A stretch of 64,000 bases of DNA from NCBI GenBank assembly GCA_041659225.1, contig JBAZYR010000004.1:9867-73866 (forward strand). Reading direction: 5' to 3'. The position numbers were made by a program, and so were the translations under genes. This document shows, piece after piece, positions 1 through 64,000 of the stretch (position 1 is its first letter; each line of letters begins with the position of its first letter). Under the pieces are notes generated by a model. That model searched no databases and had not been told where the DNA came from. It saw only the letters and a list, made by a program, of their open reading frames with translations. This stretch comes from Candidatus Staskawiczbacteria bacterium. GTDB taxonomy: Bacteria; Patescibacteriota; Minisyncoccia; Minisyncoccales; Staskawiczbacteraceae.

Positions 1-2
1 AA

Positions 3-992
3 AAAGATCCGAACTTTACAGGAGAGGATGTTAGAGAGGGATTAACTTCCGTTGTCTTGGTAAAAATACGGAATCCGCAGTTTGAGGGCCAGACAAAGGC
101 AAAACTTGGGAACCCAGAAGCAAAGAATGCAGTTGAGTCAGCTGTCGCAGAAGCCTTGAGCGACTATTTAGAAAGATTCCCGTCTGATGCGAAAGCAATA
201 ATCGAGAATTGTCTTTTAGCAGCTAAGGCCAGAGAAGCAGCCAAGAGCGCCCGGCAGACAGTTCTAAGGAAAGGAGTTTTGGAAGGATTGGCTCTTCCCG
301 GCAAACTAGCAGATTGTCTTTCCCGAAATCCAGAAGAAAGCGAGCTTTACATAGTGGAGGGAGAATCAGCCGGAGGAAGCGGAAGGCAAGCCAGAGATAG
401 GCATTTCCAAGCAGTATTACCTTTGAGAGGTAAGATTTTGAACGTTGAAAGAGCTCGCTTAGACAAGATGTTGGACTCCAAAGAGGTTCGGGCATTGGTT
501 ATTGCCCTAGGAACTGCTATAGGAGAAGACTTCTCAATAGAGAAGCTAAGATACCATCGGATTATTATCATGACTGATGCTGATGTGGACGGTTCGCATA
601 TCCGAACATTGCTTTTGACTCTATTCTATCGGCACTTCAAACCAATTATTGACGCAGGCTATCTATACATTGCTCAGCCACCTTTGTTCAGGATACAGTC
701 TGGAAAAGATATACGATGGGCGTATAACGAGGAGAATAAAGAGAGGATATTAAAGGAGTTGAACAAAACACAGGGCGTTTCGATTCAACGCTACAAAGGT
801 CTTGGAGAGATGAATGCTGAACAGCTTTGGGAAACAACAATGAATCCTGCAAATAGATTGTTGCTCCGCGTCCAAGTTGATGAAGCCAGGGAGGCAGATA
901 AGATATTCGATATCTTAATGGGGGAGGAGGTGCTGCCAAGAAAGAAGTTTATACAAACACACGCCAAATCCGTAAGAAATTTGGATATATAA
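3..992 (+). CDS. gyrB: DNA gyrase subunit B, C-terminal part (5' end upstream of window)
   Basis: Frame is open from the window edge. TOPRIM motifs [13 protein letters not shown] and [13 protein letters not shown]-terminal [10 protein letters not shown]. Stop at 990-992. Confidence 0.95.
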
Positions 993-1484
993 ATGGCTCA
1001 AAGAGTTTTTACACAAACGTTTGGGGTTGTCGGAGCGATAGTTGAGAAAGAGGGAAAGATTCTTTTGGTAAGAGAATCTCAAAAGAAAGGCCCGGACGAC
1101 GGAAAATGGAACCATCCGGCAGGATGGATAGAAGTAGGTGAAGATCCGATCGAAGGGGTAAAAAGGGAAACAGAAGAAGAAACAGGGTTTTCTTTTATTC
1201 CGACTCATGTTTTAGGAATATATTCTCTTGTAAGGAAAGATTTGGAACGCCTAGTGGGAGAAATCCATCACCCCGTCAAGATCATTTTTATCGGGACGAT
1301 TTCTGAAGACATGAAAAGAGAATTGGAAGATGACGTTACGGAAACGAGGTGGTTCACTCCAGAAGAGATAGAGGCAATGGGCCCAGAAACTCTCCGGGAT
1401 GTTGATATCAAAGGGATAGCCAAAGATTATTTCAATGGCCGTAAGTATCCATTAGATCTCTTAAAACACACGATACAAGAATAA
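993..1484 (+). CDS. NUDIX hydrolase
   Basis: Nudix box GWIEVGEDPIEGVKRETEEETG. ATG directly abuts the gyrB stop. Confidence 0.85.
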   Translation: MAQRVFTQTFGVVGAIVEKEGKILLVRESQKKGPDDGKWNHPAGWIEVGEDPIEGVKRETEEETGFSFIPTHVLGIYSLVRKDLERLVGEIHHPVKIIFIGTISEDMKRELEDDVTETRWFTPEEIEAMGPETLRDVDIKGIAKDYFNGRKYPLDLLKHTIQE

Positions 1485-1528
1485 AAGGCTTGACTTTTTT
1501 CTGTTATCTGGTTAATCTCTATTTATAG

Positions 1529-1548
1529 ATGGCCAGCGGGCCATTTTT
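1529..1548 (+). terminator. Rho-independent terminator after the NUDIX gene
   Basis: ATGGCC-agcg-GGCCAT hairpin followed by TTTTT. Confidence 0.6.
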
Positions 1549-1565
1549 AAATCCGCGAGTATTTG

Positions 1566-1594
1566 TTGACTTCCGCCCGTAATATTACTATTAT
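1566..1594 (+). promoter_or_regulatory. Sigma70-like promoter for secE-nusG-rplK
   Basis: TTGACT, 17-nt spacer, TATTAT. The -10 ends 9 nt before the secE ATG, implying a near-leaderless mRNA. Confidence 0.5.
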
Positions 1595-1603
1595 TATTTC
1601 AAT

Positions 1604-1810
1604 ATGGTTAAACTCAATAATATTCCAGCCAAAATTAAGAGCTTCTTGAAGGAAGTGTATTTAGAATTGAAAAAAGTAAGCTGGCTTAGCCGCAAAGAGC
1701 TTTTAAAATACACAGTAATTGTTATCCTTCTAACGCTGTTGACCGCCGCCTTTTTAGGAGGCTTAGACTATATATTTTCGACTCTATTAAAGAAATTCAT
1801 ACTTCAATAA
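1604..1810 (+). CDS. secE: Preprotein translocase subunit SecE
   Basis: 68 aa with ELKKVSWLSRKE motif and one C-terminal TM helix. Conserved position before nusG. Confidence 0.8.
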   Translation: MVKLNNIPAKIKSFLKEVYLELKKVSWLSRKELLKYTVIVILLTLLTAAFLGGLDYIFSTLLKKFILQ

Positions 1811-2356
1811 ATGCCGAAACAGATAGTAGAACAAAGTAGAAATTGGTACGTGATCCACACTTATTCTGGCTACGAGGATGCTGTTGCAAAAAACCTGAAA
1901 CAAAGGATAGAATCTTTGGGTATGGAAGACTATATATTCAACGTAATAGTTCCTAAGGAAAAGAAGATAAAAATCAAGAACGGAAAGAGGAAAGTAACTG
2001 AAGAAAAGATTTATCCTGGCTACGTACTCGTTGAGATGACAGTAACCGATGCTTCTTGGTATGTTGTCAGAAACACCCCTCGAGTTACCGGATTTATCGG
2101 CGCAGGAACAACTCCTTTACCAGTTTCAAAAGAAGAAGTAGACTACTTAATGAAGAGAATGGAAGTTAAGGAACCTGACTTCAAGATTGATATTGAGATT
2201 GATTCTGTGGTAAAAATATCTGACGGACCATTCAAGGGTTTTGAAGGAAAAGTTTCAGGGATTGATCCTGAAAAGGGCAAAGTCAAAGTACTTGTTAATA
2301 TGTTCGGCCGCGATACCTCTGTCGAACTAGATTCCCTACAGATTAAAAAACTTTAA
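1811..2356 (+). CDS. nusG: Transcription termination/antitermination factor NusG
   Basis: [12 protein letters not shown]-terminal NGN motif, C-terminal KOW-like segment, secE-nusG-rplK synteny. Confidence 0.95.
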
Positions 2357-2361
2357 ATAAC

Positions 2362-2784
2362 ATGGCAAAGCAAATAAAGACGATTGTAAAACTGCAAATA
2401 CAAGCCGCAAAGGCTAATCGCGCCCCTCCAGTCGGGCCGGCTTTAGCTCCGCACGGTTTGAATATTTCTGAATTCTGTCAGAAATTCAACGACGCCACAA
2501 AAGATCAAGCAGGTTTTCTAATTCCAGTTGAGGTTACAATTTATGTTGATAGAACGTATTCTCTAAAATTCAGAAAGCCACCAGCTTCAGAATTATTGAG
2601 AAAAGCTGCCGGGATTGAAAAAGGATCAGGCCAGCCGAATAAAACTAAGGTTGCCAAGATCACGAAAGCTCAACTCCAGGAAATTGCCAAGACTAAAATG
2701 CCTGATTTGAACACCACCGACATCGAAGCCGCAATGAAAGTAATCGCAGGAACCGCAAGACAGATGGGGATCGATATTGTTTAG
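2362..2784 (+). CDS. rplK: 50S ribosomal protein L11
   Basis: [26 protein letters not shown] matches the L11 N-terminal signature. 140 aa. Confidence 0.95.
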
Positions 2785-2807
2785 TAATTTTAAGTTTAAA
2801 TTATCTC

Positions 2808-3338
2808 ATGCGTCCCTCAAAAGACCAGTACTATCTAGGTATTGCTAAAGAAATAGGCGACAGAAGCGCCTGTTTTAGACACAAATGTGGTGCTATAATC
2901 GTTCACGATGATCAAATTATTGCTACCGGATATATTGGCGCTCCTCGGAAGACAAAAGACTGCCTAGAGAGAGGAGAATGCTTAAGGGATAAATTAAAAA
3001 TTCCGCATGGCACGCGGTATGAAATCTGTAGAAGCGTGCATGCTGAAATGAACGCCATAATCAACGCCGCCCGCGCGGGCGTAAGCCTTTTAGGCGGAGA
3101 TATGTTTATCCATAGTTTGGACCCAAAGACCGGAGAGAAGAATAATTCCTTTCCGTGTTTTTTTTGCAAGAGGATGATTATAAACGCGGGATTGCAGAGA
3201 GTGGTTTGCCATACCAATACAGGGGATATAAAAGTATTTATGGTTAGTGATTGGATTGAAGACTGGCGTGAACGGGATATTTGCGACGATCAACATCAAT
3301 ATGGCGCCGATCGGAATATTAAAGAAAATTTATCCTAA
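2808..3338 (+). CDS. dCMP (deoxycytidylate) deaminase
   Basis: Zinc motifs HAEMNAI and PCFFCKRMI. Adjacent to tmk and the thyX-like gene. Confidence 0.85.
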   Translation: MRPSKDQYYLGIAKEIGDRSACFRHKCGAIIVHDDQIIATGYIGAPRKTKDCLERGECLRDKLKIPHGTRYEICRSVHAEMNAIINAARAGVSLLGGDMFIHSLDPKTGEKNNSFPCFFCKRMIINAGLQRVVCHTNTGDIKVFMVSDWIEDWRERDICDDQHQYGADRNIKENLS

Positions 3339-3340
3339 TA

Positions 3341-3976
3341 ATGATTAAGAATAACTATCCCGGTAAATTTATTGTGTTCGAAGGTCTCGATGGCTCAGGC
3401 CAAAGTACGCAAGCGGGGAAGTTATTCGATTTTCTTAATTTACCGGAACAGAAACTTAAATTCGGGCATACCGGAGTTCATCTGACCAAAGAACCTACGT
3501 CGAGTTTAATCGGGGGATTAATAAGGAGCCAGCTGACGCACGAATGGAAATCTTCACAGAACTGCCTCCAACTGCTATTTTCTGCCGACAGGGCGAATCA
3601 TTTAGAAAAAGAAATAATCCCCTTGCTCGAGCGTGGTATAACAGTTGTTTGCGACAGATATTTCTTTTCTACCATTGCTTACGGTTCGTTGGACATAAAA
3701 GACAGAGAGTGGCTTGTCAATTTAAATAAGAATTTCCTTTTTCCCGACATTACATTCTTGCTTAAGGTTTCTCCCCGAATCTGCATGGAGAGGATACAGA
3801 AGACGAGATATGAGATTAATCTTTTCGAAAGGGAAGAAATGCTGACGAGGGTTTGGGAAAATTTTGACCGGCTGGCCAAAGAATTTGAAAAAGTTCACGT
3901 AATACAAGGAGAAGGACCATTAGAAAAAATTCATCAAGAAATAGTCCAAATACTTACTAACAAATTAACTCAATAA
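3341..3976 (+). CDS. tmk: Thymidylate kinase
   Basis: P-loop FIVFEGLDGSGQSTQ and DRY-type motif CDRYFFS. Confidence 0.9.
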   Translation: MIKNNYPGKFIVFEGLDGSGQSTQAGKLFDFLNLPEQKLKFGHTGVHLTKEPTSSLIGGLIRSQLTHEWKSSQNCLQLLFSADRANHLEKEIIPLLERGITVVCDRYFFSTIAYGSLDIKDREWLVNLNKNFLFPDITFLLKVSPRICMERIQKTRYEINLFEREEMLTRVWENFDRLAKEFEKVHVIQGEGPLEKIHQEIVQILTNKLTQ

Positions 3977-3998
3977 TTTTCGATAATGAATCACCAGC

Positions 3999-5669
3999 AT
4001 GGAAAAAGAAAGTTTCGCACCATTATTTGACAAGCCCCAATTCTCCGGCGACGAACGGCATCTTATTGAGCCGTTTTTTACTAACATCGATAAGTCAGTT
4101 TTTGCCGTTACCTTTTTACCGCCAGAAGTAATCGGCGCTCTATGCGCCCGAACCAGCAGGGCAAAGGAGGACTTAAGAATGCTTTTCTTGAACGAATTCA
4201 TAAAGCCGTTTCTTGATGAAAATAGTGAATACGGCGTATCTCTTAAGGCTTTAATTGAATTTTTCCACAAGCATCCCTTAGAGTTAATTTTTTCTAACCC
4301 GAAAGGCCGTGAGTTCTATATCAAATGGCTGGCTCAATTCGGCGACGATTCGATCGCCCAGATGGCTGGCGCTCATTTGATTTACGCGGGTATTTCTCAA
4401 CTAGGTATAAAGCACCTTGAGGATATGAGAATAGGTTTGGCCCCGATTGAGAAATCGACCCGTTATGTTGACTATGCAGCTAAAGTAGACGGACATTATC
4501 TTTACTACACAGATCCGACCTTAGAGCAAGCTGGGTTACTCAAAGAGTACGAAGAAACGATGAACCATCTTTTTGAAACATATATTTTAATAAACACCAA
4601 ATATCTTGAGCACTTAAGAAAACTATACCCGGACGAGAAGGAGATGGTATTAAAGACTAAGGCTTTCGACGTTGCCAGAAAGATTCTGCCCGTATCAACT
4701 CTCAGCTCGGTTTCCTTTTTCGGCAACGGTCAGGCATTTGAATATTTAATTAGTAGGTCTCTGAACAATAAACTTGGAGAAGTCCGCTGGATAGGCCAGG
4801 CGGCTCTCGATGAATTGAATAAAATAATTCCGGCATTTTTAAGAAGGATCGAAAGCCAGGATTCTGAAGACTACAGGAAATATTTATCTGAAAGAGGGGA
4901 GAGGGTAAATAAATCGCTGGATGATTTGAAATGGCAGAAGGATTTGGTTCCGAGCCAGACGAACGTAAAACTTTTGGATTACGACGGCGATGGCGAGAAC
5001 AAGGTAATCGCCGGCCTTATTTATCCCGAACTCCAAGAGCCGTTCAGCCGCGTCTTAGGAAAAGTTAGGAAACTATCAGTTGAAGAGAAGGAAAAAATTC
5101 TGCAGGAAACTCTCAAGGATAGAAAATATAGATATTACAAAATTCCACGGGCATTCGAGAACACATATTTACGCTTTGAAATCGCAATGAATATCGGGGC
5201 ATGGAGAGATGTGCATCGGCACCGCATCCACACTCAGTATCGCCAAAGGTTCAGCCCGTATAACGGTTTCGACACGCCGGTAGAGTTAAAGGAGGTTAAC
5301 TTGGAGAATGAATTCAAGGCAGCAATAACCAAAACAGAGGCTTTATACGAAAAGGTGAAGCAATTCGATCCAGATATTGCGCAATATTGTTGTGCCTTAG
5401 CTCACAAGCTAAGATTCATCCAATACCAAAACTTAAGGTCATTCTTCTGGGAGACGGAATTAAGAACTATTCCCCAGGGACACGTTGACTATCGAAAAAT
5501 AGAACAGGAAAAGATAAAATTAGTGCAGAAGATTTATCCTTTACTATCGAAGTATTTATTAGTTGACATGCAGGACTACGACTTTGCTCGTCGCGGGACA
5601 GTAGAGCAAATAGCGAAGAAGGAAGAAGAGCTGAAAAAATACTTTGAGCAAAAGGAACAAAAGAAGTAG
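3999..5669 (+). CDS. ThyX-like (Thy1 family) protein, roughly double the usual length
   Basis: 556 aa. HRHRIHT resembles the ThyX RHRxxS motif with Thr at the Ser position. Sits next to dCMP deaminase and tmk. Confidence 0.55.
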   Translation: MEKESFAPLFDKPQFSGDERHLIEPFFTNIDKSVFAVTFLPPEVIGALCARTSRAKEDLRMLFLNEFIKPFLDENSEYGVSLKALIEFFHKHPLELIFSNPKGREFYIKWLAQFGDDSIAQMAGAHLIYAGISQLGIKHLEDMRIGLAPIEKSTRYVDYAAKVDGHYLYYTDPTLEQAGLLKEYEETMNHLFETYILINTKYLEHLRKLYPDEKEMVLKTKAFDVARKILPVSTLSSVSFFGNGQAFEYLISRSLNNKLGEVRWIGQAALDELNKIIPAFLRRIESQDSEDYRKYLSERGERVNKSLDDLKWQKDLVPSQTNVKLLDYDGDGENKVIAGLIYPELQEPFSRVLGKVRKLSVEEKEKILQETLKDRKYRYYKIPRAFENTYLRFEIAMNIGAWRDVHRHRIHTQYRQRFSPYNGFDTPVELKEVNLENEFKAAITKTEALYEKVKQFDPDIAQYCCALAHKLRFIQYQNLRSFFWETELRTIPQGHVDYRKIEQEKIKLVQKIYPLLSKYLLVDMQDYDFARRGTVEQIAKKEEELKKYFEQKEQKK

Positions 5670-5678
5670 AATAACATT

Positions 5679-7148
5679 ATGGAGTATAAACCTACTATTG
5701 GCCTGGAAGTGCATGTAGAATTAAAGACAAATTCTAAAATGTTTTGTTCCTGTAAGAACGATCCGGATGAAAAGCGGCCTAACTATAATATCTGCCAAGT
5801 TTGTACAGCCCAGCCAGGCAGTTTGCCGGTAGCCAACGAGGAAGCCATAAAAAAGGTTTTGAAAACAGGAATCGCTCTGAACTGCGGAATTAATAGGGAA
5901 TCAAAGTTTGATCGTAAGAACTATTTCTACCCCGACCTGCCAAAGGGCTACCAAATCTCTCAATACGATAAGCCCTTCTGCGAAAAAGGATATTTAGAGA
6001 TTCCGGTTTCTGAAGATTTTTCCAATTTAGACTTAAAGAAAATTAGGATAACAAGAATTCATCTGGAGGAAGATACCGGGCGTTTAATGCATCCCGAGGG
6101 CGCCAGCCATTCGTTAGTTGATTTTAATCGGGCTGGAATGCCTTTAATGGAGCTGGTTACCGAACCCGACTTAAGCTCCGGGCTAGAGGTCAGGCGCTTT
6201 GCCGAGGAATTGCAGCTGATTTTACGGTATATCGGAGTCTCTGATGCTGATATGGAAAAAGGCCAAATGAGGATTGAGGTGAATATTAGTTTAAGCGAGT
6301 CGAGCAAGCTTGGAACAAAGGTTGAGATAAAGAATCTTAATTCCTTTAAGGTTGCCGAGAAGGCGGTAGATTTTGAGATAGAGAGACAAACAGAGATATT
6401 GAACAAAGGAGATAAAGTAATCCAAGAGACTCGCGGGTGGAACGACAGGAGAGCAGAAACATTTTCTCAAAGAGAGAAGGAGGAAGCGCACGATTACAGG
6501 TATTTCCCGGAGCCCGATCTACCAGCGATTACGCTCAGCGAAGATTATTTAGAAATGATTAAAAAAGAAGTTCCTGAGCTGCCGGCAGAAAAGAGGAAGA
6601 GATTGGTTAAAGAATATGGCATTGAAGCGAAAGCAACTGAGATATTCACGGATAATAAAGACCTTGGAGAGTATTTCGAAAAGGTCATTTCGGAGTTAAA
6701 AGTTGACGGTAAAGATTCTAAATTCGGTTCTTTAATTAAGTTGGCAACCAACTATATTATTACCGATCTCCAGGGATTAATTGGCGCAACCTTTATTGAA
6801 ACAGAGTGTAAGATAACGCCGGAAAACTTCGCGGAGTTCATAACCTTAATAAACGACGGAAAGATCACCAGTAAGAGTGCTAAAGAGATTTTAATTGAAA
6901 TGCGGGAATCCGGGAAAGATCCTTCGCAGATTATCGATGATAAAGGTTTGGGACAAATAAACGACGAAACGGAAATTGAGAGCATTGTTACTGAAGTTAT
7001 AAACAGTAATAGCAGTACGGTTGAGGATTATAAAAACGGCAAGGAAAACGCTCTGCAGTTTCTTGTTGGGAAGGTAATGGCGCAAACTCGCGGGAAGGCA
7101 AATCCCGAGGCAGTACAAAGGATATTTAAGAAAATATTGTCTAAATAA
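5679..7148 (+). CDS. gatB: Asp/Glu-tRNA amidotransferase subunit B
   Basis: IGLEVHVELKT..KMFC, NRAGMPLMELVTEPD, C-terminal GatB/YqeY-like tail. 489 aa. Confidence 0.95.
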   Translation: MEYKPTIGLEVHVELKTNSKMFCSCKNDPDEKRPNYNICQVCTAQPGSLPVANEEAIKKVLKTGIALNCGINRESKFDRKNYFYPDLPKGYQISQYDKPFCEKGYLEIPVSEDFSNLDLKKIRITRIHLEEDTGRLMHPEGASHSLVDFNRAGMPLMELVTEPDLSSGLEVRRFAEELQLILRYIGVSDADMEKGQMRIEVNISLSESSKLGTKVEIKNLNSFKVAEKAVDFEIERQTEILNKGDKVIQETRGWNDRRAETFSQREKEEAHDYRYFPEPDLPAITLSEDYLEMIKKEVPELPAEKRKRLVKEYGIEAKATEIFTDNKDLGEYFEKVISELKVDGKDSKFGSLIKLATNYIITDLQGLIGATFIETECKITPENFAEFITLINDGKITSKSAKEILIEMRESGKDPSQIIDDKGLGQINDETEIESIVTEVINSNSSTVEDYKNGKENALQFLVGKVMAQTRGKANPEAVQRIFKKILSK

Positions 7149-7196
7149 TTTGTTTTAGTAAAATTAAGTAATAATTGATATTAATATTAATTTTTT

Positions 7197-7733
7197 ATGG
7201 AAGAAGAAAACATGTCTTTAGTAAGGCAGGTGCACTGCAAAGAGGGGAATACTTGCTCGGCTGTGCCCCTTGAAAAAAGAAAGGTAATTAAAAAGACCCT
7301 GCAAAGGGCTATCGGGTTTATAATCATATTCTTTTGTTTCGTCGTCGGATTGCTATCAGCAGCTCCGGCTTCTTATTCCTGGACCTTGTTCGTATATATC
7401 GCCATTCCGTTAATCGCCATTCTTGCGATATATATTTTTCAATGTCTCTATTACCGCTACTATTTCTACAATCTCCTGGAAGAAGACATAGTGATAAAAA
7501 AAGGAGTGGTAAGTAGAAGAGAGATAACTCTGCTTTATTCAAAGATTCAAAGTGTGTATATAGACCAGGATTTCTTCGATAGGATATTCAAGCTATACGA
7601 CGTTCACGTGGAGACCGCAGGGTTTGGCTCTGGCGTAAGCGCTCACATAGACGGGGTAAACCATGCAAACAGTGAAAAGCTCAGGAATTTAATCTCCGAG
7701 AAAGTTAAAAAGTATAATAATAGGAGTATATAA
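7197..7733 (+). CDS. Membrane protein with bacterial PH (YdbS/YdbT-like) domain
   Basis: Two N-terminal TM helices, then IVIKKGVVSRREITLLYSKIQSVYIDQDFFDRIFKLYDV. Confidence 0.6.
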   Translation: MEEENMSLVRQVHCKEGNTCSAVPLEKRKVIKKTLQRAIGFIIIFFCFVVGLLSAAPASYSWTLFVYIAIPLIAILAIYIFQCLYYRYYFYNLLEEDIVIKKGVVSRREITLLYSKIQSVYIDQDFFDRIFKLYDVHVETAGFGSGVSAHIDGVNHANSEKLRNLISEKVKKYNNRSI

Positions 7734-7749
7734 TCGAATAAAATGAGGA

Positions 7750-7778
7750 AGCCCCGGAGCGTTGCTCTGGGGCTTTTC
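7750..7778. terminator. Hairpin terminator between convergent genes
   Basis: 11-bp stem AGCCCCGGAGC / GCTCTGGGGCT (one G-U), 3-nt loop, TTTT tail. Confidence 0.65.
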
Positions 7779-7799
7779 GGTTGAAATGGAGGGAGGGGG

Positions 7800-8159
7800 C
7801 TAGAGAAGCGGGTTCCCAGTAACGTAGTAGAAAGTGATGAGGTTTATCAACCCGGCCAAAAGAATTGCAGTCGCCACAATAACTAGCAGCAGTTTGACGA
7901 TACTGGGGCGGGGTTTTGAGGGAATATACAGAACCTGCTGGAACTTGATCCGAGAGGAGACCATGATGGTCCCAAATCCGGAGAGCCACAGTACGAGTGC
8001 ACCGACACACAAGGTAAGGCAGTTGGCGACGTGGGGCTCGTAGAACATAGCTACCCAAATCGCAGAGATGACCATGCCGATGGCCAGGCAGTAATCGATG
8101 AATCCGATTACGTACAGGGTTCGGCTAGTCCGGTTGGTCGGCAATGCTCTTGCGTTCAT
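7800..8159 (-). CDS. Hypothetical multi-pass membrane protein (GC-richer islet)
   Basis: 119 aa, hydrophobic segments throughout. AAAGGA 8 nt upstream of the ATG. Confidence 0.5.
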   Translation of the reverse strand: MNARALPTNRTSRTLYVIGFIDYCLAIGMVISAIWVAMFYEPHVANCLTLCVGALVLWLSGFGTIMVSSRIKFQQVLYIPSKPRPSIVKLLLVIVATAILLAGLINLITFYYVTGNPLL

Positions 8160-8180
8160 TTTTTTCCTTTCATTACGGGT

Positions 8181-8417
8181 TTAATGTCCGGGTTTGTAGA
8201 AACGGGATTCGTGCCGAGTGTTAACTTTACCTCTCGCGACCTGGATTACCAGGGCGAAAGCGGCGATGGCCATGCCTCCGAAAAAGAGCAAGAAGCCAAT
8301 ATCGAAGCTTTCGGTAGGCTCCCACTCCTCGGAAGGGATCGTGGCGGCTGCGACCATCATTGTTATCGCAGCGACCAGCATCAAGCCGACCAGTAGATCA
8401 AGTAGTTTCCGTCTCAC
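8181..8417 (-). CDS. Hypothetical small two-TM membrane protein (GC-richer islet)
   Basis: GTG at 8417 sits 7 nt after GGAGG (8425-8429, minus strand). Preferred over the TTG at 8444 used by the ORF track. Confidence 0.45.
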   Translation of the reverse strand: MRRKLLDLLVGLMLVAAITMMVAAATIPSEEWEPTESFDIGFLLFFGGMAIAAFALVIQVARGKVNTRHESRFYKPGH

Positions 8418-8481
8418 GTTTTTTCCTCCATGAAATGTTGTCAACGAGCGGAATAGGGTACACCCCTATCTTATTACTATA

Positions 8482-9378
8482 TCACTTGTTTAGGTATTTG
8501 TCAATAGCTGTGATTGCACCCTTTTTATCCTTAATCCACTTAATTCGTTTGTCCTTTTTGAACCATGTCATCTGTCTTTTGGCATAATGTTCTATCTCTT
8601 TTTGTAGCTGTTTGATCATCTCCTCACGATCTAGTTTTCCGCGGATATATCTTGTTACATATCTGTATTCCAGGCCGAACTCTTCCAGGCGCTTCCACGA
8701 AACTCCGGATTTATGGAGCGATTCAACTTCCTCGACCATGCCTTCGTCTAGTCTTTTTATAAGTCTTTTTTCTATCAATTTTTGCAGCGTTTTGGTGTCT
8801 CTCTTTACGCCTAGATATAATGAGCTAAATCCGGGATTTTCAGGCTGGATAGGTGGAACTGGCCGTTTAGACTTTAAAACGATTTCCAGGGCTCGTATAA
8901 GGCGTCTGGGATTGTTTTTATCGATGTCCCCGGCCCTTCTGGGGTCTAATTTAGATAGAATTTTGTATAGCTCAGGAACTGTCTTTTTCTCAAGCTTTTT
9001 TCGCAAAGTTAAGTCAGGCTTAACGTTTGGTATTGATATACCATCTACCACAACTTGGATATAAAAGCCGGTTCCGCCGACTAAAAATGGAACCTTTTTC
9101 TTTTTATAAATTTTATCGATGGCCTTATCGGCAAGTTTTTTGAATTGGACGACATCAAATCTCTTTTTCGGGGAAGCAACATCTAAAAGATAGTGGGGGA
9201 CTCCCTGCATTTCCTTCTTAGTGACTTTCCCTGTCCCGATATTCATGCCTTTATACACCTGCCGCGAGTCAGCAGAAATAATCTCACCGTTAAACTTTTT
9301 AGCTAGCCCAACCGAAAGGTCGGTTTTGCCGGAGGCAGTTGGGCCGAGTATGACGATTATCTTTTTAAGATTTTTCAT
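8482..9378 (-). CDS. miaA: tRNA dimethylallyltransferase
   Basis: P-loop GPTASGKT, ISADSRQVYKGMNIGT. Overlaps the miaB end by 4 nt. Confidence 0.93.
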   Translation of the reverse strand: MKNLKKIIVILGPTASGKTDLSVGLAKKFNGEIISADSRQVYKGMNIGTGKVTKKEMQGVPHYLLDVASPKKRFDVVQFKKLADKAIDKIYKKKKVPFLVGGTGFYIQVVVDGISIPNVKPDLTLRKKLEKKTVPELYKILSKLDPRRAGDIDKNNPRRLIRALEIVLKSKRPVPPIQPENPGFSSLYLGVKRDTKTLQKLIEKRLIKRLDEGMVEEVESLHKSGVSWKRLEEFGLEYRYVTRYIRGKLDREEMIKQLQKEIEHYAKRQMTWFKKDKRIKWIKDKKGAITAIDKYLNK

Positions 9379-10610
9379 ATTAAATCGCCTTCAAGACCCC
9401 AGGACAGGGCTTTGGTTATCTTTACCTGTACGAATTTACCGACTAAATCTTTCTTGCTGTCTATTTTTACGGTTTTGTAGTGCCAGGATTTACCGAGAAT
9501 AATTCCAGGCTTTTTTCTATCGATCAGAACCTCGACTTCCTTTCCTAAGAATTTTTTATTGTTCTCCAAACCAGTTTTTTTAAGAATCTCGTTCAAAACT
9601 TCCTTTCGGGATTTCTTTTCCTTTTTATCAACCGTATCCTTCATCTTTGAAGCCGAAGTACCAGACCGATGGGAGTATTCGGAGATATAGGCCATGTCAT
9701 ATTTTATTTCTTTGAAGAGTTTTGCGCTGTTGGAGAACTGTTTTTTTGTCTCTCCCGGGAAGCCAACGATTATATCCGTTGAAAGGGCAATATCGGGGAT
9801 AGCTTTCCTTACTTTTTTTATTGCATTTTTGTATTGGGCCACCGTATACGGCCTGTTCATTTGTTTCAGGATTTTATCGTCTCCAGCTTGGACAGGAAGG
9901 TTAAGGTAAGGAGATATTTTTTTCCCCTTAGCCATTGCAGTGATCAGTTCGTCAGAAAAATCTTTGGGGTGGGAGGATGTAAAACGTATCCAGAACTTTC
10001 CCGGTATATTATCGATCATTCTTAAAAGCTTTGGGAAACTAATTGCACCGTCTTTATATGAGTTTACATTTTGACCAAGTAGCCATATTTCCTTATAATC
10101 TCGGTTAATAAGATTTTTAATTTCGCAGATAATCTCTTCGGCTGGCCTGGAAACCTCCCGGCCGCGAATGGAGGGGACGACGCAATAAGAACAGAAGTTA
10201 TTGCACCCGGTCATTATCGGGATTATGGCGGAGAAGCTGCTTAGGTAATTCGGCACGATTTTTAGGTAATCTTTTTTTGCTACAGGTTTTTTCTTCAATA
10301 TTTTCGGCAAATTTACTATGTCTTTTATATCCACAATATAATCAAAAAGCTCAGCAAACTTTCTTTTATCTCTTTTCTGCACGCAACCAGTCAAAATGGT
10401 GCGTTTCCCCTTCATGTCCTTAAGCTTTTCAGATAAGCCGAAAACTCGGTCAACTGCCGATTGCCTGACCGAGCACATATTGATTACAACTAAATTAGCT
10501 CGTTCTATTTTGTCCGTTATTTTATACCCTATCGACTCTAAGACAGCGGAAATTCTTTCGGAATCCGACTGATTCATCTGGCAGCCGAAAGTAACAATGT
10601 AATAATTCAT
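9375..10610 (-). CDS. miaB: Radical SAM tRNA methylthiotransferase (MiaB-type)
   Basis: N-terminal FGCQMNQSDSE, radical SAM cluster CNNFCSYC, C-terminal TRAM-like tail. Operon with miaA. Confidence 0.85.
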   Translation of the reverse strand: MNYYIVTFGCQMNQSDSERISAVLESIGYKITDKIERANLVVINMCSVRQSAVDRVFGLSEKLKDMKGKRTILTGCVQKRDKRKFAELFDYIVDIKDIVNLPKILKKKPVAKKDYLKIVPNYLSSFSAIIPIMTGCNNFCSYCVVPSIRGREVSRPAEEIICEIKNLINRDYKEIWLLGQNVNSYKDGAISFPKLLRMIDNIPGKFWIRFTSSHPKDFSDELITAMAKGKKISPYLNLPVQAGDDKILKQMNRPYTVAQYKNAIKKVRKAIPDIALSTDIIVGFPGETKKQFSNSAKLFKEIKYDMAYISEYSHRSGTSASKMKDTVDKKEKKSRKEVLNEILKKTGLENNKKFLGKEVEVLIDRKKPGIILGKSWHYKTVKIDSKKDLVGKFVQVKITKALSWGLEGDLI

Positions 10611-10649
10611 AGGTTCTTTTTATCTTAAATTATGGCTTTGGGCAAGTTC

Positions 10650-10686
10650 TGGCACAAAACAAAACAGCTGTGATTTAAGCTGTTTT
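10650..10686 (-). terminator. Hairpin terminator after the 542-aa membrane protein gene
   Basis: AAAACAGC / GCTGTTTT stem. On the minus strand it is followed by a T-rich tract. Confidence 0.55.
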
Positions 10687-10697
10687 GCAGGATAAGT

Positions 10698-12326
10698 TTA
10701 ATGAATTTGATCCTTTTTCTCCTTTAGGAAGTATCTCCACTGCTCGATAAACTCCACGAAAATCATGAATGGCATATCGATCAGAATATTAAAAAGAGCG
10801 GAAATGATATTATACCTTTGCCATTTGGATGTGAGCCATTTTCCGACTTCAATAAGTGGCATGGCGAATAAATCAACAAGAAGATTAAAGAAGCTTTCCT
10901 TCTCGTCTATTATTTGCAGCTCCTTAGATCTTTGTCGTATCTTGGTTCCGGTAAAGGCAATCAACGAGATAAATACGATGAAGATTATAATCGACAGAAC
11001 AGAAAAGGTTAACGCGGTTAAAAGCCAGACGATAAAACCTATAGATAGGATAAAGGTGAGAAGATAAACGAGATCTATTATTGCCTTGATTCCCAGGTTC
11101 CTCTTTTTGCTCACGGCAGTTTTTATCTCATAGCAATCTTTCTTTTCCGTCTCGTGGATTATCTTCATGGCTTCAAAAATGACTCTCTCAAGGTTCTCCT
11201 GCCCGGGGACTCGTATTGTGTTTACCAAAAAGAACATAAGAATAGGCGGGGTTAGAATGTTTATTCCCAAGGAGAGATAATTAAACGAATTAAGATATTT
11301 ATCAACAGGGATTTCGATTCCCATGGCAAAAACTATTTTCGTGATAAAAATGGAGATTGTGGCATATATGGCCGCCCGGCCGATTCTCTTTTTCAGGGTT
11401 TTTACCCTTGCCGCATAGGCTTCGCGAATTGATTCCTCCAGAACCTCAGGCTTCGAGAATTTCTCTTCAACCCCTAAAGGTTCTGAAGACATGACATCGC
11501 CCAATAATAAATAAGGGGTGTCGTATTTTTCGCAAATCTGGTAGAACTTGTCGGCAAGCGGGTGATTGATATTTCTCTCAATCCTCGTTCTCGTCGTGAG
11601 CATGTCTTTTGATATCATGGAGAGATCCTTGTGGCCGATAGTCCGCCAATCAGGATATTTGTATTTCAAAAGATGATATCCGATTACCGGCGCGTCCAGC
11701 TTGAAAAGAGCCCGATTAACAGCAATAAATATTTGGACATTCTTTTCCTCTTCTTTCATGGGCTTTAAGGCAAGGACCCCTTCGTTCAGCATGATGCATT
11801 CCTTCATCGACTCAAACATATATTCTATCAGCGCCCTTTCTTTATACGACGAACTAAGCGATTCCTCGACTTCGCAAGAAGCTATGCCCAAAAGCCAGTT
11901 GTAAAAGTTTAGTGCTTCCTGCCCATTTTCAGCTTGCGGGGTATTTTTAAGAATAAATATATACTTATCAATTATTTTTTGTACTTCAGTTATTTTTGTT
12001 TCAGCAATTTTATCGTTAGGATAATGCCCCCCCCGGATCAACTCAAAAACTAAGGGTTCAGCAATACTCTCGCGCGTCGATTCGTCCTTTGCAAGGTCTA
12101 TGCCCATCAAAACACGCCTTTTGAGAATTCGTTCAATAGCATTTCTTTTTAAAAGATGTTCCTCTCTCCAATCAATAATCCCCCTTATCTTTTCATAAAA
12201 AGCGGCGACTTTCGCCGCCACTTCATCCACGTGTATTGTTGGTGTGTCTCCAGTTAAATTAAGAGATTCTTCGCCTGCTTTGTAATGGCCGATAAGTTTT
12301 TTAGTCGCTTGAGATAATTGAGCCAT
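10698..12326 (-). CDS. Hypothetical membrane protein, 542 aa
   Basis: Long ORF with a soluble N-terminal half and several C-terminal TM helices. No family recognised. Confidence 0.6.
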   Translation of the reverse strand: MAQLSQATKKLIGHYKAGEESLNLTGDTPTIHVDEVAAKVAAFYEKIRGIIDWREEHLLKRNAIERILKRRVLMGIDLAKDESTRESIAEPLVFELIRGGHYPNDKIAETKITEVQKIIDKYIFILKNTPQAENGQEALNFYNWLLGIASCEVEESLSSSYKERALIEYMFESMKECIMLNEGVLALKPMKEEEKNVQIFIAVNRALFKLDAPVIGYHLLKYKYPDWRTIGHKDLSMISKDMLTTRTRIERNINHPLADKFYQICEKYDTPYLLLGDVMSSEPLGVEEKFSKPEVLEESIREAYAARVKTLKKRIGRAAIYATISIFITKIVFAMGIEIPVDKYLNSFNYLSLGINILTPPILMFFLVNTIRVPGQENLERVIFEAMKIIHETEKKDCYEIKTAVSKKRNLGIKAIIDLVYLLTFILSIGFIVWLLTALTFSVLSIIIFIVFISLIAFTGTKIRQRSKELQIIDEKESFFNLLVDLFAMPLIEVGKWLTSKWQRYNIISALFNILIDMPFMIFVEFIEQWRYFLKEKKDQIH

Positions 12327-12347
12327 AAATTTTATTCTTAAAGATGA

Positions 12348-14078
12348 CTATTTTTTATCTTTTATCTCTTTTTTGACTTGTTCGATGAATTCATTAGTTT
12401 TCAGCATTCCAATATTCCCTTTCTTCCTTTCTCGGACAGCTACGGAATCTGCGCCCATCTCTTTATCGCCGATGACCAAAAGATAGGGGACTTTTTGTAT
12501 TTCTCCTTCGCGGATCTTTTTTGACATGGTGTCGTTTTCGTCTCGCAGTTCAACGCGTATCTCATTAGATTTTAATTGGTCGAAAACCTTCTGAGCATAT
12601 GCCTTGTGGTTGTCTCCGATGGGAATAATCCAAACTTGGGTAGGGGACAACCAAAGGGGGAAGGCCCCTGCGTAGTGTTCAATTAAAATGCCGAAAAATC
12701 TTTCAGGGGAGCCGACTATCGCCCGGTGTATCATGACCGGGGTTTTCTCTTTACCGTCGGAATCAATATATTTTAATCCGAAACGCTGAGGCATTATAAA
12801 ATCTAGTTGGATAGTCGATATCTGCCAATCTCTGTTTAATGAATCTTTAGAAATTAAATCCATCTTCGGGCCGTACATAGCAGCTTCGCCTACGGCTTCA
12901 AAATATTCTATTTTGTTTTTTACCAAAATATCCCGAAGCAGATTTTGAGATTTTTCCCATATTTTTTTATCGCCTAGAAATTTTTCTGGATGCGCAGGAT
13001 CCCACAAAGACAACCTGATTCGGTAATTCATCTGATAAGTTTTCATAGCTTTTTCGATTGCGGACAAAACAGCCTTGAATTCGTCCTGGATTTGGTTTTC
13101 CGTGCAGAAGCAATGTCCGTCGTCCTGGCAGAATCCACGCAGCCGGGTTAGCCCAGAGAGTTCCCCTGTTTTTTCGTCTCTATGCAGGTTGCAGAAATCA
13201 GCAATCCGGATAGGCAAGTCCTTATAGCTCCTCATTTGTGAAGCATATATCTGGGTATGTTGAGGGCAGTTCATCGGTTTTAAGTAATACTCCTCTTTAG
13301 TATAGTGGGAGATAACCCTAAACATGTCGTCCTTAAACTTTTCGTAGTGGCCGGAAATTTTAAAAAGCTCAGCCCGGTTCATACTGGGGGTTTGCACCTC
13401 TTGATAGCCGATTTCCTTCTGGAGCTGGTTGGAGTAATTTTTTATTTCCCGTAAGATTGTCGCTCCCTTGAACGTGTATAGCGGAAGACCAGCACCGACG
13501 AGGTCGGAGAAAACGAACAGGTCGAGTTTTTGTCCAAGTAGGCGATGGTCTCTTTTCTCTGCTTCCAAGAGATCGTTTAAGTGCTGGTCCAATTCTTTTT
13601 TAGTTAAAAACGCCAAAGCATAAATGCGAGTCAACATTTTATTCTTTTCATCGCCCCTCCAGTAAGCGCCCGCGATTTTGGTAAGTTTGAAGGAATCCGG
13701 ATTTATTTCCTTTGTTGACTTAACATGTGGACCCTTGCACAAATCAATAAAGTCACCGCTTTCATATGTTGTGGCTTCTTTTCCCTTCAGTTCTCGAAGA
13801 AGTTCGAGTTTATATGGCTGTTTGGCAAACAGCTTCTTTGCTTTTATTTTTGTAACCTTGCTTTTATTAAATTTAATATCCTGCGCGAGAAGTTCTCGCA
13901 TTCTAGCTTCTATTTTAGCTAGGGATTCGGGTCTTAAAGGTTTGGAGAATTCAAAATCATAGTAAAAACCATTCTCTATTGCAGGGCCTATGCCGAGCTT
14001 TACGCTGGGATACAGTTCCTGGACGGCCGAAGCCATTATGTGAGATAAAGAATGGCGGATAGTTTCGATATTGTTCAT
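12348..14078 (-). CDS. thrS: Threonyl-tRNA synthetase
   Basis: Class II motifs, HRAIVGSPERF, C-terminal anticodon-binding domain. 576 aa. Confidence 0.95.
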   Translation of the reverse strand: MNNIETIRHSLSHIMASAVQELYPSVKLGIGPAIENGFYYDFEFSKPLRPESLAKIEARMRELLAQDIKFNKSKVTKIKAKKLFAKQPYKLELLRELKGKEATTYESGDFIDLCKGPHVKSTKEINPDSFKLTKIAGAYWRGDEKNKMLTRIYALAFLTKKELDQHLNDLLEAEKRDHRLLGQKLDLFVFSDLVGAGLPLYTFKGATILREIKNYSNQLQKEIGYQEVQTPSMNRAELFKISGHYEKFKDDMFRVISHYTKEEYYLKPMNCPQHTQIYASQMRSYKDLPIRIADFCNLHRDEKTGELSGLTRLRGFCQDDGHCFCTENQIQDEFKAVLSAIEKAMKTYQMNYRIRLSLWDPAHPEKFLGDKKIWEKSQNLLRDILVKNKIEYFEAVGEAAMYGPKMDLISKDSLNRDWQISTIQLDFIMPQRFGLKYIDSDGKEKTPVMIHRAIVGSPERFFGILIEHYAGAFPLWLSPTQVWIIPIGDNHKAYAQKVFDQLKSNEIRVELRDENDTMSKKIREGEIQKVPYLLVIGDKEMGADSVAVRERKKGNIGMLKTNEFIEQVKKEIKDKK

Positions 14079-14079
14079 T

Positions 14080-17000
14080 TTATGATACGTTAATAATTTC
14101 TTCGATATCGTCAGCTATAATCTTTATTTCCCCATCCCTGTCGTCAACTTTACCCTTTACGAAAACTATCTTATTCTCCATCAAAGCATCTTGGTTTTTG
14201 TCCATTACTTTTGGGAAAACTACCACCTCTACCTTGTTAGTCAAATCCTCAAGGTTTAAGAACATCATGGGCTTTCCCGTACGAGTGATGATCTTTTTAA
14301 CGGTTGAGATTATTCCTCCGATCTTTACCAGTTTTCCAACCACATCAATATTAAGGCCGCTAAGGGGATAAGTTCTTTTTTCCAGAATGTTTTTAAAGCC
14401 GTCTAATGGATGGGCCGAGACATACAGCCCCAAAAGTTCCTTTTCCCAGTTCAATTGGTCGGTTAAAGAGATTGCTTGAGCGGTTTTCAGCTCCAAGTGC
14501 AGGGGATTATATGTAGGGTGATTGGCAAACAGAGTTTTTTGGTTATTGTTGGCATTTTTCTTTATTTCCCTGTTCGCCTCAATAATGTCCTCTATATTAT
14601 ATAGTAGCTTATTCCTTTCCTCTAATCTATCAAAAACGCCGGCTTTTATCAAACTCTCCAAGGATTTTTTATTCAAGGTTTTTGAATTGATGCGGCAGAT
14701 AAAGTCGTGTATAGATTTGAAGGGTCCGGCCTCTTTCCTTTCTACAATAATTGCTTCAACTATATTTTCTCCAACATTCTTAATAGCCAGCAATCCAAAG
14801 CGGATTTTATTCTCATTAGGCACTACGGAGAAGTTTCTAAAGCTCTCGTTCACATCAGGGGCTAGTACTGTGAGTCCCATTTTTTTGCATTCTTTTATCA
14901 AAACTGCAATCCTCTCAATATCTGCTTTTTCCGATGTCAGCAATGAAGCCATAAATTCAGAAGGATAGTGGGATTTTAAATAGGCAGTCTGGCAGGCGAT
15001 TGTAGCATAAGCCACAGAATGGGATTTGTTGAAACCATATTCAGCGAAAGGAAGTATCCACTGCCATATCTTATCAGCGTCTTCTTTTTTCATTCCGTTT
15101 TTAGTGCAGCCGGTAATAAATTTCTCTTCTTGGTCGCGGAGCAAGTCTTTTATCTTTTTTCCGACTGCTTTTCTCAACACATCAGCTTCAGACAACGAGA
15201 ATCCGGCGAGATGCTGGGCAATTTGCATTAATTGCTCCTGGTACACGCAAATGCCATATGTAGATTCTAATATCGGCTGGAGCTTAGGGTGTAAGTATTC
15301 AATTTTTTTCTTTTTGTGTTTGCCTTTGATAAAGTCAGGAATGAATTGCATTGGTCCTGGCCTATAGAGCGCAACCATAGCGACAATATCTTCAAAAGTC
15401 GTGGGCCTTAAGTCCTTTAAATATCTTTTAAGTCCATCGCTTTCGAGTTGGAATACGCCTGTTGTATTCGCTTCTTGGAGAAGCTTGTAGGTCTCTGCGT
15501 CGTCAAAAGGAATGTCGTCTATCTGTATGGATTTTTTATGGATTTCATAAATCCTGGCAAGGCAGTCTTCTATTATAGTAAGGTTTTTTAGGCCAAGGAG
15601 GTCCATTTTCAACAGTCCTAAATCTTCAATGGCGTGCATCTCATATTGGGTTACGATGCTATCGTCATTCTGCGTTGGTCTTTGAAGCGGAACATAGTCA
15701 GTCAACGTTGTATCAGATATCACGACTCCGCAGGCATGAGTTGAGGCATGGCGGGCGACACCCTCAAGTTTTCCGCCGAGGTCAATTAATCTTTTTGCCT
15801 GTTCGTCGCTTTCGTAAAGTTCTTTGAATTCCTGGACTCCTTCAAGGGTCTCCTTCAGAGTCATTCCGAAGGGAATCATTTTTGCTATCCTGTCGCAATA
15901 GTTGTAGGGAATTGATAAAGCTCTGCCAACGTCGCGGATAACCGCTCGGGCAGCCATTGTTCCAAAAGTAATAATCTGGGCTACGTGGTCCTTGCCATAT
16001 CTCTCCCCGACATAGTTAATAACCTCATCTCTCCGTCTGTCGGTAAAATCAAGATCAATATCTGGCATAGATATTCTCTCAGGATTCAAAAACCTTTCGA
16101 ACAGAAGATCGTTCTTGATCGGGTCAACATTCGTAATGTTCGTTAAATACGCAACTATTGACCCGCCGGCGCTTCCACGGCCAGGCCCCACAACTATCCG
16201 ATTTGATTTAGCCCAGTTAACAAAATCTTGGACAATTAAAAAATAGCCGGAAAATCCAGTCTTTTTTATTACAGAAAGTTCATATTGCAATCGTTCTAAT
16301 ATTTTTTTATCCGGGTTTTCGCCATATCTTTTCGGCAACCCTTTTTTGCAAAGTTCTTCAAGGAATTGTTCAGCTGTTTTTTCGTCGGGAACCGGGAAAA
16401 GAGGAAGTTTTGTTTTGCCCAATTCAAAATCAAAGTTGCACAGGTCCGCGATCTTTTGGGTGTTTTCTATGGCTTCAGGGACGTGGCTGAAGAGCTCAGC
16501 CATTTTTTCCGGAGACCTCATGGAGAAGTCTTCGTTTTTCATGGTCAACCTTTCCGGGTCGTTTATATCCGCGCCGGTATTAATTAACATCAAGATATCC
16601 TGGACCTCGTTATCCTCGGGCCTCAAATAATGTATGTCGTTTGTTGCTACCAAAGGAATATCCAGTTCTTTTGCGATATCAATTATAACCTTATTCACCC
16701 TTTCCTGTTCTGGAATATTCGCATGATGCTGAAGCTCGAGATAAAAGTTGCCTTTTCCAAAGATTTCTTTGTACCTCCCGGCTTGATCCTTAGCTTCTTG
16801 CATCTTGTTGGCTAAAATCAAGCGCGGTATTTTTCCTTGCAGGCAGGCTGAAAGACAGATAAGCCCTTCTGAATGTTTGGTCAGCAATGCTTCGTCAATC
16901 CTGGGTTTGTAATAGAATCCTTCTAAGTGGGCTTTAGTAACAAGCTTTACCAAATTCTTGTATCCTGCCGCGTTTTTGACTAATAGTATCAAGTGGTATC

Positions 17001-17256
17001 TTTTGTCGTCGATGTTAAGTCTGCGTTGGTCCATTCCTTCAAAGGCCTGATACATTTCGCATCCGATTATTGGTTTTATTCCTTTCTTTTTGCACGTTTT
17101 GTAGAATTCAACTGCGCCGTACAAAACCCCGTGGTCGGTTAAAGCCACAGAATCCATTCCGGATTGTTTTACGTAGTCTACCAGTTCATTGATCTTCGGC
17201 AGGCCGTCTAATAAACTGTAGTGGGAGTGGACGTGTAGGTGGGCGAATTTTGACAT
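14080..17256 (-). CDS. dnaE: DNA polymerase III alpha subunit
   Basis: PHP domain HLHVHSHYSLLDG, PDIDLDF catalytic motif. 1058 aa. Confidence 0.96.
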   Translation of the reverse strand: MSKFAHLHVHSHYSLLDGLPKINELVDYVKQSGMDSVALTDHGVLYGAVEFYKTCKKKGIKPIIGCEMYQAFEGMDQRRLNIDDKRYHLILLVKNAAGYKNLVKLVTKAHLEGFYYKPRIDEALLTKHSEGLICLSACLQGKIPRLILANKMQEAKDQAGRYKEIFGKGNFYLELQHHANIPEQERVNKVIIDIAKELDIPLVATNDIHYLRPEDNEVQDILMLINTGADINDPERLTMKNEDFSMRSPEKMAELFSHVPEAIENTQKIADLCNFDFELGKTKLPLFPVPDEKTAEQFLEELCKKGLPKRYGENPDKKILERLQYELSVIKKTGFSGYFLIVQDFVNWAKSNRIVVGPGRGSAGGSIVAYLTNITNVDPIKNDLLFERFLNPERISMPDIDLDFTDRRRDEVINYVGERYGKDHVAQIITFGTMAARAVIRDVGRALSIPYNYCDRIAKMIPFGMTLKETLEGVQEFKELYESDEQAKRLIDLGGKLEGVARHASTHACGVVISDTTLTDYVPLQRPTQNDDSIVTQYEMHAIEDLGLLKMDLLGLKNLTIIEDCLARIYEIHKKSIQIDDIPFDDAETYKLLQEANTTGVFQLESDGLKRYLKDLRPTTFEDIVAMVALYRPGPMQFIPDFIKGKHKKKKIEYLHPKLQPILESTYGICVYQEQLMQIAQHLAGFSLSEADVLRKAVGKKIKDLLRDQEEKFITGCTKNGMKKEDADKIWQWILPFAEYGFNKSHSVAYATIACQTAYLKSHYPSEFMASLLTSEKADIERIAVLIKECKKMGLTVLAPDVNESFRNFSVVPNENKIRFGLLAIKNVGENIVEAIIVERKEAGPFKSIHDFICRINSKTLNKKSLESLIKAGVFDRLEERNKLLYNIEDIIEANREIKKNANNNQKTLFANHPTYNPLHLELKTAQAISLTDQLNWEKELLGLYVSAHPLDGFKNILEKRTYPLSGLNIDVVGKLVKIGGIISTVKKIITRTGKPMMFLNLEDLTNKVEVVVFPKVMDKNQDALMENKIVFVKGKVDDRDGEIKIIADDIEEIINVS

Positions 17257-17293
17257 ATGAATATTATCCCATTTTACGTGTTAAGATAGCATA

Positions 17294-17923
17294 ATGCAAT
17301 ATCCAAATTTTAATGAAGAACGAAAACTGCAGGGCAGGGGATTCGGAAACGTCGCCGGTTTGGACGAGGCCGGCCGAGGGCCGTTAGCCGGCCCCGTTGT
17401 GGCCGCTGCAGTTATTGTTAGGAGCAAAAGATCGGAGATATTCAAAATAGGGGTCCGAGATTCGAAAAAACTTTCTGCTCGCCAGAGAGATAAGCTATTT
17501 AGTATTTTGACAAGCCATAGCCAAGTTAGTTGGGGAGTGGGCATAGTTTCAGAAAAAGTAATAGATAAGATAAACATTTTGCAGGCAACGAAGCTAGCAA
17601 TGCAAAAAGCGGTTGATGTATTAAAAAAGAAAATATCTAAAGTAGACTTTTTAATACTCGACGGAAATTTTAGCATCGTTTCTCCAATCCCGCAAAGATC
17701 AATTATTAAAGCTGATATAAAGGTTTTTTCCTGCGCAGCCGCGAGCGTGATAGCCAAAGTTACCCGAGATAGGATCATGATCAAATACGACAAAAAATAT
17801 CCGGGATACGGATTTGCAAAGCATAAAGGGTATCCAACGTTAAAACACAGGGAGGCTATAAAAAGAATTGGGCCTTGTCATATCCACAGGAAATCATTTT
17901 TTGGTGTAAAAGAAAAGCCCTGA
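17294..17923 (+). CDS. rnhB: Ribonuclease HII
   Basis: GLDEAGRGPLAGPVVAAAV active-site motif. 209 aa. Confidence 0.9.
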   Translation: MQYPNFNEERKLQGRGFGNVAGLDEAGRGPLAGPVVAAAVIVRSKRSEIFKIGVRDSKKLSARQRDKLFSILTSHSQVSWGVGIVSEKVIDKINILQATKLAMQKAVDVLKKKISKVDFLILDGNFSIVSPIPQRSIIKADIKVFSCAAASVIAKVTRDRIMIKYDKKYPGYGFAKHKGYPTLKHREAIKRIGPCHIHRKSFFGVKEKP

Positions 17924-17976
17924 GTAGGTTTGGGACCTATCCAGGGCGGTAAAGCGCAAAAGTATCTTGTGTTCTG

Positions 17977-19347
17977 TTATCGGCTAACGACTGCGTCAGC
18001 CGGTTTGTTTGTGCTCGCAGCAACCTTTGGGGTCGCTGTGATATTAGGAGGTGCCTTGAGGCAATATGAGAAATTCATTGGAGCCTGACAGAGCTCGTTC
18101 ACCTTTCCGTCGTTCCAGACAAGAAGTGTTCTATTCCGGAAGAGGAAGGTCTTTTCAGCAATCCAGCGGAACTGGTCGCCTATAACTCCGGTCGCTATCG
18201 TTTTCTGTTGGACCTGAATCATGTTATTCAAGGGAATGTAGGGCCAATGTCGCGGCCCAACGTTGTCGCAGTTTGGCTTGTATTCACGTCCAATGTCGCT
18301 CGCCTCTATCCCTCGAAGGATTTCTTGGCTGCTGAATGAAACAACCATTCCTCCGGTGAGACAGGCAAGGGAACCGTCTTTTCCCCAATCCAGGCCATCG
18401 CATGTTTTGAGCAAAATAGGGATTTCCCAGATTCCTGGTTTGGTTCCTGGAACAAATCGGGTCGCAGGGATAGGTGCTCCGCGTTTGAATGACGCAATCG
18501 GCAAAGAAGTTGGGTCGCGGATTTCAATCGGACCCCAACCTATTTCGCTTTGATAGATGAACGCAATCAGCGGTCTGCCGGAAAGGTTTTTTGACCAGGT
18601 AGGAAAGCGGGCATTTCTCTTGATAGAGAACATTCGATGTACATCGCGTTCAGCCGCATATATTCCGCTTATCTTTAGCGACTGAGTTGTCCGGTGTTTC
18701 AGAAGGATCAGCTCCGCCGTGGGCTGCATTTGGAGATCCTGCCAGGTAGCTCGGATGGGGAAGGTTGGCGGGATATATGCTGTGTTCCCGTACACTTCCG
18801 GCACCCCTTTGTTACCTGGGCTTGGCATCACCACAATGGCATTGCAGAAGTCCGGCGCTACGGCGTAAAAAGGATATGCAGCGAAGTTCGTCGGCGTGCC
18901 GTTTACGTTCTGGTCCAATCCCGCGCCTTCTTCCATTAAAACCCATTTGATGTCGTATCGGGTCGTTTCGAAGGAAATCCATCGTCCATCAGAGGACACG
19001 TTCAGATTTCTCGTGTCTGCCGGTGGAGAAGAAGCGGCTGAGCCCTTCTTCGCGGTTGGTTTTCCTCGCTCATACGTCGTGTAGCTGGCCTCTCCGTCGG
19101 GGAGGACTTTCTTCCAAAGTTTGGATCTGTCGGACCAGAATAATGTTGAGCCGTCAACTGAGACCGCCACGGCTTCTTTGATTTGCGTGGCTTTGGTTCC
19201 AGTAGCCAGGCTCGCTTTATTCCCAGTGAAATCCTGGAAAAAAGCATTCTTCCCGTCCGAGTAGATAATTCCGCCCGTGAGGTCCTGGGCCTTTGCGGAC
19301 ATGGCGATTGACAGGAACGTCATCGCGATCACTAGGATTGATCTCAT
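17977..19347 (-). CDS. Hypothetical secreted protein, 456 aa (GC-richer islet)
   Basis: Signal peptide MRSILVIAMTFLSIAMSAKA. GGAGGTGA 3 nt before the ATG. A sample line counts 31/60 GC. Confidence 0.6.
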   Translation of the reverse strand: MRSILVIAMTFLSIAMSAKAQDLTGGIIYSDGKNAFFQDFTGNKASLATGTKATQIKEAVAVSVDGSTLFWSDRSKLWKKVLPDGEASYTTYERGKPTAKKGSAASSPPADTRNLNVSSDGRWISFETTRYDIKWVLMEEGAGLDQNVNGTPTNFAAYPFYAVAPDFCNAIVVMPSPGNKGVPEVYGNTAYIPPTFPIRATWQDLQMQPTAELILLKHRTTQSLKISGIYAAERDVHRMFSIKRNARFPTWSKNLSGRPLIAFIYQSEIGWGPIEIRDPTSLPIASFKRGAPIPATRFVPGTKPGIWEIPILLKTCDGLDWGKDGSLACLTGGMVVSFSSQEILRGIEASDIGREYKPNCDNVGPRHWPYIPLNNMIQVQQKTIATGVIGDQFRWIAEKTFLFRNRTLLVWNDGKVNELCQAPMNFSYCLKAPPNITATPKVAASTNKPADAVVSR

Positions 19348-19422
19348 CGGTCACCTCCATATATTTTGTCAAGGAGACTCTTGCGTTTTGACCCTCCACA
19401 TTAGAGGGGTGTGCTACCTATT

Positions 19423-19431
19423 ATTATACCA
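19423..19431 (-). promoter_or_regulatory. Extended -10 promoter element (TGGTATAAT) for the 456-aa secreted protein gene
   Basis: Reverse complement of attatacca. About 75 nt upstream of the ATG at 19347. Confidence 0.4.
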
Positions 19432-19458
19432 AAAAAGAAATAAAAGTAAAGGTCAATA

Positions 19459-19612
19459 AGTTATCCACACCCTGTATATTTTCCATCAATATTTTAATTG
19501 TGCTACAATAATTTAATAAAAAGTAACGTGTACGTATTTAAAAAGAAGAAATATAGTTATCCACAGCCCACATATATTTTAATTGTGCTACAATAATTGA
19601 ATAAAAAGTAAC
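19459..19612 (+). repeat. Imperfect tandem duplication (~96-nt offset) of a unit made of TTATCCACA plus an extended -10 promoter TGCTACAAT
   Basis: TTATCCACA at 19461-19469 and 19557-19565. ATTTTAATTGTGCTACAATAATT(T/G)AATAAAAAGTAAC at 19491-19527 and 19576-19612. Confidence 0.8.
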
Positions 19613-19623
19613 TAAATATATAT

Positions 19624-20064
19624 ATGAAACAAAGTAACAACACCTACATTATTGTAATAGTCAGTATTGTAGTCTTGTTTGGAATTGGCTGCTTGGTTGG
19701 TTTTAGTTTTGAGAAATCAAGAACCTCTGCTTCCATTGAAAAACTCCAAACTCTATCAAGCGTCCTTAACTCCTTAAGCTCTTCTCAGATAATTGTTTCA
19801 ACTATTGCTTATGGCAGAGTAAAAAGCATTTCTGACTCAACCATTGTTCTGAACCGTGGAGAAGAAGACTTATCCGTAGCCATGATTCCAGATGCTCAGG
19901 TTTACCTGCTCTCAAACAATGGAGGAGATCTTGGTTCACAGAAACAATCTCAGCTAACAGACATTAAAATCGGAGACGACTTAAACATCAGCGTTAAAAT
20001 TCTTCCTGACGGCCAGATACAAGGATTGTCTGCAGTCATATTTCCGCCAATAGTTGCACAATAG
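19624..20064 (+). CDS. Hypothetical N-terminally membrane-anchored protein, 146 aa
   Basis: One N-terminal TM helix. Lies 39 nt upstream of the giant Cys-rich gene, so probably co-transcribed. Confidence 0.55.
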   Translation: MKQSNNTYIIVIVSIVVLFGIGCLVGFSFEKSRTSASIEKLQTLSSVLNSLSSSQIIVSTIAYGRVKSISDSTIVLNRGEEDLSVAMIPDAQVYLLSNNGGDLGSQKQSQLTDIKIGDDLNISVKILPDGQIQGLSAVIFPPIVAQ

Positions 20065-20103
20065 CAATCTCGGAAGTTATCGAACAAAAGGACTTTATCG
20101 ATA

Positions 20104-23100
20104 ATGAAAAAGATAACACAATTTCTAGTCTTAGTAGCATTCTCTTTGCTGGTTTTTGGGTGCGTAAAATATGCGGCTATTGTTGAAGCTACAACCGGAC
20201 AGGAGGTTGCTAATGCAATTTCTGGATTGGAAATAGTAGAGGGGGATATAGTGGATTGGGGATATTGCACCGATGGAATGGGTACCTACGAGTGTGCAGG
20301 TAACGATGGTTGGTGCGGTGGTTATCCTGGCTGCTGGTGTGGCGGTTGCGCTAACCAACCTGATAATTGCGGGAATTTGTCGGGTGGTTGTTTGGCTAAA
20401 GCAGTCGATCTTTGTTGGAACGCAGGAAGTCAAGAAGCTTGGATTACATGCATGGAAGGCCCAGGCTGTCGTCCGATGTGCCTTATACGACCTTGCATGG
20501 CAGATCCTACATCACCCGAATGTAATGCTCAAAATGTAGAGGTAGGAGTCAGTCCTGACACGACAAATGTTTGCGGTAAAATTACAGTTGACCTTACGGC
20601 AAGTCTTGAAGCGATGGCGACATGCCATTATGGTGAACCAGCCGGAGTTTTCGGTTGGGCTAAGTTCTGGAAGGGAACCACCCGTTACCCTGCTAATCTT
20701 TTAATAAATCTTTCAAGAGATTCTAGCAAAGTTGCCGCAGGGCCAATTGGCTGGGATAACTGCCCAATGGCGTCTGAAACCGGAGCAAACTTTTTTTATC
20801 TAGGTGGCGGCACAGAGTCAGCCTCTCCCGAGCACGAGGTATTCAGTATAGAATATATTGCAGATGCTTTCCAAGTAGACGCAACAGCCAGTGTTTCTGC
20901 TACGTTTTCGAAATGCCAAAAAAAACGGCCGGATGATGCCGGGACTTACGACCCAAATTGTTCCTGTAATTCCTGTATAACTGATGAAGACTGCAGGCTA
21001 ACAGCTGCAGGTTGCGGCGGAAGTTCACGATGTTCTGGAGACGGAGAATCTGAAATGGTATGCGGTGAAGGCAACTGTTGCGAATGGAGAGACTGCGGCC
21101 CGCAAACCCAAGAACCCGATGCTTGTTGCGACAATACCCCGACTGACGTAGGCTCAGATGGAAAATGCCGGGAGGCAGATACTTGCGCAGCAGCAAATCA
21201 GAATTCCAAAGGAGAGTGGGGTTGCGGCACATTGTGCGGCGACACCTTTTATTCTGACGGCTGCGAGCTTAGGGCAGCTGGCACACGTCTTACAACCTGT
21301 CCGGCCTTCGGTGATACTGGATTACCATTTTGTTCGTGTACAGCCGGCTGCTACAACAAAAAAATATTGACATCTTTGACAGGTTGCGCCGACTGCCAAT
21401 CTACCGGCGAACTGCGTTGTGGAGGATCAGGATCTGCCAGTCTTTGCGGTAGCGGCTCTCAACCGGCTGGCGTCCAGCACAAGGAAACCAGCCCCAAATG
21501 TGTAGTGAATGGTGGCATAGCCAGTTGTAGCGGCACCACAGTTGAGTGGATAACTGACACCCCTTGCATCCCATATGACCCTAATGAAGCAGACGGCTGT
21601 GTAGATTCAGGAACAAAAGTGTGCCAGGGTCATAAAATTGTTCCAGTGCTCAACTGTAGAAAATGTAAAACAGGGCCCAGCGGTCCCTACTGCGATACAA
21701 CCCCAAAGTATGGCCCTGGCGTGGATTGCTCCGGCTCAACGGTAGACAGCTATACCTTTTGTTCTGGAAAACAGGTAATGCAATTTACAAGAACTTGTGT
21801 GATGGGTTGTCTTAATGGCGGCTGCGTCTTTACATGCACAACCAAAACAGAAGCAGTCGCCACCTGTCCCTACTGCTGCGTTCAGGGCGAGAGCGGAGCT
21901 TCCTGCGCAGGGAACTGCAACGCAGGCGACAGTAGCACGGCTTGCCCTAAATGTGGAACCAAATACTGCGGAGAAAACTGCTCCTGGGGTCCTTGCCAAA
22001 ACATGAAAGACTGCAATCCAGGGCAAACCAAAGGCTGCACCTGCGGAGACACCTGGACCCAGCTTACCTGCGGAGGTGATTGCACCTGGCCTCCGTGCAA
22101 ATGCCACACCCAGTGCATAGGAGGTTACTGCAAGACAGTTCCAGGAGAGGGATCTGACGAGTGTTCGGGCAACGCCGAATGCCAGCATACTGAGTGCGGA
22201 ACATATGATCTGTTCGGTACAACCATTGGAATGTGCATGGCCGTGCTCTCCAAAGGAACAGACCAGTGCACGGTTGGATGTCCTCCTGGCCAAACCAGCT
22301 GTCCTGCTGATTGCAACCATACAGAATGTACCGGTTCCCCAGGCAACCGCAAATGTACCAATGTCCCTTCGCAAGGAACCAATCAATGCGCAACCGCTGA
22401 GGACTGCGATGACTGTACCGGTCCCTGTTGTGAAAGCGATGCCTGCACTCCAGGCCAATCCAGTGACTGCGGAAACTGCGGTCATCAGTCCTGCGGTGCT
22501 GATTGTACAATGGGACCCTGTGTAGAACCGCCAAATGCCTGCACTCCAGGTACTACCCGAATTGCCTGCGGTCAAACTCAAACATGTTCAGCCGGCTGCA
22601 CGTGGTTTGGCAGCAGTTCTGAAGGCTGCAAACCAGGAGAAACCAAGCCTTGCCCTTGCGGCGGTCCGTCATTGCAGTGCGGTGCTGATTGCAAATGGAT
22701 TGGCCAATGTTCAAGCCATAACATATGTTCAGGAACATCCTGTATCTGCGTGACTGGCAGCGGAATGAGCGAGTGCGGACCAGGAAAGGGTTGCTCGCAC
22801 ACAGAGTGCGTTGATGGAACCTGCAAGCTTGTGCCAGGAGCAGGGGCTGATCAATGCGGTGCAGAAACCAAGTGCAACCACAAAGTATGTAACGACGTTA
22901 CTCACCTCTGTATTACCGTTAACGGATCAGGAGAAGACAACTGTCCCAACAACTGCCTGCAGTGTACCCAAGGACAAGTGCGAGATTGCGGTAAATGCGG
23001 GGAACAAACCTGCAACAGCAAAGGAGAGTGGGGGCCTTGTCAAAACGAAGGAGTGTGCGAGTCCGGAGAAACTAAAGACTGCGCCTGCGGAGGGAAACAA

Positions 23101-25293
23101 ACCTGCACTGATTGCCAATGGGACAAGCCATGCTCGAACCATTCTATATGTGAAAACGGAATCTGCAAATGTACGCCTACTGCAGGAAACGACGAATGCA
23201 GCGGAGACGGCGACTGCAAACACCTGGATTGCAACCCAACTACCCGAATCTGCGAGCTATTTATCGGCAAAGGCGCAGATAAATGTAAATCCACTGACGA
23301 CTGCGTAGACCACACCATATGCAATGACGACGATATCTGCGAAACAGTTCCTGGCCAAGGCGAAGATGAGTGTGAAACCGATATTGATTGTGAAAAGTGC
23401 CTGCCGGGAAGCAAGCGCGACTGCGGAACCAAGTGCGGAGACCAAACTTGCGGCGCCGACGGAAAATGGGGCCCTTGCCTTAACGAAGGAGTATGCTCTT
23501 CCGGCGACACTGACAGTTGCTTCTGCGGAGGCAGCCGTTCATGCAACTCCTTGACCTGCCAATGGACTGATTGCCCTCTTTTCCATTCTGTCTGTGAACA
23601 AACAGGAAACCAAGACTGCGTCTGCGTTACCGGTTCCGGCATTGACAAATGCGCCAGTTCTGCTTTTTGCAAAAAATGTACGCCATATACCTCGCGTCCC
23701 TGCGGCAACTGCGGAACCCAAAGCTGTAAACCGGACGGAACCTGGGATACTTGCCAGAACCAAGGTTCCTGCAAAATTGGAGACTCGAGACCCTGTACCG
23801 GCTGCGGCGGAGGAAATCAGACTTGCAACAGTCAGTGCCAATGGGGTCCTTGCCCGAGCGGGCATAATGATTGCATAGGAGAGCAGTGTACCTGCCATCC
23901 TATCGCAGGAACAGACACCTGCCTTAACAGTGCTGACTGCGTAGAGTGTCCGATAGTAGGAGCAATTCGTACCTGCGGCAACTGCGGAGAACAAGAATGT
24001 CTGAGCACCCACCGGTGGAGCCAATGTACCGGTCAAGGCGAGTGCGTCGGAGGCACGACCCGGAACTGCGCCTGCGGCATAGATACTCAGCTTTGTGATC
24101 CCGTAACCTGCCTCTGGGGGCCGTGTCCTACAGGCCATAAAATATGTGACGGGGCAACTTGCAGGTGCACACCAGGCGCAGGTGTGAATGAATGTTCCAT
24201 CAATGCTAATTGCAGAGGTTGCACCCCGAGCACATCCCGTCCTTGCGGCAACTGCGGGACCCAAGTCTGCAAAGCTGACGGAACCTGGGACGAATGCACT
24301 GGCCAAGGCGAGTGTTCCCCTGACGAAGAAAGAGACTGCATTTGTACGACAGGAAAGCAGGTGTGTTCAGACCAATGCGCGTGGGACCCATGCCCTAACC
24401 TTCATTCAATTTGCCAGCAAGACGGAGGAGAATACACAGGAGACTGCAACTGTATCTTAGGATCAGGTTTTGACGAATGTGCAGCTGAATCTGAATGCAA
24501 GCATAATGAATGTAACAATATTTTACAATGCATTTTACTTAACGGTCCAGGAGACAGCGAGTGCATAGACGATCAGGGATGCGAACGAACTCCTCCGGAG
24601 GTTCAAGAGCCAACAATATTTCCGCCAAACTACTGCGTTGGAGCTCAAGGATTTGCCCAGGTTACTATCCAGTGGAAATATTTTGACCAGGACGGCAACC
24701 ACGAGAGTGGATTCATGATTCAAATCGACGACGATCCGTCTTTCGGCCACCCCGAAATTTATCGGGAATTCTCTAACGTCGACAATCCAAGCGAAACCAT
24801 CCAAACCCAGATAATCACCATTAAAAACGAGCCGACTGTTCCAGGAGGCGAGTATCTTACCTACGGCACCACTTACTACACCCAAGTATTGGTTTTTGAC
24901 AGCACCAATCTGGATTCCGGATTTGTTAATTTCCCTGCCTTCACCACCGTTGCCCATCCGTACCCATTCACCGAGTTTGTTTATTTCCCTACAGCTCCCC
25001 AGCCCGAGACCGAGGTGGAGTTTACAGATTTGTCCCTTTGTTACACAGATGCCTTAATCGACCCGGTCTCCTGCCAGGTGTTAGCGGTTCCGTACACCTG
25101 GGTTTTTGGAGATCACACAACCCCTGATAACACGCCAGGGAATGTCTTCCATACATATATGACTCAGGGAAGTTATCCTGCCACCTTGAATATCTGCGAC
25201 CTGGAAGGTTATTGCTGCCTGGCTAGCCACAGGGTGCAGGTGAAGATTCCTTCCAACAACCCGGATTACCAGGAGATCTGGCCGTTTTGGTAG
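20104..25293 (+). CDS. Giant secreted cysteine-rich modular protein (1729 aa) with C-terminal FN3-like and PKD-like domains
   Basis: Signal peptide, possibly with a lipobox (LLVFGC). Tandem Cys-rich modules. C-terminal WVFGDHTTPDNTPGNVFHTYMTQGSYPATL fits the PKD consensus. Confidence 0.85.
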   Translation: MKKITQFLVLVAFSLLVFGCVKYAAIVEATTGQEVANAISGLEIVEGDIVDWGYCTDGMGTYECAGNDGWCGGYPGCWCGGCANQPDNCGNLSGGCLAKAVDLCWNAGSQEAWITCMEGPGCRPMCLIRPCMADPTSPECNAQNVEVGVSPDTTNVCGKITVDLTASLEAMATCHYGEPAGVFGWAKFWKGTTRYPANLLINLSRDSSKVAAGPIGWDNCPMASETGANFFYLGGGTESASPEHEVFSIEYIADAFQVDATASVSATFSKCQKKRPDDAGTYDPNCSCNSCITDEDCRLTAAGCGGSSRCSGDGESEMVCGEGNCCEWRDCGPQTQEPDACCDNTPTDVGSDGKCREADTCAAANQNSKGEWGCGTLCGDTFYSDGCELRAAGTRLTTCPAFGDTGLPFCSCTAGCYNKKILTSLTGCADCQSTGELRCGGSGSASLCGSGSQPAGVQHKETSPKCVVNGGIASCSGTTVEWITDTPCIPYDPNEADGCVDSGTKVCQGHKIVPVLNCRKCKTGPSGPYCDTTPKYGPGVDCSGSTVDSYTFCSGKQVMQFTRTCVMGCLNGGCVFTCTTKTEAVATCPYCCVQGESGASCAGNCNAGDSSTACPKCGTKYCGENCSWGPCQNMKDCNPGQTKGCTCGDTWTQLTCGGDCTWPPCKCHTQCIGGYCKTVPGEGSDECSGNAECQHTECGTYDLFGTTIGMCMAVLSKGTDQCTVGCPPGQTSCPADCNHTECTGSPGNRKCTNVPSQGTNQCATAEDCDDCTGPCCESDACTPGQSSDCGNCGHQSCGADCTMGPCVEPPNACTPGTTRIACGQTQTCSAGCTWFGSSSEGCKPGETKPCPCGGPSLQCGADCKWIGQCSSHNICSGTSCICVTGSGMSECGPGKGCSHTECVDGTCKLVPGAGADQCGAETKCNHKVCNDVTHLCITVNGSGEDNCPNNCLQCTQGQVRDCGKCGEQTCNSKGEWGPCQNEGVCESGETKDCACGGKQTCTDCQWDKPCSNHSICENGICKCTPTAGNDECSGDGDCKHLDCNPTTRICELFIGKGADKCKSTDDCVDHTICNDDDICETVPGQGEDECETDIDCEKCLPGSKRDCGTKCGDQTCGADGKWGPCLNEGVCSSGDTDSCFCGGSRSCNSLTCQWTDCPLFHSVCEQTGNQDCVCVTGSGIDKCASSAFCKKCTPYTSRPCGNCGTQSCKPDGTWDTCQNQGSCKIGDSRPCTGCGGGNQTCNSQCQWGPCPSGHNDCIGEQCTCHPIAGTDTCLNSADCVECPIVGAIRTCGNCGEQECLSTHRWSQCTGQGECVGGTTRNCACGIDTQLCDPVTCLWGPCPTGHKICDGATCRCTPGAGVNECSINANCRGCTPSTSRPCGNCGTQVCKADGTWDECTGQGECSPDEERDCICTTGKQVCSDQCAWDPCPNLHSICQQDGGEYTGDCNCILGSGFDECAAESECKHNECNNILQCILLNGPGDSECIDDQGCERTPPEVQEPTIFPPNYCVGAQGFAQVTIQWKYFDQDGNHESGFMIQIDDDPSFGHPEIYREFSNVDNPSETIQTQIITIKNEPTVPGGEYLTYGTTYYTQVLVFDSTNLDSGFVNFPAFTTVAHPYPFTEFVYFPTAPQPETEVEFTDLSLCYTDALIDPVSCQVLAVPYTWVFGDHTTPDNTPGNVFHTYMTQGSYPATLNICDLEGYCCLASHRVQVKIPSNNPDYQEIWPFW
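21913..24582 (+). repeat. Tandem coding repeats: about seven Cys-rich modules inside the giant gene
   Basis: Recurrent pattern C-x-P-G-x3-R-x-CG-x-CG-x-Q-x-C..G-x-W-x2-C..CxCGG..C-x-W-x2-C, then H-x2-C..C-x-C-x-P/T-x-G-x-D/N-E-C. The modules at 23677-23946 and 23947-24219 each have 16 Cys in 90-91 aa. Confidence 0.85.
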
Positions 25294-25319
25294 GGGGACA
25301 ATATTCTTACAGTTAAAAC

Positions 25320-25340
25320 AACGCCCCCAAGAGGGGCGTT
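25320..25340 (+). terminator. Hairpin after the giant gene
   Basis: AACGCCCC-caaga-GGGGCGTT. The T tail is weak, and the 3' arm overlaps the next promoter's -35. Confidence 0.45.
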
Positions 25341-25367
25341 GACTATTTGGAATTCATCTGCTAAACT
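25339..25367 (+). promoter_or_regulatory. Sigma70-like promoter for rpmF
   Basis: TTGACT, 17-nt spacer, TAAACT. Confidence 0.45.
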
Positions 25368-25389
25368 TAAAAAAAGATTTTCAATACTT

Positions 25390-25671
25390 ATGGCAGTTCC
25401 AAAACGAAGAAAAACAAGTTCCAGGAGAGACCAGAGAAGAATGCATCTTTTCCTAAAAACTCCTACCTTGACTTCATGTCCAAAATGCAAGAAGTCGATA
25501 AAACCACACACAGTTTGTATGAACTGCGGTTTTTATAACGGGCATGAGGTGATTGATGTTATGGGGAAGCTGACTAAAAAAGAACGAAAGGCTCGCGAAA
25601 AGGAAATTAAGAAATCCGGCAAAGAAGATAAGTCAGACAAGCCCCTGACAATGGAAGGGTTGTCCAAGTAA
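25390..25671 (+). CDS. rpmF: 50S ribosomal protein L32 with Lys-rich C-terminal extension
   Basis: MAVPKRRKTSSRRDQRR plus zinc-ribbon CPKC..C..CG. Start chosen at the internal ATG of the tracked ORF. Confidence 0.85.
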   Translation: MAVPKRRKTSSRRDQRRMHLFLKTPTLTSCPKCKKSIKPHTVCMNCGFYNGHEVIDVMGKLTKKERKAREKEIKKSGKEDKSDKPLTMEGLSK

Positions 25672-25690
25672 TAACGATTAAATAATTTGT

Positions 25691-26125
25691 ATGGCCAGCC
25701 GTCATTTATCAAGGTCAATCGTGATGCAGAGTCTGTACGAATGGGATTTTTACGAAAAAAAAGAAGGCATGTTAGATCCGATTATGGAAAGGAATATCCG
25801 GGATTTAGGTCCAGGACTTGAGGATGTACATTTCGCCTGGGATTTATTAAAAGGAGTTGTCAGTCATATATCAAAGATTGACAAAATTATTGAAAAGGCA
25901 GCGCCAGAATGGCCAATTCTGCAAATACCTATTGTCGACAGAAATGTTTTACGAATCGGTTTGTACGAATTGCTATACAGCAACAAAGATGAAGTTCCGC
26001 CTAAGGTTGCCTTGAATGAAGCAATAGAATTAGCTAAAACATTCGGAGGCGAAAGTTCAGGCAAGTTCATTAATGGTGTTTTAGGATCAGTTTACAAAAA
26101 TTTAGAATTAAAAAAAGAAAAATAG
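25691..26125 (+). CDS. nusB: Transcription antitermination factor NusB
   Basis: [31 protein letters not shown]. 144 aa. Confidence 0.85.
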
Positions 26126-26188
26126 CTACGAATTTGCGAATTTTTACGAATATGCAAGCATATTAGTACTGATTCGTAGTTTCGTAGA
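26126..26188 (+). promoter_or_regulatory. Compound inverted-repeat structure in the nusB-rnc spacer
   Basis: CTACGAAT (26126-26133) pairs with ATTCGTAG (26172-26179). Inner hairpin TACGAATATGC-aa-GCATATTAGTA. Extra ACGAA / TTCGTAG copies nearby. Confidence 0.45.
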
Positions 26189-26194
26189 AAAACT

Positions 26195-26884
26195 GTGAAA
26201 GATTTTTCAAAGCTTGAAAAGCAGTTGGGAATAAAATTCAATAACCAAGATCTTTTAATCCAGGCATTCGTCCACAGATCTTACCTCAACGAGAATCCAG
26301 ATTTCAATTTAAAGAATAATGAAAGACTAGAATTCCTAGGAGACGCGGTGTTGGAGCTGGTTATAAGCGAGTATCTTTATGCTGAATATCCGGATAAGCC
26401 GGAAGGGGAGCTGACTAATTGGAGGGCGTCCTTGGTAAATGCGAAGATGTTAGCTGAAGTTGCTCAGGAAACAGAATTAGGTGAGTTCCTGCTTTTATCA
26501 AAAGGAGAAGCAAAAGAAAGCGGAAAAGCCCGTTACTATATCCTAGCCAACACTTTGGAAGCATTAATCGGTTCTATTTATCTTGACCTGGGCTACGAAG
26601 CCTGCGACCAGTTTATTAAAAAATACATTGTCGTAAAGCTGCCGAATATATTGGAGACTGGCCTTTACAAAGATGCTAAGTCGAGGTTCCAGGAAGAAGC
26701 CCAAGACAGGACAGGAGTAACTCCGACCTATAAAGTCCAGAAAGAGTGGGGGCCGGATCACGCCAAGCAGTTTACCGTCGGAGTATTTTTGAAGGATCAA
26801 TTAGTGGCTGAAGGCGATGGATCTTCAAAACAGGAAGCAGAAGGCGAAGCAGCTAAAAAAGCATTAGAAATTAAACATTGGTAG
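26195..26884 (+). CDS. rnc: Ribonuclease III
   Basis: ERLEFLGDAVLE signature and a C-terminal dsRBD. GTG start. Confidence 0.93.
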   Translation: MKDFSKLEKQLGIKFNNQDLLIQAFVHRSYLNENPDFNLKNNERLEFLGDAVLELVISEYLYAEYPDKPEGELTNWRASLVNAKMLAEVAQETELGEFLLLSKGEAKESGKARYYILANTLEALIGSIYLDLGYEACDQFIKKYIVVKLPNILETGLYKDAKSRFQEEAQDRTGVTPTYKVQKEWGPDHAKQFTVGVFLKDQLVAEGDGSSKQEAEGEAAKKALEIKHW

Positions 26885-26896
26885 AAAAATAAAAAT

Positions 26897-27268
26897 ATGT
26901 TAGTTATAAGATTTTTAAGAGTAGGAAAAAAGAATCAGCCATCCTTCAGGATTGTTGTGACTGATAAAAGGAAAGCATCACGTGCCGGAAGGTTCGTAGA
27001 GATTTTAGGTAACTATAACCCTTCTACAAAAAGAACAAGCGTTAAAAAAGAAAGAGTTCTGTACTGGATCGGGAAAGGAGCGCAGCCTTCAGACAGCGTT
27101 CATAACTTATTGGTTAAAGCCAAAGTCATAGAAGGAAAGAAGAAAGCAGTGCACGCAAAGAGTAAAAAAACTAAAGAACCGGAAAAGCCGGCAGCAGTTG
27201 CGCCGACTACCGAACAATCGAAAGTTGAAGCGCCGGCAGAGAAGATTGAACCCGCAGCTGGAGCCTAG
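26897..27268 (+). CDS. rpsP: 30S ribosomal protein S16 with Ala/Pro/Lys-rich C-terminal tail
   Basis: MLVIRFLRVGKKNQPSFRIVVTD. 123 aa. Confidence 0.93.
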   Translation: MLVIRFLRVGKKNQPSFRIVVTDKRKASRAGRFVEILGNYNPSTKRTSVKKERVLYWIGKGAQPSDSVHNLLVKAKVIEGKKKAVHAKSKKTKEPEKPAAVAPTTEQSKVEAPAEKIEPAAGA

Positions 27269-27291
27269 CCCGTTATAATATTGAATAGTTG

Positions 27292-27318
27292 AAACGCGCG
27301 ATCAGTCCGCGCGTTTTT
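27292..27318 (+). terminator. Rho-independent terminator after rpsP
   Basis: ACGCGCG-atcagtc-CGCGCGT followed by TTTT. Confidence 0.7.
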
Positions 27319-27424
27319 AGTTATTTGACATTTTTCAAGATCATGATAGAAAGATGGAGTGTTCGTTTAAAACAGTCACACTCCACATTAACCAACTATA
27401 CGTTACCTGAAAGGAGGCTCGTCC

Positions 27425-28150
27425 ATGGTTCTGACCGATTTTAGAAAAGAAGATCTTCTGAGTATTGATCCAAATGATTTCACGGAGGTAGCGTTATCTC
27501 CGGATGAGATTTGGCATATTTTCACTACCCTAGGCGCTGTCTGGGTTTACGAGGGGGAACCAGATGCCAAAAAGCCGCATGCGGCTTTTACTTCGGGCAA
27601 ATGTTGCAACGGATATATCAGCTGTCGAAAAGTCCTTTGCTATCCGAATCTCTGCGAACTTCTAGCCGTTCAACATGTTAAAGCCTTGCGGCGTTTGGGT
27701 TGGATCGAAAAAGTCGATTGGGTTATAGGTTCCGTTGACAGCGTTGTCACTTGGTCCTATGAGGTCGCTCGAACGCTTCATGCAAGACATGGGTTCTGCG
27801 AAAAAGACCCAGCCGACCCAGAACAAAGGCGGATGATTTGGAAAGAAGAAATTCCGATAGGAGCCGAGGTTTTGTACACCGAAGATCTAGTTATCGCGAA
27901 AGAGACCTCTGAGGTTGCAAAGTCGGCAGTAAGGAAAAGTAATCCGCATCGTCCGATTAATTTCTATCCGTTTATCAGCGCTTTGGTTCATAGACCGGCT
28001 AGTACCGGCCCCTTAGCTACTAACGGGGTTGTCCCTCTCATTTTCCGGGTTTTCCAGACCTGGGAACGGCTTGATTGTCCCTACTGCCATGTTTGCTCCG
28101 CCCGGTTGCATCCCGAGAGAGATTGGGCCAGGCTTCTTGGCCGGGTGTGA
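27425..28150 (+). CDS. Hypothetical protein, possibly phosphoribosyltransferase-like with a degenerate PRPP loop (GC-richer islet)
   Basis: AGGAGG 7 nt before the ATG. Layout resembles PyrE-like PRTases (HAAFTSGK.., VDWVIGS.., AEVLYTEDLVIAKETS) but the PRPP loop is not canonical. A sample line counts 33/60 GC. Confidence 0.45.
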   Translation: MVLTDFRKEDLLSIDPNDFTEVALSPDEIWHIFTTLGAVWVYEGEPDAKKPHAAFTSGKCCNGYISCRKVLCYPNLCELLAVQHVKALRRLGWIEKVDWVIGSVDSVVTWSYEVARTLHARHGFCEKDPADPEQRRMIWKEEIPIGAEVLYTEDLVIAKETSEVAKSAVRKSNPHRPINFYPFISALVHRPASTGPLATNGVVPLIFRVFQTWERLDCPYCHVCSARLHPERDWARLLGRV

Positions 28151-28160
28151 AGTGTATATA

Positions 28161-28199
28161 AAAAAAGTAGCCGGCTACACAGGTGTAGTTCGGCTTTTT
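28161..28199. terminator. Bidirectional hairpin terminator between convergent genes
   Basis: A-run, AGCCGGCTACAC / GTGTAGTTCGGCT stem, T-run. Confidence 0.6.
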
Positions 28200-28810
28200 C
28201 ATTTCACGGTTCTTGCTCGTTGGTAGTAACCAATGAGGCTTTTTATTGCATAATAAATTACCACGATTAAAAGGGTGTCGATGAGATAGACTGCAGAACT
28301 GAATAAATCGCAGTTAAGACATTTCTCCAGCGCGAGAACAATAAGCCATATGGCTACCAGAAAAAACTGGATAAACATTTTAATTCTGCCGTTTTGTCCG
28401 GCCTTTACGCTGCGTCCTGTGAGAAGGTCATAGAGCCAGCGACCCATTAAGCCGCATTCCAGCAGGATAACGAATCCTGTGAGGATGATGGTGGGCGGAG
28501 TTAAGTAAAAAAACCTATGTTCGGTTCTGTTCAAATACCATACCAATAGCAGCAGGACAGTGCAGATGAAGATTTTATCTCTGAACCTATCGATTGCTTC
28601 TCCGAAGGCGCTTTGAATTTTGAAATATCGTGCCACCTTGCCATCAAGGAAATCAGAAAGGCCGATTAAGATAACTAGGGTTACAATTTCCCATATCCTG
28701 TATGGGTTTGTTGCGGCCAAGAAAATCAGCCCGAAGGTGAGAAACAAGCCAGAAACCGTGATTATGTTCGCTAAGTTTTTAAAGAGCCAGGATTCCCGAG
28801 TCTGAATCAT
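28199..28810 (-). CDS. CDP-alcohol phosphatidyltransferase family protein
   Basis: DFLDGKVARYFKIQSAFGEAIDRFRDK matches DGx2ARx8Gx3Dx3D. GGGAGGA 7 nt before the ATG. Confidence 0.85.
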   Translation of the reverse strand: MIQTRESWLFKNLANIITVSGLFLTFGLIFLAATNPYRIWEIVTLVILIGLSDFLDGKVARYFKIQSAFGEAIDRFRDKIFICTVLLLLVWYLNRTEHRFFYLTPPTIILTGFVILLECGLMGRWLYDLLTGRSVKAGQNGRIKMFIQFFLVAIWLIVLALEKCLNCDLFSSAVYLIDTLLIVVIYYAIKSLIGYYQRARTVK

Positions 28811-28878
28811 TTTTTGTCCTCCCTATACAAGCCAGTGATTCGTATACAAGATTATACTACAAATTTTTTAATAGTAAA

Positions 28879-30357
28879 ATGACGCTTGATTTTTTCCTTG
28901 GCAGGGGTAAACTGAAAGCAATGAAAAAGAAACCTAAGAAAATTAAGAAAACGCGTAGGTTGATATCGAAGAAAAAGATTCAGAAGAAAAAGAAGCCAGT
29001 TGTTATTAGACGAAAGAAGAAACCGCGAGTTAAAAAAAGAATTACTAAAAACACTCAGCAGGATGTTTCTTTTTCTGCAAAAGCGATTTTCCGGCCAAGA
29101 ATAAAAGTGATTGGTATCGGAGGCGGGGGAGGTTCGATAGTTTCAGAAATCGGCAAGTCCTTGAAAAAGATTAATTTTGTTGTCGCCGATACCGATGTTC
29201 GGGCTATGAAAAAAAAGCCCGGAATTAAATATTTGTATTTCGGCGCAGAGACAACGCACGGGCTCGGTACCGGCATGAATCCGGAATTAGCTAAAGAAGC
29301 AACCGAGAAGGAAAGAGAAAAAATTACTAAAATATTAGAGGGGCAGGACATTGTTATCCTTATTGCATCCTTGGGTGGGGGATTGGGATCTGGCGCCACC
29401 CCAATTTTTGCTGAGATTAGCCGCAGTCTGGGAAATGTTACATTGGGAATTTTTACCCTTCCTTTTAAATTTGAAGGGAAGAAAAAAGCTAAAATTAGCC
29501 AAAAAGCCCTTTCAGATTTAAGGGAGAGTTTGAGCGCTTTGTTCACGATTTCTAACGAAAAGATTTTCAAAATCACTGATGAAAATACATCAATAACAGA
29601 AGCCTTTTCGTTAGTGAACAAGAACCTGATCGGGTCTTTAGAAAGCCTGATTGATTTGATATACAACCCAGGCTTGATAAATATTGACTTTGCCGATGTT
29701 AAAGCAATCCTCGACGGCCGGGGAATGACAGCGTTTCTAAATACTGCCGAAGCTGCAGGAAAGCTTAGAGCAGATCAGATCGTCGAAGACATTACTAACA
29801 ACCCGTTATTGGATAATAATATAAAAGCGGAGAAGATTTTGTTTAATATAGCCGGCGGTAACAGCTTAAGCATGCTGGAGGTGGAGAAGATAAGCCAGGG
29901 CATATCTAAATTAAATCCAAAAGCAAAGATAATATTCGGAATTTCTAGAAGTTCAAAATTTAAAAGCAGAATAAAAACTACGCTTTTGACCACCGGGCCG
30001 TCATATTTACGCGTAAAAGCTGTTATCAAAATAGAGCCCAAGAAAGAAGAAAAGAAGATCGCTCCCGTACCGGTAGTAATAAAAAAGGAACCTATTAAGG
30101 TGATAAAAAAGAAAATAGAAACAGTTAAACTTTTGAAGACTAAGGATAAAAAAGAAAATAAACCAATAGCTCCGGTGAAGAAAATTATTCCAATAATAAC
30201 AAAACCTGTGGTTGAAAAGTCGAAGGAGAAGGAAATGGTTCGGAGATCTGCTCTGGAAGTTAAAAAAGTTCAGGAGTTAGAAGAGAGTAAAAAACTAAAC
30301 CAAGAAGCTGAGTGGGAGATTCCGGCCTTCTTGAGGAGAATGAAGTTTAAAGCATAA
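28879..30357 (+). CDS. ftsZ: Cell division protein FtsZ with polybasic N-terminal extension
   Basis: IKVIGIGGGGGS, GGGLGSGATP (tubulin signature with Leu for Thr), NIDFADV, C-terminal EIPAFLRR peptide. The true start could be the ATG at 28921. Confidence 0.9.
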   Translation: MTLDFFLGRGKLKAMKKKPKKIKKTRRLISKKKIQKKKKPVVIRRKKKPRVKKRITKNTQQDVSFSAKAIFRPRIKVIGIGGGGGSIVSEIGKSLKKINFVVADTDVRAMKKKPGIKYLYFGAETTHGLGTGMNPELAKEATEKEREKITKILEGQDIVILIASLGGGLGSGATPIFAEISRSLGNVTLGIFTLPFKFEGKKKAKISQKALSDLRESLSALFTISNEKIFKITDENTSITEAFSLVNKNLIGSLESLIDLIYNPGLINIDFADVKAILDGRGMTAFLNTAEAAGKLRADQIVEDITNNPLLDNNIKAEKILFNIAGGNSLSMLEVEKISQGISKLNPKAKIIFGISRSSKFKSRIKTTLLTTGPSYLRVKAVIKIEPKKEEKKIAPVPVVIKKEPIKVIKKKIETVKLLKTKDKKENKPIAPVKKIIPIITKPVVEKSKEKEMVRRSALEVKKVQELEESKKLNQEAEWEIPAFLRRMKFKA

Positions 30358-30367
30358 TTTTAAATCC

Positions 30368-31243
30368 ATGGATGATATTAAAAAAGCTATTATTCCTGTT
30401 GCCGGGCTGGGAACAAGATTCTTACCGCTGACAAAAGCTGTTCCCAAAGAGTTTTTTCCCTTAGTTGATAAACCAATAATTCAATACCTAATTGAAGAAG
30501 CCAAGCAATCAGGAATATCTGAAGTTATTTTTGTAATAAACTCCACCCAGAAAGCAATTATCAACTACTTCAAAAAAGATGAAGCTTTGGAGAAGCTGCT
30601 TATCAAGAGAAAAAAAGATCAACTTTTAAAAGAGTTGAAGGAGTTTGAGCAAACCCTTGACGGGATGTCCTTTGAGATGGTGATTCAAAGAAAGCCGCTT
30701 GGAGACGGTAACGCTATTTTGCAGGCAGCTAAATTCATCGGGAACGAGCCAGTAGCCGTTTTATTCGCTGATGATGTTGTTTATGGGGAGGAGCCAGCGA
30801 TATCCCAACTCATGGACATTTACAAAACCTGTGATTGTCCGATTATAGGGCTTAAAAAAATGCCGAGAGAAAAGCTGCCGGCATATGGAGTTCCTGCTGT
30901 TGAAAAAATAGCGAGTAGGTTGTATAAAATTAAGGAATTAATTGAGAAACCAGAAATATCCAAACTTCCTTCGGACATGGCTGTTGTCGGGAAATATATT
31001 TTGACTCCGGACGTGTTCAAGTATTTAAAAAAGGCTGTTCCTTCGAAAAAGGGCGAAGTAATTCTGGCTGAAGTTTTAAGCAAAATGCTGTTAGACGGAA
31101 AAATGGTGTATGGTTATGAATTGAAGGGAGAGTGGCTTGAGTGCGGCGACAAAGAAAAATGGCTAAAGTCTTTCATATATCTTTGTTTAAAAAACCCGCG
31201 GTTTGGGCCGGAGTTGAGGGAGTATATAAAACAGATAAAATAA
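30368..31243 (+). CDS. galU: UTP-glucose-1-phosphate uridylyltransferase
   Basis: AIIPVAGLGTRFLPLTKAVPKE. 291 aa. Confidence 0.88.
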   Translation: MDDIKKAIIPVAGLGTRFLPLTKAVPKEFFPLVDKPIIQYLIEEAKQSGISEVIFVINSTQKAIINYFKKDEALEKLLIKRKKDQLLKELKEFEQTLDGMSFEMVIQRKPLGDGNAILQAAKFIGNEPVAVLFADDVVYGEEPAISQLMDIYKTCDCPIIGLKKMPREKLPAYGVPAVEKIASRLYKIKELIEKPEISKLPSDMAVVGKYILTPDVFKYLKKAVPSKKGEVILAEVLSKMLLDGKMVYGYELKGEWLECGDKEKWLKSFIYLCLKNPRFGPELREYIKQIK

Positions 31244-31260
31244 TCTAGATAATATTAACA

Positions 31261-31286
31261 GGATGCCTAGCATTCTGTTTTTGTTT
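31261..31286 (+). terminator. Terminator after galU
   Basis: GGATGC-cta-GCATTC then TGTTTTTGTTT. Confidence 0.5.
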
Positions 31287-31331
31287 AAAAAAAAGGCCCC
31301 GAGGGGTTTTACGAATGTGCCCCCGGGGACC
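31287..31331 (-). terminator. Rho-independent terminator of the minus-strand GC-rich unit
   Basis: On the minus strand, GGTCCCCGGGG ... CCCCTCGGGGCC interrupted stem followed by TTTTTTTT. Confidence 0.6.
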
Positions 31332-31361
31332 TTGGCTTAGCTTTGCAGAGATCTGCGATAC

Positions 31362-31421
31362 TTACGACGTATTGGATGACGTCGTGACTTCCTGGTTTCG
31401 ACCGAAATGACGCACAGTCAT
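31362..31421 (-). CDS. Candidate micro-ORF, 19 aa (MTVRHFGRNQEVTTSSNTS)
   Basis: AAGGAG 8 nt upstream of the ATG. Below the ORF-track cutoff. Confidence 0.25.
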   Translation of the reverse strand: MTVRHFGRNQEVTTSSNTS

Positions 31422-31551
31422 GGGGAGTGCTCCTTGTGTTAGTGGAGAGGTTGTCCTGAACGTCACGTTCGAGCCGGATGCCTCAAGTGTGAGGCGCCTG
31501 TTTAAACAATCAAGTTGTTCATCACCTCCTAAGCGGAGACCGCGCCGATGT

Positions 31552-31647
31552 TCAGCAGTTCGCCAGGTTCGCGGCGGAATGGACGCTCAGGTTCGCCGGC
31601 AGCAGCTTCTTCGGATCTCGGGCCAGGTTACCTTTACGCTTGCGCAT
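31552..31647 (-). CDS. Candidate micro-ORF, 31 aa (MRKRKGNLARDPKKLLPANLSVHSAANLANC)
   Basis: GAGGAG 9 nt upstream of the ATG. Below the ORF-track cutoff. Confidence 0.3.
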   Translation of the reverse strand: MRKRKGNLARDPKKLLPANLSVHSAANLANC

Positions 31648-31892
31648 GTTTTGTCACTCCTCATTGTGACCGGTCTTTGTTTTCCACTCGTTCACGATTG
31701 GTTTGTTGATGCAGAAGTAGATAACCCCCTTTCTTTTTTCGCTTCTGCGTCAGGTAGGGATTAAGTGCGCGACGCGGTTGCGCACGGTTTGTCTAGCTGC
31801 ATAGTTAAGCCATTGTTGTATTTTCAAGGTGCTAGAGTTGGACAAAGATTGTCTCCGAATTCGAATAAGAAACTATCTTTATCCACACCTTT

Positions 31893-31922
31893 ATTATATC
31901 CCCCTAACCTGAAAAGTGTCAA
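31893..31922 (-). promoter_or_regulatory. Near-consensus sigma70 promoter facing the GC-rich unit
   Basis: Minus strand reads TTGACA, 18-nt spacer, TATAAT. The predicted start falls inside TGTGGATAA (31879-31887). Confidence 0.55.
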
Positions 31923-31976
31923 TAATTTTAACTTGTAGCTTGTGATTTAAAAGAGGTATAATAAAGAAAAAATATT

Positions 31977-32456
31977 ATGGATGAAAAAAACAGCAGCCTG
32001 GTCAATATAGTACGACTTTTAGGAAGCATTGTTTTCTGCCAGGCTATTGGTTTTGCCGGTGCGATTTTTACAATGCCGGCAATTAACAGCTGGTACTCGA
32101 CAATAAACAAACCGTCCTTCAATCCTCCTAACTGGATTTTTGCGCCCGTATGGACCATATTATTCCTGCTAATGGGAATTTCTCTTTATATTATTTGGAA
32201 GAAAGGATTGGATACAAAGGCTGTAATAGTTTTTAATAGTCAGTTGGCTCTAAACCTTCTTTGGTCAATATTATTTTTTGGTCTGAAGCTCCCGGGTTTG
32301 GCTTTTATTGATTTAATACTTTTATTAGCGGCTATATTCTATACCATCGTCATTTTCTATAAAATTTCGAAGACCGCCGGTCTGATTTTACTGCCATATA
32401 TTGTTTGGGTCTGTTTCGCGGGCGTTTTAAATCTCGCAATTTTTATACTTAATTAA
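31977..32456 (+). CDS. tspO: TspO/MBR family tryptophan-rich sensory protein
   Basis: NSWYSTINKPSFNPPNWIFAPVWTILF and five TM helices. Confidence 0.88.
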   Translation: MDEKNSSLVNIVRLLGSIVFCQAIGFAGAIFTMPAINSWYSTINKPSFNPPNWIFAPVWTILFLLMGISLYIIWKKGLDTKAVIVFNSQLALNLLWSILFFGLKLPGLAFIDLILLLAAIFYTIVIFYKISKTAGLILLPYIVWVCFAGVLNLAIFILN

Positions 32457-32457
32457 A

Positions 32458-32595
32458 ATGAAGAAATATTTTCAAAGGCTGTCGCAAAAACTGCGGAACA
32501 ATCCAAAAGAGCCAAGATCCAAAACGATTAATAGGTTCTGGGGTTTGGCGACGCGTCTTGAGAAAAGAAATGTAAGCGGGAAGAGATCAAAATAA
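32458..32595 (+). CDS. Candidate small basic protein, 45 aa
   Basis: ATG lies 1 nt after the tspO stop and the stop lies 2 nt before the next ATG. Sequence MKKYFQRLSQKLRNNPKEPRSKTINRFWGLATRLEKRNVSGKRSK. Confidence 0.35.
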   Translation: MKKYFQRLSQKLRNNPKEPRSKTINRFWGLATRLEKRNVSGKRSK

Positions 32596-32597
32596 TT

Positions 32598-33164
32598 ATG
32601 GCAGAAGCTAAGGTTCTAATCGAGGGTTATACAAGCGCAGATTCAGTCGCTTCCGGCGGACAAGAAAAAACTTGCCCGACAATTAGTTTGGTTAGAGATG
32701 GAGATATCGTAATGGTTATCGATCCAGGTATTTTAGAAAGCCAAGAGGTGCTGATTAGCGCGTTAAAAAAAGAGGGGATTGACCCCTCCGAAGTTAATAT
32801 TGTTTTTTTAACGCATTCCCATATCGACCATTACAGGAACATCGGTATGTTCCCTGGAGCGAAAACCTTAGAATACTTCGGTCTTTGGGATAAAAACACA
32901 GTTCAAGACAGGGTAGAGCAATTTACAGAAGACATAAGGATTGTCGACACTCCCGGACACGATAACACGTCAATAACTCTTTTTGTTAAAACTAAAGAAG
33001 GAGTCGTTGCAATTTGCGGAGATGTTTTCTGGAGCGAAAATTCTCCAGAGGTCGATCCTTATGCCTCGAATGCCGATAAATTAAAAGAGAGTCGTAAAAT
33101 GGTGCTCGACATGGCAGACTGGGTGATTCCCGGCCACGGGCCGATGTTTAAAGTAAAAAAATAA
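32598..33164 (+). CDS. MBL-fold metallo-hydrolase
   Basis: FLTHSHIDHYRN (HxHxDH) and a later TPGHD motif. Confidence 0.8.
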   Translation: MAEAKVLIEGYTSADSVASGGQEKTCPTISLVRDGDIVMVIDPGILESQEVLISALKKEGIDPSEVNIVFLTHSHIDHYRNIGMFPGAKTLEYFGLWDKNTVQDRVEQFTEDIRIVDTPGHDNTSITLFVKTKEGVVAICGDVFWSENSPEVDPYASNADKLKESRKMVLDMADWVIPGHGPMFKVKK

Positions 33165-33382
33165 TGGAGATATTTGTAAAAGCTAAGCCGAGGGCAAAAC
33201 AAGAAAAAATAGAAAAGATTGACGAGACACACTTTGAAGTGTGGGTGAAGGCTCCTCCGATACAGGGATTGGCTAACAAAGCGATTGCAAAATCCTTAGC
33301 AGAATACTTTTGTGTCAGTCCGTCGCAGGTATTGCTGCTCTCGGGGTTTTCCTCGAGGGAGAAAAAGTTTAAAATAGAATAA
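33164..33382 (+). CDS. DUF167 / YggU-family protein
   Basis: 72 aa. VWVKAPPIQGLANKAIAKSLAEYF fits the YggU pattern P..G.AN. Start overlaps the previous stop. Confidence 0.65.
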   Translation: MEIFVKAKPRAKQEKIEKIDETHFEVWVKAPPIQGLANKAIAKSLAEYFCVSPSQVLLLSGFSSREKKFKIE

Positions 33383-33417
33383 AAAGGTCGGTATAAATTA
33401 TATATACATACAAATTT

Positions 33418-33624
33418 ATGAAGAACGCAAAACTTTTTGATGCTATAGCTTTTGTTCTCGTTATAATCGGTGGTTTGAACTGGGGTCTTATTGGTATTTT
33501 GAATATAGATTTAGTTGCTGAAATTTTTGGCGGATTAACAACCGCATCTCAAATTATCTACACATTAGTTGGCTTAGCTGCACTGTATTTAGCCATTAAT
33601 TACAATAAAGTTTGCAAACGGTAG
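33418..33624 (+). CDS. DUF378-family small membrane protein
   Basis: GGLNWGLIGI motif, two TM helices, 68 aa. Confidence 0.7.
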   Translation: MKNAKLFDAIAFVLVIIGGLNWGLIGILNIDLVAEIFGGLTTASQIIYTLVGLAALYLAINYNKVCKR

Positions 33625-33642
33625 ATAGCTTATAAAAGAAAC

Positions 33643-33676
33643 CGCCTAACTCGGTATTGAGTTGGGCGTTTTTTTT
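33643..33676 (+). terminator. Rho-independent terminator
   Basis: CGCCTAACTC / GAGTTGGGCG stem (one G-U) followed by T8. Confidence 0.7.
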
Positions 33677-33734
33677 GACTTTCACTCATTTTAATGATTA
33701 AAAGAATATGGTCCTTTGAAAAGGAGGCAATGAA

Positions 33735-35270
33735 ATGTTAATGATCGAAGAAACACATAATTGGCCGTTAGCCAGATTTATTGTTCCCGCTTTTCCTAAG
33801 GTCAACATCTTCAGCCGTTATGCGGGGAGGATGACATCTCTGGGCATTATTATGGTCGCAACTGCCGCCAACAAGCTCTGGGGTTGGCGGGTAGAAGTTA
33901 TTGATGAAAATAATTACAAGGGTCCGCGCGATGAAGCCGGCTTGCCAGATCACGCAAAACTGCAGCAAGAAAGGCCCGCCTTAGTTGTCGGCTTTTATTG
34001 CGGGCTTACTTCCACAATGGAGCGCGCATTCGATTTGGCTGATTTTTATCACCGTGCAGGGGCGATAGTTCTCGCCGGTGGTTGGCACGTCCATTATTGT
34101 CCGGAAGAGGCGTTGGATAATAACATCGACGTGGTGGTTCACGGCGATGGGGAAATTGTTATTAAACAGCTTCTCGCGGCAATACGCGACGGAGCACCAA
34201 TTGATGGAATTCCGGGTATTTCATTTTCGCTTGACGGACGAAAGTTCACCAACCCTCCTGCAATGCTAGAAGTGGCGTGCCTGGATGAGTTACCTTATCC
34301 CGACTTCGGCCTGTTGCGTCACGTGAGAAAAATCAGGAATTATCCGATTGGCCGAATCCGCGGTTGCGGAAAGAACTGTGAGTTTTGCAGCGTTAAAGGA
34401 AAAGCTCGCTGGGCTAGCGCTGAATATCTTTTCGGGACAGTTAATTGGCTGGTGGAAACGCGAGGTGCCCGCAACTTCTTTATTGTTGACGATCGGCTCG
34501 AAGAGGATCTCGAAGGAACTATGGAGTTTTTCAGACTCATTAGGGAGAAATACGGGAATAAACTTCATTTCACCGTTCAAATACGGTTAGAGGCTGCAAA
34601 GAACATAGAGTTTCTCGAAAACATGAAAGCCGCCGGCGTAGACGTGTCCTGTGTTGGCTATGAATCACCCGTTGATGAAGACTTGCGAAGTATGCATAAA
34701 GGTTATTTGGCTGCCAACATGCTGGAGTGGACTAGAATCCTGCGCCGCTATTTCTGGGTTCATGGAATGTTCATCTTCGGCTATCCTTCGAAAGATAAAA
34801 TCTCGAAGTTCGGTGCTCTGGAGCTAAAAAAGCGCTTCCAGTCCTTTATCAGGAAAGCTCACCTCGATAGCATCCAGGTATTGCATCCGGTTCCCTTAGT
34901 CGGAACGGCTTTAAGAAAGCGGCTTCAAGACGAGAATCGAATTATTCCGCAGGAATTAGTATCTTTGAGAAGATACGACGGAAGCTTCGTTTGCTTTCGT
35001 CCCATTGGCATGACCATAGAGGATTTGCAGGTAATACCCTTCGAGATAATGCGCTGGTTCTACAGCCCGTTTAGTTTTTTACGAATTCCGCTGCGGACGA
35101 TCATTTTTCCGTTCGATTTTCTCATTCGTGGCTGGTGGAGATGGCATCGCGACTGGCTGCGCGATATTGTAAAGTATGGAGGTCACCTTCTTGTCCAAAG
35201 ATGGAGCAAGCAAGAAGGAAATCAGGGATTTCTACGGGAGTTGAAAAGATTTGGTTATCATATTCATTGA
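33735..35270 (+). CDS. B12-binding-domain radical SAM protein (class B), function unknown (GC-richer islet)
   Basis: N-terminal cobalamin-binding-like Rossmann segment (VVGFYCGLTS...VVVHGDGE), CGKNCEFC = CxxxCxxC. AAGGAGG 7 nt before the ATG. No SPASM-type C-terminal cysteines. Confidence 0.85.
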   Translation: MLMIEETHNWPLARFIVPAFPKVNIFSRYAGRMTSLGIIMVATAANKLWGWRVEVIDENNYKGPRDEAGLPDHAKLQQERPALVVGFYCGLTSTMERAFDLADFYHRAGAIVLAGGWHVHYCPEEALDNNIDVVVHGDGEIVIKQLLAAIRDGAPIDGIPGISFSLDGRKFTNPPAMLEVACLDELPYPDFGLLRHVRKIRNYPIGRIRGCGKNCEFCSVKGKARWASAEYLFGTVNWLVETRGARNFFIVDDRLEEDLEGTMEFFRLIREKYGNKLHFTVQIRLEAAKNIEFLENMKAAGVDVSCVGYESPVDEDLRSMHKGYLAANMLEWTRILRRYFWVHGMFIFGYPSKDKISKFGALELKKRFQSFIRKAHLDSIQVLHPVPLVGTALRKRLQDENRIIPQELVSLRRYDGSFVCFRPIGMTIEDLQVIPFEIMRWFYSPFSFLRIPLRTIIFPFDFLIRGWWRWHRDWLRDIVKYGGHLLVQRWSKQEGNQGFLRELKRFGYHIH

Positions 35271-35368
35271 GCAGTATAATTACTCGAACCCAGCAGGGCG
35301 CGAGTGATTTTTTTTATTCATTGCACTATGTTTGCAAATTTAGTAAAATAGGTTAATTGATAAATATT

Positions 35369-36289
35369 ATGATTTACGACCTTGCTATTATCGGTGGAGG
35401 CGCAGGAGGTATAACTGCGGCTATTTATGCTGCGCGCCAACGAATGGAAACTATCCTTATTACCAAAAGATTCGGCGGGCAGATGGGAAATAAAGCCACG
35501 GAGGTTTGTAACTACCCCGGTTTTCCCAGAATAGGTGGCGCCGAATAAATCAAAAAGTTTGTTGCTCATTTAAACGCTCAAAAGTGTGTTGAGATAAAAT
35601 TTGCTGAAGTCAGGAAAATATCTAAAGAAGATCATTTTGTTGTTATCACGACTGAGGGGGAGGAAATAGCCAGCCGCTCCGTGATTATTGCGACCGGCGC
35701 TGACCCTAGGCCGTTAGAAATTCCAGGCGAGAAAGAATTTCTTGGTAAAGGATTGAGTTATTGCGTTACCTGCGACGGTCCTTTGTTTAAAAATAAAGCC
35801 GTGGCGATAATCGGGGGAGGTAACGCCGGACTTGAAGCAGGTATATTTATGACCAACTATGCAAAGAAAATATATATCTTAGAAAATGGACCGGAGATCC
35901 GGGCCGAGCAAGCTAACCAAGATGAAGTAAAAGAATTAAAAAAGATTGAAGTATTGATGAATGTTTCTGTTAAGGAAATAAAAGGAGGAAAGTTAGTGAG
36001 TTCGTTAATTTATGAAGATTCAATAACGAAGGAAGAAAAAGCTCTCGATGTCCAAGGGGTTTTTGTAGAGATTGGAAGCCAGCCGGCAACTTCTTTGGCA
36101 AAAGGTTTAGTCGATTTCAACGACAAAGATGAAATAAAAGTGGAGTTTGAAACGTTTCAAACCAAAACCCCCGGTTTGTTTGCGGTAGGGGACGCGAACG
36201 CAGGAAAGTACAAACAGATAGTAACTGCTGCCGGCGAAGGTTGCAAGGCAGCACTCGCCGCGTATGAGTATATTAAAAAACAGAAATAA
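35369..36289 (+). pseudogene. trxB: Thioredoxin-disulfide reductase interrupted by one in-frame TAA (35546-35548)
   Basis: DLAIIGGGAGG, NYPGFP, CVTC redox site, GGGNAG, AVGDA. The two tracked ORFs share a frame, and the 132 nt between them are open and TrxB-like. Confidence 0.8.
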
Positions 36290-36782
36290 GGGATTCACCC
36301 TTATCGAGCTATTGGTAGTAATTGCTATCGTTGGTATTCTCGCTGCAATTGTTTTTGCTAGCGTCAATAGCGCCCGAGCGAAGGCCCGAAATGCAAAGCG
36401 ATTGGAAGATATTCGTGCGTATGCGTATGCATTGAACATGATTTATGACCAAGATAATGAGTATCCCCCTTTAGAGAACTACACCTGTTTGGGCGATTAC
36501 GCTGATGATGAATGTTTCAGGGCGATGTATCATTATGCCGAGTCGGAGATTCTTAACGACGTCCTGAGTCCATATATTCCATCCTTGCCCGCCGATGAAA
36601 ATATCATAACTGTGGGGCTGACCCATTGGCAGTACAAAGGATATGTTTACTCTAATGATACCGTAGGTAGAATGGTGGAAATTCTATGGTGGATGGAAGG
36701 TAACAGCCAATCTTGTGGCATTGGTGAAGTTGGCCCATCGCAGTCGGGCGGGACTTCCTGCGCTTTGAGGATTTATTATTAA
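36264..36782 (+). CDS. Type IV pilin-like protein (prepilin N-terminal cleavage/methylation domain)
   Basis: Leader MSILKNRNKG then FTLIELLVVIAIVGILAAI. Overlaps the trxB 3' end by 26 nt. Confidence 0.8.
   Translation: MSILKNRNKGFTLIELLVVIAIVGILAAIVFASVNSARAKARNAKRLEDIRAYAYALNMIYDQDNEYPPLENYTCLGDYADDECFRAMYHYAESEILNDVLSPYIPSLPADENIITVGLTHWQYKGYVYSNDTVGRMVEILWWMEGNSQSCGIGEVGPSQSGGTSCALRIYY
36288..36440 (+). repeat. Conserved pilin N-terminal block, copy 1 (copy 2 at 36912-37064)
   Basis: 153-nt blocks are near-identical at nucleotide level over codons 9-59, then diverge completely. Confidence 0.85.
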
Positions 36783-36887
36783 TTTTAGATGGTTGGCGGA
36801 AGTGTGGAAATAAGGTTCCAATTAACTCGTAAGTAATAATATATATAAAAAAAATTAATAAAGTTATTTAATATAAGGATTTATTAG

Positions 36888-37436
36888 ATGAGAAAATTTG
36901 TAGGAGATCATAAAGGGTTTACTCTTATCGAGCTATTGGTAGTGATTGCTATCGTTGGTATTCTCGCTGCGATTGTTTTTGCTAGTGTCAACAGTACACG
37001 AGCGAAGGCCCGGAATGCAAAACGACTTGAGGATATGCGAGCTTATGCCTTTGCCCTTAATATGGCTGTTGATAAATACGGAGGATATCCCGATCCGGGG
37101 GGTGGACGCGGCATTTGGTGGTGTTTGGGAGATTACGGAAAAAAAGGGTCTACACCTCCGGATAAGTGTTTCGGTAATAATTATTCTGAATCTGCTTATC
37201 TTAATAATATCCTTGCTGAATTTATACCGGCATTGCCCGCCACCGAATATCCTATTCCGGTAAACGGGAATCTCAATGGTTATATCTACCAATGTGTGAA
37301 TAAAGTCAATAATGTTTGCAGTATGGTAACCGTACTCTGGTTTATGGAGGGGAAAACGACGAACTGCGGTCTCGGCAGAGTTTATATAGATAGTATTCCT
37401 GGTTATACTTATTGCCAATATGACGCTTCGTTTTAA
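36888..37436 (+). CDS. Type IV pilin-like protein, paralog
   Basis: Leader MRKFVGDHKG then FTLIELLVVIAIVGILAAI. C-terminal half is unrelated to the first pilin. Confidence 0.8.
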   Translation: MRKFVGDHKGFTLIELLVVIAIVGILAAIVFASVNSTRAKARNAKRLEDMRAYAFALNMAVDKYGGYPDPGGGRGIWWCLGDYGKKGSTPPDKCFGNNYSESAYLNNILAEFIPALPATEYPIPVNGNLNGYIYQCVNKVNNVCSMVTVLWFMEGKTTNCGLGRVYIDSIPGYTYCQYDASF

Positions 37437-37485
37437 GCATTGGTATTATTTTTAAATATCGAGTAATAAAAATTAAAAGAAGAGG

Positions 37486-38706
37486 ATGAAAATTAGAAAT
37501 ATAAAAGTGAAAGGAGTAGCAGATTCTAGAGGCAATCCGACGGTTGAAGTTGGGATAGAAACAAATAAAGGAAAGTTTTCTGCGTCAGTCCCTTCGGGCG
37601 CTTCAAAAGGTAAATATGAAGCGTTAGAACTTAGAGATGCTGACGGTAAGGGAGTAAAAAAAGCGTTAGCACATGTTAAGAAAATTATTGCGCCGGCAAT
37701 AACGAATAAAGAATTTGAAAACCAGGAAGAAATTGATAAAGTTCTTATAGCTTTAGATGGAACCGAAAATAAATCTAATTTAGGAGTAAATGCTATTCTC
37801 CCGGTTTCTTTAGCTGTGTGCCGTGCCTTAGCCTCGAGTCAAGGTTTGCCCTTGTATAAGTACATTGCTCGATTGGCAAACAATAGTTCTCCTTTGGGTT
37901 TTCCGAAGCCTTGTTTTAATGTTATTAACGGTGGCGCTCATGCGAAAAACAATTTGAATATACAGGAATTTATGATAATTCCTCAGAAAGGCAGTTTCCG
38001 AGAAAACTTTAAGCTAGCGAGCGATATCTATACCTGCTTGCATGATGAGTTGCTTAAAAACTTTGGAGAAGAAGCGGTTAAAATAGGTGACGAAGGTGGA
38101 TTTATGCCGAAAGATATCAACAGCGAGAGAGCGTTATATATCTTGAATAACGCCATAAAAAACTATCCGGGTACGAAAATCGGTCTTGATTCTGCAGCCT
38201 CGCAATTTTATTCCAATAGCAGATACAATTTAGACGGGAAGGAACTGACTAGGCAAGGTTTGCTAGATTTTTACAAGGATATTATTTTTAAGTTTCCAAT
38301 TATTTTTATTGAAGATCCGTTTGGTGAAGAGGACTGGGAGGGTTTTGCGCAAATTAATAGAGAATTAGGCAATAAAATAAACATTTTCGGAGATGACTTA
38401 TTGGCAACAAATATTAAAAGAATTGCCGAGGCGGAAAATAGGAAAGCTTGCGCGGGTTTAATTTTAAAACCTAATCAAATCGGTACGGTTACTGAAACAT
38501 TAGATGCTGTAAAATTAGGGAGAGAATTCGGCTGGAAGATTCTCGTAGCTCATAGATCAGGTGAAACCTGCGACGATTTTATCGCTGATCTAGCCGTTGG
38601 CATAGGTGCTGAATTTATCAAAGCCGGTGCTCCTTTGACACCAGAACGAATGGCGAAGTATAATAGATTATTAGAGATTGAAAACGAGTTGCACCCGAGG
38701 ATTTAA
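37486..38706 (+). CDS. eno: Enolase
   Basis: SRGNPTVEV, GDDLLATN, SHRSGET motifs. 406 aa. Confidence 0.95.
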   Translation: MKIRNIKVKGVADSRGNPTVEVGIETNKGKFSASVPSGASKGKYEALELRDADGKGVKKALAHVKKIIAPAITNKEFENQEEIDKVLIALDGTENKSNLGVNAILPVSLAVCRALASSQGLPLYKYIARLANNSSPLGFPKPCFNVINGGAHAKNNLNIQEFMIIPQKGSFRENFKLASDIYTCLHDELLKNFGEEAVKIGDEGGFMPKDINSERALYILNNAIKNYPGTKIGLDSAASQFYSNSRYNLDGKELTRQGLLDFYKDIIFKFPIIFIEDPFGEEDWEGFAQINRELGNKINIFGDDLLATNIKRIAEAENRKACAGLILKPNQIGTVTETLDAVKLGREFGWKILVAHRSGETCDDFIADLAVGIGAEFIKAGAPLTPERMAKYNRLLEIENELHPRI

Positions 38707-38707
38707 T

Positions 38708-39388
38708 ATGGCAAAACTTTTTTTATTACGTCACATAAAATCTCAATGGAATAAGGAGAATAGGTTTGCCGGCTGGTCAGATGGTCCTTTGGACGAGGAC
38801 GAGTTTTACGAAGCTAAATTTTTAGCTGATAAGATTTTTAAGAAATTCAAAATAGATAAGATTTATTGTTCCCGACTTTTTCGGAATATGGACACAGTTG
38901 CCCGAATGCTCGAATACGGAACCGATAAGTATCCAATGTTTCTGCATCTTGACGGCGGACGAATGCAAAAGTGGGGGAGTTATCTTGATGGCAACGAAGC
39001 TGCGGTTCCCGTGCTGGTATCTGAAAGATTGAATGAAAGATATTATGGGAAACTGCAAGGGATGAATAAGGAAGAAGCGGCCAAAAAATATGGGGAGAAA
39101 ACGGTTCATTTATGGAGAAGAAGTTATAATGTCGCGCCACCAAAGGGGGAGAGCCTAAGAGCAGTATTTAAAAGAGTGGTTCCTTTTTATAACCAATATA
39201 TCGCGAAAGACCTAAAGAACGGAAAAAATGTTTTAGTCGTCGCAAGCCATAACTCGTTAAGGACAATTGTTAAAAATATTGAAAAGATTCCTGATAGTAA
39301 AATAATTGATCTTGAAATTCCGTATGCCGGGTTATTTAGTTATGATTTTGACCAAAGACTTAATATTAAAACAAAAATCATTCTATGA
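38708..39388 (+). CDS. gpmA: 2,3-bisphosphoglycerate-dependent phosphoglycerate mutase family protein
   Basis: LLRHIKSQWNKENRFAGWSD (RHxxSxWN). Start at the internal ATG just after the eno stop. Confidence 0.8.
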   Translation: MAKLFLLRHIKSQWNKENRFAGWSDGPLDEDEFYEAKFLADKIFKKFKIDKIYCSRLFRNMDTVARMLEYGTDKYPMFLHLDGGRMQKWGSYLDGNEAAVPVLVSERLNERYYGKLQGMNKEEAAKKYGEKTVHLWRRSYNVAPPKGESLRAVFKRVVPFYNQYIAKDLKNGKNVLVVASHNSLRTIVKNIEKIPDSKIIDLEIPYAGLFSYDFDQRLNIKTKIIL

Positions 39389-39479
39389 GAGGGAATAACT
39401 TGTTGTAATATTTTTTCCTATATAGTAAAATATCATCATAATAAATAATAATTAATAAATAATAAATATTTTTAAAGAT

Positions 39480-40535
39480 ATGTTAAAAAATATTTTCAAG
39501 AAGATCGGTAAGTTTGTAAAACACAATCTCGCTTTATCAATAATTATCGCTGTTGTGATTATAGCGATAATTGCTTTGTCAATTTATGTTTTTGCATTTA
39601 AGGGGGATATAAAAGTATTCGGCGCGCGAAACATTTCCCTTAAGGCGGCCGGAGAAAAAGTCGTTGCATATATCAACAGCGACATTTTGCAAGGCAAAGG
39701 AACCGCAACTTTAACCGAATCCTCTGAGACCAACGGGTTATATAAACTTAAACTTACATTGGGCGATGCCAGCCAAACTGCTGAAGCGTATGTCACAAAG
39801 GACGGAAAGTTTCTTTTTCCGATAATGACAGGATACCCGATAGATCTCGATGCAACAGCCGGGGATCCCGGTAATGGAAATGGTGGAACGCCCGCTACCG
39901 CATCTTGTGATAGTGTAAAAAAGGCAGATAAACCGGTGCTCGAGGCCTTTGTTGTCAGTCAATGCCCCTACGGCGTACAGATGCAAAGAGTTTTTGCTAA
40001 AGCGATTGAAGAAGCCCCGGCCCTTAAGGACAGTTTGAAGATACGATACATTGGTACAATTGAGGGTGGAAAGGTAATTGCAATGCATGGCGATGCAGAG
40101 GCTCAGGAGAATTTACGGCAGATATGTATAAGAGACGAGCAAGCAAGTAAGTACTGGAAGTATATTTCTTGCTATATGAAGGCAGGCGACGTAGAGGGTT
40201 GTTTAACCTCAACTGGAATTGATAAGAATAAGCTTGCTGGCTGTATCTCAACTGAATCCAGAGGATTGGCATATGCCAAAGAAGATTTTGATCTTACGGC
40301 GCAATACAGCATTTCCGGCTCTCCTACGATGATATTGGGGGGTGATCAAATTAGCGAATCAGGGTTTGGCGGAAGAACCGCAGATGCTGCAAAAAGCATT
40401 GTTTGCTGTGCATTTAACAGCCAACCGGATTTCTGTTCTCAAACATTGTCTCAAGACGCCGCAGCTACAAGCTTCTCTGAAAATTATTCCTCGGGATCAG
40501 GCGCACCTAACTCCGGCGCAGGTTGCGGAACGTAA
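39480..40535 (+). CDS. Membrane-anchored exported protein with thioredoxin/DsbA-like fold (CPYG motif)
   Basis: N-terminal TM anchor. VVSQCPYGVQMQ at the position where DsbA-like proteins carry CxxC. Cys-rich C-terminus. Confidence 0.4.
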   Translation: MLKNIFKKIGKFVKHNLALSIIIAVVIIAIIALSIYVFAFKGDIKVFGARNISLKAAGEKVVAYINSDILQGKGTATLTESSETNGLYKLKLTLGDASQTAEAYVTKDGKFLFPIMTGYPIDLDATAGDPGNGNGGTPATASCDSVKKADKPVLEAFVVSQCPYGVQMQRVFAKAIEEAPALKDSLKIRYIGTIEGGKVIAMHGDAEAQENLRQICIRDEQASKYWKYISCYMKAGDVEGCLTSTGIDKNKLAGCISTESRGLAYAKEDFDLTAQYSISGSPTMILGGDQISESGFGGRTADAAKSIVCCAFNSQPDFCSQTLSQDAAATSFSENYSSGSGAPNSGAGCGT

Positions 40536-40567
40536 GAAAAATAATTTCCTTTAAATATTAATTTATC

Positions 40568-40810
40568 ATGGCTTTGTCAAAAGTAAGAGTTTTTTCTACT
40601 CCGAGTTGTGTCTACTGCACCACTCTCAAGGAGTATTTGAAAAAGAATAAAATCAAGTTTGAGGATATAGATGTGTCGCAGGACGACAAAGCCTTGGATG
40701 AAATGGTAGAAAAGTCAGGCCAGATGAATGTGCCGGTAATTGATATTGACGGGACGATTATTAATGGATTCGACAAGAAAGTAATTGATGGGCTATTAAA
40801 GATTAAATAA
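40568..40810 (+). CDS. Glutaredoxin-like protein
   Basis: 80 aa with a CVYC redox motif and VPVIDIDG. Confidence 0.8.
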   Translation: MALSKVRVFSTPSCVYCTTLKEYLKKNKIKFEDIDVSQDDKALDEMVEKSGQMNVPVIDIDGTIINGFDKKVIDGLLKIK

Positions 40811-40811
40811 C

Positions 40812-41813
40812 ATGACAAAAATTGCTATTAATGGCTTTGGAAGAATTGGCAGGTCTGTCTTGAGGCGTATTTTGACTTCTCATCCGGAGCTGGAGGTTAT
40901 AGCAATAAATGACCTCACCGATACTAAAACTTTGGCTCATCTTTTTAAATACGATTCCATATATGGACGTTATGAAGGTGAAATTAGTTCCACGGAGAAT
41001 ACTTTAATTGTCAATGGAAAAGACATCAAGATTTTTGTGGAAAAGGATCCAGCTGATCTGCCCTGGAAGAAACTCGGAATCGATATTGTTTTAGAGTGTA
41101 CAGGATTGTTCACTGATATGGAGGGAGCTAAAAAGCATCTGAAAGCAGGGGCCAAACAGGTGATAATCTCAGCGCCCGCAAAAGACGCGGAAATTCCTAG
41201 CTATGTTTTAGGGGTTAACGAAGATAAGTTTGATCCCAAGAAAGATAAAATTGTTGACATGGGCTCTTGCACAACGAATTGTATAGCCCCGATTGCCAAG
41301 ATTTTAAACGATAACTTCAAGATCGTTAAAGGCTTCATGACCACGGTACATAGCTATACAAACGACCAGAGAATTTTAGATTTACCCCATAAGGATTTAA
41401 GACGAGCCAGGGCTGCTGCAATAAATATTATTCCGACCTCAACAGGTGCCGCCAAAGCCCTAGGAAAGGTTATCCCCGAGTTGAAGGGGAAACTAGATGG
41501 TATTTCTATGCGCGTGCCAACTCCGACCGTATCTAGCTTAGATTTAGTAGTTGAAGTTGAGAAACAGACAACTAAAGAAGAGGTTAACAATACCTTTAAA
41601 GAAGCTCAAAAAGGGCTAGATGGTATTTTCACGGTAACCGAGGAGGCTTTAGTATCCTCGGACTTTATCGCTGATCCGCATTCTGCAATCCTTGATTCCC
41701 AAATGACAATGGTTATCGGCAACTTGATAAAAGTTATAGGATGGTATGACAACGAATGGGGGTACGCCTGCCGGCTGGCAGATTTTGCCAAGTATGTCGG
41801 GGAGAGGATATAG
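40812..41813 (+). CDS. gap: Glyceraldehyde-3-phosphate dehydrogenase
   Basis: INGFGRIGR, SCTTNC active site, WYDNEWGY. Confidence 0.95.
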   Translation: MTKIAINGFGRIGRSVLRRILTSHPELEVIAINDLTDTKTLAHLFKYDSIYGRYEGEISSTENTLIVNGKDIKIFVEKDPADLPWKKLGIDIVLECTGLFTDMEGAKKHLKAGAKQVIISAPAKDAEIPSYVLGVNEDKFDPKKDKIVDMGSCTTNCIAPIAKILNDNFKIVKGFMTTVHSYTNDQRILDLPHKDLRRARAAAINIIPTSTGAAKALGKVIPELKGKLDGISMRVPTPTVSSLDLVVEVEKQTTKEEVNNTFKEAQKGLDGIFTVTEEALVSSDFIADPHSAILDSQMTMVIGNLIKVIGWYDNEWGYACRLADFAKYVGERI

Positions 41814-41826
41814 TAGGGTATTAGGA

Positions 41827-41855
41827 AGAACCGCGAAAGCGGTTCTTTTGTTTTA
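41827..41855 (+). terminator. Rho-independent terminator after gap
   Basis: AGAACCGC-GAAA-GCGGTTCT followed by TTTGTTTT. Confidence 0.75.
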
Positions 41856-41856
41856 T

Positions 41857-41886
41857 TTGACATAAAACAAGAATAATGCATAATAT
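41857..41886 (+). promoter_or_regulatory. Sigma70-like promoter for the 227-aa islet gene
   Basis: TTGACA, 18-nt spacer, TAATAT. Confidence 0.5.
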
Positions 41887-41951
41887 ATAGTGTTCTAGAT
41901 CGTTTACAACTGTTGAAATACTTATAGACTTTCTCGGAAGGAGATTATGCG

Positions 41952-42635
41952 ATGGAAAAAATGACTAGGGATCAGTTGGTTAATATTCTATGTATCTTAC
42001 AGCGTATGCTCTTGTGTGAAGAAGTTGGGTTTGACTACGTACCCGCTGCTGTCGCTCGTGCGATTATAAATGGAGACCACGAAAAGTTCGCTGTTAACTT
42101 CGTTGAGCTTTTAGCAGGTGGTGGAAAATTCATCCCCACCGACCTAGAAGTTCGGACGGCACCATTCGATCCCGCTGAGTTCATCGGCCCTGGCTGGACA
42201 TTGTGGAAGGGTCGTAACGGCTTAGAGGGTGAGGAAGAATGCGATGCCCAGTCACCAAACTTAGTTGCGGTTAATCTCGAAAGGTGCGATTTCCTTTCGT
42301 GTTTGGATAAGGAAGAAAGCCCGATTACTGGAGAAGTCAGACTCTCTCGCTTCCGGGCTACCGGAAGAATACTATACGGCGTTACGGTAGCCATGGGAAT
42401 ATGGCAGGATTATCAATCCTCCGAGGATAAGGAAGAAAGCATCCTCGAGAAACTATATCAGAAATATGGTATTACTCATATCGACTTCCTAGGCACGGTT
42501 CTTCGGTCCCCGGGTGGCTATCGGTACGTATTTTGTTTCTGCCGTGGTGCTGATGATCAGTGGCGTTGGGGTTGTAACGGACTCATGTGCGATTGTGCTA
42601 AACAACACCTCGCCGCGGTTTCTCAGAAAATATAG
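41952..42635 (+). CDS. Hypothetical protein, 227 aa (GC-richer islet)
   Basis: GGAAGGAGA upstream of the ATG. No family recognised. Internal 16-nt exact repeat GGATAAGGAAGAAAGC at 42305 and 42425. Confidence 0.5.
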   Translation: MEKMTRDQLVNILCILQRMLLCEEVGFDYVPAAVARAIINGDHEKFAVNFVELLAGGGKFIPTDLEVRTAPFDPAEFIGPGWTLWKGRNGLEGEEECDAQSPNLVAVNLERCDFLSCLDKEESPITGEVRLSRFRATGRILYGVTVAMGIWQDYQSSEDKEESILEKLYQKYGITHIDFLGTVLRSPGGYRYVFCFCRGADDQWRWGCNGLMCDCAKQHLAAVSQKI

Positions 42636-42671
42636 TGTCTGGTTTCAAGTATTTCGCCCGATCAATTTTAG

Positions 42672-42701
42672 CCCGTACGAGTTCTTGCGAACGGGTTTTT
42701 T
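42672..42701 (+). terminator. Hairpin terminator after the 227-aa gene
   Basis: CCCGT..CG / CG..ACGGG imperfect stem followed by TTTTTT. Confidence 0.5.
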
Positions 42702-42790
42702 AATGCACCGATATCCCCATCTATTATTGGGTTAAACATTAAACGGTTTCTACTGTTTCGTTTTGCAGATATTTCTGGTAAAATATATAT

Positions 42791-43360
42791 ATGAAGAAAA
42801 TTATTCCGGTTGAGGTTTCTGCTCGACATGTCCATTTATCCCAAAAAGATATTGAGGTCCTTTTTGGGGTAGGTTATGAATTAAAAGAAATACGCCGTTT
42901 AACTCAGTTTAGTGATTTTGCAGCAGAAGAAACCTTAAACATCCAATCAAATGGAAGAGAAATAAAGAATGTGAGGGTCGTCGGCCCTATTCGCCCCGAG
43001 ACTCAAATTGAGATATCTTTGACCGATATGGTAAATCTTGGCCTCCCAATGAACGCAGAAACCATCGGGGACTTATCGGGAAGCAACGGAATTACTCTAG
43101 TCGGTCCGAAAGGAAGTGTTTTGATTAACCGCGGTGTCATAATTGCTGGCAGGCATCTCCACTGCACCGCTGAGGAGGCAAAACGTTTACGTTTGAAAAA
43201 TGGGCAGATTATCTCGGTTGTGGTGAGAGGGCAGCGCGAGATAACTTTTCACAACATTAAAGTCAGGACAGGTGAAAAGTATAGGCTTTGTCTGCAGCTA
43301 GATACGGACGAAGGCAATGCTGTTGGAGTTAATAAACAAAGTGAAGGTGAAATAATATGA
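42791..43360 (+). CDS. pduL: Phosphate acyltransferase PduL
   Basis: VEVSARHVHLSQKD plus a second GRHLH half-site. 189 aa. Confidence 0.85.
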   Translation: MKKIIPVEVSARHVHLSQKDIEVLFGVGYELKEIRRLTQFSDFAAEETLNIQSNGREIKNVRVVGPIRPETQIEISLTDMVNLGLPMNAETIGDLSGSNGITLVGPKGSVLINRGVIIAGRHLHCTAEEAKRLRLKNGQIISVVVRGQREITFHNIKVRTGEKYRLCLQLDTDEGNAVGVNKQSEGEII

Positions 43361-44373
43361 TGCTTGTTTTAAATTGTGGCAGTCAGTCTATAAAATGGAA
43401 GTTGTTTTATCCTGATTTGAATATAAAAAAAGAGGGGCACCTTAAGATTTTAGGAAACAAAAATTTCGAGAAGGGTTTGATAGGCGAGTTGGGTAAGATA
43501 AAAAAGTTGGGGGAAGAAATTAACATCATCGGACATAGGGTTGTCCACAGCGGTGGGAAATTAAAATCACCGCTTACAATAACCAGCAAGAATTTAAAGG
43601 AGCTTGAAAAATTTAACAATCTAGCCCCTTTGCATAATCCTTTTAACATTTTAGGCATAAAGTTTTCTCAAAGTGTTTTCCCGAAAGCCAAGCAGCTCGC
43701 ATTTTTTGATACCAGTTTTTTTGCCGAGCTTCCGGAAAGAGCTTTTATATATGCTTTGCCCGAGAAACTTCAAAAAATGTATGGCATCAGGCGTTTCGGC
43801 TTTCACGGGATATCTCATGAGTTTGCCGCATCTGAGGCGGCAAAAATTACAGACAGGCCGGTCGGCGACTTGAACATCATTACCTGCCACTTAGGCGGAG
43901 GTTCTAGTATCGCGGCCATAAAGAATGGCAAGGCAATTGATACCTCAATGGGTTTTACTCCGATGGAAGGATTGGTGATGATGACGCGAGGCGGGGATAT
44001 CGATCCCGGTCTTATTTTTTATTTAAACAAGAAGGTTAAAAATCTGGAATCTGTTTTAAATTATGAATCCGGAGTTAAGGGATTATGCGGGTTGTCAGAG
44101 ATGCTAGATGTTTTGAAAGCGGTTGAGAAAGGCAGTAAAAAGGCGAAGTTAGCTTTGGATATTTTTGTCTATTCCGTCCAAAAATATATTGGGGCATACT
44201 TTGCTGTCCTTGGAAAATGCGACCTGTTAGTATTCACTGGATCGATCGGCGCAGGTTCAAAGAAAATCGTTGATATGATTTGTAACGATTTGTCCATTTT
44301 AAAAGATACTAAAGTTTTGCAAATAAAAGACAACGAGAGCTTAGCGATAGCTCAGAAAATTAAAAACCTTTAA
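43357..44373 (+). CDS. ackA: Acetate kinase (short form, 338 aa)
   Basis: VLNCGSQSIKW, HRVVHSG, FGFHGISHE. 4-nt overlap with pduL. Confidence 0.85.
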   Translation: MMLVLNCGSQSIKWKLFYPDLNIKKEGHLKILGNKNFEKGLIGELGKIKKLGEEINIIGHRVVHSGGKLKSPLTITSKNLKELEKFNNLAPLHNPFNILGIKFSQSVFPKAKQLAFFDTSFFAELPERAFIYALPEKLQKMYGIRRFGFHGISHEFAASEAAKITDRPVGDLNIITCHLGGGSSIAAIKNGKAIDTSMGFTPMEGLVMMTRGGDIDPGLIFYLNKKVKNLESVLNYESGVKGLCGLSEMLDVLKAVEKGSKKAKLALDIFVYSVQKYIGAYFAVLGKCDLLVFTGSIGAGSKKIVDMICNDLSILKDTKVLQIKDNESLAIAQKIKNL

Positions 44374-44384
44374 ATTTAATTTCT

Positions 44385-46799
44385 ATGGCAGACAAATCTC
44401 AAAGAAATATTCTATGGCTAAGCGAAATTGGCATTGAGGACGTGCCTTTGGTCGGAGGGAAGAATGCTTCTTTGGGCGAAATGTATGTTAATTTGGTGCC
44501 CAAAGGGGTGAGATTACCTGAAGGTTTTGCGATAACATCGACTGCCTATTGGAAATTTCTGAAGGCGAATGGTTTGGATAAAGTCCTGCAGGACATATTC
44601 AAGACCTTGGATCCCAAAAGCGTTAAAAGCATTCAGGAAACAGGTAAGAAATGTAGAGACGCAATTTTAACCGGTACATTTCCCGAGGATTTAAAGAAAG
44701 AAATATTGGGTGCTTACGCAAAACTAGCTCAAAAATATGGTCCGGATCCGGATGTAGCTGTTCGAACCTCCGGCGTGGCCGAAGATATGCCCAATGCGTC
44801 CTTCGCCGGACAGTTTGAAACGTATTTGAACGTAAGGGGCGATGAAGAGTTATTAAATGCAGTTAAAAAAAGTATAATCTCCACGTTTACCGATCGAGCT
44901 ATTGCTTACCGGGATGAAAAGAAAATAGGGCAGCTGGAGTTTGCACTTTCGGTGGGAGTTTTAAAAATGATTCGATCGGACTTGGCTTCGTCGGGAATAA
45001 TGTTCACATTAGATACGGAAACCGGATTCCCCGGCGTTGTGTTGATAAACTCAATATGGGGAATAGGGGAGTTGATTGTTAAAGGCAGGATTACCCCGGA
45101 CGAATTTTATGTTTTTAAGCCAACGCTGAAACAGGGTTTTAAATCTGTAATTGTAAAAAATCTCGGCAGAAAAACAATCAAGTATGTTTACGGTGCAAAA
45201 GGAGGATTAAAAGAAGAAAAAGTTAAAAAAGCCGAGCAGTTAATATTTTCCCTGAGCGAAGAAGAAGTTTTAACGCTGGCTAAATGGGCAGTTATTATCG
45301 AAGAGCACTACACGGCTAAATTCGGCAAGTGGATGCCGCAGGATATTGAATGGGCGAAGGACGGGAAAACAGGAGAGCTTTGTATCGTCCAATCGAGGCC
45401 GGAAACGGTTCATATGCCCAAAGGTGAGAAGATTATTGAAGAGTATAAAATTGAGTCTACCAAAGACCCGATTCTGTTAGGTATAGCCGTTGGGGAAAAG
45501 ATTGGCGTAGGTAACGTGCATGTAGTCAGCGATGTAAAAAATATTTCCCAGTTCAAGGCTGGGGAAATTCTAGTTACTAAAATGACAGATCCAGATTGGG
45601 TTCCTATCATGCGCCTTGCTTCTGCTATTGTCACAGATGAAGGCGGAAAGACCTGCCATGCTGCCATAGTAAGCAGAGAATTAGGAGTTCCCGCTATTGT
45701 GGGCTCACAAAAGGCAACTAAAGTTTTGAAGAACGGGCAGCTTGTTACGGTTGACTGCACACAAGGAATGAAAGGAAGGGTATTTGCAGGGAAAGTGCCA
45801 TTTACAGTTAAAACACAGAAACTATCTGAAATTCCGGAGATTAAGACGAAGATCACGATGAATATTGGTGATCCTCAGCTGGCATTTAAATCCTCGTTTT
45901 TACCAAATAGCGGCATTGGCTTAGCCAGAGAGGAATTTATCATTGCCGAGAAGATAAGAATTCACCCTATGGCCCTATATAACTACGAAAAATTAAAGGA
46001 TAAAAAACTAAAAGCAAAGATTGCCGCGATAACGGTTGAGCATAAAGATAAAAAAGAGTTTTTCATTAAAGAATTAGCCGAGGGTATTGCTCAAATTGCC
46101 TCCGCGGTTTATCCTAAAGAGACCATTGTCAGGTTTTCTGATTTTAAAACAAACGAATACAAGAATTTAGTCGGAGGCTCTTTGTACGAACAAGATGAAC
46201 CGAATCCAATGATGGGTTTCCGCGGGGCTTCGCGATATATCTCAGATAAGTATCAGCCGGCGTTTTTGATGGAGTGCGAGGCAATAAAGAGAGTAAGAGA
46301 TATTTTCGGTTTAAAGAACGTAAACGTAATGATTCCTTTCTGTCGGACTTTAGACGAAGGCCGAAAAGTAGTTTCTTTAATGGATCAGGTAGGTTTGTCT
46401 AAGGCGAAGGCTGGGGTAAAGATTTACGTAATGTGCGAAATTCCGGCTAACGTAATTTTAGCTGAGCAATTTTTAGAGATTTTTGATGGATTTAGCATTG
46501 GTAGCAATGATTTAACGCAATTAACTCTGGGATTAGATCGAGATAACGGTTCTATCGCATATATAGGGGACGAAAGAAACGCGGCCGCTTTGGATATGAT
46601 TTATGAAGCAATTAGGGTTTGCAAGGAAAAGGAAAAATACATCGGAATTTGTGGCGAGGCGCCGTCTAACTACCCTGAGTTTGCAGAATTCCTTGTAGGA
46701 GAAGAAATAGAAAGCATGTCCTTGAACCCGCAGGTAGTTTTAAAGACATATTTAATTATTGCCGAAAAAGAAAAACAATTAAAAGCGAGTAAAAAATAA
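44385..46799 (+). CDS. ppsA: Phosphoenolpyruvate synthase / PEP-utilising enzyme
   Basis: GGKNASLGEM, phosphohistidine motif GGKTCHAAIVSRELGVPAIVG, C-terminal PEP-utilising TIM barrel. 804 aa. Confidence 0.9.
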   Translation: MADKSQRNILWLSEIGIEDVPLVGGKNASLGEMYVNLVPKGVRLPEGFAITSTAYWKFLKANGLDKVLQDIFKTLDPKSVKSIQETGKKCRDAILTGTFPEDLKKEILGAYAKLAQKYGPDPDVAVRTSGVAEDMPNASFAGQFETYLNVRGDEELLNAVKKSIISTFTDRAIAYRDEKKIGQLEFALSVGVLKMIRSDLASSGIMFTLDTETGFPGVVLINSIWGIGELIVKGRITPDEFYVFKPTLKQGFKSVIVKNLGRKTIKYVYGAKGGLKEEKVKKAEQLIFSLSEEEVLTLAKWAVIIEEHYTAKFGKWMPQDIEWAKDGKTGELCIVQSRPETVHMPKGEKIIEEYKIESTKDPILLGIAVGEKIGVGNVHVVSDVKNISQFKAGEILVTKMTDPDWVPIMRLASAIVTDEGGKTCHAAIVSRELGVPAIVGSQKATKVLKNGQLVTVDCTQGMKGRVFAGKVPFTVKTQKLSEIPEIKTKITMNIGDPQLAFKSSFLPNSGIGLAREEFIIAEKIRIHPMALYNYEKLKDKKLKAKIAAITVEHKDKKEFFIKELAEGIAQIASAVYPKETIVRFSDFKTNEYKNLVGGSLYEQDEPNPMMGFRGASRYISDKYQPAFLMECEAIKRVRDIFGLKNVNVMIPFCRTLDEGRKVVSLMDQVGLSKAKAGVKIYVMCEIPANVILAEQFLEIFDGFSIGSNDLTQLTLGLDRDNGSIAYIGDERNAAALDMIYEAIRVCKEKEKYIGICGEAPSNYPEFAEFLVGEEIESMSLNPQVVLKTYLIIAEKEKQLKASKK

Positions 46800-46801
46800 T
46801 T

Positions 46802-47818
46802 ATGTACGACGTTATAACCTTTGGCGCGGCTACAAAAGATATATTTATAAAAACCAAGAAACTCAAGGTGATCGAGAACAAAAGCTTTGCTACCGGCAAA
46901 GGAGTTTGTTTTAATTTAGGGTCGAAAGTAGATATAGATGAGATTCTATTCGCTTCCGGCGGTGGGGGGACTAATACAGCAGTCACTTTTGCTAATCAAG
47001 GCTTTAAGGTGGCTTATTGTGGCGCTGTGGGCAAGGATTTAGCCGGGCAGGAGATAATTGAAGAACTTGGAAATTTAAGCGTTGGTGCTGAATTAATTAG
47101 TAAGTCCGAGACGCAGCCGACCAATCATTCAATTGTGATCGACGGGATAAAAAATGACCGCACAATTCTTGTTTACCGGGGTGCATCCGGGGAATTGAAA
47201 AAAGATGACATCCCCTGGTCAAAACTTCAGACAAAGTGGTTCTATATTGCCCCATTGTCCGGTTATTTATGTGATAGGTTCGGCGAAATTGTGAATTTTG
47301 CGCATAAGAATAATATAAAGGTGGCCTTGAATCCCGGTAACTGTCAGCTTTCTTTACCGATTACCACTCTAAAAGTAATCTTAGATAAAGTTGACATTTT
47401 GATTCTTAATCAAGAGGAAGCTTCCATACTAACCGGGATTCCTTTCCAAAAAGAAAAAGATATTTTTAAAAAAATTGACGAAATTTGCACTGGCATTGCT
47501 ATTATGACTAAAGGCGGCAGAGGCGTTGTGATTTCTGACGGCCAGTATCTTTATCGGGCTGTGCCGCCGCCGAAGAGGAAGGTCGCGGACGAAACTGGGG
47601 CAGGGGATGCTTTCGGTTCAGGATTCGTTTCCGGTTTCTTACAGTCGAATGGAGACGTAGAGTTTGCAACTCAACTCGCCATGGCAAACGGCGTGGCGTG
47701 CCTTCAAAAAACAGGAGCTAAGGCTGGTCTATTGAAAAAAAATGAAAAATTCTATACAGTAAAGGTTAAAAAAGAGCCATGCAGTATCAGCGGCCCCTGC
47801 CAGTGTCGAGCCCGCTAA
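46802..47818 (+). CDS. PfkB-family carbohydrate kinase
   Basis: GGGGTN, DETGAGDAFGSGF motifs. 338 aa. Confidence 0.8.
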   Translation: MYDVITFGAATKDIFIKTKKLKVIENKSFATGKGVCFNLGSKVDIDEILFASGGGGTNTAVTFANQGFKVAYCGAVGKDLAGQEIIEELGNLSVGAELISKSETQPTNHSIVIDGIKNDRTILVYRGASGELKKDDIPWSKLQTKWFYIAPLSGYLCDRFGEIVNFAHKNNIKVALNPGNCQLSLPITTLKVILDKVDILILNQEEASILTGIPFQKEKDIFKKIDEICTGIAIMTKGGRGVVISDGQYLYRAVPPPKRKVADETGAGDAFGSGFVSGFLQSNGDVEFATQLAMANGVACLQKTGAKAGLLKKNEKFYTVKVKKEPCSISGPCQCRAR

Positions 47819-47827
47819 GAAGATGTT

Positions 47828-48691
47828 ATGAAGAATTTAAAATATTATTTTAAAAAGGCAGAAAAGGGCAAGTGGGCTCTCGGCCAGTTTAACTTTTCTG
47901 ATCTGTCTCAGCTTGAAGGAATAATCGCTGCAGCAAAGAATCTTAAGTCCCCTGTTATATTAGGGACCTCAGAAGGTGAGAGCAAGTTTTTGGGCTTGAA
48001 GCAGGCCGTCGATTTAAGGAATTCCTACCGGACGGAAACTGGTTTGCCGATTTTTTTGAACCTAGACCACGGCAAGTCCTTTGACTATATCAAAAAAGCG
48101 ATCGAATTAGGTTATGACATGGTTCATTTTGACGGTTCGAAGCTTCCTTTGAAAGAAAATATTGCCAAGACAAAAAGCGTTATATCCTATGCCAAGAAGT
48201 TCGGGACCATAGTTGAAGGAGAAGTGGGAGTAATAAGTACAGACGCCTCAAAGATTTATGAAGAGAAGTTTGTCTTAAAACCTGAAGATCTTACCAATCC
48301 GGTTGATGCAGTTCAATATTCAAAATCAGCGAATGCAGACTGTTTGGCCGTAAGTATCGGAAACTTTCACGGCATTAGCGTTCAGGGAGAACCGAAGCTC
48401 AATTTAGAATTATTAAAGGAAATTAAGAAATTAATCAAAGCAAAATTTTTAGTCTTGCATGGAGGGTCGGGTATTCTGGACCGGAATATTAAAAAAGCAA
48501 TTGAATTCGGGATTGTAAAGGTTAATATTAATACAGAGCTAAGGGTCGCCTATACCGAAACCCTAAAGAATTCCTTAAGGAACAATCCGAAAGAGATTAC
48601 GCCGTATAAATATTTGCCAGAAGCAATCGGAGCCGTGCAAAAGGTCGTTGAAGATAAGATTAAATTATTTGGAAGTAAAAACATGGCCTAA
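47828..48691 (+). CDS. fba: Class II fructose-bisphosphate aldolase
   Basis: LDHGKS, HFDGS, LVLHGGSG motifs. Confidence 0.85.
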   Translation: MKNLKYYFKKAEKGKWALGQFNFSDLSQLEGIIAAAKNLKSPVILGTSEGESKFLGLKQAVDLRNSYRTETGLPIFLNLDHGKSFDYIKKAIELGYDMVHFDGSKLPLKENIAKTKSVISYAKKFGTIVEGEVGVISTDASKIYEEKFVLKPEDLTNPVDAVQYSKSANADCLAVSIGNFHGISVQGEPKLNLELLKEIKKLIKAKFLVLHGGSGILDRNIKKAIEFGIVKVNINTELRVAYTETLKNSLRNNPKEITPYKYLPEAIGAVQKVVEDKIKLFGSKNMA

Positions 48692-48704
48692 AGGCCCTAA
48701 AAAT

Positions 48705-48923
48705 ATGGCAAAAATTATATTAGAAAGAGAAAAATGTATTGGCTGTGGCTCATGCGTGGCCATTTGTCCAAAGTATTTCGTAATTAGCGATGACGGCAAA
48801 TCCTCTGTGATAGGCGCACAAAGGGATGAAAAAACCAATAACGATGAATTAGAAACCGATAAGATTGATTGCGCTCAGGGTGCGGTTGACGGTTGTCCTG
48901 TTCAATGTATTCACATTAAATAA
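48705..48923 (+). CDS. Small 4Fe-4S ferredoxin
   Basis: CIGCGSCVAICP plus a distal GCPVQC. Start chosen after the fba stop. Confidence 0.7.
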   Translation: MAKIILEREKCIGCGSCVAICPKYFVISDDGKSSVIGAQRDEKTNNDELETDKIDCAQGAVDGCPVQCIHIK

Positions 48924-48930
48924 ATAGTTT

Positions 48931-49590
48931 ATGTTTAAATTAATCGCAAAAATTAGAGAAGAAGGGAAAAAGACGAAGGATTCCGGAAGGATCCCGGCGG
49001 TTGTATATGGCGTTGGGCTTAAAAATATATCAATCGACGTTGACGCAAGGGAATTCCAGAAACTTTTTATTCAATCCGGAGAAAGCTCGCTTATCAATCT
49101 CGCTGTTGAGGGGGAGAAAAAAGATCGGCCTGTTTTAGTTCACGAAATTCAAAAAGATCATGTCTCCGGCAGATTTATTCACATTGATTTCTATCAGCCA
49201 TCTTTGACGCAAGAGGTAGAGGTAATGATTCCTTTAGTTTTCGAAGGTGTTTCCTTGGCGGTAAAGGAACTGGGCGGAACTTTAGTCAAAGAAATTCAGG
49301 AAATTAAAGTTAAGGCCCTGCCTCAGAATTTGCCTCACGATATTAAGGTTGATATCTCTGGTTTAGAAACATTTGACCAGGAAATATTGGTTAAAGATTT
49401 GAAGTTCTCAGCCGATGTCAAGGTATTGCGCGGGCTCGAAGAAATAGTTGCTTTGGTGGTGCCAATGGCAAAAGTTGAAGAAGAACTTGAAAAACCGATT
49501 GAAGAGAAAGTGGAGGACGTTGAGCGAGTTGAAAAAGAGAAAAAAGTTAAAGAGGGGGACATAGCGGAGGAAGGAAAAAAGGCAGAGTAA
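48931..49590 (+). CDS. rplY: 50S ribosomal protein L25 / Ctc form
   Basis: GRIPAVVYG, two-domain length (219 aa), acidic tail. Confidence 0.88.
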   Translation: MFKLIAKIREEGKKTKDSGRIPAVVYGVGLKNISIDVDAREFQKLFIQSGESSLINLAVEGEKKDRPVLVHEIQKDHVSGRFIHIDFYQPSLTQEVEVMIPLVFEGVSLAVKELGGTLVKEIQEIKVKALPQNLPHDIKVDISGLETFDQEILVKDLKFSADVKVLRGLEEIVALVVPMAKVEEELEKPIEEKVEDVERVEKEKKVKEGDIAEEGKKAE

Positions 49591-49616
49591 AAATTAATTT
49601 AAGGTTTTAGACGCAA

Positions 49617-51014
49617 ATGATTAAACGTTTTTCTAAGACAATTATTTTCTTTGCGCTGGCTGCAATTTTGTTTTTGCCCAACTTTGTTTTTGCTGAAGAT
49701 TTGGCAACATCGTGCAGTCAGGTTGTAAATAATAATCTTACTTGTCAAAATATGACTGGGACAGACTGTCGGGCGCTTTTGGAGAAGTGTGCCGCGTTTT
49801 ATGAGCAGGAAAGCATTCGGATTGGGGAGGATATAACAAAGACCGAAAAAGAGAAAAAAACTCTTCAGAATCAGGTTGCCACACTGAAAAAGAAGGTTCA
49901 GAACCTTGAATATCAAATAAACCAGGGCACAATGGTGATTAAGGACCTCGCTATCCAAATAGGGGATACTCAATCGTCAATCGTGAAAATCTCCTTGCAA
50001 ATAGAGGAATCTAAAGATCAGATTTCAAGTATTCTGCGGTCTATGGATCAGGAGGATCAAAAGTCTCAGGTCGAGATTTTATTAGAAGGGGACTTGTCTG
50101 ATTTTTTCAATAATCTAACGTATCTTCAGAATTTAAACTCTAAGTTAAGAGAGCTTTTGAAAAGCACACAGGATTTGAAATCATATCTTGAAGGGCAGAA
50201 GATAAAAATGGATGATGAAAAGGATCAAACCGAAAGAACGGTTAAACTCCAAACTCAGCAGAAAAAAGAGAACGAATTGAATAAGAAAGAACAGGAAACA
50301 CTTTTAAAGTTGACTGAAGCTGAATATCAGAAACAGCTAAGAGATAAAGAAGAAGCCGAAAAGAAAACTGCAGCGATTAAAGCAAAACTTTTTCAAATAA
50401 TTGGTGTTTCTAAAGCACCGACCTTCGGCGAGGCGATTGAGGTTGCAAAAAGTGCTGCTGCTATCGCCGGCATACGTCCTGCGTTGCTTTTAGCAGTCAT
50501 TAGCCAGGAGTCTGCCATCGGGAGAAATGTGGGACAGTGTGTTTTAGTAGACGCGCAAACCGGACAGGGCAAGAGGATAAAAACAGGAGCATTAGTATCT
50601 AAGTTAATGAAGCCATCGCGCGATGTCTCCCCGTTTTTAACCATTACAAAGGATTTAGGAAGAGATCCGTACAATACAGCGGTTTCCTGCCCATTAAGTG
50701 TAGGGTATGGAGGAGCAATGGGCCCAGCCCAATTTATACCTTCCACGTGGCGATTATATGCCGATAAGATTAGAAATGTTACCGGTAGCGCAAGTGATCC
50801 GTGGAGTATCCGAGATTCCTTCATCGCCGCTGGTCTTTATCTGGCGGATCTGGGCGCTTCGGCTAAAACTGCCACCAAAGAGAGCAACGCGGCCTCCAGA
50901 TATTATGGAGGGTCATCCTCTTACGCCAGTAGTGTTATGCGGCGTGCCAAATGCATACAGTCTTTTATAGATACGGGCGAAATGTCCACTACCTGCCAGA
51001 ATTTGATTCTGTAA
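49617..51014 (+). CDS. Secreted coiled-coil protein with C-terminal lytic transglycosylase (MltB/SLT-like) domain
   Basis: Signal peptide, long heptad-rich region, then LLAVISQESAIG and GAMGPAQFIPSTW. Confidence 0.65.
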   Translation: MIKRFSKTIIFFALAAILFLPNFVFAEDLATSCSQVVNNNLTCQNMTGTDCRALLEKCAAFYEQESIRIGEDITKTEKEKKTLQNQVATLKKKVQNLEYQINQGTMVIKDLAIQIGDTQSSIVKISLQIEESKDQISSILRSMDQEDQKSQVEILLEGDLSDFFNNLTYLQNLNSKLRELLKSTQDLKSYLEGQKIKMDDEKDQTERTVKLQTQQKKENELNKKEQETLLKLTEAEYQKQLRDKEEAEKKTAAIKAKLFQIIGVSKAPTFGEAIEVAKSAAAIAGIRPALLLAVISQESAIGRNVGQCVLVDAQTGQGKRIKTGALVSKLMKPSRDVSPFLTITKDLGRDPYNTAVSCPLSVGYGGAMGPAQFIPSTWRLYADKIRNVTGSASDPWSIRDSFIAAGLYLADLGASAKTATKESNAASRYYGGSSSYASSVMRRAKCIQSFIDTGEMSTTCQNLIL

Positions 51015-51035
51015 TTTTTACACTTAAAAGGAACT

Positions 51036-51065
51036 AAAAAACCCAGCTACGATGCTGGGTTTTTG
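51036..51065. terminator. Bidirectional terminator between convergent genes
   Basis: A5, ACCCAGC-tacgat-GCTGGGT, T4. Confidence 0.75.
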
Positions 51066-51075
51066 TGTTGTCGGA

Positions 51076-51840
51076 TTATTTTGGTTGCTCTTGCTCCAGT
51101 TTTCTAAACGCTTTTATAATTCCATCCATTCTGCCGTCCATTATTCCTTCAATATCGTGCCATGATTTTCCGATTCTATGGTCGGTAATCCTATCCTGAG
51201 GAAAATTATATGTCCTCATTTTTTCAGCACGCTTGGCCCAGCCGATTTGCTCGTTTCTGGCTCCTGAAATCTGTGATTGCTCTTCGGCAATTTTTCGTTC
51301 CAGGAGCTTGGCGGATAAAATTGATAGCGCGCTTTCTTTATTTTGCATTTGATTTCTTTCGGATTGCGAGGTAACTACTAAACCGGTCGGGATATGCACG
51401 ATTCTTATCGCGCTTTCAGTTTTATTAACATACTGGCCTCCGGGGCCTGATGCCTTGAATGTTGTAATTTTGAGATCGCTGGGGTTTATAATAAACTCCG
51501 TCTTTTTAGGTTTAGGGAGAATAGCAACAGTTATAGTAGAGGTGTGGACTCTGCCGGATTTTTCGGTTTTAGGTATCCTTTGAACCCGGTGTACCCCAGC
51601 CTCATTTTTCATGTCGTCGTAAATACCGGCACCGTTTAATTCGAAAATAATTTCTTTATAGCCTCCTAAGTCGCTTTGATTGGAATCTAGGATTTTCTGG
51701 CCCCAGCCTTTGGATTGCCCGAATTTAGAATACATTCTAAATAAATCACGGGCAAATAAACCGGCTTCGTCTCCGCCGGTTCCAGCGCGGATTTCAACTA
51801 TGATTGCATCTATGTCCTTTTTAGGTAATTGTTCTTGCAT
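51076..51840 (-). CDS. prfA: Peptide chain release factor 1 lacking N-terminal domain 1 (254 aa)
   Basis: [38 protein letters not shown] (PxT-type), [16 protein letters not shown] (GGQ). An in-frame TAG lies 15 nt upstream of the ATG. Confidence 0.85.
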
Positions 51841-51885
51841 ATATTCTAAAGTATACTATTTTTACGTTTAATTCAAGATTGAGTG

Positions 51886-51914
51886 TTGACCTTATTAATA
51901 ATTTTTGTTATTAT
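51886..51914 (+). promoter_or_regulatory. Sigma70-like promoter for rpmE-rpsB-tsf
   Basis: TTGACC, 17-nt spacer, TATTAT. 12 nt separate the -10 from the ATG. Confidence 0.5.
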
Positions 51915-51926
51915 CCTACTATCTAT

Positions 51927-52163
51927 ATGAAAAACGATATACATCCAAAATATTTCCCAAAAGCCAGAGTCACTTGCGCATGTGGCAATTCTTTTACTGT
52001 TGGCTCGACCAAAGAACATATTGAGACGGAAATCTGCTCTAAATGCCATCCTTTTTATACCGGTAAAGAGAAGATGATTGATACCTTAGGCCAGGTTCAG
52101 AAGTTTAAAGACAGAATGGCCAAGAAGACTATAAAAACTAAGAAGGTTAGAACGAAGAAATAA
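51927..52163 (+). CDS. rpmE: 50S ribosomal protein L31
   Basis: MKNDIHPKY, CxC...[11 protein letters not shown]. Confidence 0.9.
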
Positions 52164-52164
52164 T

Positions 52165-52863
52165 ATGGCTAAAAAAGAAATCGATTTGAATATTGCGGAA
52201 ATGACGCAGGCGGTCCTTCACTCTGGACACCGCGTTTCTAAGTTGCACCCGAAAATGAAGCCTTTTATATCCGGGGTGAAGAACACAGTCCATCTTATTG
52301 ATCTTGAAAAAACAGTTGAAAAGTTCAGCGAGGCCCTGACATATATTAAAGAATTAATTTCCGCTGAAAAGAATTTGCTTATCGTGGGCACAAAAACCCC
52401 GATAAAAAACATGGTGAAAGAGATGGCCATGGAGGTTAATCTTCCATACGTGAACGAAAGATGGCTTGGTGGAACCTTTACTAATTTTGATACTATTTCC
52501 AAAAGAGTAACCCATTTCAAGCAACTTGAGAAGGAAAAAGCAGTCGGCGGTTTGGAAAAATATACGAAGAAAGAAAAAATGAAAATTGACAAAGAGATTG
52601 AATCTCTCAGAATAAAGTTTGAAGGTATCAAAGATATGACTAAATTACCCGAGGCAGTTTTTATCCTTGATATGAGAAAAGATGGGATAGCCGCTCGCGA
52701 AGCAAAGAGAAAGGGTATAAAGATAATTGCTATATGCGACACGAACATTGATCCTGGTTTGGCGGATTATCCAATTCCGGCTAATGACGACGCAATCTCT
52801 TCAGTAAAATACATCTTGGCCAAGACAAAGGAAGCTGTACTCAGCGCAAAATCTAAGAGTTAG
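52165..52863 (+). CDS. rpsB: 30S ribosomal protein S2
   Basis: HSGHRVSKLHPKMKPFI, ERWLGGTFTNF, AICDTN. Confidence 0.95.
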   Translation: MAKKEIDLNIAEMTQAVLHSGHRVSKLHPKMKPFISGVKNTVHLIDLEKTVEKFSEALTYIKELISAEKNLLIVGTKTPIKNMVKEMAMEVNLPYVNERWLGGTFTNFDTISKRVTHFKQLEKEKAVGGLEKYTKKEKMKIDKEIESLRIKFEGIKDMTKLPEAVFILDMRKDGIAAREAKRKGIKIIAICDTNIDPGLADYPIPANDDAISSVKYILAKTKEAVLSAKSKS

Positions 52864-52874
52864 ATATATTTTAT

Positions 52875-53459
52875 ATGGTAGATATTGAGCAAATAAAACA
52901 ACTCAGAGACGAGACTGGTGCTTCTCCTACGGAGTGCAAAAAGGCGCTTTTGGAGTCTAACGGTGACGCTGCTAAAGCCAGGGAACTGTTAAGAATCCAC
53001 GGCAAAGCCGTGGCAACCAAGAAAACTGCACGAGAAACAAAGACAGGGCTGATCGATACATACCTTCACCTCAATGCACAAACAGGAGTGATGTTAGACA
53101 TACGATGCGAGTCTGATTTCGTAGCAAAATCTGAGAACCTTAAAACCTTGGCGCACGAAATCTGCTTGCAGATAGCTGCCCAAAAGCCGATTTTTGTTAA
53201 GGAGGAAGAAATACCCGCAGAGTTTATTGACGGTGAGACAAAGATATATAAGGAACAGTTCAAGGACTCTGGCAAACCGCAAAAGATAGTTGACCAGATA
53301 ATCGAGGGTAAATTGAATAAGTATAAAGCCGAAGTTTCTTTACTATCCCAGGTTTGGATTAAAGACGACTCCAAAACCATTAAAGATTTAATAGGGGAGT
53401 ACGTTGCAAAAATTGGTGAGAATATTGAAGTGAAAAGATTCTCAAGGTTCGAGATATAA
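52875..53459 (+). CDS. tsf: Elongation factor Ts (short form, 194 aa)
   Basis: IKQLRDETGASPTECKKAL UBA-like N-terminus, rpsB-tsf synteny. Confidence 0.9.
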   Translation: MVDIEQIKQLRDETGASPTECKKALLESNGDAAKARELLRIHGKAVATKKTARETKTGLIDTYLHLNAQTGVMLDIRCESDFVAKSENLKTLAHEICLQIAAQKPIFVKEEEIPAEFIDGETKIYKEQFKDSGKPQKIVDQIIEGKLNKYKAEVSLLSQVWIKDDSKTIKDLIGEYVAKIGENIEVKRFSRFEI

Positions 53460-53462
53460 TAT

Positions 53463-53813
53463 ATGGTTGAATTTATAGCTTTAATAATTTTCGTCATTAG
53501 TTTTGGTGGAGTAATCTTCATCCTCGTTAAGAAGATGCCAATACTCGAGCAACTTCCGGAAGTTCACGAAGGGGCCAAGAAGGAAAAAGTTGTTCATGTT
53601 TTGAGAGATAGATTAAAAGGTTATTCTCCCGATAAGGTTATCTTGCTTAAAGCACTTTCTCGGATTAGGGTTGTAGTCCTTAAGATTGAGAAGCAAATTG
53701 ATGGGTGGTTGCAGAAGATGAGAAAAAAGATAGTTGCCCAAAAGAAAATAGAGGATCAGAGAAAAGAAGACAGCAACTCTAAAAGTATTAAACCACCTTC
53801 TACGCCGGAGTAG
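53463..53813 (+). CDS. Hypothetical membrane-anchored protein, 116 aa
   Basis: One N-terminal TM helix and a Lys-rich tail. The last 10 nt overlap tRNA-Thr. Confidence 0.4.
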   Translation: MVEFIALIIFVISFGGVIFILVKKMPILEQLPEVHEGAKKEKVVHVLRDRLKGYSPDKVILLKALSRIRVVVLKIEKQIDGWLQKMRKKIVAQKKIEDQRKEDSNSKSIKPPSTPE

Positions 53814-53875
53814 CTCAACGGTAGAGCAGCACTTTTGTAAAGTGAAGGTTGGGGGTTCGATTCCTCTCTCCGGCT
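53804..53875 (+). tRNA. tRNA-Thr (anticodon UGU)
   Basis: Cloverleaf folded by hand: acceptor GCCGGAG/CTCCGGC, D arm GCTC..GAGC, anticodon loop TTTGTAA, T loop TTCGATT. CCA not encoded. Confidence 0.85.
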
Positions 53876-53888
53876 TATTGTGCGACAT

Positions 53889-53910
53889 AGACCCGTTCAG
53901 GGTCTTTTGT
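53889..53910 (+). terminator. Terminator after tRNA-Thr
   Basis: AGACCC-gttca-GGGTCT followed by TTTTGTTTT. Confidence 0.65.
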
Positions 53911-53991
53911 TTTATAAAATTTTAGCTCTTCCTCGTTGACGGTTCATAGCCGCCTTTTAATCGGAGCAACGTTTTGTTAGAATAAGATTGT

Positions 53992-54543
53992 ATGAGTGAA
54001 AGAGTTCTCAGTCTTCCAGTAAATTTATCAGTCGCCTTTTCGACCTTAATTTTTATAGGTATATTTGTTTTATCTTTTAGCATTCCATTTGCGCTTAGCG
54101 GGCCGCAGTGGTTAGTCGGAACATTGGTTAACACTTGCTTGTTCTCCGCTGCTATTTTTCTGCCAAAGAAGTATATCCTGCCAATCATTATTTTTCCGAG
54201 CTTAGGAATTTTGGCACGGGGATTAGTCTTCGGCCCGTTCACCTTTTTTCTCGTGTATTTTCTACCGTTCATTTGGTTGTCTAACCTGTTTCTCGTTTTG
54301 ATTTTTAAAAAGCTGTATTCGTCAATAAAATATATTCCTTCTGCCTTTATTGCAGCAGCCTCCAAATGTGTATTTCTATTTCTGATAGCCAACATATATT
54401 TAAGTTTTTCAATTGTGCCGAAAATCTTTTTACAGACTATGGGAATTTTTCAATTTATCACGGCCTTAGCCGGCGGAATAATCTCTTTTTTCATTTTTAA
54501 GATTTATGAAGGAAACTACCCCAGAAATAAAAAAACTTTTTAA
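53992..54543 (+). CDS. Hypothetical multi-pass membrane protein, 183 aa
   Basis: Five or six hydrophobic helices. The 3' end overlaps the next ORF. No family recognised. Confidence 0.5.
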   Translation: MSERVLSLPVNLSVAFSTLIFIGIFVLSFSIPFALSGPQWLVGTLVNTCLFSAAIFLPKKYILPIIIFPSLGILARGLVFGPFTFFLVYFLPFIWLSNLFLVLIFKKLYSSIKYIPSAFIAAASKCVFLFLIANIYLSFSIVPKIFLQTMGIFQFITALAGGIISFFIFKIYEGNYPRNKKTF

Positions 54544-54565
54544 CTTTATTGGTAAAAAAGAAAAA

Positions 54566-55300
54566 ATGGTGGCTATGCTTGCCCCTTCTTTTTTAATTGA
54601 TTTCCATTATCCTGAAATTATCGGAATGCTTAAGCGTTTGGGTTTTAAATACGTGGCGGAGGTTTCCCGGGGAGCAGTTGAAACGAATAAACAGTTGCTT
54701 GCCTTATTAAAGGCTCACCCGGAGGGGAGATATATAACAAGTCCGTGCCCAAGCGTTGTGAGACTGATTAAGAATAAGTTCCCGCATTTGGTTCGTAATT
54801 TGGCCCTGGTTGATTCGCCTATGATTGCCATGGCAAAAATAGTTGGGAAAAAATATCCCGGTTATAAAAAAGTATACATCGGACCATGCTTTGCCAAGAA
54901 GAACGAAGCTGAGGAAGACCATCCCGAATTAGATATTCTGGTTTTAACGTATAAGGAATTGAAAGAAGTGTTTAAGGTAAAAAAGATCTCTTCAACTAAA
55001 AATGATAAGCTCCTCTCTTTTGATATCGCAGCTGTTGGTACCCGTTTGTATCCAATTTCCGGCGGGCTAGCCCAATCTTCCGGAATAACAAAGAAACTTA
55101 CTGATGCAGAATACGACGTCATATCTGGACCAAAGTTAGTAGAAAAGATTTTGAAAGAATTCCCTGCTTTACCCGATTTGAAGGTCCTTGATATCCTCAA
55201 TTGCGACGGAGGATGTATAAACGGAGCCGGAATTATCAGCAAAGATTCTCTCGAAAGCCGCAGGAAGAAGATAACTAGCTTTTGGGAGAAAGGGAGATAA
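54566..55300 (+). CDS. [FeFe]-hydrogenase H-cluster-domain-like protein (small, atypical L1 motif)
   Basis: ITSPCP (canonical TSCCP), GPCFAKKNE (PCxxKxxE), NCDGGCINGAG (CxxGCxxGxG). An alternative start is at 54506. Confidence 0.65.
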   Translation: MVAMLAPSFLIDFHYPEIIGMLKRLGFKYVAEVSRGAVETNKQLLALLKAHPEGRYITSPCPSVVRLIKNKFPHLVRNLALVDSPMIAMAKIVGKKYPGYKKVYIGPCFAKKNEAEEDHPELDILVLTYKELKEVFKVKKISSTKNDKLLSFDIAAVGTRLYPISGGLAQSSGITKKLTDAEYDVISGPKLVEKILKEFPALPDLKVLDILNCDGGCINGAGIISKDSLESRRKKITSFWEKGR

Positions 55301-55324
55301 TTGGCTAAAAAGTTGAAACTGGGC

Positions 55325-55352
55325 TTGACATTATCTTTTATTCGAATAAAAT
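55325..55352 (+). promoter_or_regulatory. Candidate promoter upstream of the 16S rRNA gene
   Basis: TTGACA, 16-nt spacer, TAAAAT. A hairpin plus T6 (55436-55480) lies between it and the 16S, so the assignment is uncertain. Confidence 0.4.
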
Positions 55353-55521
55353 GAAAAAGTAGTTAATAAACATATGTAGTTAATTAAAAGCATATGTAAA
55401 CAACTTTTCTAGAAAATTTAGTTCAATAGGAATATCCGCGATGGTGTCTAATAACTTAGATGTCGTCGCGGGTATTTTTTCAAAATACCAGTTCATTGAT
55501 AATTTAATATCACAACCAAAA

Positions 55522-55550
55522 TTTAGTTTTTTAAAGTTGTTTCGAATAAG
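55522..55550 (+). promoter_or_regulatory. 5' strand of the pre-16S processing stem
   Basis: TTTAGTTTTTTAAAGTTGTTTCGAATAAG is complementary to 57982-58010 at 27 of 29 positions. Confidence 0.8.
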
Positions 55551-56445
55551 CTACTAATACTCAGCGTATTAGATATTTTTTTTGAGAGTTTGATCCTAGC
55601 TCAGGGTGAACGCTGGTAACGTGGATAAGGCATGCAAGTCGAACGGGCTGTAGCAATACAGTCAGTGGCGAACGGGTTAGTAACACGTAGGTACCAACCT
55701 CCGAGATGAGAATAACCCATCGAAAGATGGGCTAATACTCAATAGTCCCACTCCGCAAGGAAATGGGTAAAGGTTCGCAAGAGCCGCTCAGAGATGGGCC
55801 TGCGGCCTATCAGCTTGTTGGCAGGGTAAAAGCCTACCAAGGCTATGACGGGTAGGGGGCGTGAGAGCGTGTCCCCCAACAATGGCACTGCGACACGGGC
55901 CATACTCCTACGGGAGGCTGCAGTCGAGAATCTTCCACAATGGGCGAAAGCCTGATGGAGCGACGTTACGTGAATGAAGAAGCCCTTCGGGGTGTAAAAT
56001 TCTTTTTTAGGGGAGGAAGTTGCCTTCGGGTAACTGACAGTACCTTAAGAATAAGGGGATCCTAATTCTGTGCCAGCAGGAGCGGTAATACAGAATCCCC
56101 GAGCGTTACCCGGAATTACTGGGCGTAAAGGGTCCGTAGGTGGTTAAGATAGTCTTTGGTTAAAACTCATCGGCTCAACCTTTGAGCTGCCGAAGATACT
56201 TCTTAACTCGAGGACGTTAGAGGCTAACGGAACCGACGGTGTAGGGGTGAAATCCGTTGATATCGTCGGGAACACCAAAAGCGAAGGCAGTTAGCTGGGA
56301 CGATCCTGACACTGAGGGACGAAAGCGTGGGGATCAAAAAGGATTAGATACCCTTGTAGTCCACGCTGTAAACGATGACCACTAGCTATTGGCAGTGTCG
56401 ACCCTGTCGGTGGCGAAGCTAACGCGTTAAGTGATCCGCCTGGGA

Positions 56446-56477
<32 letters not shown>

Positions 56478-56611
56478 AGACGGGGACTCACACAAGCGGT
56501 GGACCATGTGGCTCAATTCGACAACAAACGAAGAACCTTACCAGGGCTTGAAATTCCGTTGAAATCCCGATGAAAGTTGGGACCCCCACAAGGCAGCGGA
56601 ACAGGTACTGC

Positions 56612-57328
56612 ATGGTTGATGCTTTACTTTCTTATTCACAATCTGAAAGAAAGCACACGACCCCTTCTCGAGTAATCGAGATTGCAAAACCAGCTCATAA
56701 CGGTGAAACCTTCAAGTTTTATGTTAAAATTAATATACAAACTAATGGTAATACCGTGGGAAGTATAAGTACTAATTTTTGTAATTTTTTCTCTAAAATA
56801 GAAGATTCGTATATCTTAGGTCTTTGGTGCGCGGATAGCTATTGGTGGTCTAGTTCAGTCGGATTAAGCAATACCGATGACAAATTAATTGGTGAATTCA
56901 GAAAATTTTTGAAGAAAATTTTCCCTGAAGAAAGAATCAAATTTAATCGAAACCATATTTTCGTCAATAGTCGTCCGCTACTCAGAGAATTTATATCGGC
57001 AAAGGCGAGTTTAGACAGGTTGGAAGACCCTGATATAATTAAAGCATATTTCGCCGGACGGTTTGACGGTGATGGCTCGATTGATAAAAACCTAAGAAAT
57101 GATTGCAGGATAGTTTATGGGAGAAAGGAGGAAGCTGAAATGGATAAGAAACTTCTTGGGAAGATTAGAATTAGTAACACTAAAATTTATTACTATAAAG
57201 GAGCAAGAACATTTTGCCTTTATATTTCTAGATACCAGGCAAAGGAATTCCTTGGAAATATTTATCCTTATTCAATAAAATTACAGAAATTAGTACTTGT
57301 ACCCCGTAGAGACTTAGTTTTCCACTAA
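56612..57328 (+). CDS. LAGLIDADG-family homing endonuclease (two-motif, monomeric type)
   Basis: ILGLWCADSYWW and KAYFAGRFDGDGSI motifs. The only upstream in-frame ATG outside pure rRNA sequence is the ATG of the exon GCATGG at the junction. Confidence 0.8.
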   Translation: MVDALLSYSQSERKHTTPSRVIEIAKPAHNGETFKFYVKINIQTNGNTVGSISTNFCNFFSKIEDSYILGLWCADSYWWSSSVGLSNTDDKLIGEFRKFLKKIFPEERIKFNRNHIFVNSRPLLREFISAKASLDRLEDPDIIKAYFAGRFDGDGSIDKNLRNDCRIVYGRKEEAEMDKKLLGKIRISNTKIYYYKGARTFCLYISRYQAKEFLGNIYPYSIKLQKLVLVPRRDLVFH

Positions 57329-57442
57329 CAAAGGACGGAGAACTTAATAGCTTACCATGCTATTACACGCTGGTCCCCTAATCCCGCTTTGCGGGACGGG
57401 TGATGGTATAGTCCATACTTTTGGAAACAAGAGAACAATATG
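56618..57442 (+). mobile_element. Intervening sequence / intron-like insertion in 16S carrying a homing endonuclease gene
   Basis: Conserved GCATGGYTGTCGTCAGC is split as GCATGGTT | insert | GTCGTCAGC. The boundary is ambiguous by a few nt because ATGGT is repeated at both junctions. Confidence 0.8.
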
Positions 57443-57981
57443 GTCGTCAGCTCGTGTCTTGAGACGTACCGTTAATTCGGGTAACGAGCGCAACCCTTGT
57501 CTTATGTTTTATATGTCATAAGAGACTGCCCGGGATAACTGGGAGGAAGGTGAGGATGACGCCAAATCAGCATGGTCCTTTGATGCCCTGGGCCGCACAC
57601 GTGGTACAATGGCCGGTACAATGGGTTTGCCAACCCGAAAGGGGGAGCTAATCCCACCAAAACCGGTCTCAGTTCGGATTGAGGGCTGAAACCCGCCCTC
57701 ATGAAGCCGGAATCGCTAGTAATCGCCGATCAGCTACGCGGCGATGAATATGTTCCTGAGTCTTGTACTCACCGCCCGTCACGCCAAGCGAGCTGGGAAC
57801 AGCCGAAATTCCTCGCAAGGGGACTTAAGCTGGGCTCAGTAAGAGGGGCGAAGTCGTAACAAGGCACGGGTAGCGGAAGCTGCTCGTGGATCAATTTTTT
57901 TTATTTTTTTGTCGACTTAGGTTGAAATCGAAAATTTGGATTTCAACTTAAAAGCGTTTGGGGTGAATCGCTTGAAATTCA

Positions 57982-58010
57982 CCTATTCGAAACAACTTTA
58001 AGAAACTAAA
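57982..58010 (+). promoter_or_regulatory. 3' strand of the pre-16S processing stem
   Basis: CCTATTCGAAACAACTTTAAGAAACTAAA, complementary to 55522-55550. Confidence 0.8.
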
Positions 58011-58086
58011 CAAAGAATCCGGAACTGTTTTCGGGTTTTTTGTTTATATGCTTGAAAAGCTAGAGAAAAAAGGTAAGATGTAGTTA

Positions 58087-58380
58087 ATGATATGGAAATA
58101 TTTTTCTTATTTTCTTGTAGGATTTATAGGGTTTGCGATTGGACGAGTAGGGCATATTCTTGGGGGACAGGTTGCTTGGATTCCGCACCATTGGATATTC
58201 GGATTAATACTTCTGTCTGCCGGGTTAGTATGTTTACTCTTTAAGCGAGGTAGAAACATCGGATATTATCTTATATTTTTCGGCGCAGGTGTGTTTATAA
58301 GCGACTTTAGGGATTTCACGCTTGGAAGAGTGTGGGAATTGGATGATGTAACAATATTAAAATTTTGGGGAGTAGATTAA
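58087..58380 (+). CDS. Hypothetical small membrane protein between 16S and tRNA-Ala
   Basis: 97 aa with three hydrophobic helices. Confidence 0.5.
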   Translation: MIWKYFSYFLVGFIGFAIGRVGHILGGQVAWIPHHWIFGLILLSAGLVCLLFKRGRNIGYYLIFFGAGVFISDFRDFTLGRVWELDDVTILKFWGVD

Positions 58381-58388
58381 AATTTATT

Positions 58389-58460
58389 GGGCCCTTAGTT
58401 CAGTGGTAGAACGCCTCATTTGCAATGAGGAGATCACCGGTTCGAGTCCGGTAGGGTCCA
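58389..58460 (+). tRNA. tRNA-Ala (anticodon UGC)
   Basis: Acceptor GGGCCCT/AGGGTCC with the G3:U70 identity pair, anticodon loop TTTGCAA, T loop TTCGAGT. CCA not encoded. Confidence 0.9.
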
Positions 58461-58554
58461 CAATTTGGCGCAACATTTTGGACACAAGCAAGTTGTAAAA
58501 AGCCTGTTTTTGTTTGAAGTGTGGATAGTATTGACACGTGTTGCAGATTATTCA

Positions 58555-58563
58555 TGGTACAAT
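58555..58563 (+). promoter_or_regulatory. Extended -10 element TGGTACAAT placed for a leaderless transcript
   Basis: The -10 ends 6 nt before the A of the ATG at 58570. Confidence 0.4.
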
Positions 58564-58569
58564 GCAGTC

Positions 58570-61539
58570 ATGCGTATATATCCCATTTTATTCGTATTAG
58601 CCATCGTTGCCCTCTTGGTTGCCATCGGCATTCTTTTCAAGGTTATTCCTTGGATGCAACCTGCCTCCGTGCTTAACCCGACCTCCGTAATGCTTAATTT
58701 ATTGTTCAACGGAAACATGGATGATTCCTCCGGTCATGGAAACAACGCTGTCTGCTCCGGAACCTGTCCGTCATACCTGGCCAGCGGGGGTTTACTCGGT
58801 AGCGGTGCTTACTCTTTTGACGGCACTACCAACTATTTGGCCGTTGCCAATAATTCCAACATCAATCTTACTGACAATTTCAGCTTGACGGCCTGGGTTA
58901 AGACCAACTCTGATCCGGCGACTGATGAATGGCAGGGGATTTTGGTTAAAGGTACAAATGATAGCCAGCGGTCCTGGAGTCTTTACCTCCACTACAAAGC
59001 CGTGGAAATTCAATGGTTAAACGGCACTTGGCAATCTTTCAGCGCAGCCTCGGCAAACATTCAATCTAACCAATGGTATCAAATTGTTTACACTAAGAAC
59101 GGAGCCAATCAGGCGATTTATCTGAATGGCGTTCCTTTGTCGACCTCAGGCAGCTCTGCAACCATGATTGCCAATAATGATCCGCTGTATATCGGTGGCA
59201 ATGCCATTTATCCTGAGGAACGATTCAATGGCGTTATCGACAGCTTGCGGATCGTCAACCAGGTTCTTTCACCGGCCGAAGTAAGTACTCTTTATCAGGA
59301 GGACCAAACACAACCTCCTTCTGGCGATACCAATTGCGTTAAAGCAGACGTTAATACTAGTGGTGAAGTTGATAATTTTGACGTTCTTTTTGTTCGAGGC
59401 CAATTAAGGTGTGATATAGGTGCTGGTGCACCTAATTGTGTCAAAGCAGACGTTAATACTAGCGGTAAAGTTGATAATTTTGACGTTCTTTTTGTTCGAG
59501 GCCAAATGGGCTGCACCGTGCCGCAACAGTACTCCATTGTCGCCACGGCTGGCGCTGGTGGGACAATCGATCCTATTGGCACGGTCACTGTCAACTCAGG
59601 AGATACCAAGACCTTTGCTATTAGTCCTGATGCAACCCATCAAATAAACCAGGTGGTAGTTGATGGCCTCGAGAAAGGAGCAATTTCGACTTTCACTTTT
59701 TCCGATATAACTGTCAATCATACTATCAGCGCAAGTTTTAGTTCAGTACCCCAAACGCAGTTGAAGCCAATCGCTCGGTGGGACACCGTGCCTTACCAGA
59801 GGATCGATCCAGCTCACCCCTTGAATCTATCAGTAGTCGCTTTTTCAAAATATGGAATTAACCGTGTCGTCTTCAAGATAAGCGGCGGTGGTTATACCGG
59901 CCTAGACAAAACAGCAACCGCAATGTCGCTCAATCCCCAAACCGGAGTTTGGGAATACTGGGTGCCATTAACGGCCGCCGAATTCGATACTAACAGTGCC
60001 ATCACCGTCGAAGCTACCGTGTATGGAAACGATGGCGGAGTCAGAGACAAAAATACTAACGCTGCTGTTTACGGTTCCGGCCTTAGTCCCGTCACTTTGG
60101 TGGTCGTACCGCAGTCTAACGCCGACCAGTATCAGAGAGCTTATGCTTGGGTTGATAATACAAATGGAAACGATGGTGTCACTAATGCCGTGAGCACAAG
60201 CGTCAATGATCCCGGCGCAGGTAAATATTTCAAGACTATCAACGCGGCTGCCCGGGCCATCCAAACCTATCGTGGCGGTAACGCGGACGGCGCGATGATT
60301 TATGTAAAGAGCGGAACTTACAACACTGCCGGCAGCAACAGCGGGTTCGTTAGGGGCAGCAACGAGTGGCTGACCATTTCGGCAGCACCTGGTTTGGCGA
60401 GAACTGATGTCGTTATCACAGCTGCTAGTGGAATTTATAATATCGAGCGGGCACATGTCCAAGGCCTTACTCTGAGCAATACCTCGAATGGTGCAAGTGT
60501 GATCAAGAATTGTTATCCCGGAGCGAGTTGCGATCCAGCCAACGTTAAGGTCTGGATTGATAACTCTCACATACTTGGCATTGGCCGCTGGCCGGAGGGA
60601 TCTGCAAACGGCGGAATTTACACCGGGCCGGTCAACCCCGATATCCCTGAAGTTTATTGGACCGATAGCGAAGTCAATAAATCAAACTTTGGCGTTTACA
60701 CTCAAAATACGGTCTTGGTCCGGGGCTTGTACATTCACGAAATTAGCAATGATCCCTTCCAGGCGGCACCACTGGTTATTAATACCCGCGTCGACGATGT
60801 CCGCGGAAATTATTTAGACTCACTGGGTAACAAACAACCGCATGCCGATCTTTTCCAGCCCGGGGCAGACGCCGATAATTTTATTATGTACAACGTACGC
60901 GCCACCGGCCTGCATTACGATATTTTTTGGAGTAATATCTATGCTGATGCCGCTACGGCTACCGGCATTGCCTTAGTTAATGTCTTCGCCGAGATTGACC
61001 TGGATCCTAATCCGGCCTATGGCAATAGGCCTGTTGTCTTCGGCGGGATTCTCGGCCAGTACAATCATCTTTTAATGTGGCATAACACCTATATATGGGG
61101 GGCGGGATCCATCCCAAGCGATCATTTGCCTCTAGCGATTTATCTTACCAAAAGTTATCCGGGAAATTTTCGACAATATTCCGTCATCAATAGTTCCTTC
61201 CGGGGAAATTTGTTCGATGCGCTCGGAATCAACAATCTCGACAACGGCGAGCCTTGGTACCAAGAACCTTATCTGACAAACCACGGAGACGAATTTTTGG
61301 ACAACCATTTTGTAAACGTTAACCCGACCGGAGATTATTACCATGGTGCTGCTTACGGTTTAAGATACTCGTCCGGTGATCCGCAAATTAATCGGAATCT
61401 CCAGTCGCCAACAATCGGACAGCCATTGAGCGCCGGTTCACCCTTGGTTAATCGAGAGAATGTTCCTCCTGTACCTGCCGACGCCAATGGCAAAGCGCGG
61501 TCAACTACCGGAGCAACAATTGGGGCATTCGAGTTCTAG
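58570..61539 (+). CDS. Membrane-anchored surface protein: LamG/concanavalin-like lectin domain, two dockerin-like repeats, InlB-B-repeat-like domain, probable beta-helix C-terminal region
   Basis: TM anchor MRIYPILFVLAIVALLVAIGILF. LamG-like FDGTTNYLAV..FSLTAWVK..LYIGGN..FNGVIDSLRI. 2x NCVKADVNTSG(E/K)VDNFDVLFVRGQ. YSIVATAGAGGTIDP..TISASF. Confidence 0.8.
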   Translation: MRIYPILFVLAIVALLVAIGILFKVIPWMQPASVLNPTSVMLNLLFNGNMDDSSGHGNNAVCSGTCPSYLASGGLLGSGAYSFDGTTNYLAVANNSNINLTDNFSLTAWVKTNSDPATDEWQGILVKGTNDSQRSWSLYLHYKAVEIQWLNGTWQSFSAASANIQSNQWYQIVYTKNGANQAIYLNGVPLSTSGSSATMIANNDPLYIGGNAIYPEERFNGVIDSLRIVNQVLSPAEVSTLYQEDQTQPPSGDTNCVKADVNTSGEVDNFDVLFVRGQLRCDIGAGAPNCVKADVNTSGKVDNFDVLFVRGQMGCTVPQQYSIVATAGAGGTIDPIGTVTVNSGDTKTFAISPDATHQINQVVVDGLEKGAISTFTFSDITVNHTISASFSSVPQTQLKPIARWDTVPYQRIDPAHPLNLSVVAFSKYGINRVVFKISGGGYTGLDKTATAMSLNPQTGVWEYWVPLTAAEFDTNSAITVEATVYGNDGGVRDKNTNAAVYGSGLSPVTLVVVPQSNADQYQRAYAWVDNTNGNDGVTNAVSTSVNDPGAGKYFKTINAAARAIQTYRGGNADGAMIYVKSGTYNTAGSNSGFVRGSNEWLTISAAPGLARTDVVITAASGIYNIERAHVQGLTLSNTSNGASVIKNCYPGASCDPANVKVWIDNSHILGIGRWPEGSANGGIYTGPVNPDIPEVYWTDSEVNKSNFGVYTQNTVLVRGLYIHEISNDPFQAAPLVINTRVDDVRGNYLDSLGNKQPHADLFQPGADADNFIMYNVRATGLHYDIFWSNIYADAATATGIALVNVFAEIDLDPNPAYGNRPVVFGGILGQYNHLLMWHNTYIWGAGSIPSDHLPLAIYLTKSYPGNFRQYSVINSSFRGNLFDALGINNLDNGEPWYQEPYLTNHGDEFLDNHFVNVNPTGDYYHGAAYGLRYSSGDPQINRNLQSPTIGQPLSAGSPLVNRENVPPVPADANGKARSTTGATIGAFEF
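59332..59507 (+). repeat. Two near-identical 74-nt direct repeats with 102-nt period encoding dockerin/EF-hand-like segments
   Basis: Copies at 59332-59405 and 59434-59507 differ at only a few positions. Confidence 0.85.
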
Positions 61540-61556
61540 TTTCAGATCTAGCGAAG

Positions 61557-61582
61557 CCCGAGATATATACCTCGGGTTTTTT
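61557..61582 (+). terminator. Rho-independent terminator after the LamG protein gene
   Basis: CCCGAG-atatatac-CTCGGG followed by TTTTTT. Confidence 0.75.
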
Positions 61583-61675
61583 GTTTGACAACTTATCATA
61601 TCTATTGTAGTAATAAAATAGTACATTTTATTCCCAAACTGATATCTAATTACGCAAGCTTAGAAAGGAGCTGTG

Positions 61676-62740
61676 ATGAGTGAATCTCTACACGAGGGTG
61701 CGATGACCGCAATGGTAACGCCTTTTACGGATCATTCCCGAATTGATTGGAACGGATTTGCTAAGAATATTCAATTCCAAAGGTCTCAAGGGATTCGCTG
61801 TATCGTTCCCGTCGGAACGACTGGCGAATCGCCCACGATTACGCCGACCGAACATCGCGATTTGATTCATGCCGCGATTAGCTGCACGCGGGGAACAGGC
61901 ATGGATATTCTCCCCGGTTGTGGGTCAAACTCGACCGAGGAGGCGATGGATTATATTGAAGTCGCTAACCGGCTTGGCTGTCGCGGAGCTCTGCTTGTGG
62001 ATCCGTATTATAACGGGCCGTCGTCGATCGAAATTCGCGATGAATATTATGGGGTGCTCGCCGTCAATAATCAGAATCCTAACTTTTTGCTTGTTCCATA
62101 CATAATCCCGGGACGAACTGGTTGTTCGCTTGCGCCCGAGGATTTGGTACAGCTGGCCTTGAATTATCCTCATAGCTTCCGGGCCGTTAAAGAAGCGACC
62201 GGTGATCTTAACCGAATGCTACGTACCCGAAGCCTGTTGGTGGCCTCTGGGATTCGCGACTTCCAGATTATTTCGGGCGACGACGACAAAACTGCTGAGA
62301 TGATTACCTCCGACGTTCTTTCCTGCGGGGTTATCTCTGTCACTTCTAATATCGCTCCGGCTGCCGTCCAACAGATGTGCATGCTGTTACTCCGCGGGGG
62401 CGAGAACGAAGCCTTGGCTATACGCAACCAGCTAGCACCTTTGTTCAAGGTGGTTACATTTCTAGCCGATCGATTCATAAAGGGTGGGGCGACGGTTACA
62501 GATAAGTTCCGGAACCCGCTTCCTGTGAAGATTATGATGGATGTACTCGGAATGCCTGCTGGCTCATGCCGTAGGCCTTTGGGTCGGATGACCGCTTCTG
62601 GTATCGGAATTTTGATGCAAGCTCTGCAGACTGTGTGGAAAGAAAGCCCTTGGATATTAAGACCCATCGAAGAGTTCTACGGCGTCGACATCCAATCTCG
62701 CATTAACGATCATGAACTTTGGGAAAAACATCAGTATTAA
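61676..62740 (+). CDS. DapA/NAL-family class I aldolase, 4-hydroxy-tetrahydrodipicolinate synthase-like (GC-richer islet)
   Basis: VPVGTTGESPT, DPYYNGPS, FRAVKEATGD (Schiff-base Lys context). AAAGGAG 5 nt before the ATG. About 60 aa longer than typical DapA. Confidence 0.75.
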   Translation: MSESLHEGAMTAMVTPFTDHSRIDWNGFAKNIQFQRSQGIRCIVPVGTTGESPTITPTEHRDLIHAAISCTRGTGMDILPGCGSNSTEEAMDYIEVANRLGCRGALLVDPYYNGPSSIEIRDEYYGVLAVNNQNPNFLLVPYIIPGRTGCSLAPEDLVQLALNYPHSFRAVKEATGDLNRMLRTRSLLVASGIRDFQIISGDDDKTAEMITSDVLSCGVISVTSNIAPAAVQQMCMLLLRGGENEALAIRNQLAPLFKVVTFLADRFIKGGATVTDKFRNPLPVKIMMDVLGMPAGSCRRPLGRMTASGIGILMQALQTVWKESPWILRPIEEFYGVDIQSRINDHELWEKHQY

Positions 62741-62765
62741 CAAATCATCAGTATTAACGAATTAT

Positions 62766-62790
62766 GGGAGGCTCGCGCCTCTCTTTTTTT
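62766..62790 (+). terminator. Rho-independent terminator
   Basis: GGGAGGC-tcgc-GCCTCTC followed by T7. Confidence 0.7.
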
Positions 62791-62870
62791 GTCGATTTGA
62801 CATTTTCGTCACAAACTGGTACTTTGAGGCTAGCCGTTTGACAAGTTTTCTATGGAAGGAGAATAGCACC

Positions 62871-63464
62871 GTGAAAGATATCTGTGTTTGGTTTGTCGCT
62901 ATTTCTTCAATCTTTTTTTCACTTTGTTATGTCTTCCAGATTTGGAGAAGAAAAGCCACCCCAACGCTTTCTACTTGGATCATATTCTTGGTAGGATGCT
63001 GCTTGAGTTTTTCAACTTATGTTGTAGCAGCTAACAAGGATATTAAGTCAGGAGTTCTTAATACGGTTGACCTTACCTATGTGTCGATTATTCTATTAGC
63101 CATACTTCTATGGGGCAAGCACGAGGTGAGACTCAAGTCATTCGAAAAATGGTATTTGATCGGGGCGGTAGCAATCATGGTATATGGCCTTGTAACCGGC
63201 AATGCTTGGACCTCAAATGTTATGACTCAAATACTTATGAGCTTCGCATATTTTCCGATGTTCCATAAGCTCATAAGTCAAAAGAAAAATACGGAATCAT
63301 TTTTCGCTTGGATTCCCGCAGCCGTCAATGCTTTGGTTGCTCTATATCCTGCAATCCACGACGGTAATACATTGGCGGTAATCTACGCTACTCGAGCTTT
63401 CAGTCTTTCCTTAACAACCGCGCTGATAATGGCATACTATCAATTAAAGGATTTTAAAAAATAA
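62871..63464 (+). CDS. Hypothetical multi-pass membrane protein, 197 aa (GC-richer islet)
   Basis: GTG start 8 nt after GGAAGGAGA, preferred over the tracked ATG at 62712. Six or seven hydrophobic helices. Confidence 0.55.
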   Translation: MKDICVWFVAISSIFFSLCYVFQIWRRKATPTLSTWIIFLVGCCLSFSTYVVAANKDIKSGVLNTVDLTYVSIILLAILLWGKHEVRLKSFEKWYLIGAVAIMVYGLVTGNAWTSNVMTQILMSFAYFPMFHKLISQKKNTESFFAWIPAAVNALVALYPAIHDGNTLAVIYATRAFSLSLTTALIMAYYQLKDFKK

Positions 63465-63492
63465 ACTCTTGTGGCCGACACGGAGTTTTTTT
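63465..63492 (+). terminator. Hairpin terminator
   Basis: CTCTTGTG / CACCGGAG imperfect stem followed by T7. Confidence 0.5.
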
Positions 63493-63529
63493 CATTGTAT
63501 TCAGCGTAAAAAAATGATATTAGAAACAT

Positions 63530-64000
63530 ATGGCTTTATCAATTGGAATCGTCGGTTTACCGAACGTGGGTAAATCAACATTATTTAAAACTCTTACGAA
63601 AAAGGAAGTGGATATCGCCAATTATCCGTTCTGTACAATTGATCCCAATGTCGGGGTTGTTTTGGTTCCCGACGAAAGAGTTGATAAGCTGGCTCAGCTT
63701 ACTAATTCGGCTAAAAAAATATATACAACCATTGAGTTTGTGGATATAGCCGGGCTGGTTAAAGGAGCGAGTGAAGGGGAGGGATTAGGCAATAAATTTC
63801 TGGCCAATATCCGGGAAACCGATGCGGTGCTATATATTCTTCGTTCTTTCGTTAATCCCGATATCATTAATACCCAGGAAACCGTGAGCCCGTTGCGCGA
63901 CAAAGGTATTTTAGATGTTGAATTAATTCTTAAGGATTTAGATACTGTTTCAAAAAGACTGCAGAGTTTAGAAGGGGATGTGCGGGCAAGTAAAAAAGAA
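63530..64000 (+). CDS. ychF: Ribosome-binding ATPase YchF, N-terminal part (runs off the window end)
   Basis: MALSIGIVGLPNVGKSTLFKTLT, NYPFCTIDPNVG, DIAGLVKGASEGEGLGNKFL. The frame has no stop in the window and is absent from the ORF track. Confidence 0.9.
   Translation, partial: MALSIGIVGLPNVGKSTLFKTLTKKEVDIANYPFCTIDPNVGVVLVPDERVDKLAQLTNSAKKIYTTIEFVDIAGLVKGASEGEGLGNKFLANIRETDAVLYILRSFVNPDIINTQETVSPLRDKGILDVELILKDLDTVSKRLQSLEGDVRASKKE

Follow-up and report, generated by a model that had tools for sequence, protein, structure and literature searches.

The 16S rRNA locus

The window, meaning the whole 64,000-nucleotide stretch of DNA analysed here, contains one 16S rRNA gene (rrs) by Rfam SSU search, and an Rfam search finds no 23S gene after it within the 64 kb. 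The 16S gene carries an intron-like insertion and lies between the two strands of a predicted processing stem. The features of the locus are all on the + strand and are listed below.

55325..55352, +: putative promoter upstream of 16S, TTGACA-16-TAAAAT, 11/12 matches in a consensus scan (pattern match only)
55523..55547, +: 5' strand of the pre-16S processing stem, a likely RNase III substrate; 25 consecutive pairs with 57985-58009 on flank cofolding
55578..57901, +: 16S rRNA gene; Rfam RF00177, 1267.5 bits, model positions 1-1533; 2,324 nt including the 837-nt insertion
56583..57419, +: intron-like insertion, 837 nt against 13 in the model, around positions 1017-1030 of the latter (Rfam alignment)
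start 56570 or 56612, end 57328, +: LAGLIDADG ORF inside the insertion (Pfam LAGLIDADG_3)
57865..57888, +: helix 45 (CACGGGTAGC-GGAA-GCTGCTCGTG) with a GGAA loop; Rfam alignment, and a 10-bp hairpin in a separate scan
[quoted passage not shown]
57894..57901, +: AUUUUUUU, in the register of canonical CCUCCUU(A/U) and aligned to model CCUCCUUu; conserved part of the tail
57902..57910, +: A/U spacer (UAUUUUUUU), variable in length and sequence among relatives
57911..57916, +: GTCGAC box in the 3' trailer, conserved on comparison with relatives
57917..57951, +: trailer hairpin 1 (ViennaRNA fold); comparable hairpins occur at about this place in relatives
57985..58009, +: 3' strand of the processing stem (cofolding with 55523-55547, 25 bp)
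58007..58046, +: hairpin plus U run resembling a terminator, downstream of the 16S transcription unit (fold of the flank)

The insertion gives a weak match to the group I intron model (19 bits, E=0.043). An RNase III gene is also present in the window, at 26195-26884. Proteins 100% identical to entries that NCBI names Ca. Staskawiczbacteria place the DNA in the Parcubacteria, within the Patescibacteria/CPR, and the 16S sequences nearest to it come from Paceibacterota, Staskawicz- and Nealsonbacteria. The bacterium lives in groundwater and has a small genome. After rplK (2362-2784) come a dCMP-deaminase-like gene and tmk, and rplA is not in that place, an observation limited to this locus.

The 3' end of the 16S rRNA

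The 3' part of the 16S alone scores 257 bits with the Rfam bacterial SSU model. It contains AAGTCGTAACAAGG at 57851-57864, ahead of helix 45. Helix 45 and GGAUCA are intact and aligned with high posterior probability, which identifies the gene as a bona fide bacterial 16S. ATTTTTTTTATTTTTTTG occupies 57894-57911, straight after GGATCA. The model GGAUcACCUCCUUu is aligned to GGAUCAAUUUUUUU of the window with posterior probability '*' throughout, and after GGAUCA the window 16S has AUUUUUUU where the model has CCUCCUUU. The whole tail after helix 45 is AUUUUUUUUAUUU, and the CCUCC core, with which most bacteria locate start codons, is missing from its ~13 nt. The words CCTCC, CTCCT, and CCTCT have zero occurrences in 57850-58400, processing stem included, and the sole CCTCC of the 16S gene lies well inside it, at 55698. 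Prediction puts the mature 3' end near 57894..57901.

The initial annotation had reported a 16S tail without an anti-SD and with no CCTCC ahead of the processing stem, and its coordinates and sequence for the 3' end, including GGATCA at 57888-57893, agree with the present alignment. Its position for the 3' strand of the stem is refined from ~57982 to 57985-58009. Alignment to the 16S covariance model and to CPR relatives upholds the replacement of CCUCC in its register.

Tails in related Patescibacteria

An independent 785-kb contig (L129; ENA ERZ27249449, k141_522868) differs from the window by 3 SNPs in 19.5 kb, none of them in the tail, which is identical. Two close relatives, L174 and L176, were picked by rpsB similarity only, with their tails disregarded, and this counteracts the bias of the pattern search described below. 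Their 16S exons are 89-94% identical to those of the window, and their tails, GGATCA-ATTTTTTTATATTTTTTT-GTCGAC and GGATCA-ATTTTTTTATTTATTTTT-GTCGAC, are nearly the same and include the GTCGAC box. Both have an intron very near the 16S 3' end, which splits the gene between AAGTCGT and AACAAGG.

The apparent loss could be an artefact: the 3' end may be misassembled or mis-called, a 3' exon bearing CCUCC may be hidden, or a second rrs may have a normal tail. In MAGs, rRNA regions are prone to error, single bases of the window depart from public records in a few places, and relatives such as L174 and L176 do have introns very close to the 3' end. This explanation is nevertheless hardly credible. 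The identical tail in an independent assembly indicates that the tail is not an assembly error, and helix 45, GGAUCA, and the processing stem lie on one uninterrupted sequence, which is free of CCUCC-like words as far as 58400. The same architecture occurs in relatives chosen irrespective of their tails. The intron-encoded LAGLIDADG protein is found at one place only on the 785-kb contig, and the genome apparently has a single rrs copy.

About 75 further Patescibacteria have related A/U tails, among them the cultured Minisyncoccus archaeiphilus with the tail UUUAUUUAUAUUUU. The pattern used to find them demanded no C at +1 to +5 and thus gives a biased sample of tails. Around 40 of the 120 loci it returned were rejected as bacterial anti-SD losses, being eukaryotic 18S/ITS1 contaminants (GGATCATTA...). 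The tail comparison set comprises 76 distinct Patescibacteria sequences, 49 from a clade with U-rich tails (U clade) and 27 from a sister clade with a nearly invariant AUUAAACUA. The U-clade pattern is WUUWWUUW: U is kept at +2, +3, +6, and +7 in 90-94% of the 49 tails, +1, +4, +5, and +8 are A or U, and conservation is gone from +9. A GTCGA-like box follows GGATCA by 10-56 nt in 44/49 U-clade tails and in 21/27 AUUAAACUA-clade tails. The constraint on these positions suggests that the tail has some function, one that the main explanation given below does not name. Judged from sequence comparison, the anti-SD loss is ancient and common to the lineage.

Leaders of core genes

The names nusG, rplK, gatB, dnaE, thrS, rpsP, ftsZ, rpsB, and ppsA assigned in the initial annotation are upheld, and secE is a SecE-like ORF. 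An exact-protein look-up for rpsP matched no record. The earlier claim that housekeeping starts have no SD stands for all of the named genes, whose leaders are A/T-rich; it does not extend to the whole window, in which six accessory genes (~11%) have a canonical SD. The claim that many starts abut or overlap the previous stop is borne out by 13 of 46 same-strand junctions of <=15 nt and by 2 overlaps.

An SD was scored at a hybridisation energy of dG <= -8 kcal/mol with the canonical anti-SD. A first pass gave 2/46 native-GC genes. One apparent SD, 'GGGGGAGG' before the GTG at 35681, was rejected, as it belongs to a false start that results from the premature stop which the window has in TrxR; the true TrxR start is 35369, with an A/T leader. 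Removal of this false start leaves ~1/46 native-GC genes with an SD, at or under the chance rate. Of 30 genes that surround the 16S in L174 and L176, none has an SD, and the SD frequency by energy in relatives is near background (3.1% vs 3.9% and 7.8% vs 5.2%). Protein-coding genes of the window and relatives thus show no SD enrichment upstream, apart from an accessory-gene minority of 7-11% that lies above chance.

The leaders consist of 43-57% A, with just 15-20% G+C. The mean 40-nt folding energy is -2.0 kcal/mol at starts vs -5.4 kcal/mol at +100 (p=8e-7), and start regions are the least structured portion of the mRNAs of the window genes. The lack of SDs before core genes and the A/U-rich, unstructured leaders fit SD-independent initiation.

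The initial annotation also proposed that the U-rich tail pairs with A-rich leaders. In its fuller form, the tail is a replacement anti-SD that positions the 30S subunit by A-U pairing with A- or purine-rich leaders and by G·U pairing with leftover GGAGG. Within the leaders, A content peaks locally at -9 to -5 (0.46-0.57 A). Hybridisation with the native tail reaches its minimum at -12 to -8, and -3.45 kcal/mol is attained by 39% of leaders vs 10-14% of control windows. The 90-94% conservation of the four tail U positions, the G·U pairing potential with GGAGG that C-to-U changes leave intact, and a surplus of residual SD boxes that the U-tail clade shows (7.3%) and the AUUAAACUA clade does not (2.1%) point in the same direction, although the last comparison involves small numbers and is confounded by GC content. 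The energies are tiny, however: the minimum is ~-1.5 to -2 kcal/mol, and the whole-leader mean is -2.9 vs -2.2 kcal/mol for shuffled leaders. Scrambling the tail at constant composition leaves the profile the same, which indicates that the signal is A-richness and not a specific sequence. The same A-rich leaders are known in Bacteroidia, which use no tail pairing. Leaders of the AUUAAACUA clade are not enriched in complementary words (9.2% vs 6.5-7.8%, p >= 0.47), and the A at +4 and +5 in many relatives' tails would break wobble pairing with GGAGG. The pairing claim draws no specific support from these results, and a replacement anti-SD is improbable.

Mainly leaderless initiation, with promoters directly ahead of start codons, is another candidate. 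TATAAT-like words are among the most enriched leader 5-mers, a -10-like box lies at -14 to -10 in a few genes (dnaE, 42791, 53992, 25691), and TTGAAA-16-TAAGAT ends 7 nt ahead of the ATG of a small ORF at 58087. The word enrichment can equally be explained by A/T richness and by the TAA stops of upstream genes, and among the 28 genes preceded by a gap of >=40 nt, only 3 or 4 show the -10 geometry. Many genes are operon-internal, with junctions of <=15 nt, and the promoter layout of a radical-SAM gene described below predicts a clear 5' UTR of 20-40 nt. Leaderless initiation as the main mode was rejected as unsupported and is most unlikely.

Residual Shine-Dalgarno boxes

About 7-11% of genes bear textbook, correctly spaced SD boxes. 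Six genes in the window have strong boxes, as listed below.

19354..19358, -: GGAGG(TGA), spaced 6 nt from the ATG; 456-aa hypothetical gene (17977-19347, minus; GC 0.52), dG -10.6
27409..27417, +: extended box GAAAGGAGG, spaced 7 nt from the ATG; 241-aa hypothetical gene (27425-28150; GC 0.49), dG -11.6 kcal/mol
28817..28824, -: AGGGAGGA, CDP-alcohol phosphatidyltransferase gene (28199-28810, minus), dG -11.9
33718..33727, +: GAAAAGGAGG, in the short 5' UTR of a B12-binding radical-SAM gene (33741-35270; alternative start 33735), dG -11.6
41936..41944, +: GGAAGGAGA, 227-aa hypothetical gene (41952-42635; GC 0.48), dG -8.8
61662..61670, +: AGAAAGGAG, 5 nt before a DHDPS-family gene (61676-62740; GC 0.51) in a lineage-specific island (from sequence)

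In the window, SD genes are GC-richer than the others (Mann-Whitney p=0.004; Fisher p=0.007). The island of the DHDPS gene consists of tRNA-Ala, a 1,024-aa protein, DHDPS, and h197, and it is missing from the syntenic site in L174. The block is thus an insertion relative to L174 beside a tRNA gene, which supports a horizontal origin of its SD box. For the radical-SAM gene, GC content was rejected as proof of horizontal transfer. Its homologues are likewise GC-richer than their host loci, so that high GC is a property of the gene family and weak evidence of transfer.

The boxes may be functional, either because GGAGG is still read on a few mRNAs or because it has another selected role, such as a 5'-terminal hairpin that stabilises or regulates the mRNA. 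In confirmed anti-SD-less genomes with U-rich tails, AGGAG/GGAGG cores at SD spacing precede 15/205 genes vs 1.6% expected (p=1.3e-6), and the excess is position-specific, at spacing 4-11, with only 3 occurrences at spacing 20-27. The radical-SAM box is conserved in ~20 Patescibacteria loci whose neighbouring genes have no SD. Among homologous loci, 64% have a box at dG <= -8 vs 7% of neighbour genes (p=4e-11), and the box is kept in 64-82% of 22 loci vs 7-10% of 142 neighbour genes. Four of the loci with the box (L155, L131, L132, and L134) are syntenic with the window, and by phylogenetic bracketing these close relatives should also be without an anti-SD. Conservation in relatives expected to be anti-SD-less is unlike a dead relic. 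The radical-SAM UTRs of the window and L132 are identical at 18/20 positions, despite just 68% identity of the proteins. Folding predicts, in 19/19 radical-SAM UTRs, base pairing of the box with a CUUU(C)-type element that lies upstream of it.

Several points weigh against function. The predicted hairpins are weak, with mostly non-significant z-scores, and no Rfam riboswitch family matched the radical-SAM leaders. The box is degraded to GAAAGGAA in Nealsonbacteria-type loci. The window's genome is the only one that ties a known 16S tail to a radical-SAM leader; tblastn of SD-bearing genes against 16S loci gave no other. In the Nealsonbacteria contigs considered for such a link, the 16S 3' exon lies past the locus end, and P0008 is from an unrelated assembly. 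About half of Parcubacteria retain CCUCC (Tsurumaki et al. 2022, PMC9297842), so that many of the radical-SAM loci may belong to lineages that still have an anti-SD. The gene also occurs in differing contexts, e.g., L122, which is compatible with cassette movement. Moreover, anti-SD-ablated ribosomes translate strong-SD mRNA poorly. A selected function of the residual boxes, of whatever kind, is an unlikely alternative to unread relics.

Proposed mode of initiation

The eight bases after GGAUCA keep the canonical register, and every C has been replaced by U or A (CCUCCUUU to AUUUUUUU). With CCUCC lost, the ribosome cannot choose starts by SD:anti-SD pairing. We infer that core genes are initiated without an SD, the 30S subunit loading onto A/U-rich leaders with little structure, probably aided by A-rich enhancer positions and possibly by protein bS1. 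The start codon would then be chosen by the initiator tRNA and the initiation factors, and translational coupling probably adds to initiation at abutting or overlapping gene junctions. The residual SD boxes are best read as sequences that came in or persisted with horizontally moving accessory genes and that this ribosome would not read. The joint reading of a lost CCUCC core, SD-less initiation of core genes, and residual boxes as unread relics carries high confidence.

The narrower idea that a few mRNAs in a deep clade without CCUCC keep a canonically spaced GGAGG under selection, which would mean that the box is still read, is unlikely; its best example is the 5' UTR of the widespread B12/radical-SAM gene. 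The box could be read by weak A-U and G·U pairing with the U-rich tail (a degenerate 'anti-purine'), by some other factor, or by a cis hairpin with the CUUU motif.

Comparison with known systems

Anti-SD loss is not new. It has already been published for a subgroup of Parcubacteria lacking uL1 (Tsurumaki et al. 2022, RNA 28:1041, PMC9297842), for which a motif-detection rate of 48% is reported and an SD helix probably does not form. The present genome resembles that subgroup in being a member of the Parcubacteria, in having no CCTCCT at the 16S 3' end and no rplA after rplK, and in its rRNA insertion with a homing-endonuclease ORF. The replacement sequence, the WUUWWUUW and AUUAAACUA tails, the GTCGAC box, and the SD-keeping gene minority are absent from that paper and go beyond it.

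A 2024 PLoS One survey (PMC10783764) has a category iv of 'SD-scarce organisms lacking CCUCC', in which Ca. Campbellbacteria, Wolfebacteria, SR1, and Peribacter are listed. A set of 128 taxa was described by Amin et al. 2018 (PMC6107228), who likewise saw only 'AAAA'-type upstream motifs. Staskawiczbacteria are not found by name in the consulted text of these surveys. The present genome is like these taxa in that its tail is devoid of CCUCC and its genes are not enriched in upstream SDs. The surveys conclude that the SD is simply absent, whereas here a small, significant subset of genes has a correctly placed SD.

Genomes without an anti-SD are also known from insect endosymbionts, haemotropic Mycoplasma, and some Flavobacteria, and for the Flavobacteria a pairing of T-rich tails with A-rich leaders ('A-T interaction') was proposed (Lim et al. 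2012, PMC3457768). As in those genomes, the decay of CCTCC is mainly C-to-T or C-to-A, with a TTTTT variant included, an A-rich signal lies ahead of starts, and the genomes are small and host-dependent. In contrast to those symbionts, which are independent lineages with tails that vary within a group, the pattern here is conserved over a very deep clade.

Bacteroidia likewise have SD-independent starts, A-rich unstructured leaders, and very few SD genes (Jha et al. 2021; Naeem et al. 2026, PMC13000453). They keep CCUCC, which serves rpsU autoregulation and rRNA processing and is occluded by bS21, bS18, and bS6. The absence of CCUCC here means that this genome is not a member of the Bacteroidia type with a sequestered anti-SD, though the ribosome may work alike. 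In Flavobacterium johnsoniae, anti-SD-ablated ribosomes translate SD-less mRNAs and fail on a strong-SD mRNA (Naeem 2026, PMC13000453). Era, which binds GAUCA plus CCUCC, is lost in most CPR.

Significance

The main finding is one more well-documented genome in the published pattern of anti-SD loss in Parcubacteria, and alone it changes little. It is a clean reference case, in which two assemblies agree, a 25-bp stem bounds the precursor, and relatives reveal the conserved tail positions. The trait matters for gene callers and start prediction, since SD-based models mis-score starts in such CPR genomes, and for primer design, since an intron lies inside the 1492R primer site in close relatives. 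The point worth following is the occurrence of position-specific residual SD boxes together with conserved tails in ribosomes without an anti-SD. Minisyncoccus archaeiphilus, with the same kind of tail, is now cultured, which makes both directly testable. If the GGAGG boxes are still read, SD-type recognition in CPR would have been remodelled, and not abolished, when the anti-SD was lost.

16S rRNA gene and 3′ end

The 16S rRNA gene of the window is confirmed to lack an anti-Shine-Dalgarno sequence (anti-SD; CCUCC near the 3′ end). It is the single bacterial 16S gene present (55578–57901, plus strand), and matches the full Rfam model at 1267 bits. Its length is 2,324 nt because 837 nt are inserted; the insertion contains an ORF for a LAGLIDADG homing endonuclease and weakly matches group I introns. 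The 3′ end has the segments and coordinates given in the initial annotation, with AAGTCGTAACAAGG before helix 45.

~56583–57419, +, 837-nt insertion near model positions 1017–1030
57865–57888, +, helix 45
57888–57893, +, GGATCA
57894–57911, +, tail after GGATCA, ATTTTTTTTATTTTTTTG
57911–57916, GTCGAC box
58007–58046, terminator-like hairpin downstream of the precursor stem

A covariance-model run places GGAUCAAUUUUUUU of the window opposite GGAUcACCUCCUUu of the model with maximal posterior probability. The absence of CCTCC before the processing stem also holds, as CCTCC, CTCCT, and CCTCT do not occur in 57850–58400, and the sole CCTCC of the gene lies internally, at 55698. A 25-bp stem (55523–55547 with 57985–58009) encloses the precursor, and beyond the terminator-like hairpin lie a conserved ORF of 97 aa and tRNA-Ala. 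The window contains no 23S gene, and the 16S gene stands unlinked to one at this site. The 97-aa ORF (58052–58380) is 60% identical in L174, a contig of a relative. Its promoter-like TTGAAA-16-TAAGAT ends 7 nt upstream of the ATG, and its mRNA may therefore be leaderless.

Tails of relatives

The tail is real and common to the lineage. The same organism was also assembled independently in ENA (L129, a 785-kb contig), and this assembly is identical to the window throughout the tail. The two differ by three single bases in 19.5 kb (56379, 62246, and 62773), one inside the 16S gene and none in the tail. The first relatives were collected with a pattern demanding no C in the CCUCC positions, and this biased sample comprises about 75 Patescibacteria with A/U tails, including the cultured Minisyncoccus archaeiphilus. 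An unbiased check relied on the long contigs with the rpsB genes most similar to that of the window (L174 and L176, 71–74% identity). Their 16S exons are 89–94% identical to the window, and their tails read GGATCA-ATTTTTTTATATTTTTTT-GTCGAC and GGATCA-ATTTTTTTATTTATTTTT-GTCGAC.

In both relatives an intron splits AAGTCGT/AACAAGG (L174 ~16250–17030; L176 ~17085–17340). It falls in the universal 1492R primer site, just 5′ of helix 45, and genes of this type are missed by standard primers and by the anchor pattern of this analysis. Up to four LAGLIDADG-type ORFs are found within one 16S gene (L174, L175).

About 40 loci of the pattern search (L003, L005, L009, L010, L017, L018, and others) are eukaryotic 18S/ITS1 contigs (GGATCATTA...), which occur in many "bacterial" species-representative assemblies. 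The recurring A/T-rich ITS1, presumably from yeast, is identical in unrelated genera and is therefore contamination; these loci were rejected as bacterial anti-SD losses. Five further loci (L059, L065, L006, L027, and L024) have 16S genes closest to the Parcubacteria lineage of the window, and their records say Omnitrophota, Saccharibacteria, or Gastranaerophilales. These bins are probably mislabelled or mis-binned.

Constraint on the tail

The 49 distinct tails of the U clade (Patescibacteria with U-rich tails) have the following composition after GGAUCA.

+2, +3, +6, +7: U in 90–94%
+1, +4, +5, +8: A or U
+9 onward: A and U in roughly equal share

The canonical CCUCCUU(A/U) register is kept with every C replaced, and the tail does not drift freely. 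The conserved register suggests a mature 16S 3′ end near 57901–57902. In a second clade of Patescibacteria, the 9 nt after GGAUCA read AUUAAACUA with almost no variation across 27 distinct sequences (L001, L013, L053, L068, and others), and this tail is strongly constrained although it contains no anti-SD. Most members of both clades have a GTCGA-like box 10–56 nt after GGATCA. No sequence pairing with the GTCGAC box of the window was found in the 5′ leader, and the box could be a processing signal.

Gene leaders and start regions

The gene names of the initial annotation are correct, and its main reading, a 16S gene without anti-SD beside core genes without SD boxes, is supported. Core-gene leaders at −10 to −1 contain 43–57% A, about 33% T, and 15–20% G+C, with no localised motif. 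The start regions are the least structured of the mRNA parts compared, with a mean 40-nt MFE of −2.0 kcal/mol at the start vs −5.4 at +100 (p = 8 × 10⁻⁷). Same-strand junctions of ≤15 nt number 13/46, and of 28 candidate genes only 3 or 4 have leaderless geometry. In L174 and L176, SD boxes are absent from all 30 genes around the 16S gene.

A first pass against the canonical anti-SD found ΔG ≤ −8 kcal/mol in 2 of the 46 native-GC genes. One of the two was rejected as a false start at 35681. The window has A at 35547, where the public Candidatus Staskawiczbacteria record JBAYKI010000003.1 (GCA_041664665.1) has T, the single difference in 7.5 kb. With this base, Leu60 (TTA) of a thioredoxin-reductase-like gene (35369–36289) becomes a TAA stop, which results in the false downstream start.

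RF1 (prfA, 51076–51840, minus strand) has only 254 aa and matches its profile from about position 101, and thus appears to lack the N-terminal domain. RF1 has 255 and 280 aa in close relatives, and 364 aa in Nealsonbacteria.

Proposed pairing of tail and leaders

The suggestion that the U-rich tail pairs with A-rich leaders is not supported. Hybridisation of the native tail with sliding mRNA windows has its minimum at −12 to −8, a shallow one (mean −1.4 to −2.0 kcal/mol), and the whole-leader mean is −2.9 kcal/mol vs −2.2 for shuffled leaders. A scrambled tail of equal composition gives an identical profile. In a covariation test, words complementary to AUUAAACUA are not enriched in leaders of the AUUAAACUA clade (9.2% vs 6.5–7.8% in the U clade, p ≥ 0.47). 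What the profile reflects is therefore a general richness in A around start codons, a pattern shared with Bacteroidia and other SD-independent lineages. The rpsP leader, the example originally offered, is the best single case at −8.4 kcal/mol. Weak pairing is possible, with nothing specific in its favour.

Residual SD boxes

The absence of SD boxes applies to the housekeeping genes with their A-rich leaders, but not to six accessory genes with textbook SD boxes 5–13 nt upstream of the start, most in the extended form GAAAGGAGG. These genes tend to higher GC (p = 0.004).

17977–19347, −, 456-aa hypothetical protein
27425–28150, 241-aa hypothetical protein
28199–28810, −, CDP-alcohol phosphatidyltransferase
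33741–35270, B12/radical-SAM protein
41952–42635, 227-aa hypothetical protein
61676–62740, DHDPS family

Among 205 genes pooled from the window and confirmed anti-SD-less U-clade genomes, AGGAG/GGAGG occurs at spacing 4–11 in 15 (7.3%) vs 1.6% in a control within coding sequence (p = 1.3 × 10⁻⁶), and at spacing 20–27 in only three. The AUUAAACUA clade is at background level (2/96 at spacing 4–11). SD boxes precede, for example, purC-, purQ-, and pyrE-like genes of Minisyncoccus and Staskawiczbacteria loci.

DHDPS: Compared with the syntenic site of L174, tRNA-Ala, a 1,024-aa protein, DHDPS, and a 197-aa ORF are inserted between the 97-aa ORF and ychF.

58389–62740, reaching ~63460 by L129, island of tRNA-Ala, laminin-G/dockerin protein, DHDPS, and 197-aa ORF

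The GC content is 0.48 for the 1,024-aa laminin-G/dockerin protein and 0.51 for the DHDPS-family gene. The island adjoins a tRNA gene and was probably acquired horizontally; judged from this synteny, its insertion would clearly explain the SD box of the DHDPS gene.

Radical-SAM: The radical-SAM box has no equally clear explanation. The B12/radical-SAM family is widespread in Patescibacteria, and the higher GC is a feature of the gene family. The comparison covers 22 homologous loci and 142 neighbouring genes.

33690–33740 (also L131–L155, L122, L178), radical-SAM leader with GGAG box in a short 5′ UTR

At ΔG ≤ −8 the box occurs in 64% of the 22 loci, and at ΔG ≤ −6 in 82%, vs 7% and 10% of the neighbouring genes (p = 4 × 10⁻¹¹), which mostly lack an SD at the stricter threshold. 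Common to the loci are a TTGACA-17-TAnAAT promoter, a GYYCUUU motif where transcription starts, and a UTR of 20–40 nt. The box also occurs in L155, whose gap (85%) and galU (76%) genes lie in synteny with those of the window. Weak hairpins are predicted between the box and CUUU-type elements in cis, and no Rfam family matched the leaders. The window genome is the only one in which tail and leader are both known.

Relation to published anti-SD losses

About half of Parcubacteria 16S genes lack CCTCCT, in lineages that coincide with the uL1-lacking group and probably do not form the SD helix (Tsurumaki et al. 2022, PMC9297842). In the window, rplK has no rplA directly after it; a dCMP-deaminase-like gene, tmk, and a thyX-like gene follow (2362–3976), not rplA-rplJ-rplL. 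Amin et al. 2018 (PMC6107228) give 128 taxa without anti-SD, with SD likewise missing, and a 2024 survey (PMC10783764) includes Campbellbacteria, Wolfebacteria, and SR1 among SD-scarce organisms lacking CCUCC. Lim et al. 2012 (PMC3457768) describe C-to-T and C-to-A decay, with TTTTT as one variant, and had proposed that T-rich tails pair with A-rich leaders; the pairing extension has a precedent as well as being unsupported here. Anti-SD-ablated ribosomes translate SD-less mRNAs, not a strong-SD mRNA, and the anti-SD matters for rRNA processing too (Naeem et al. 2026, PMC13000453). Era binds GAUCA plus CCUCC, and most CPR have lost Era. The trait goes unmentioned in a 2026 review of the phylum.

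The anti-SD loss is of a published kind, and the window is a well-documented further case. Existing accounts leave unexplained the constrained non-CCUCC tails and the residual, conserved SD boxes.
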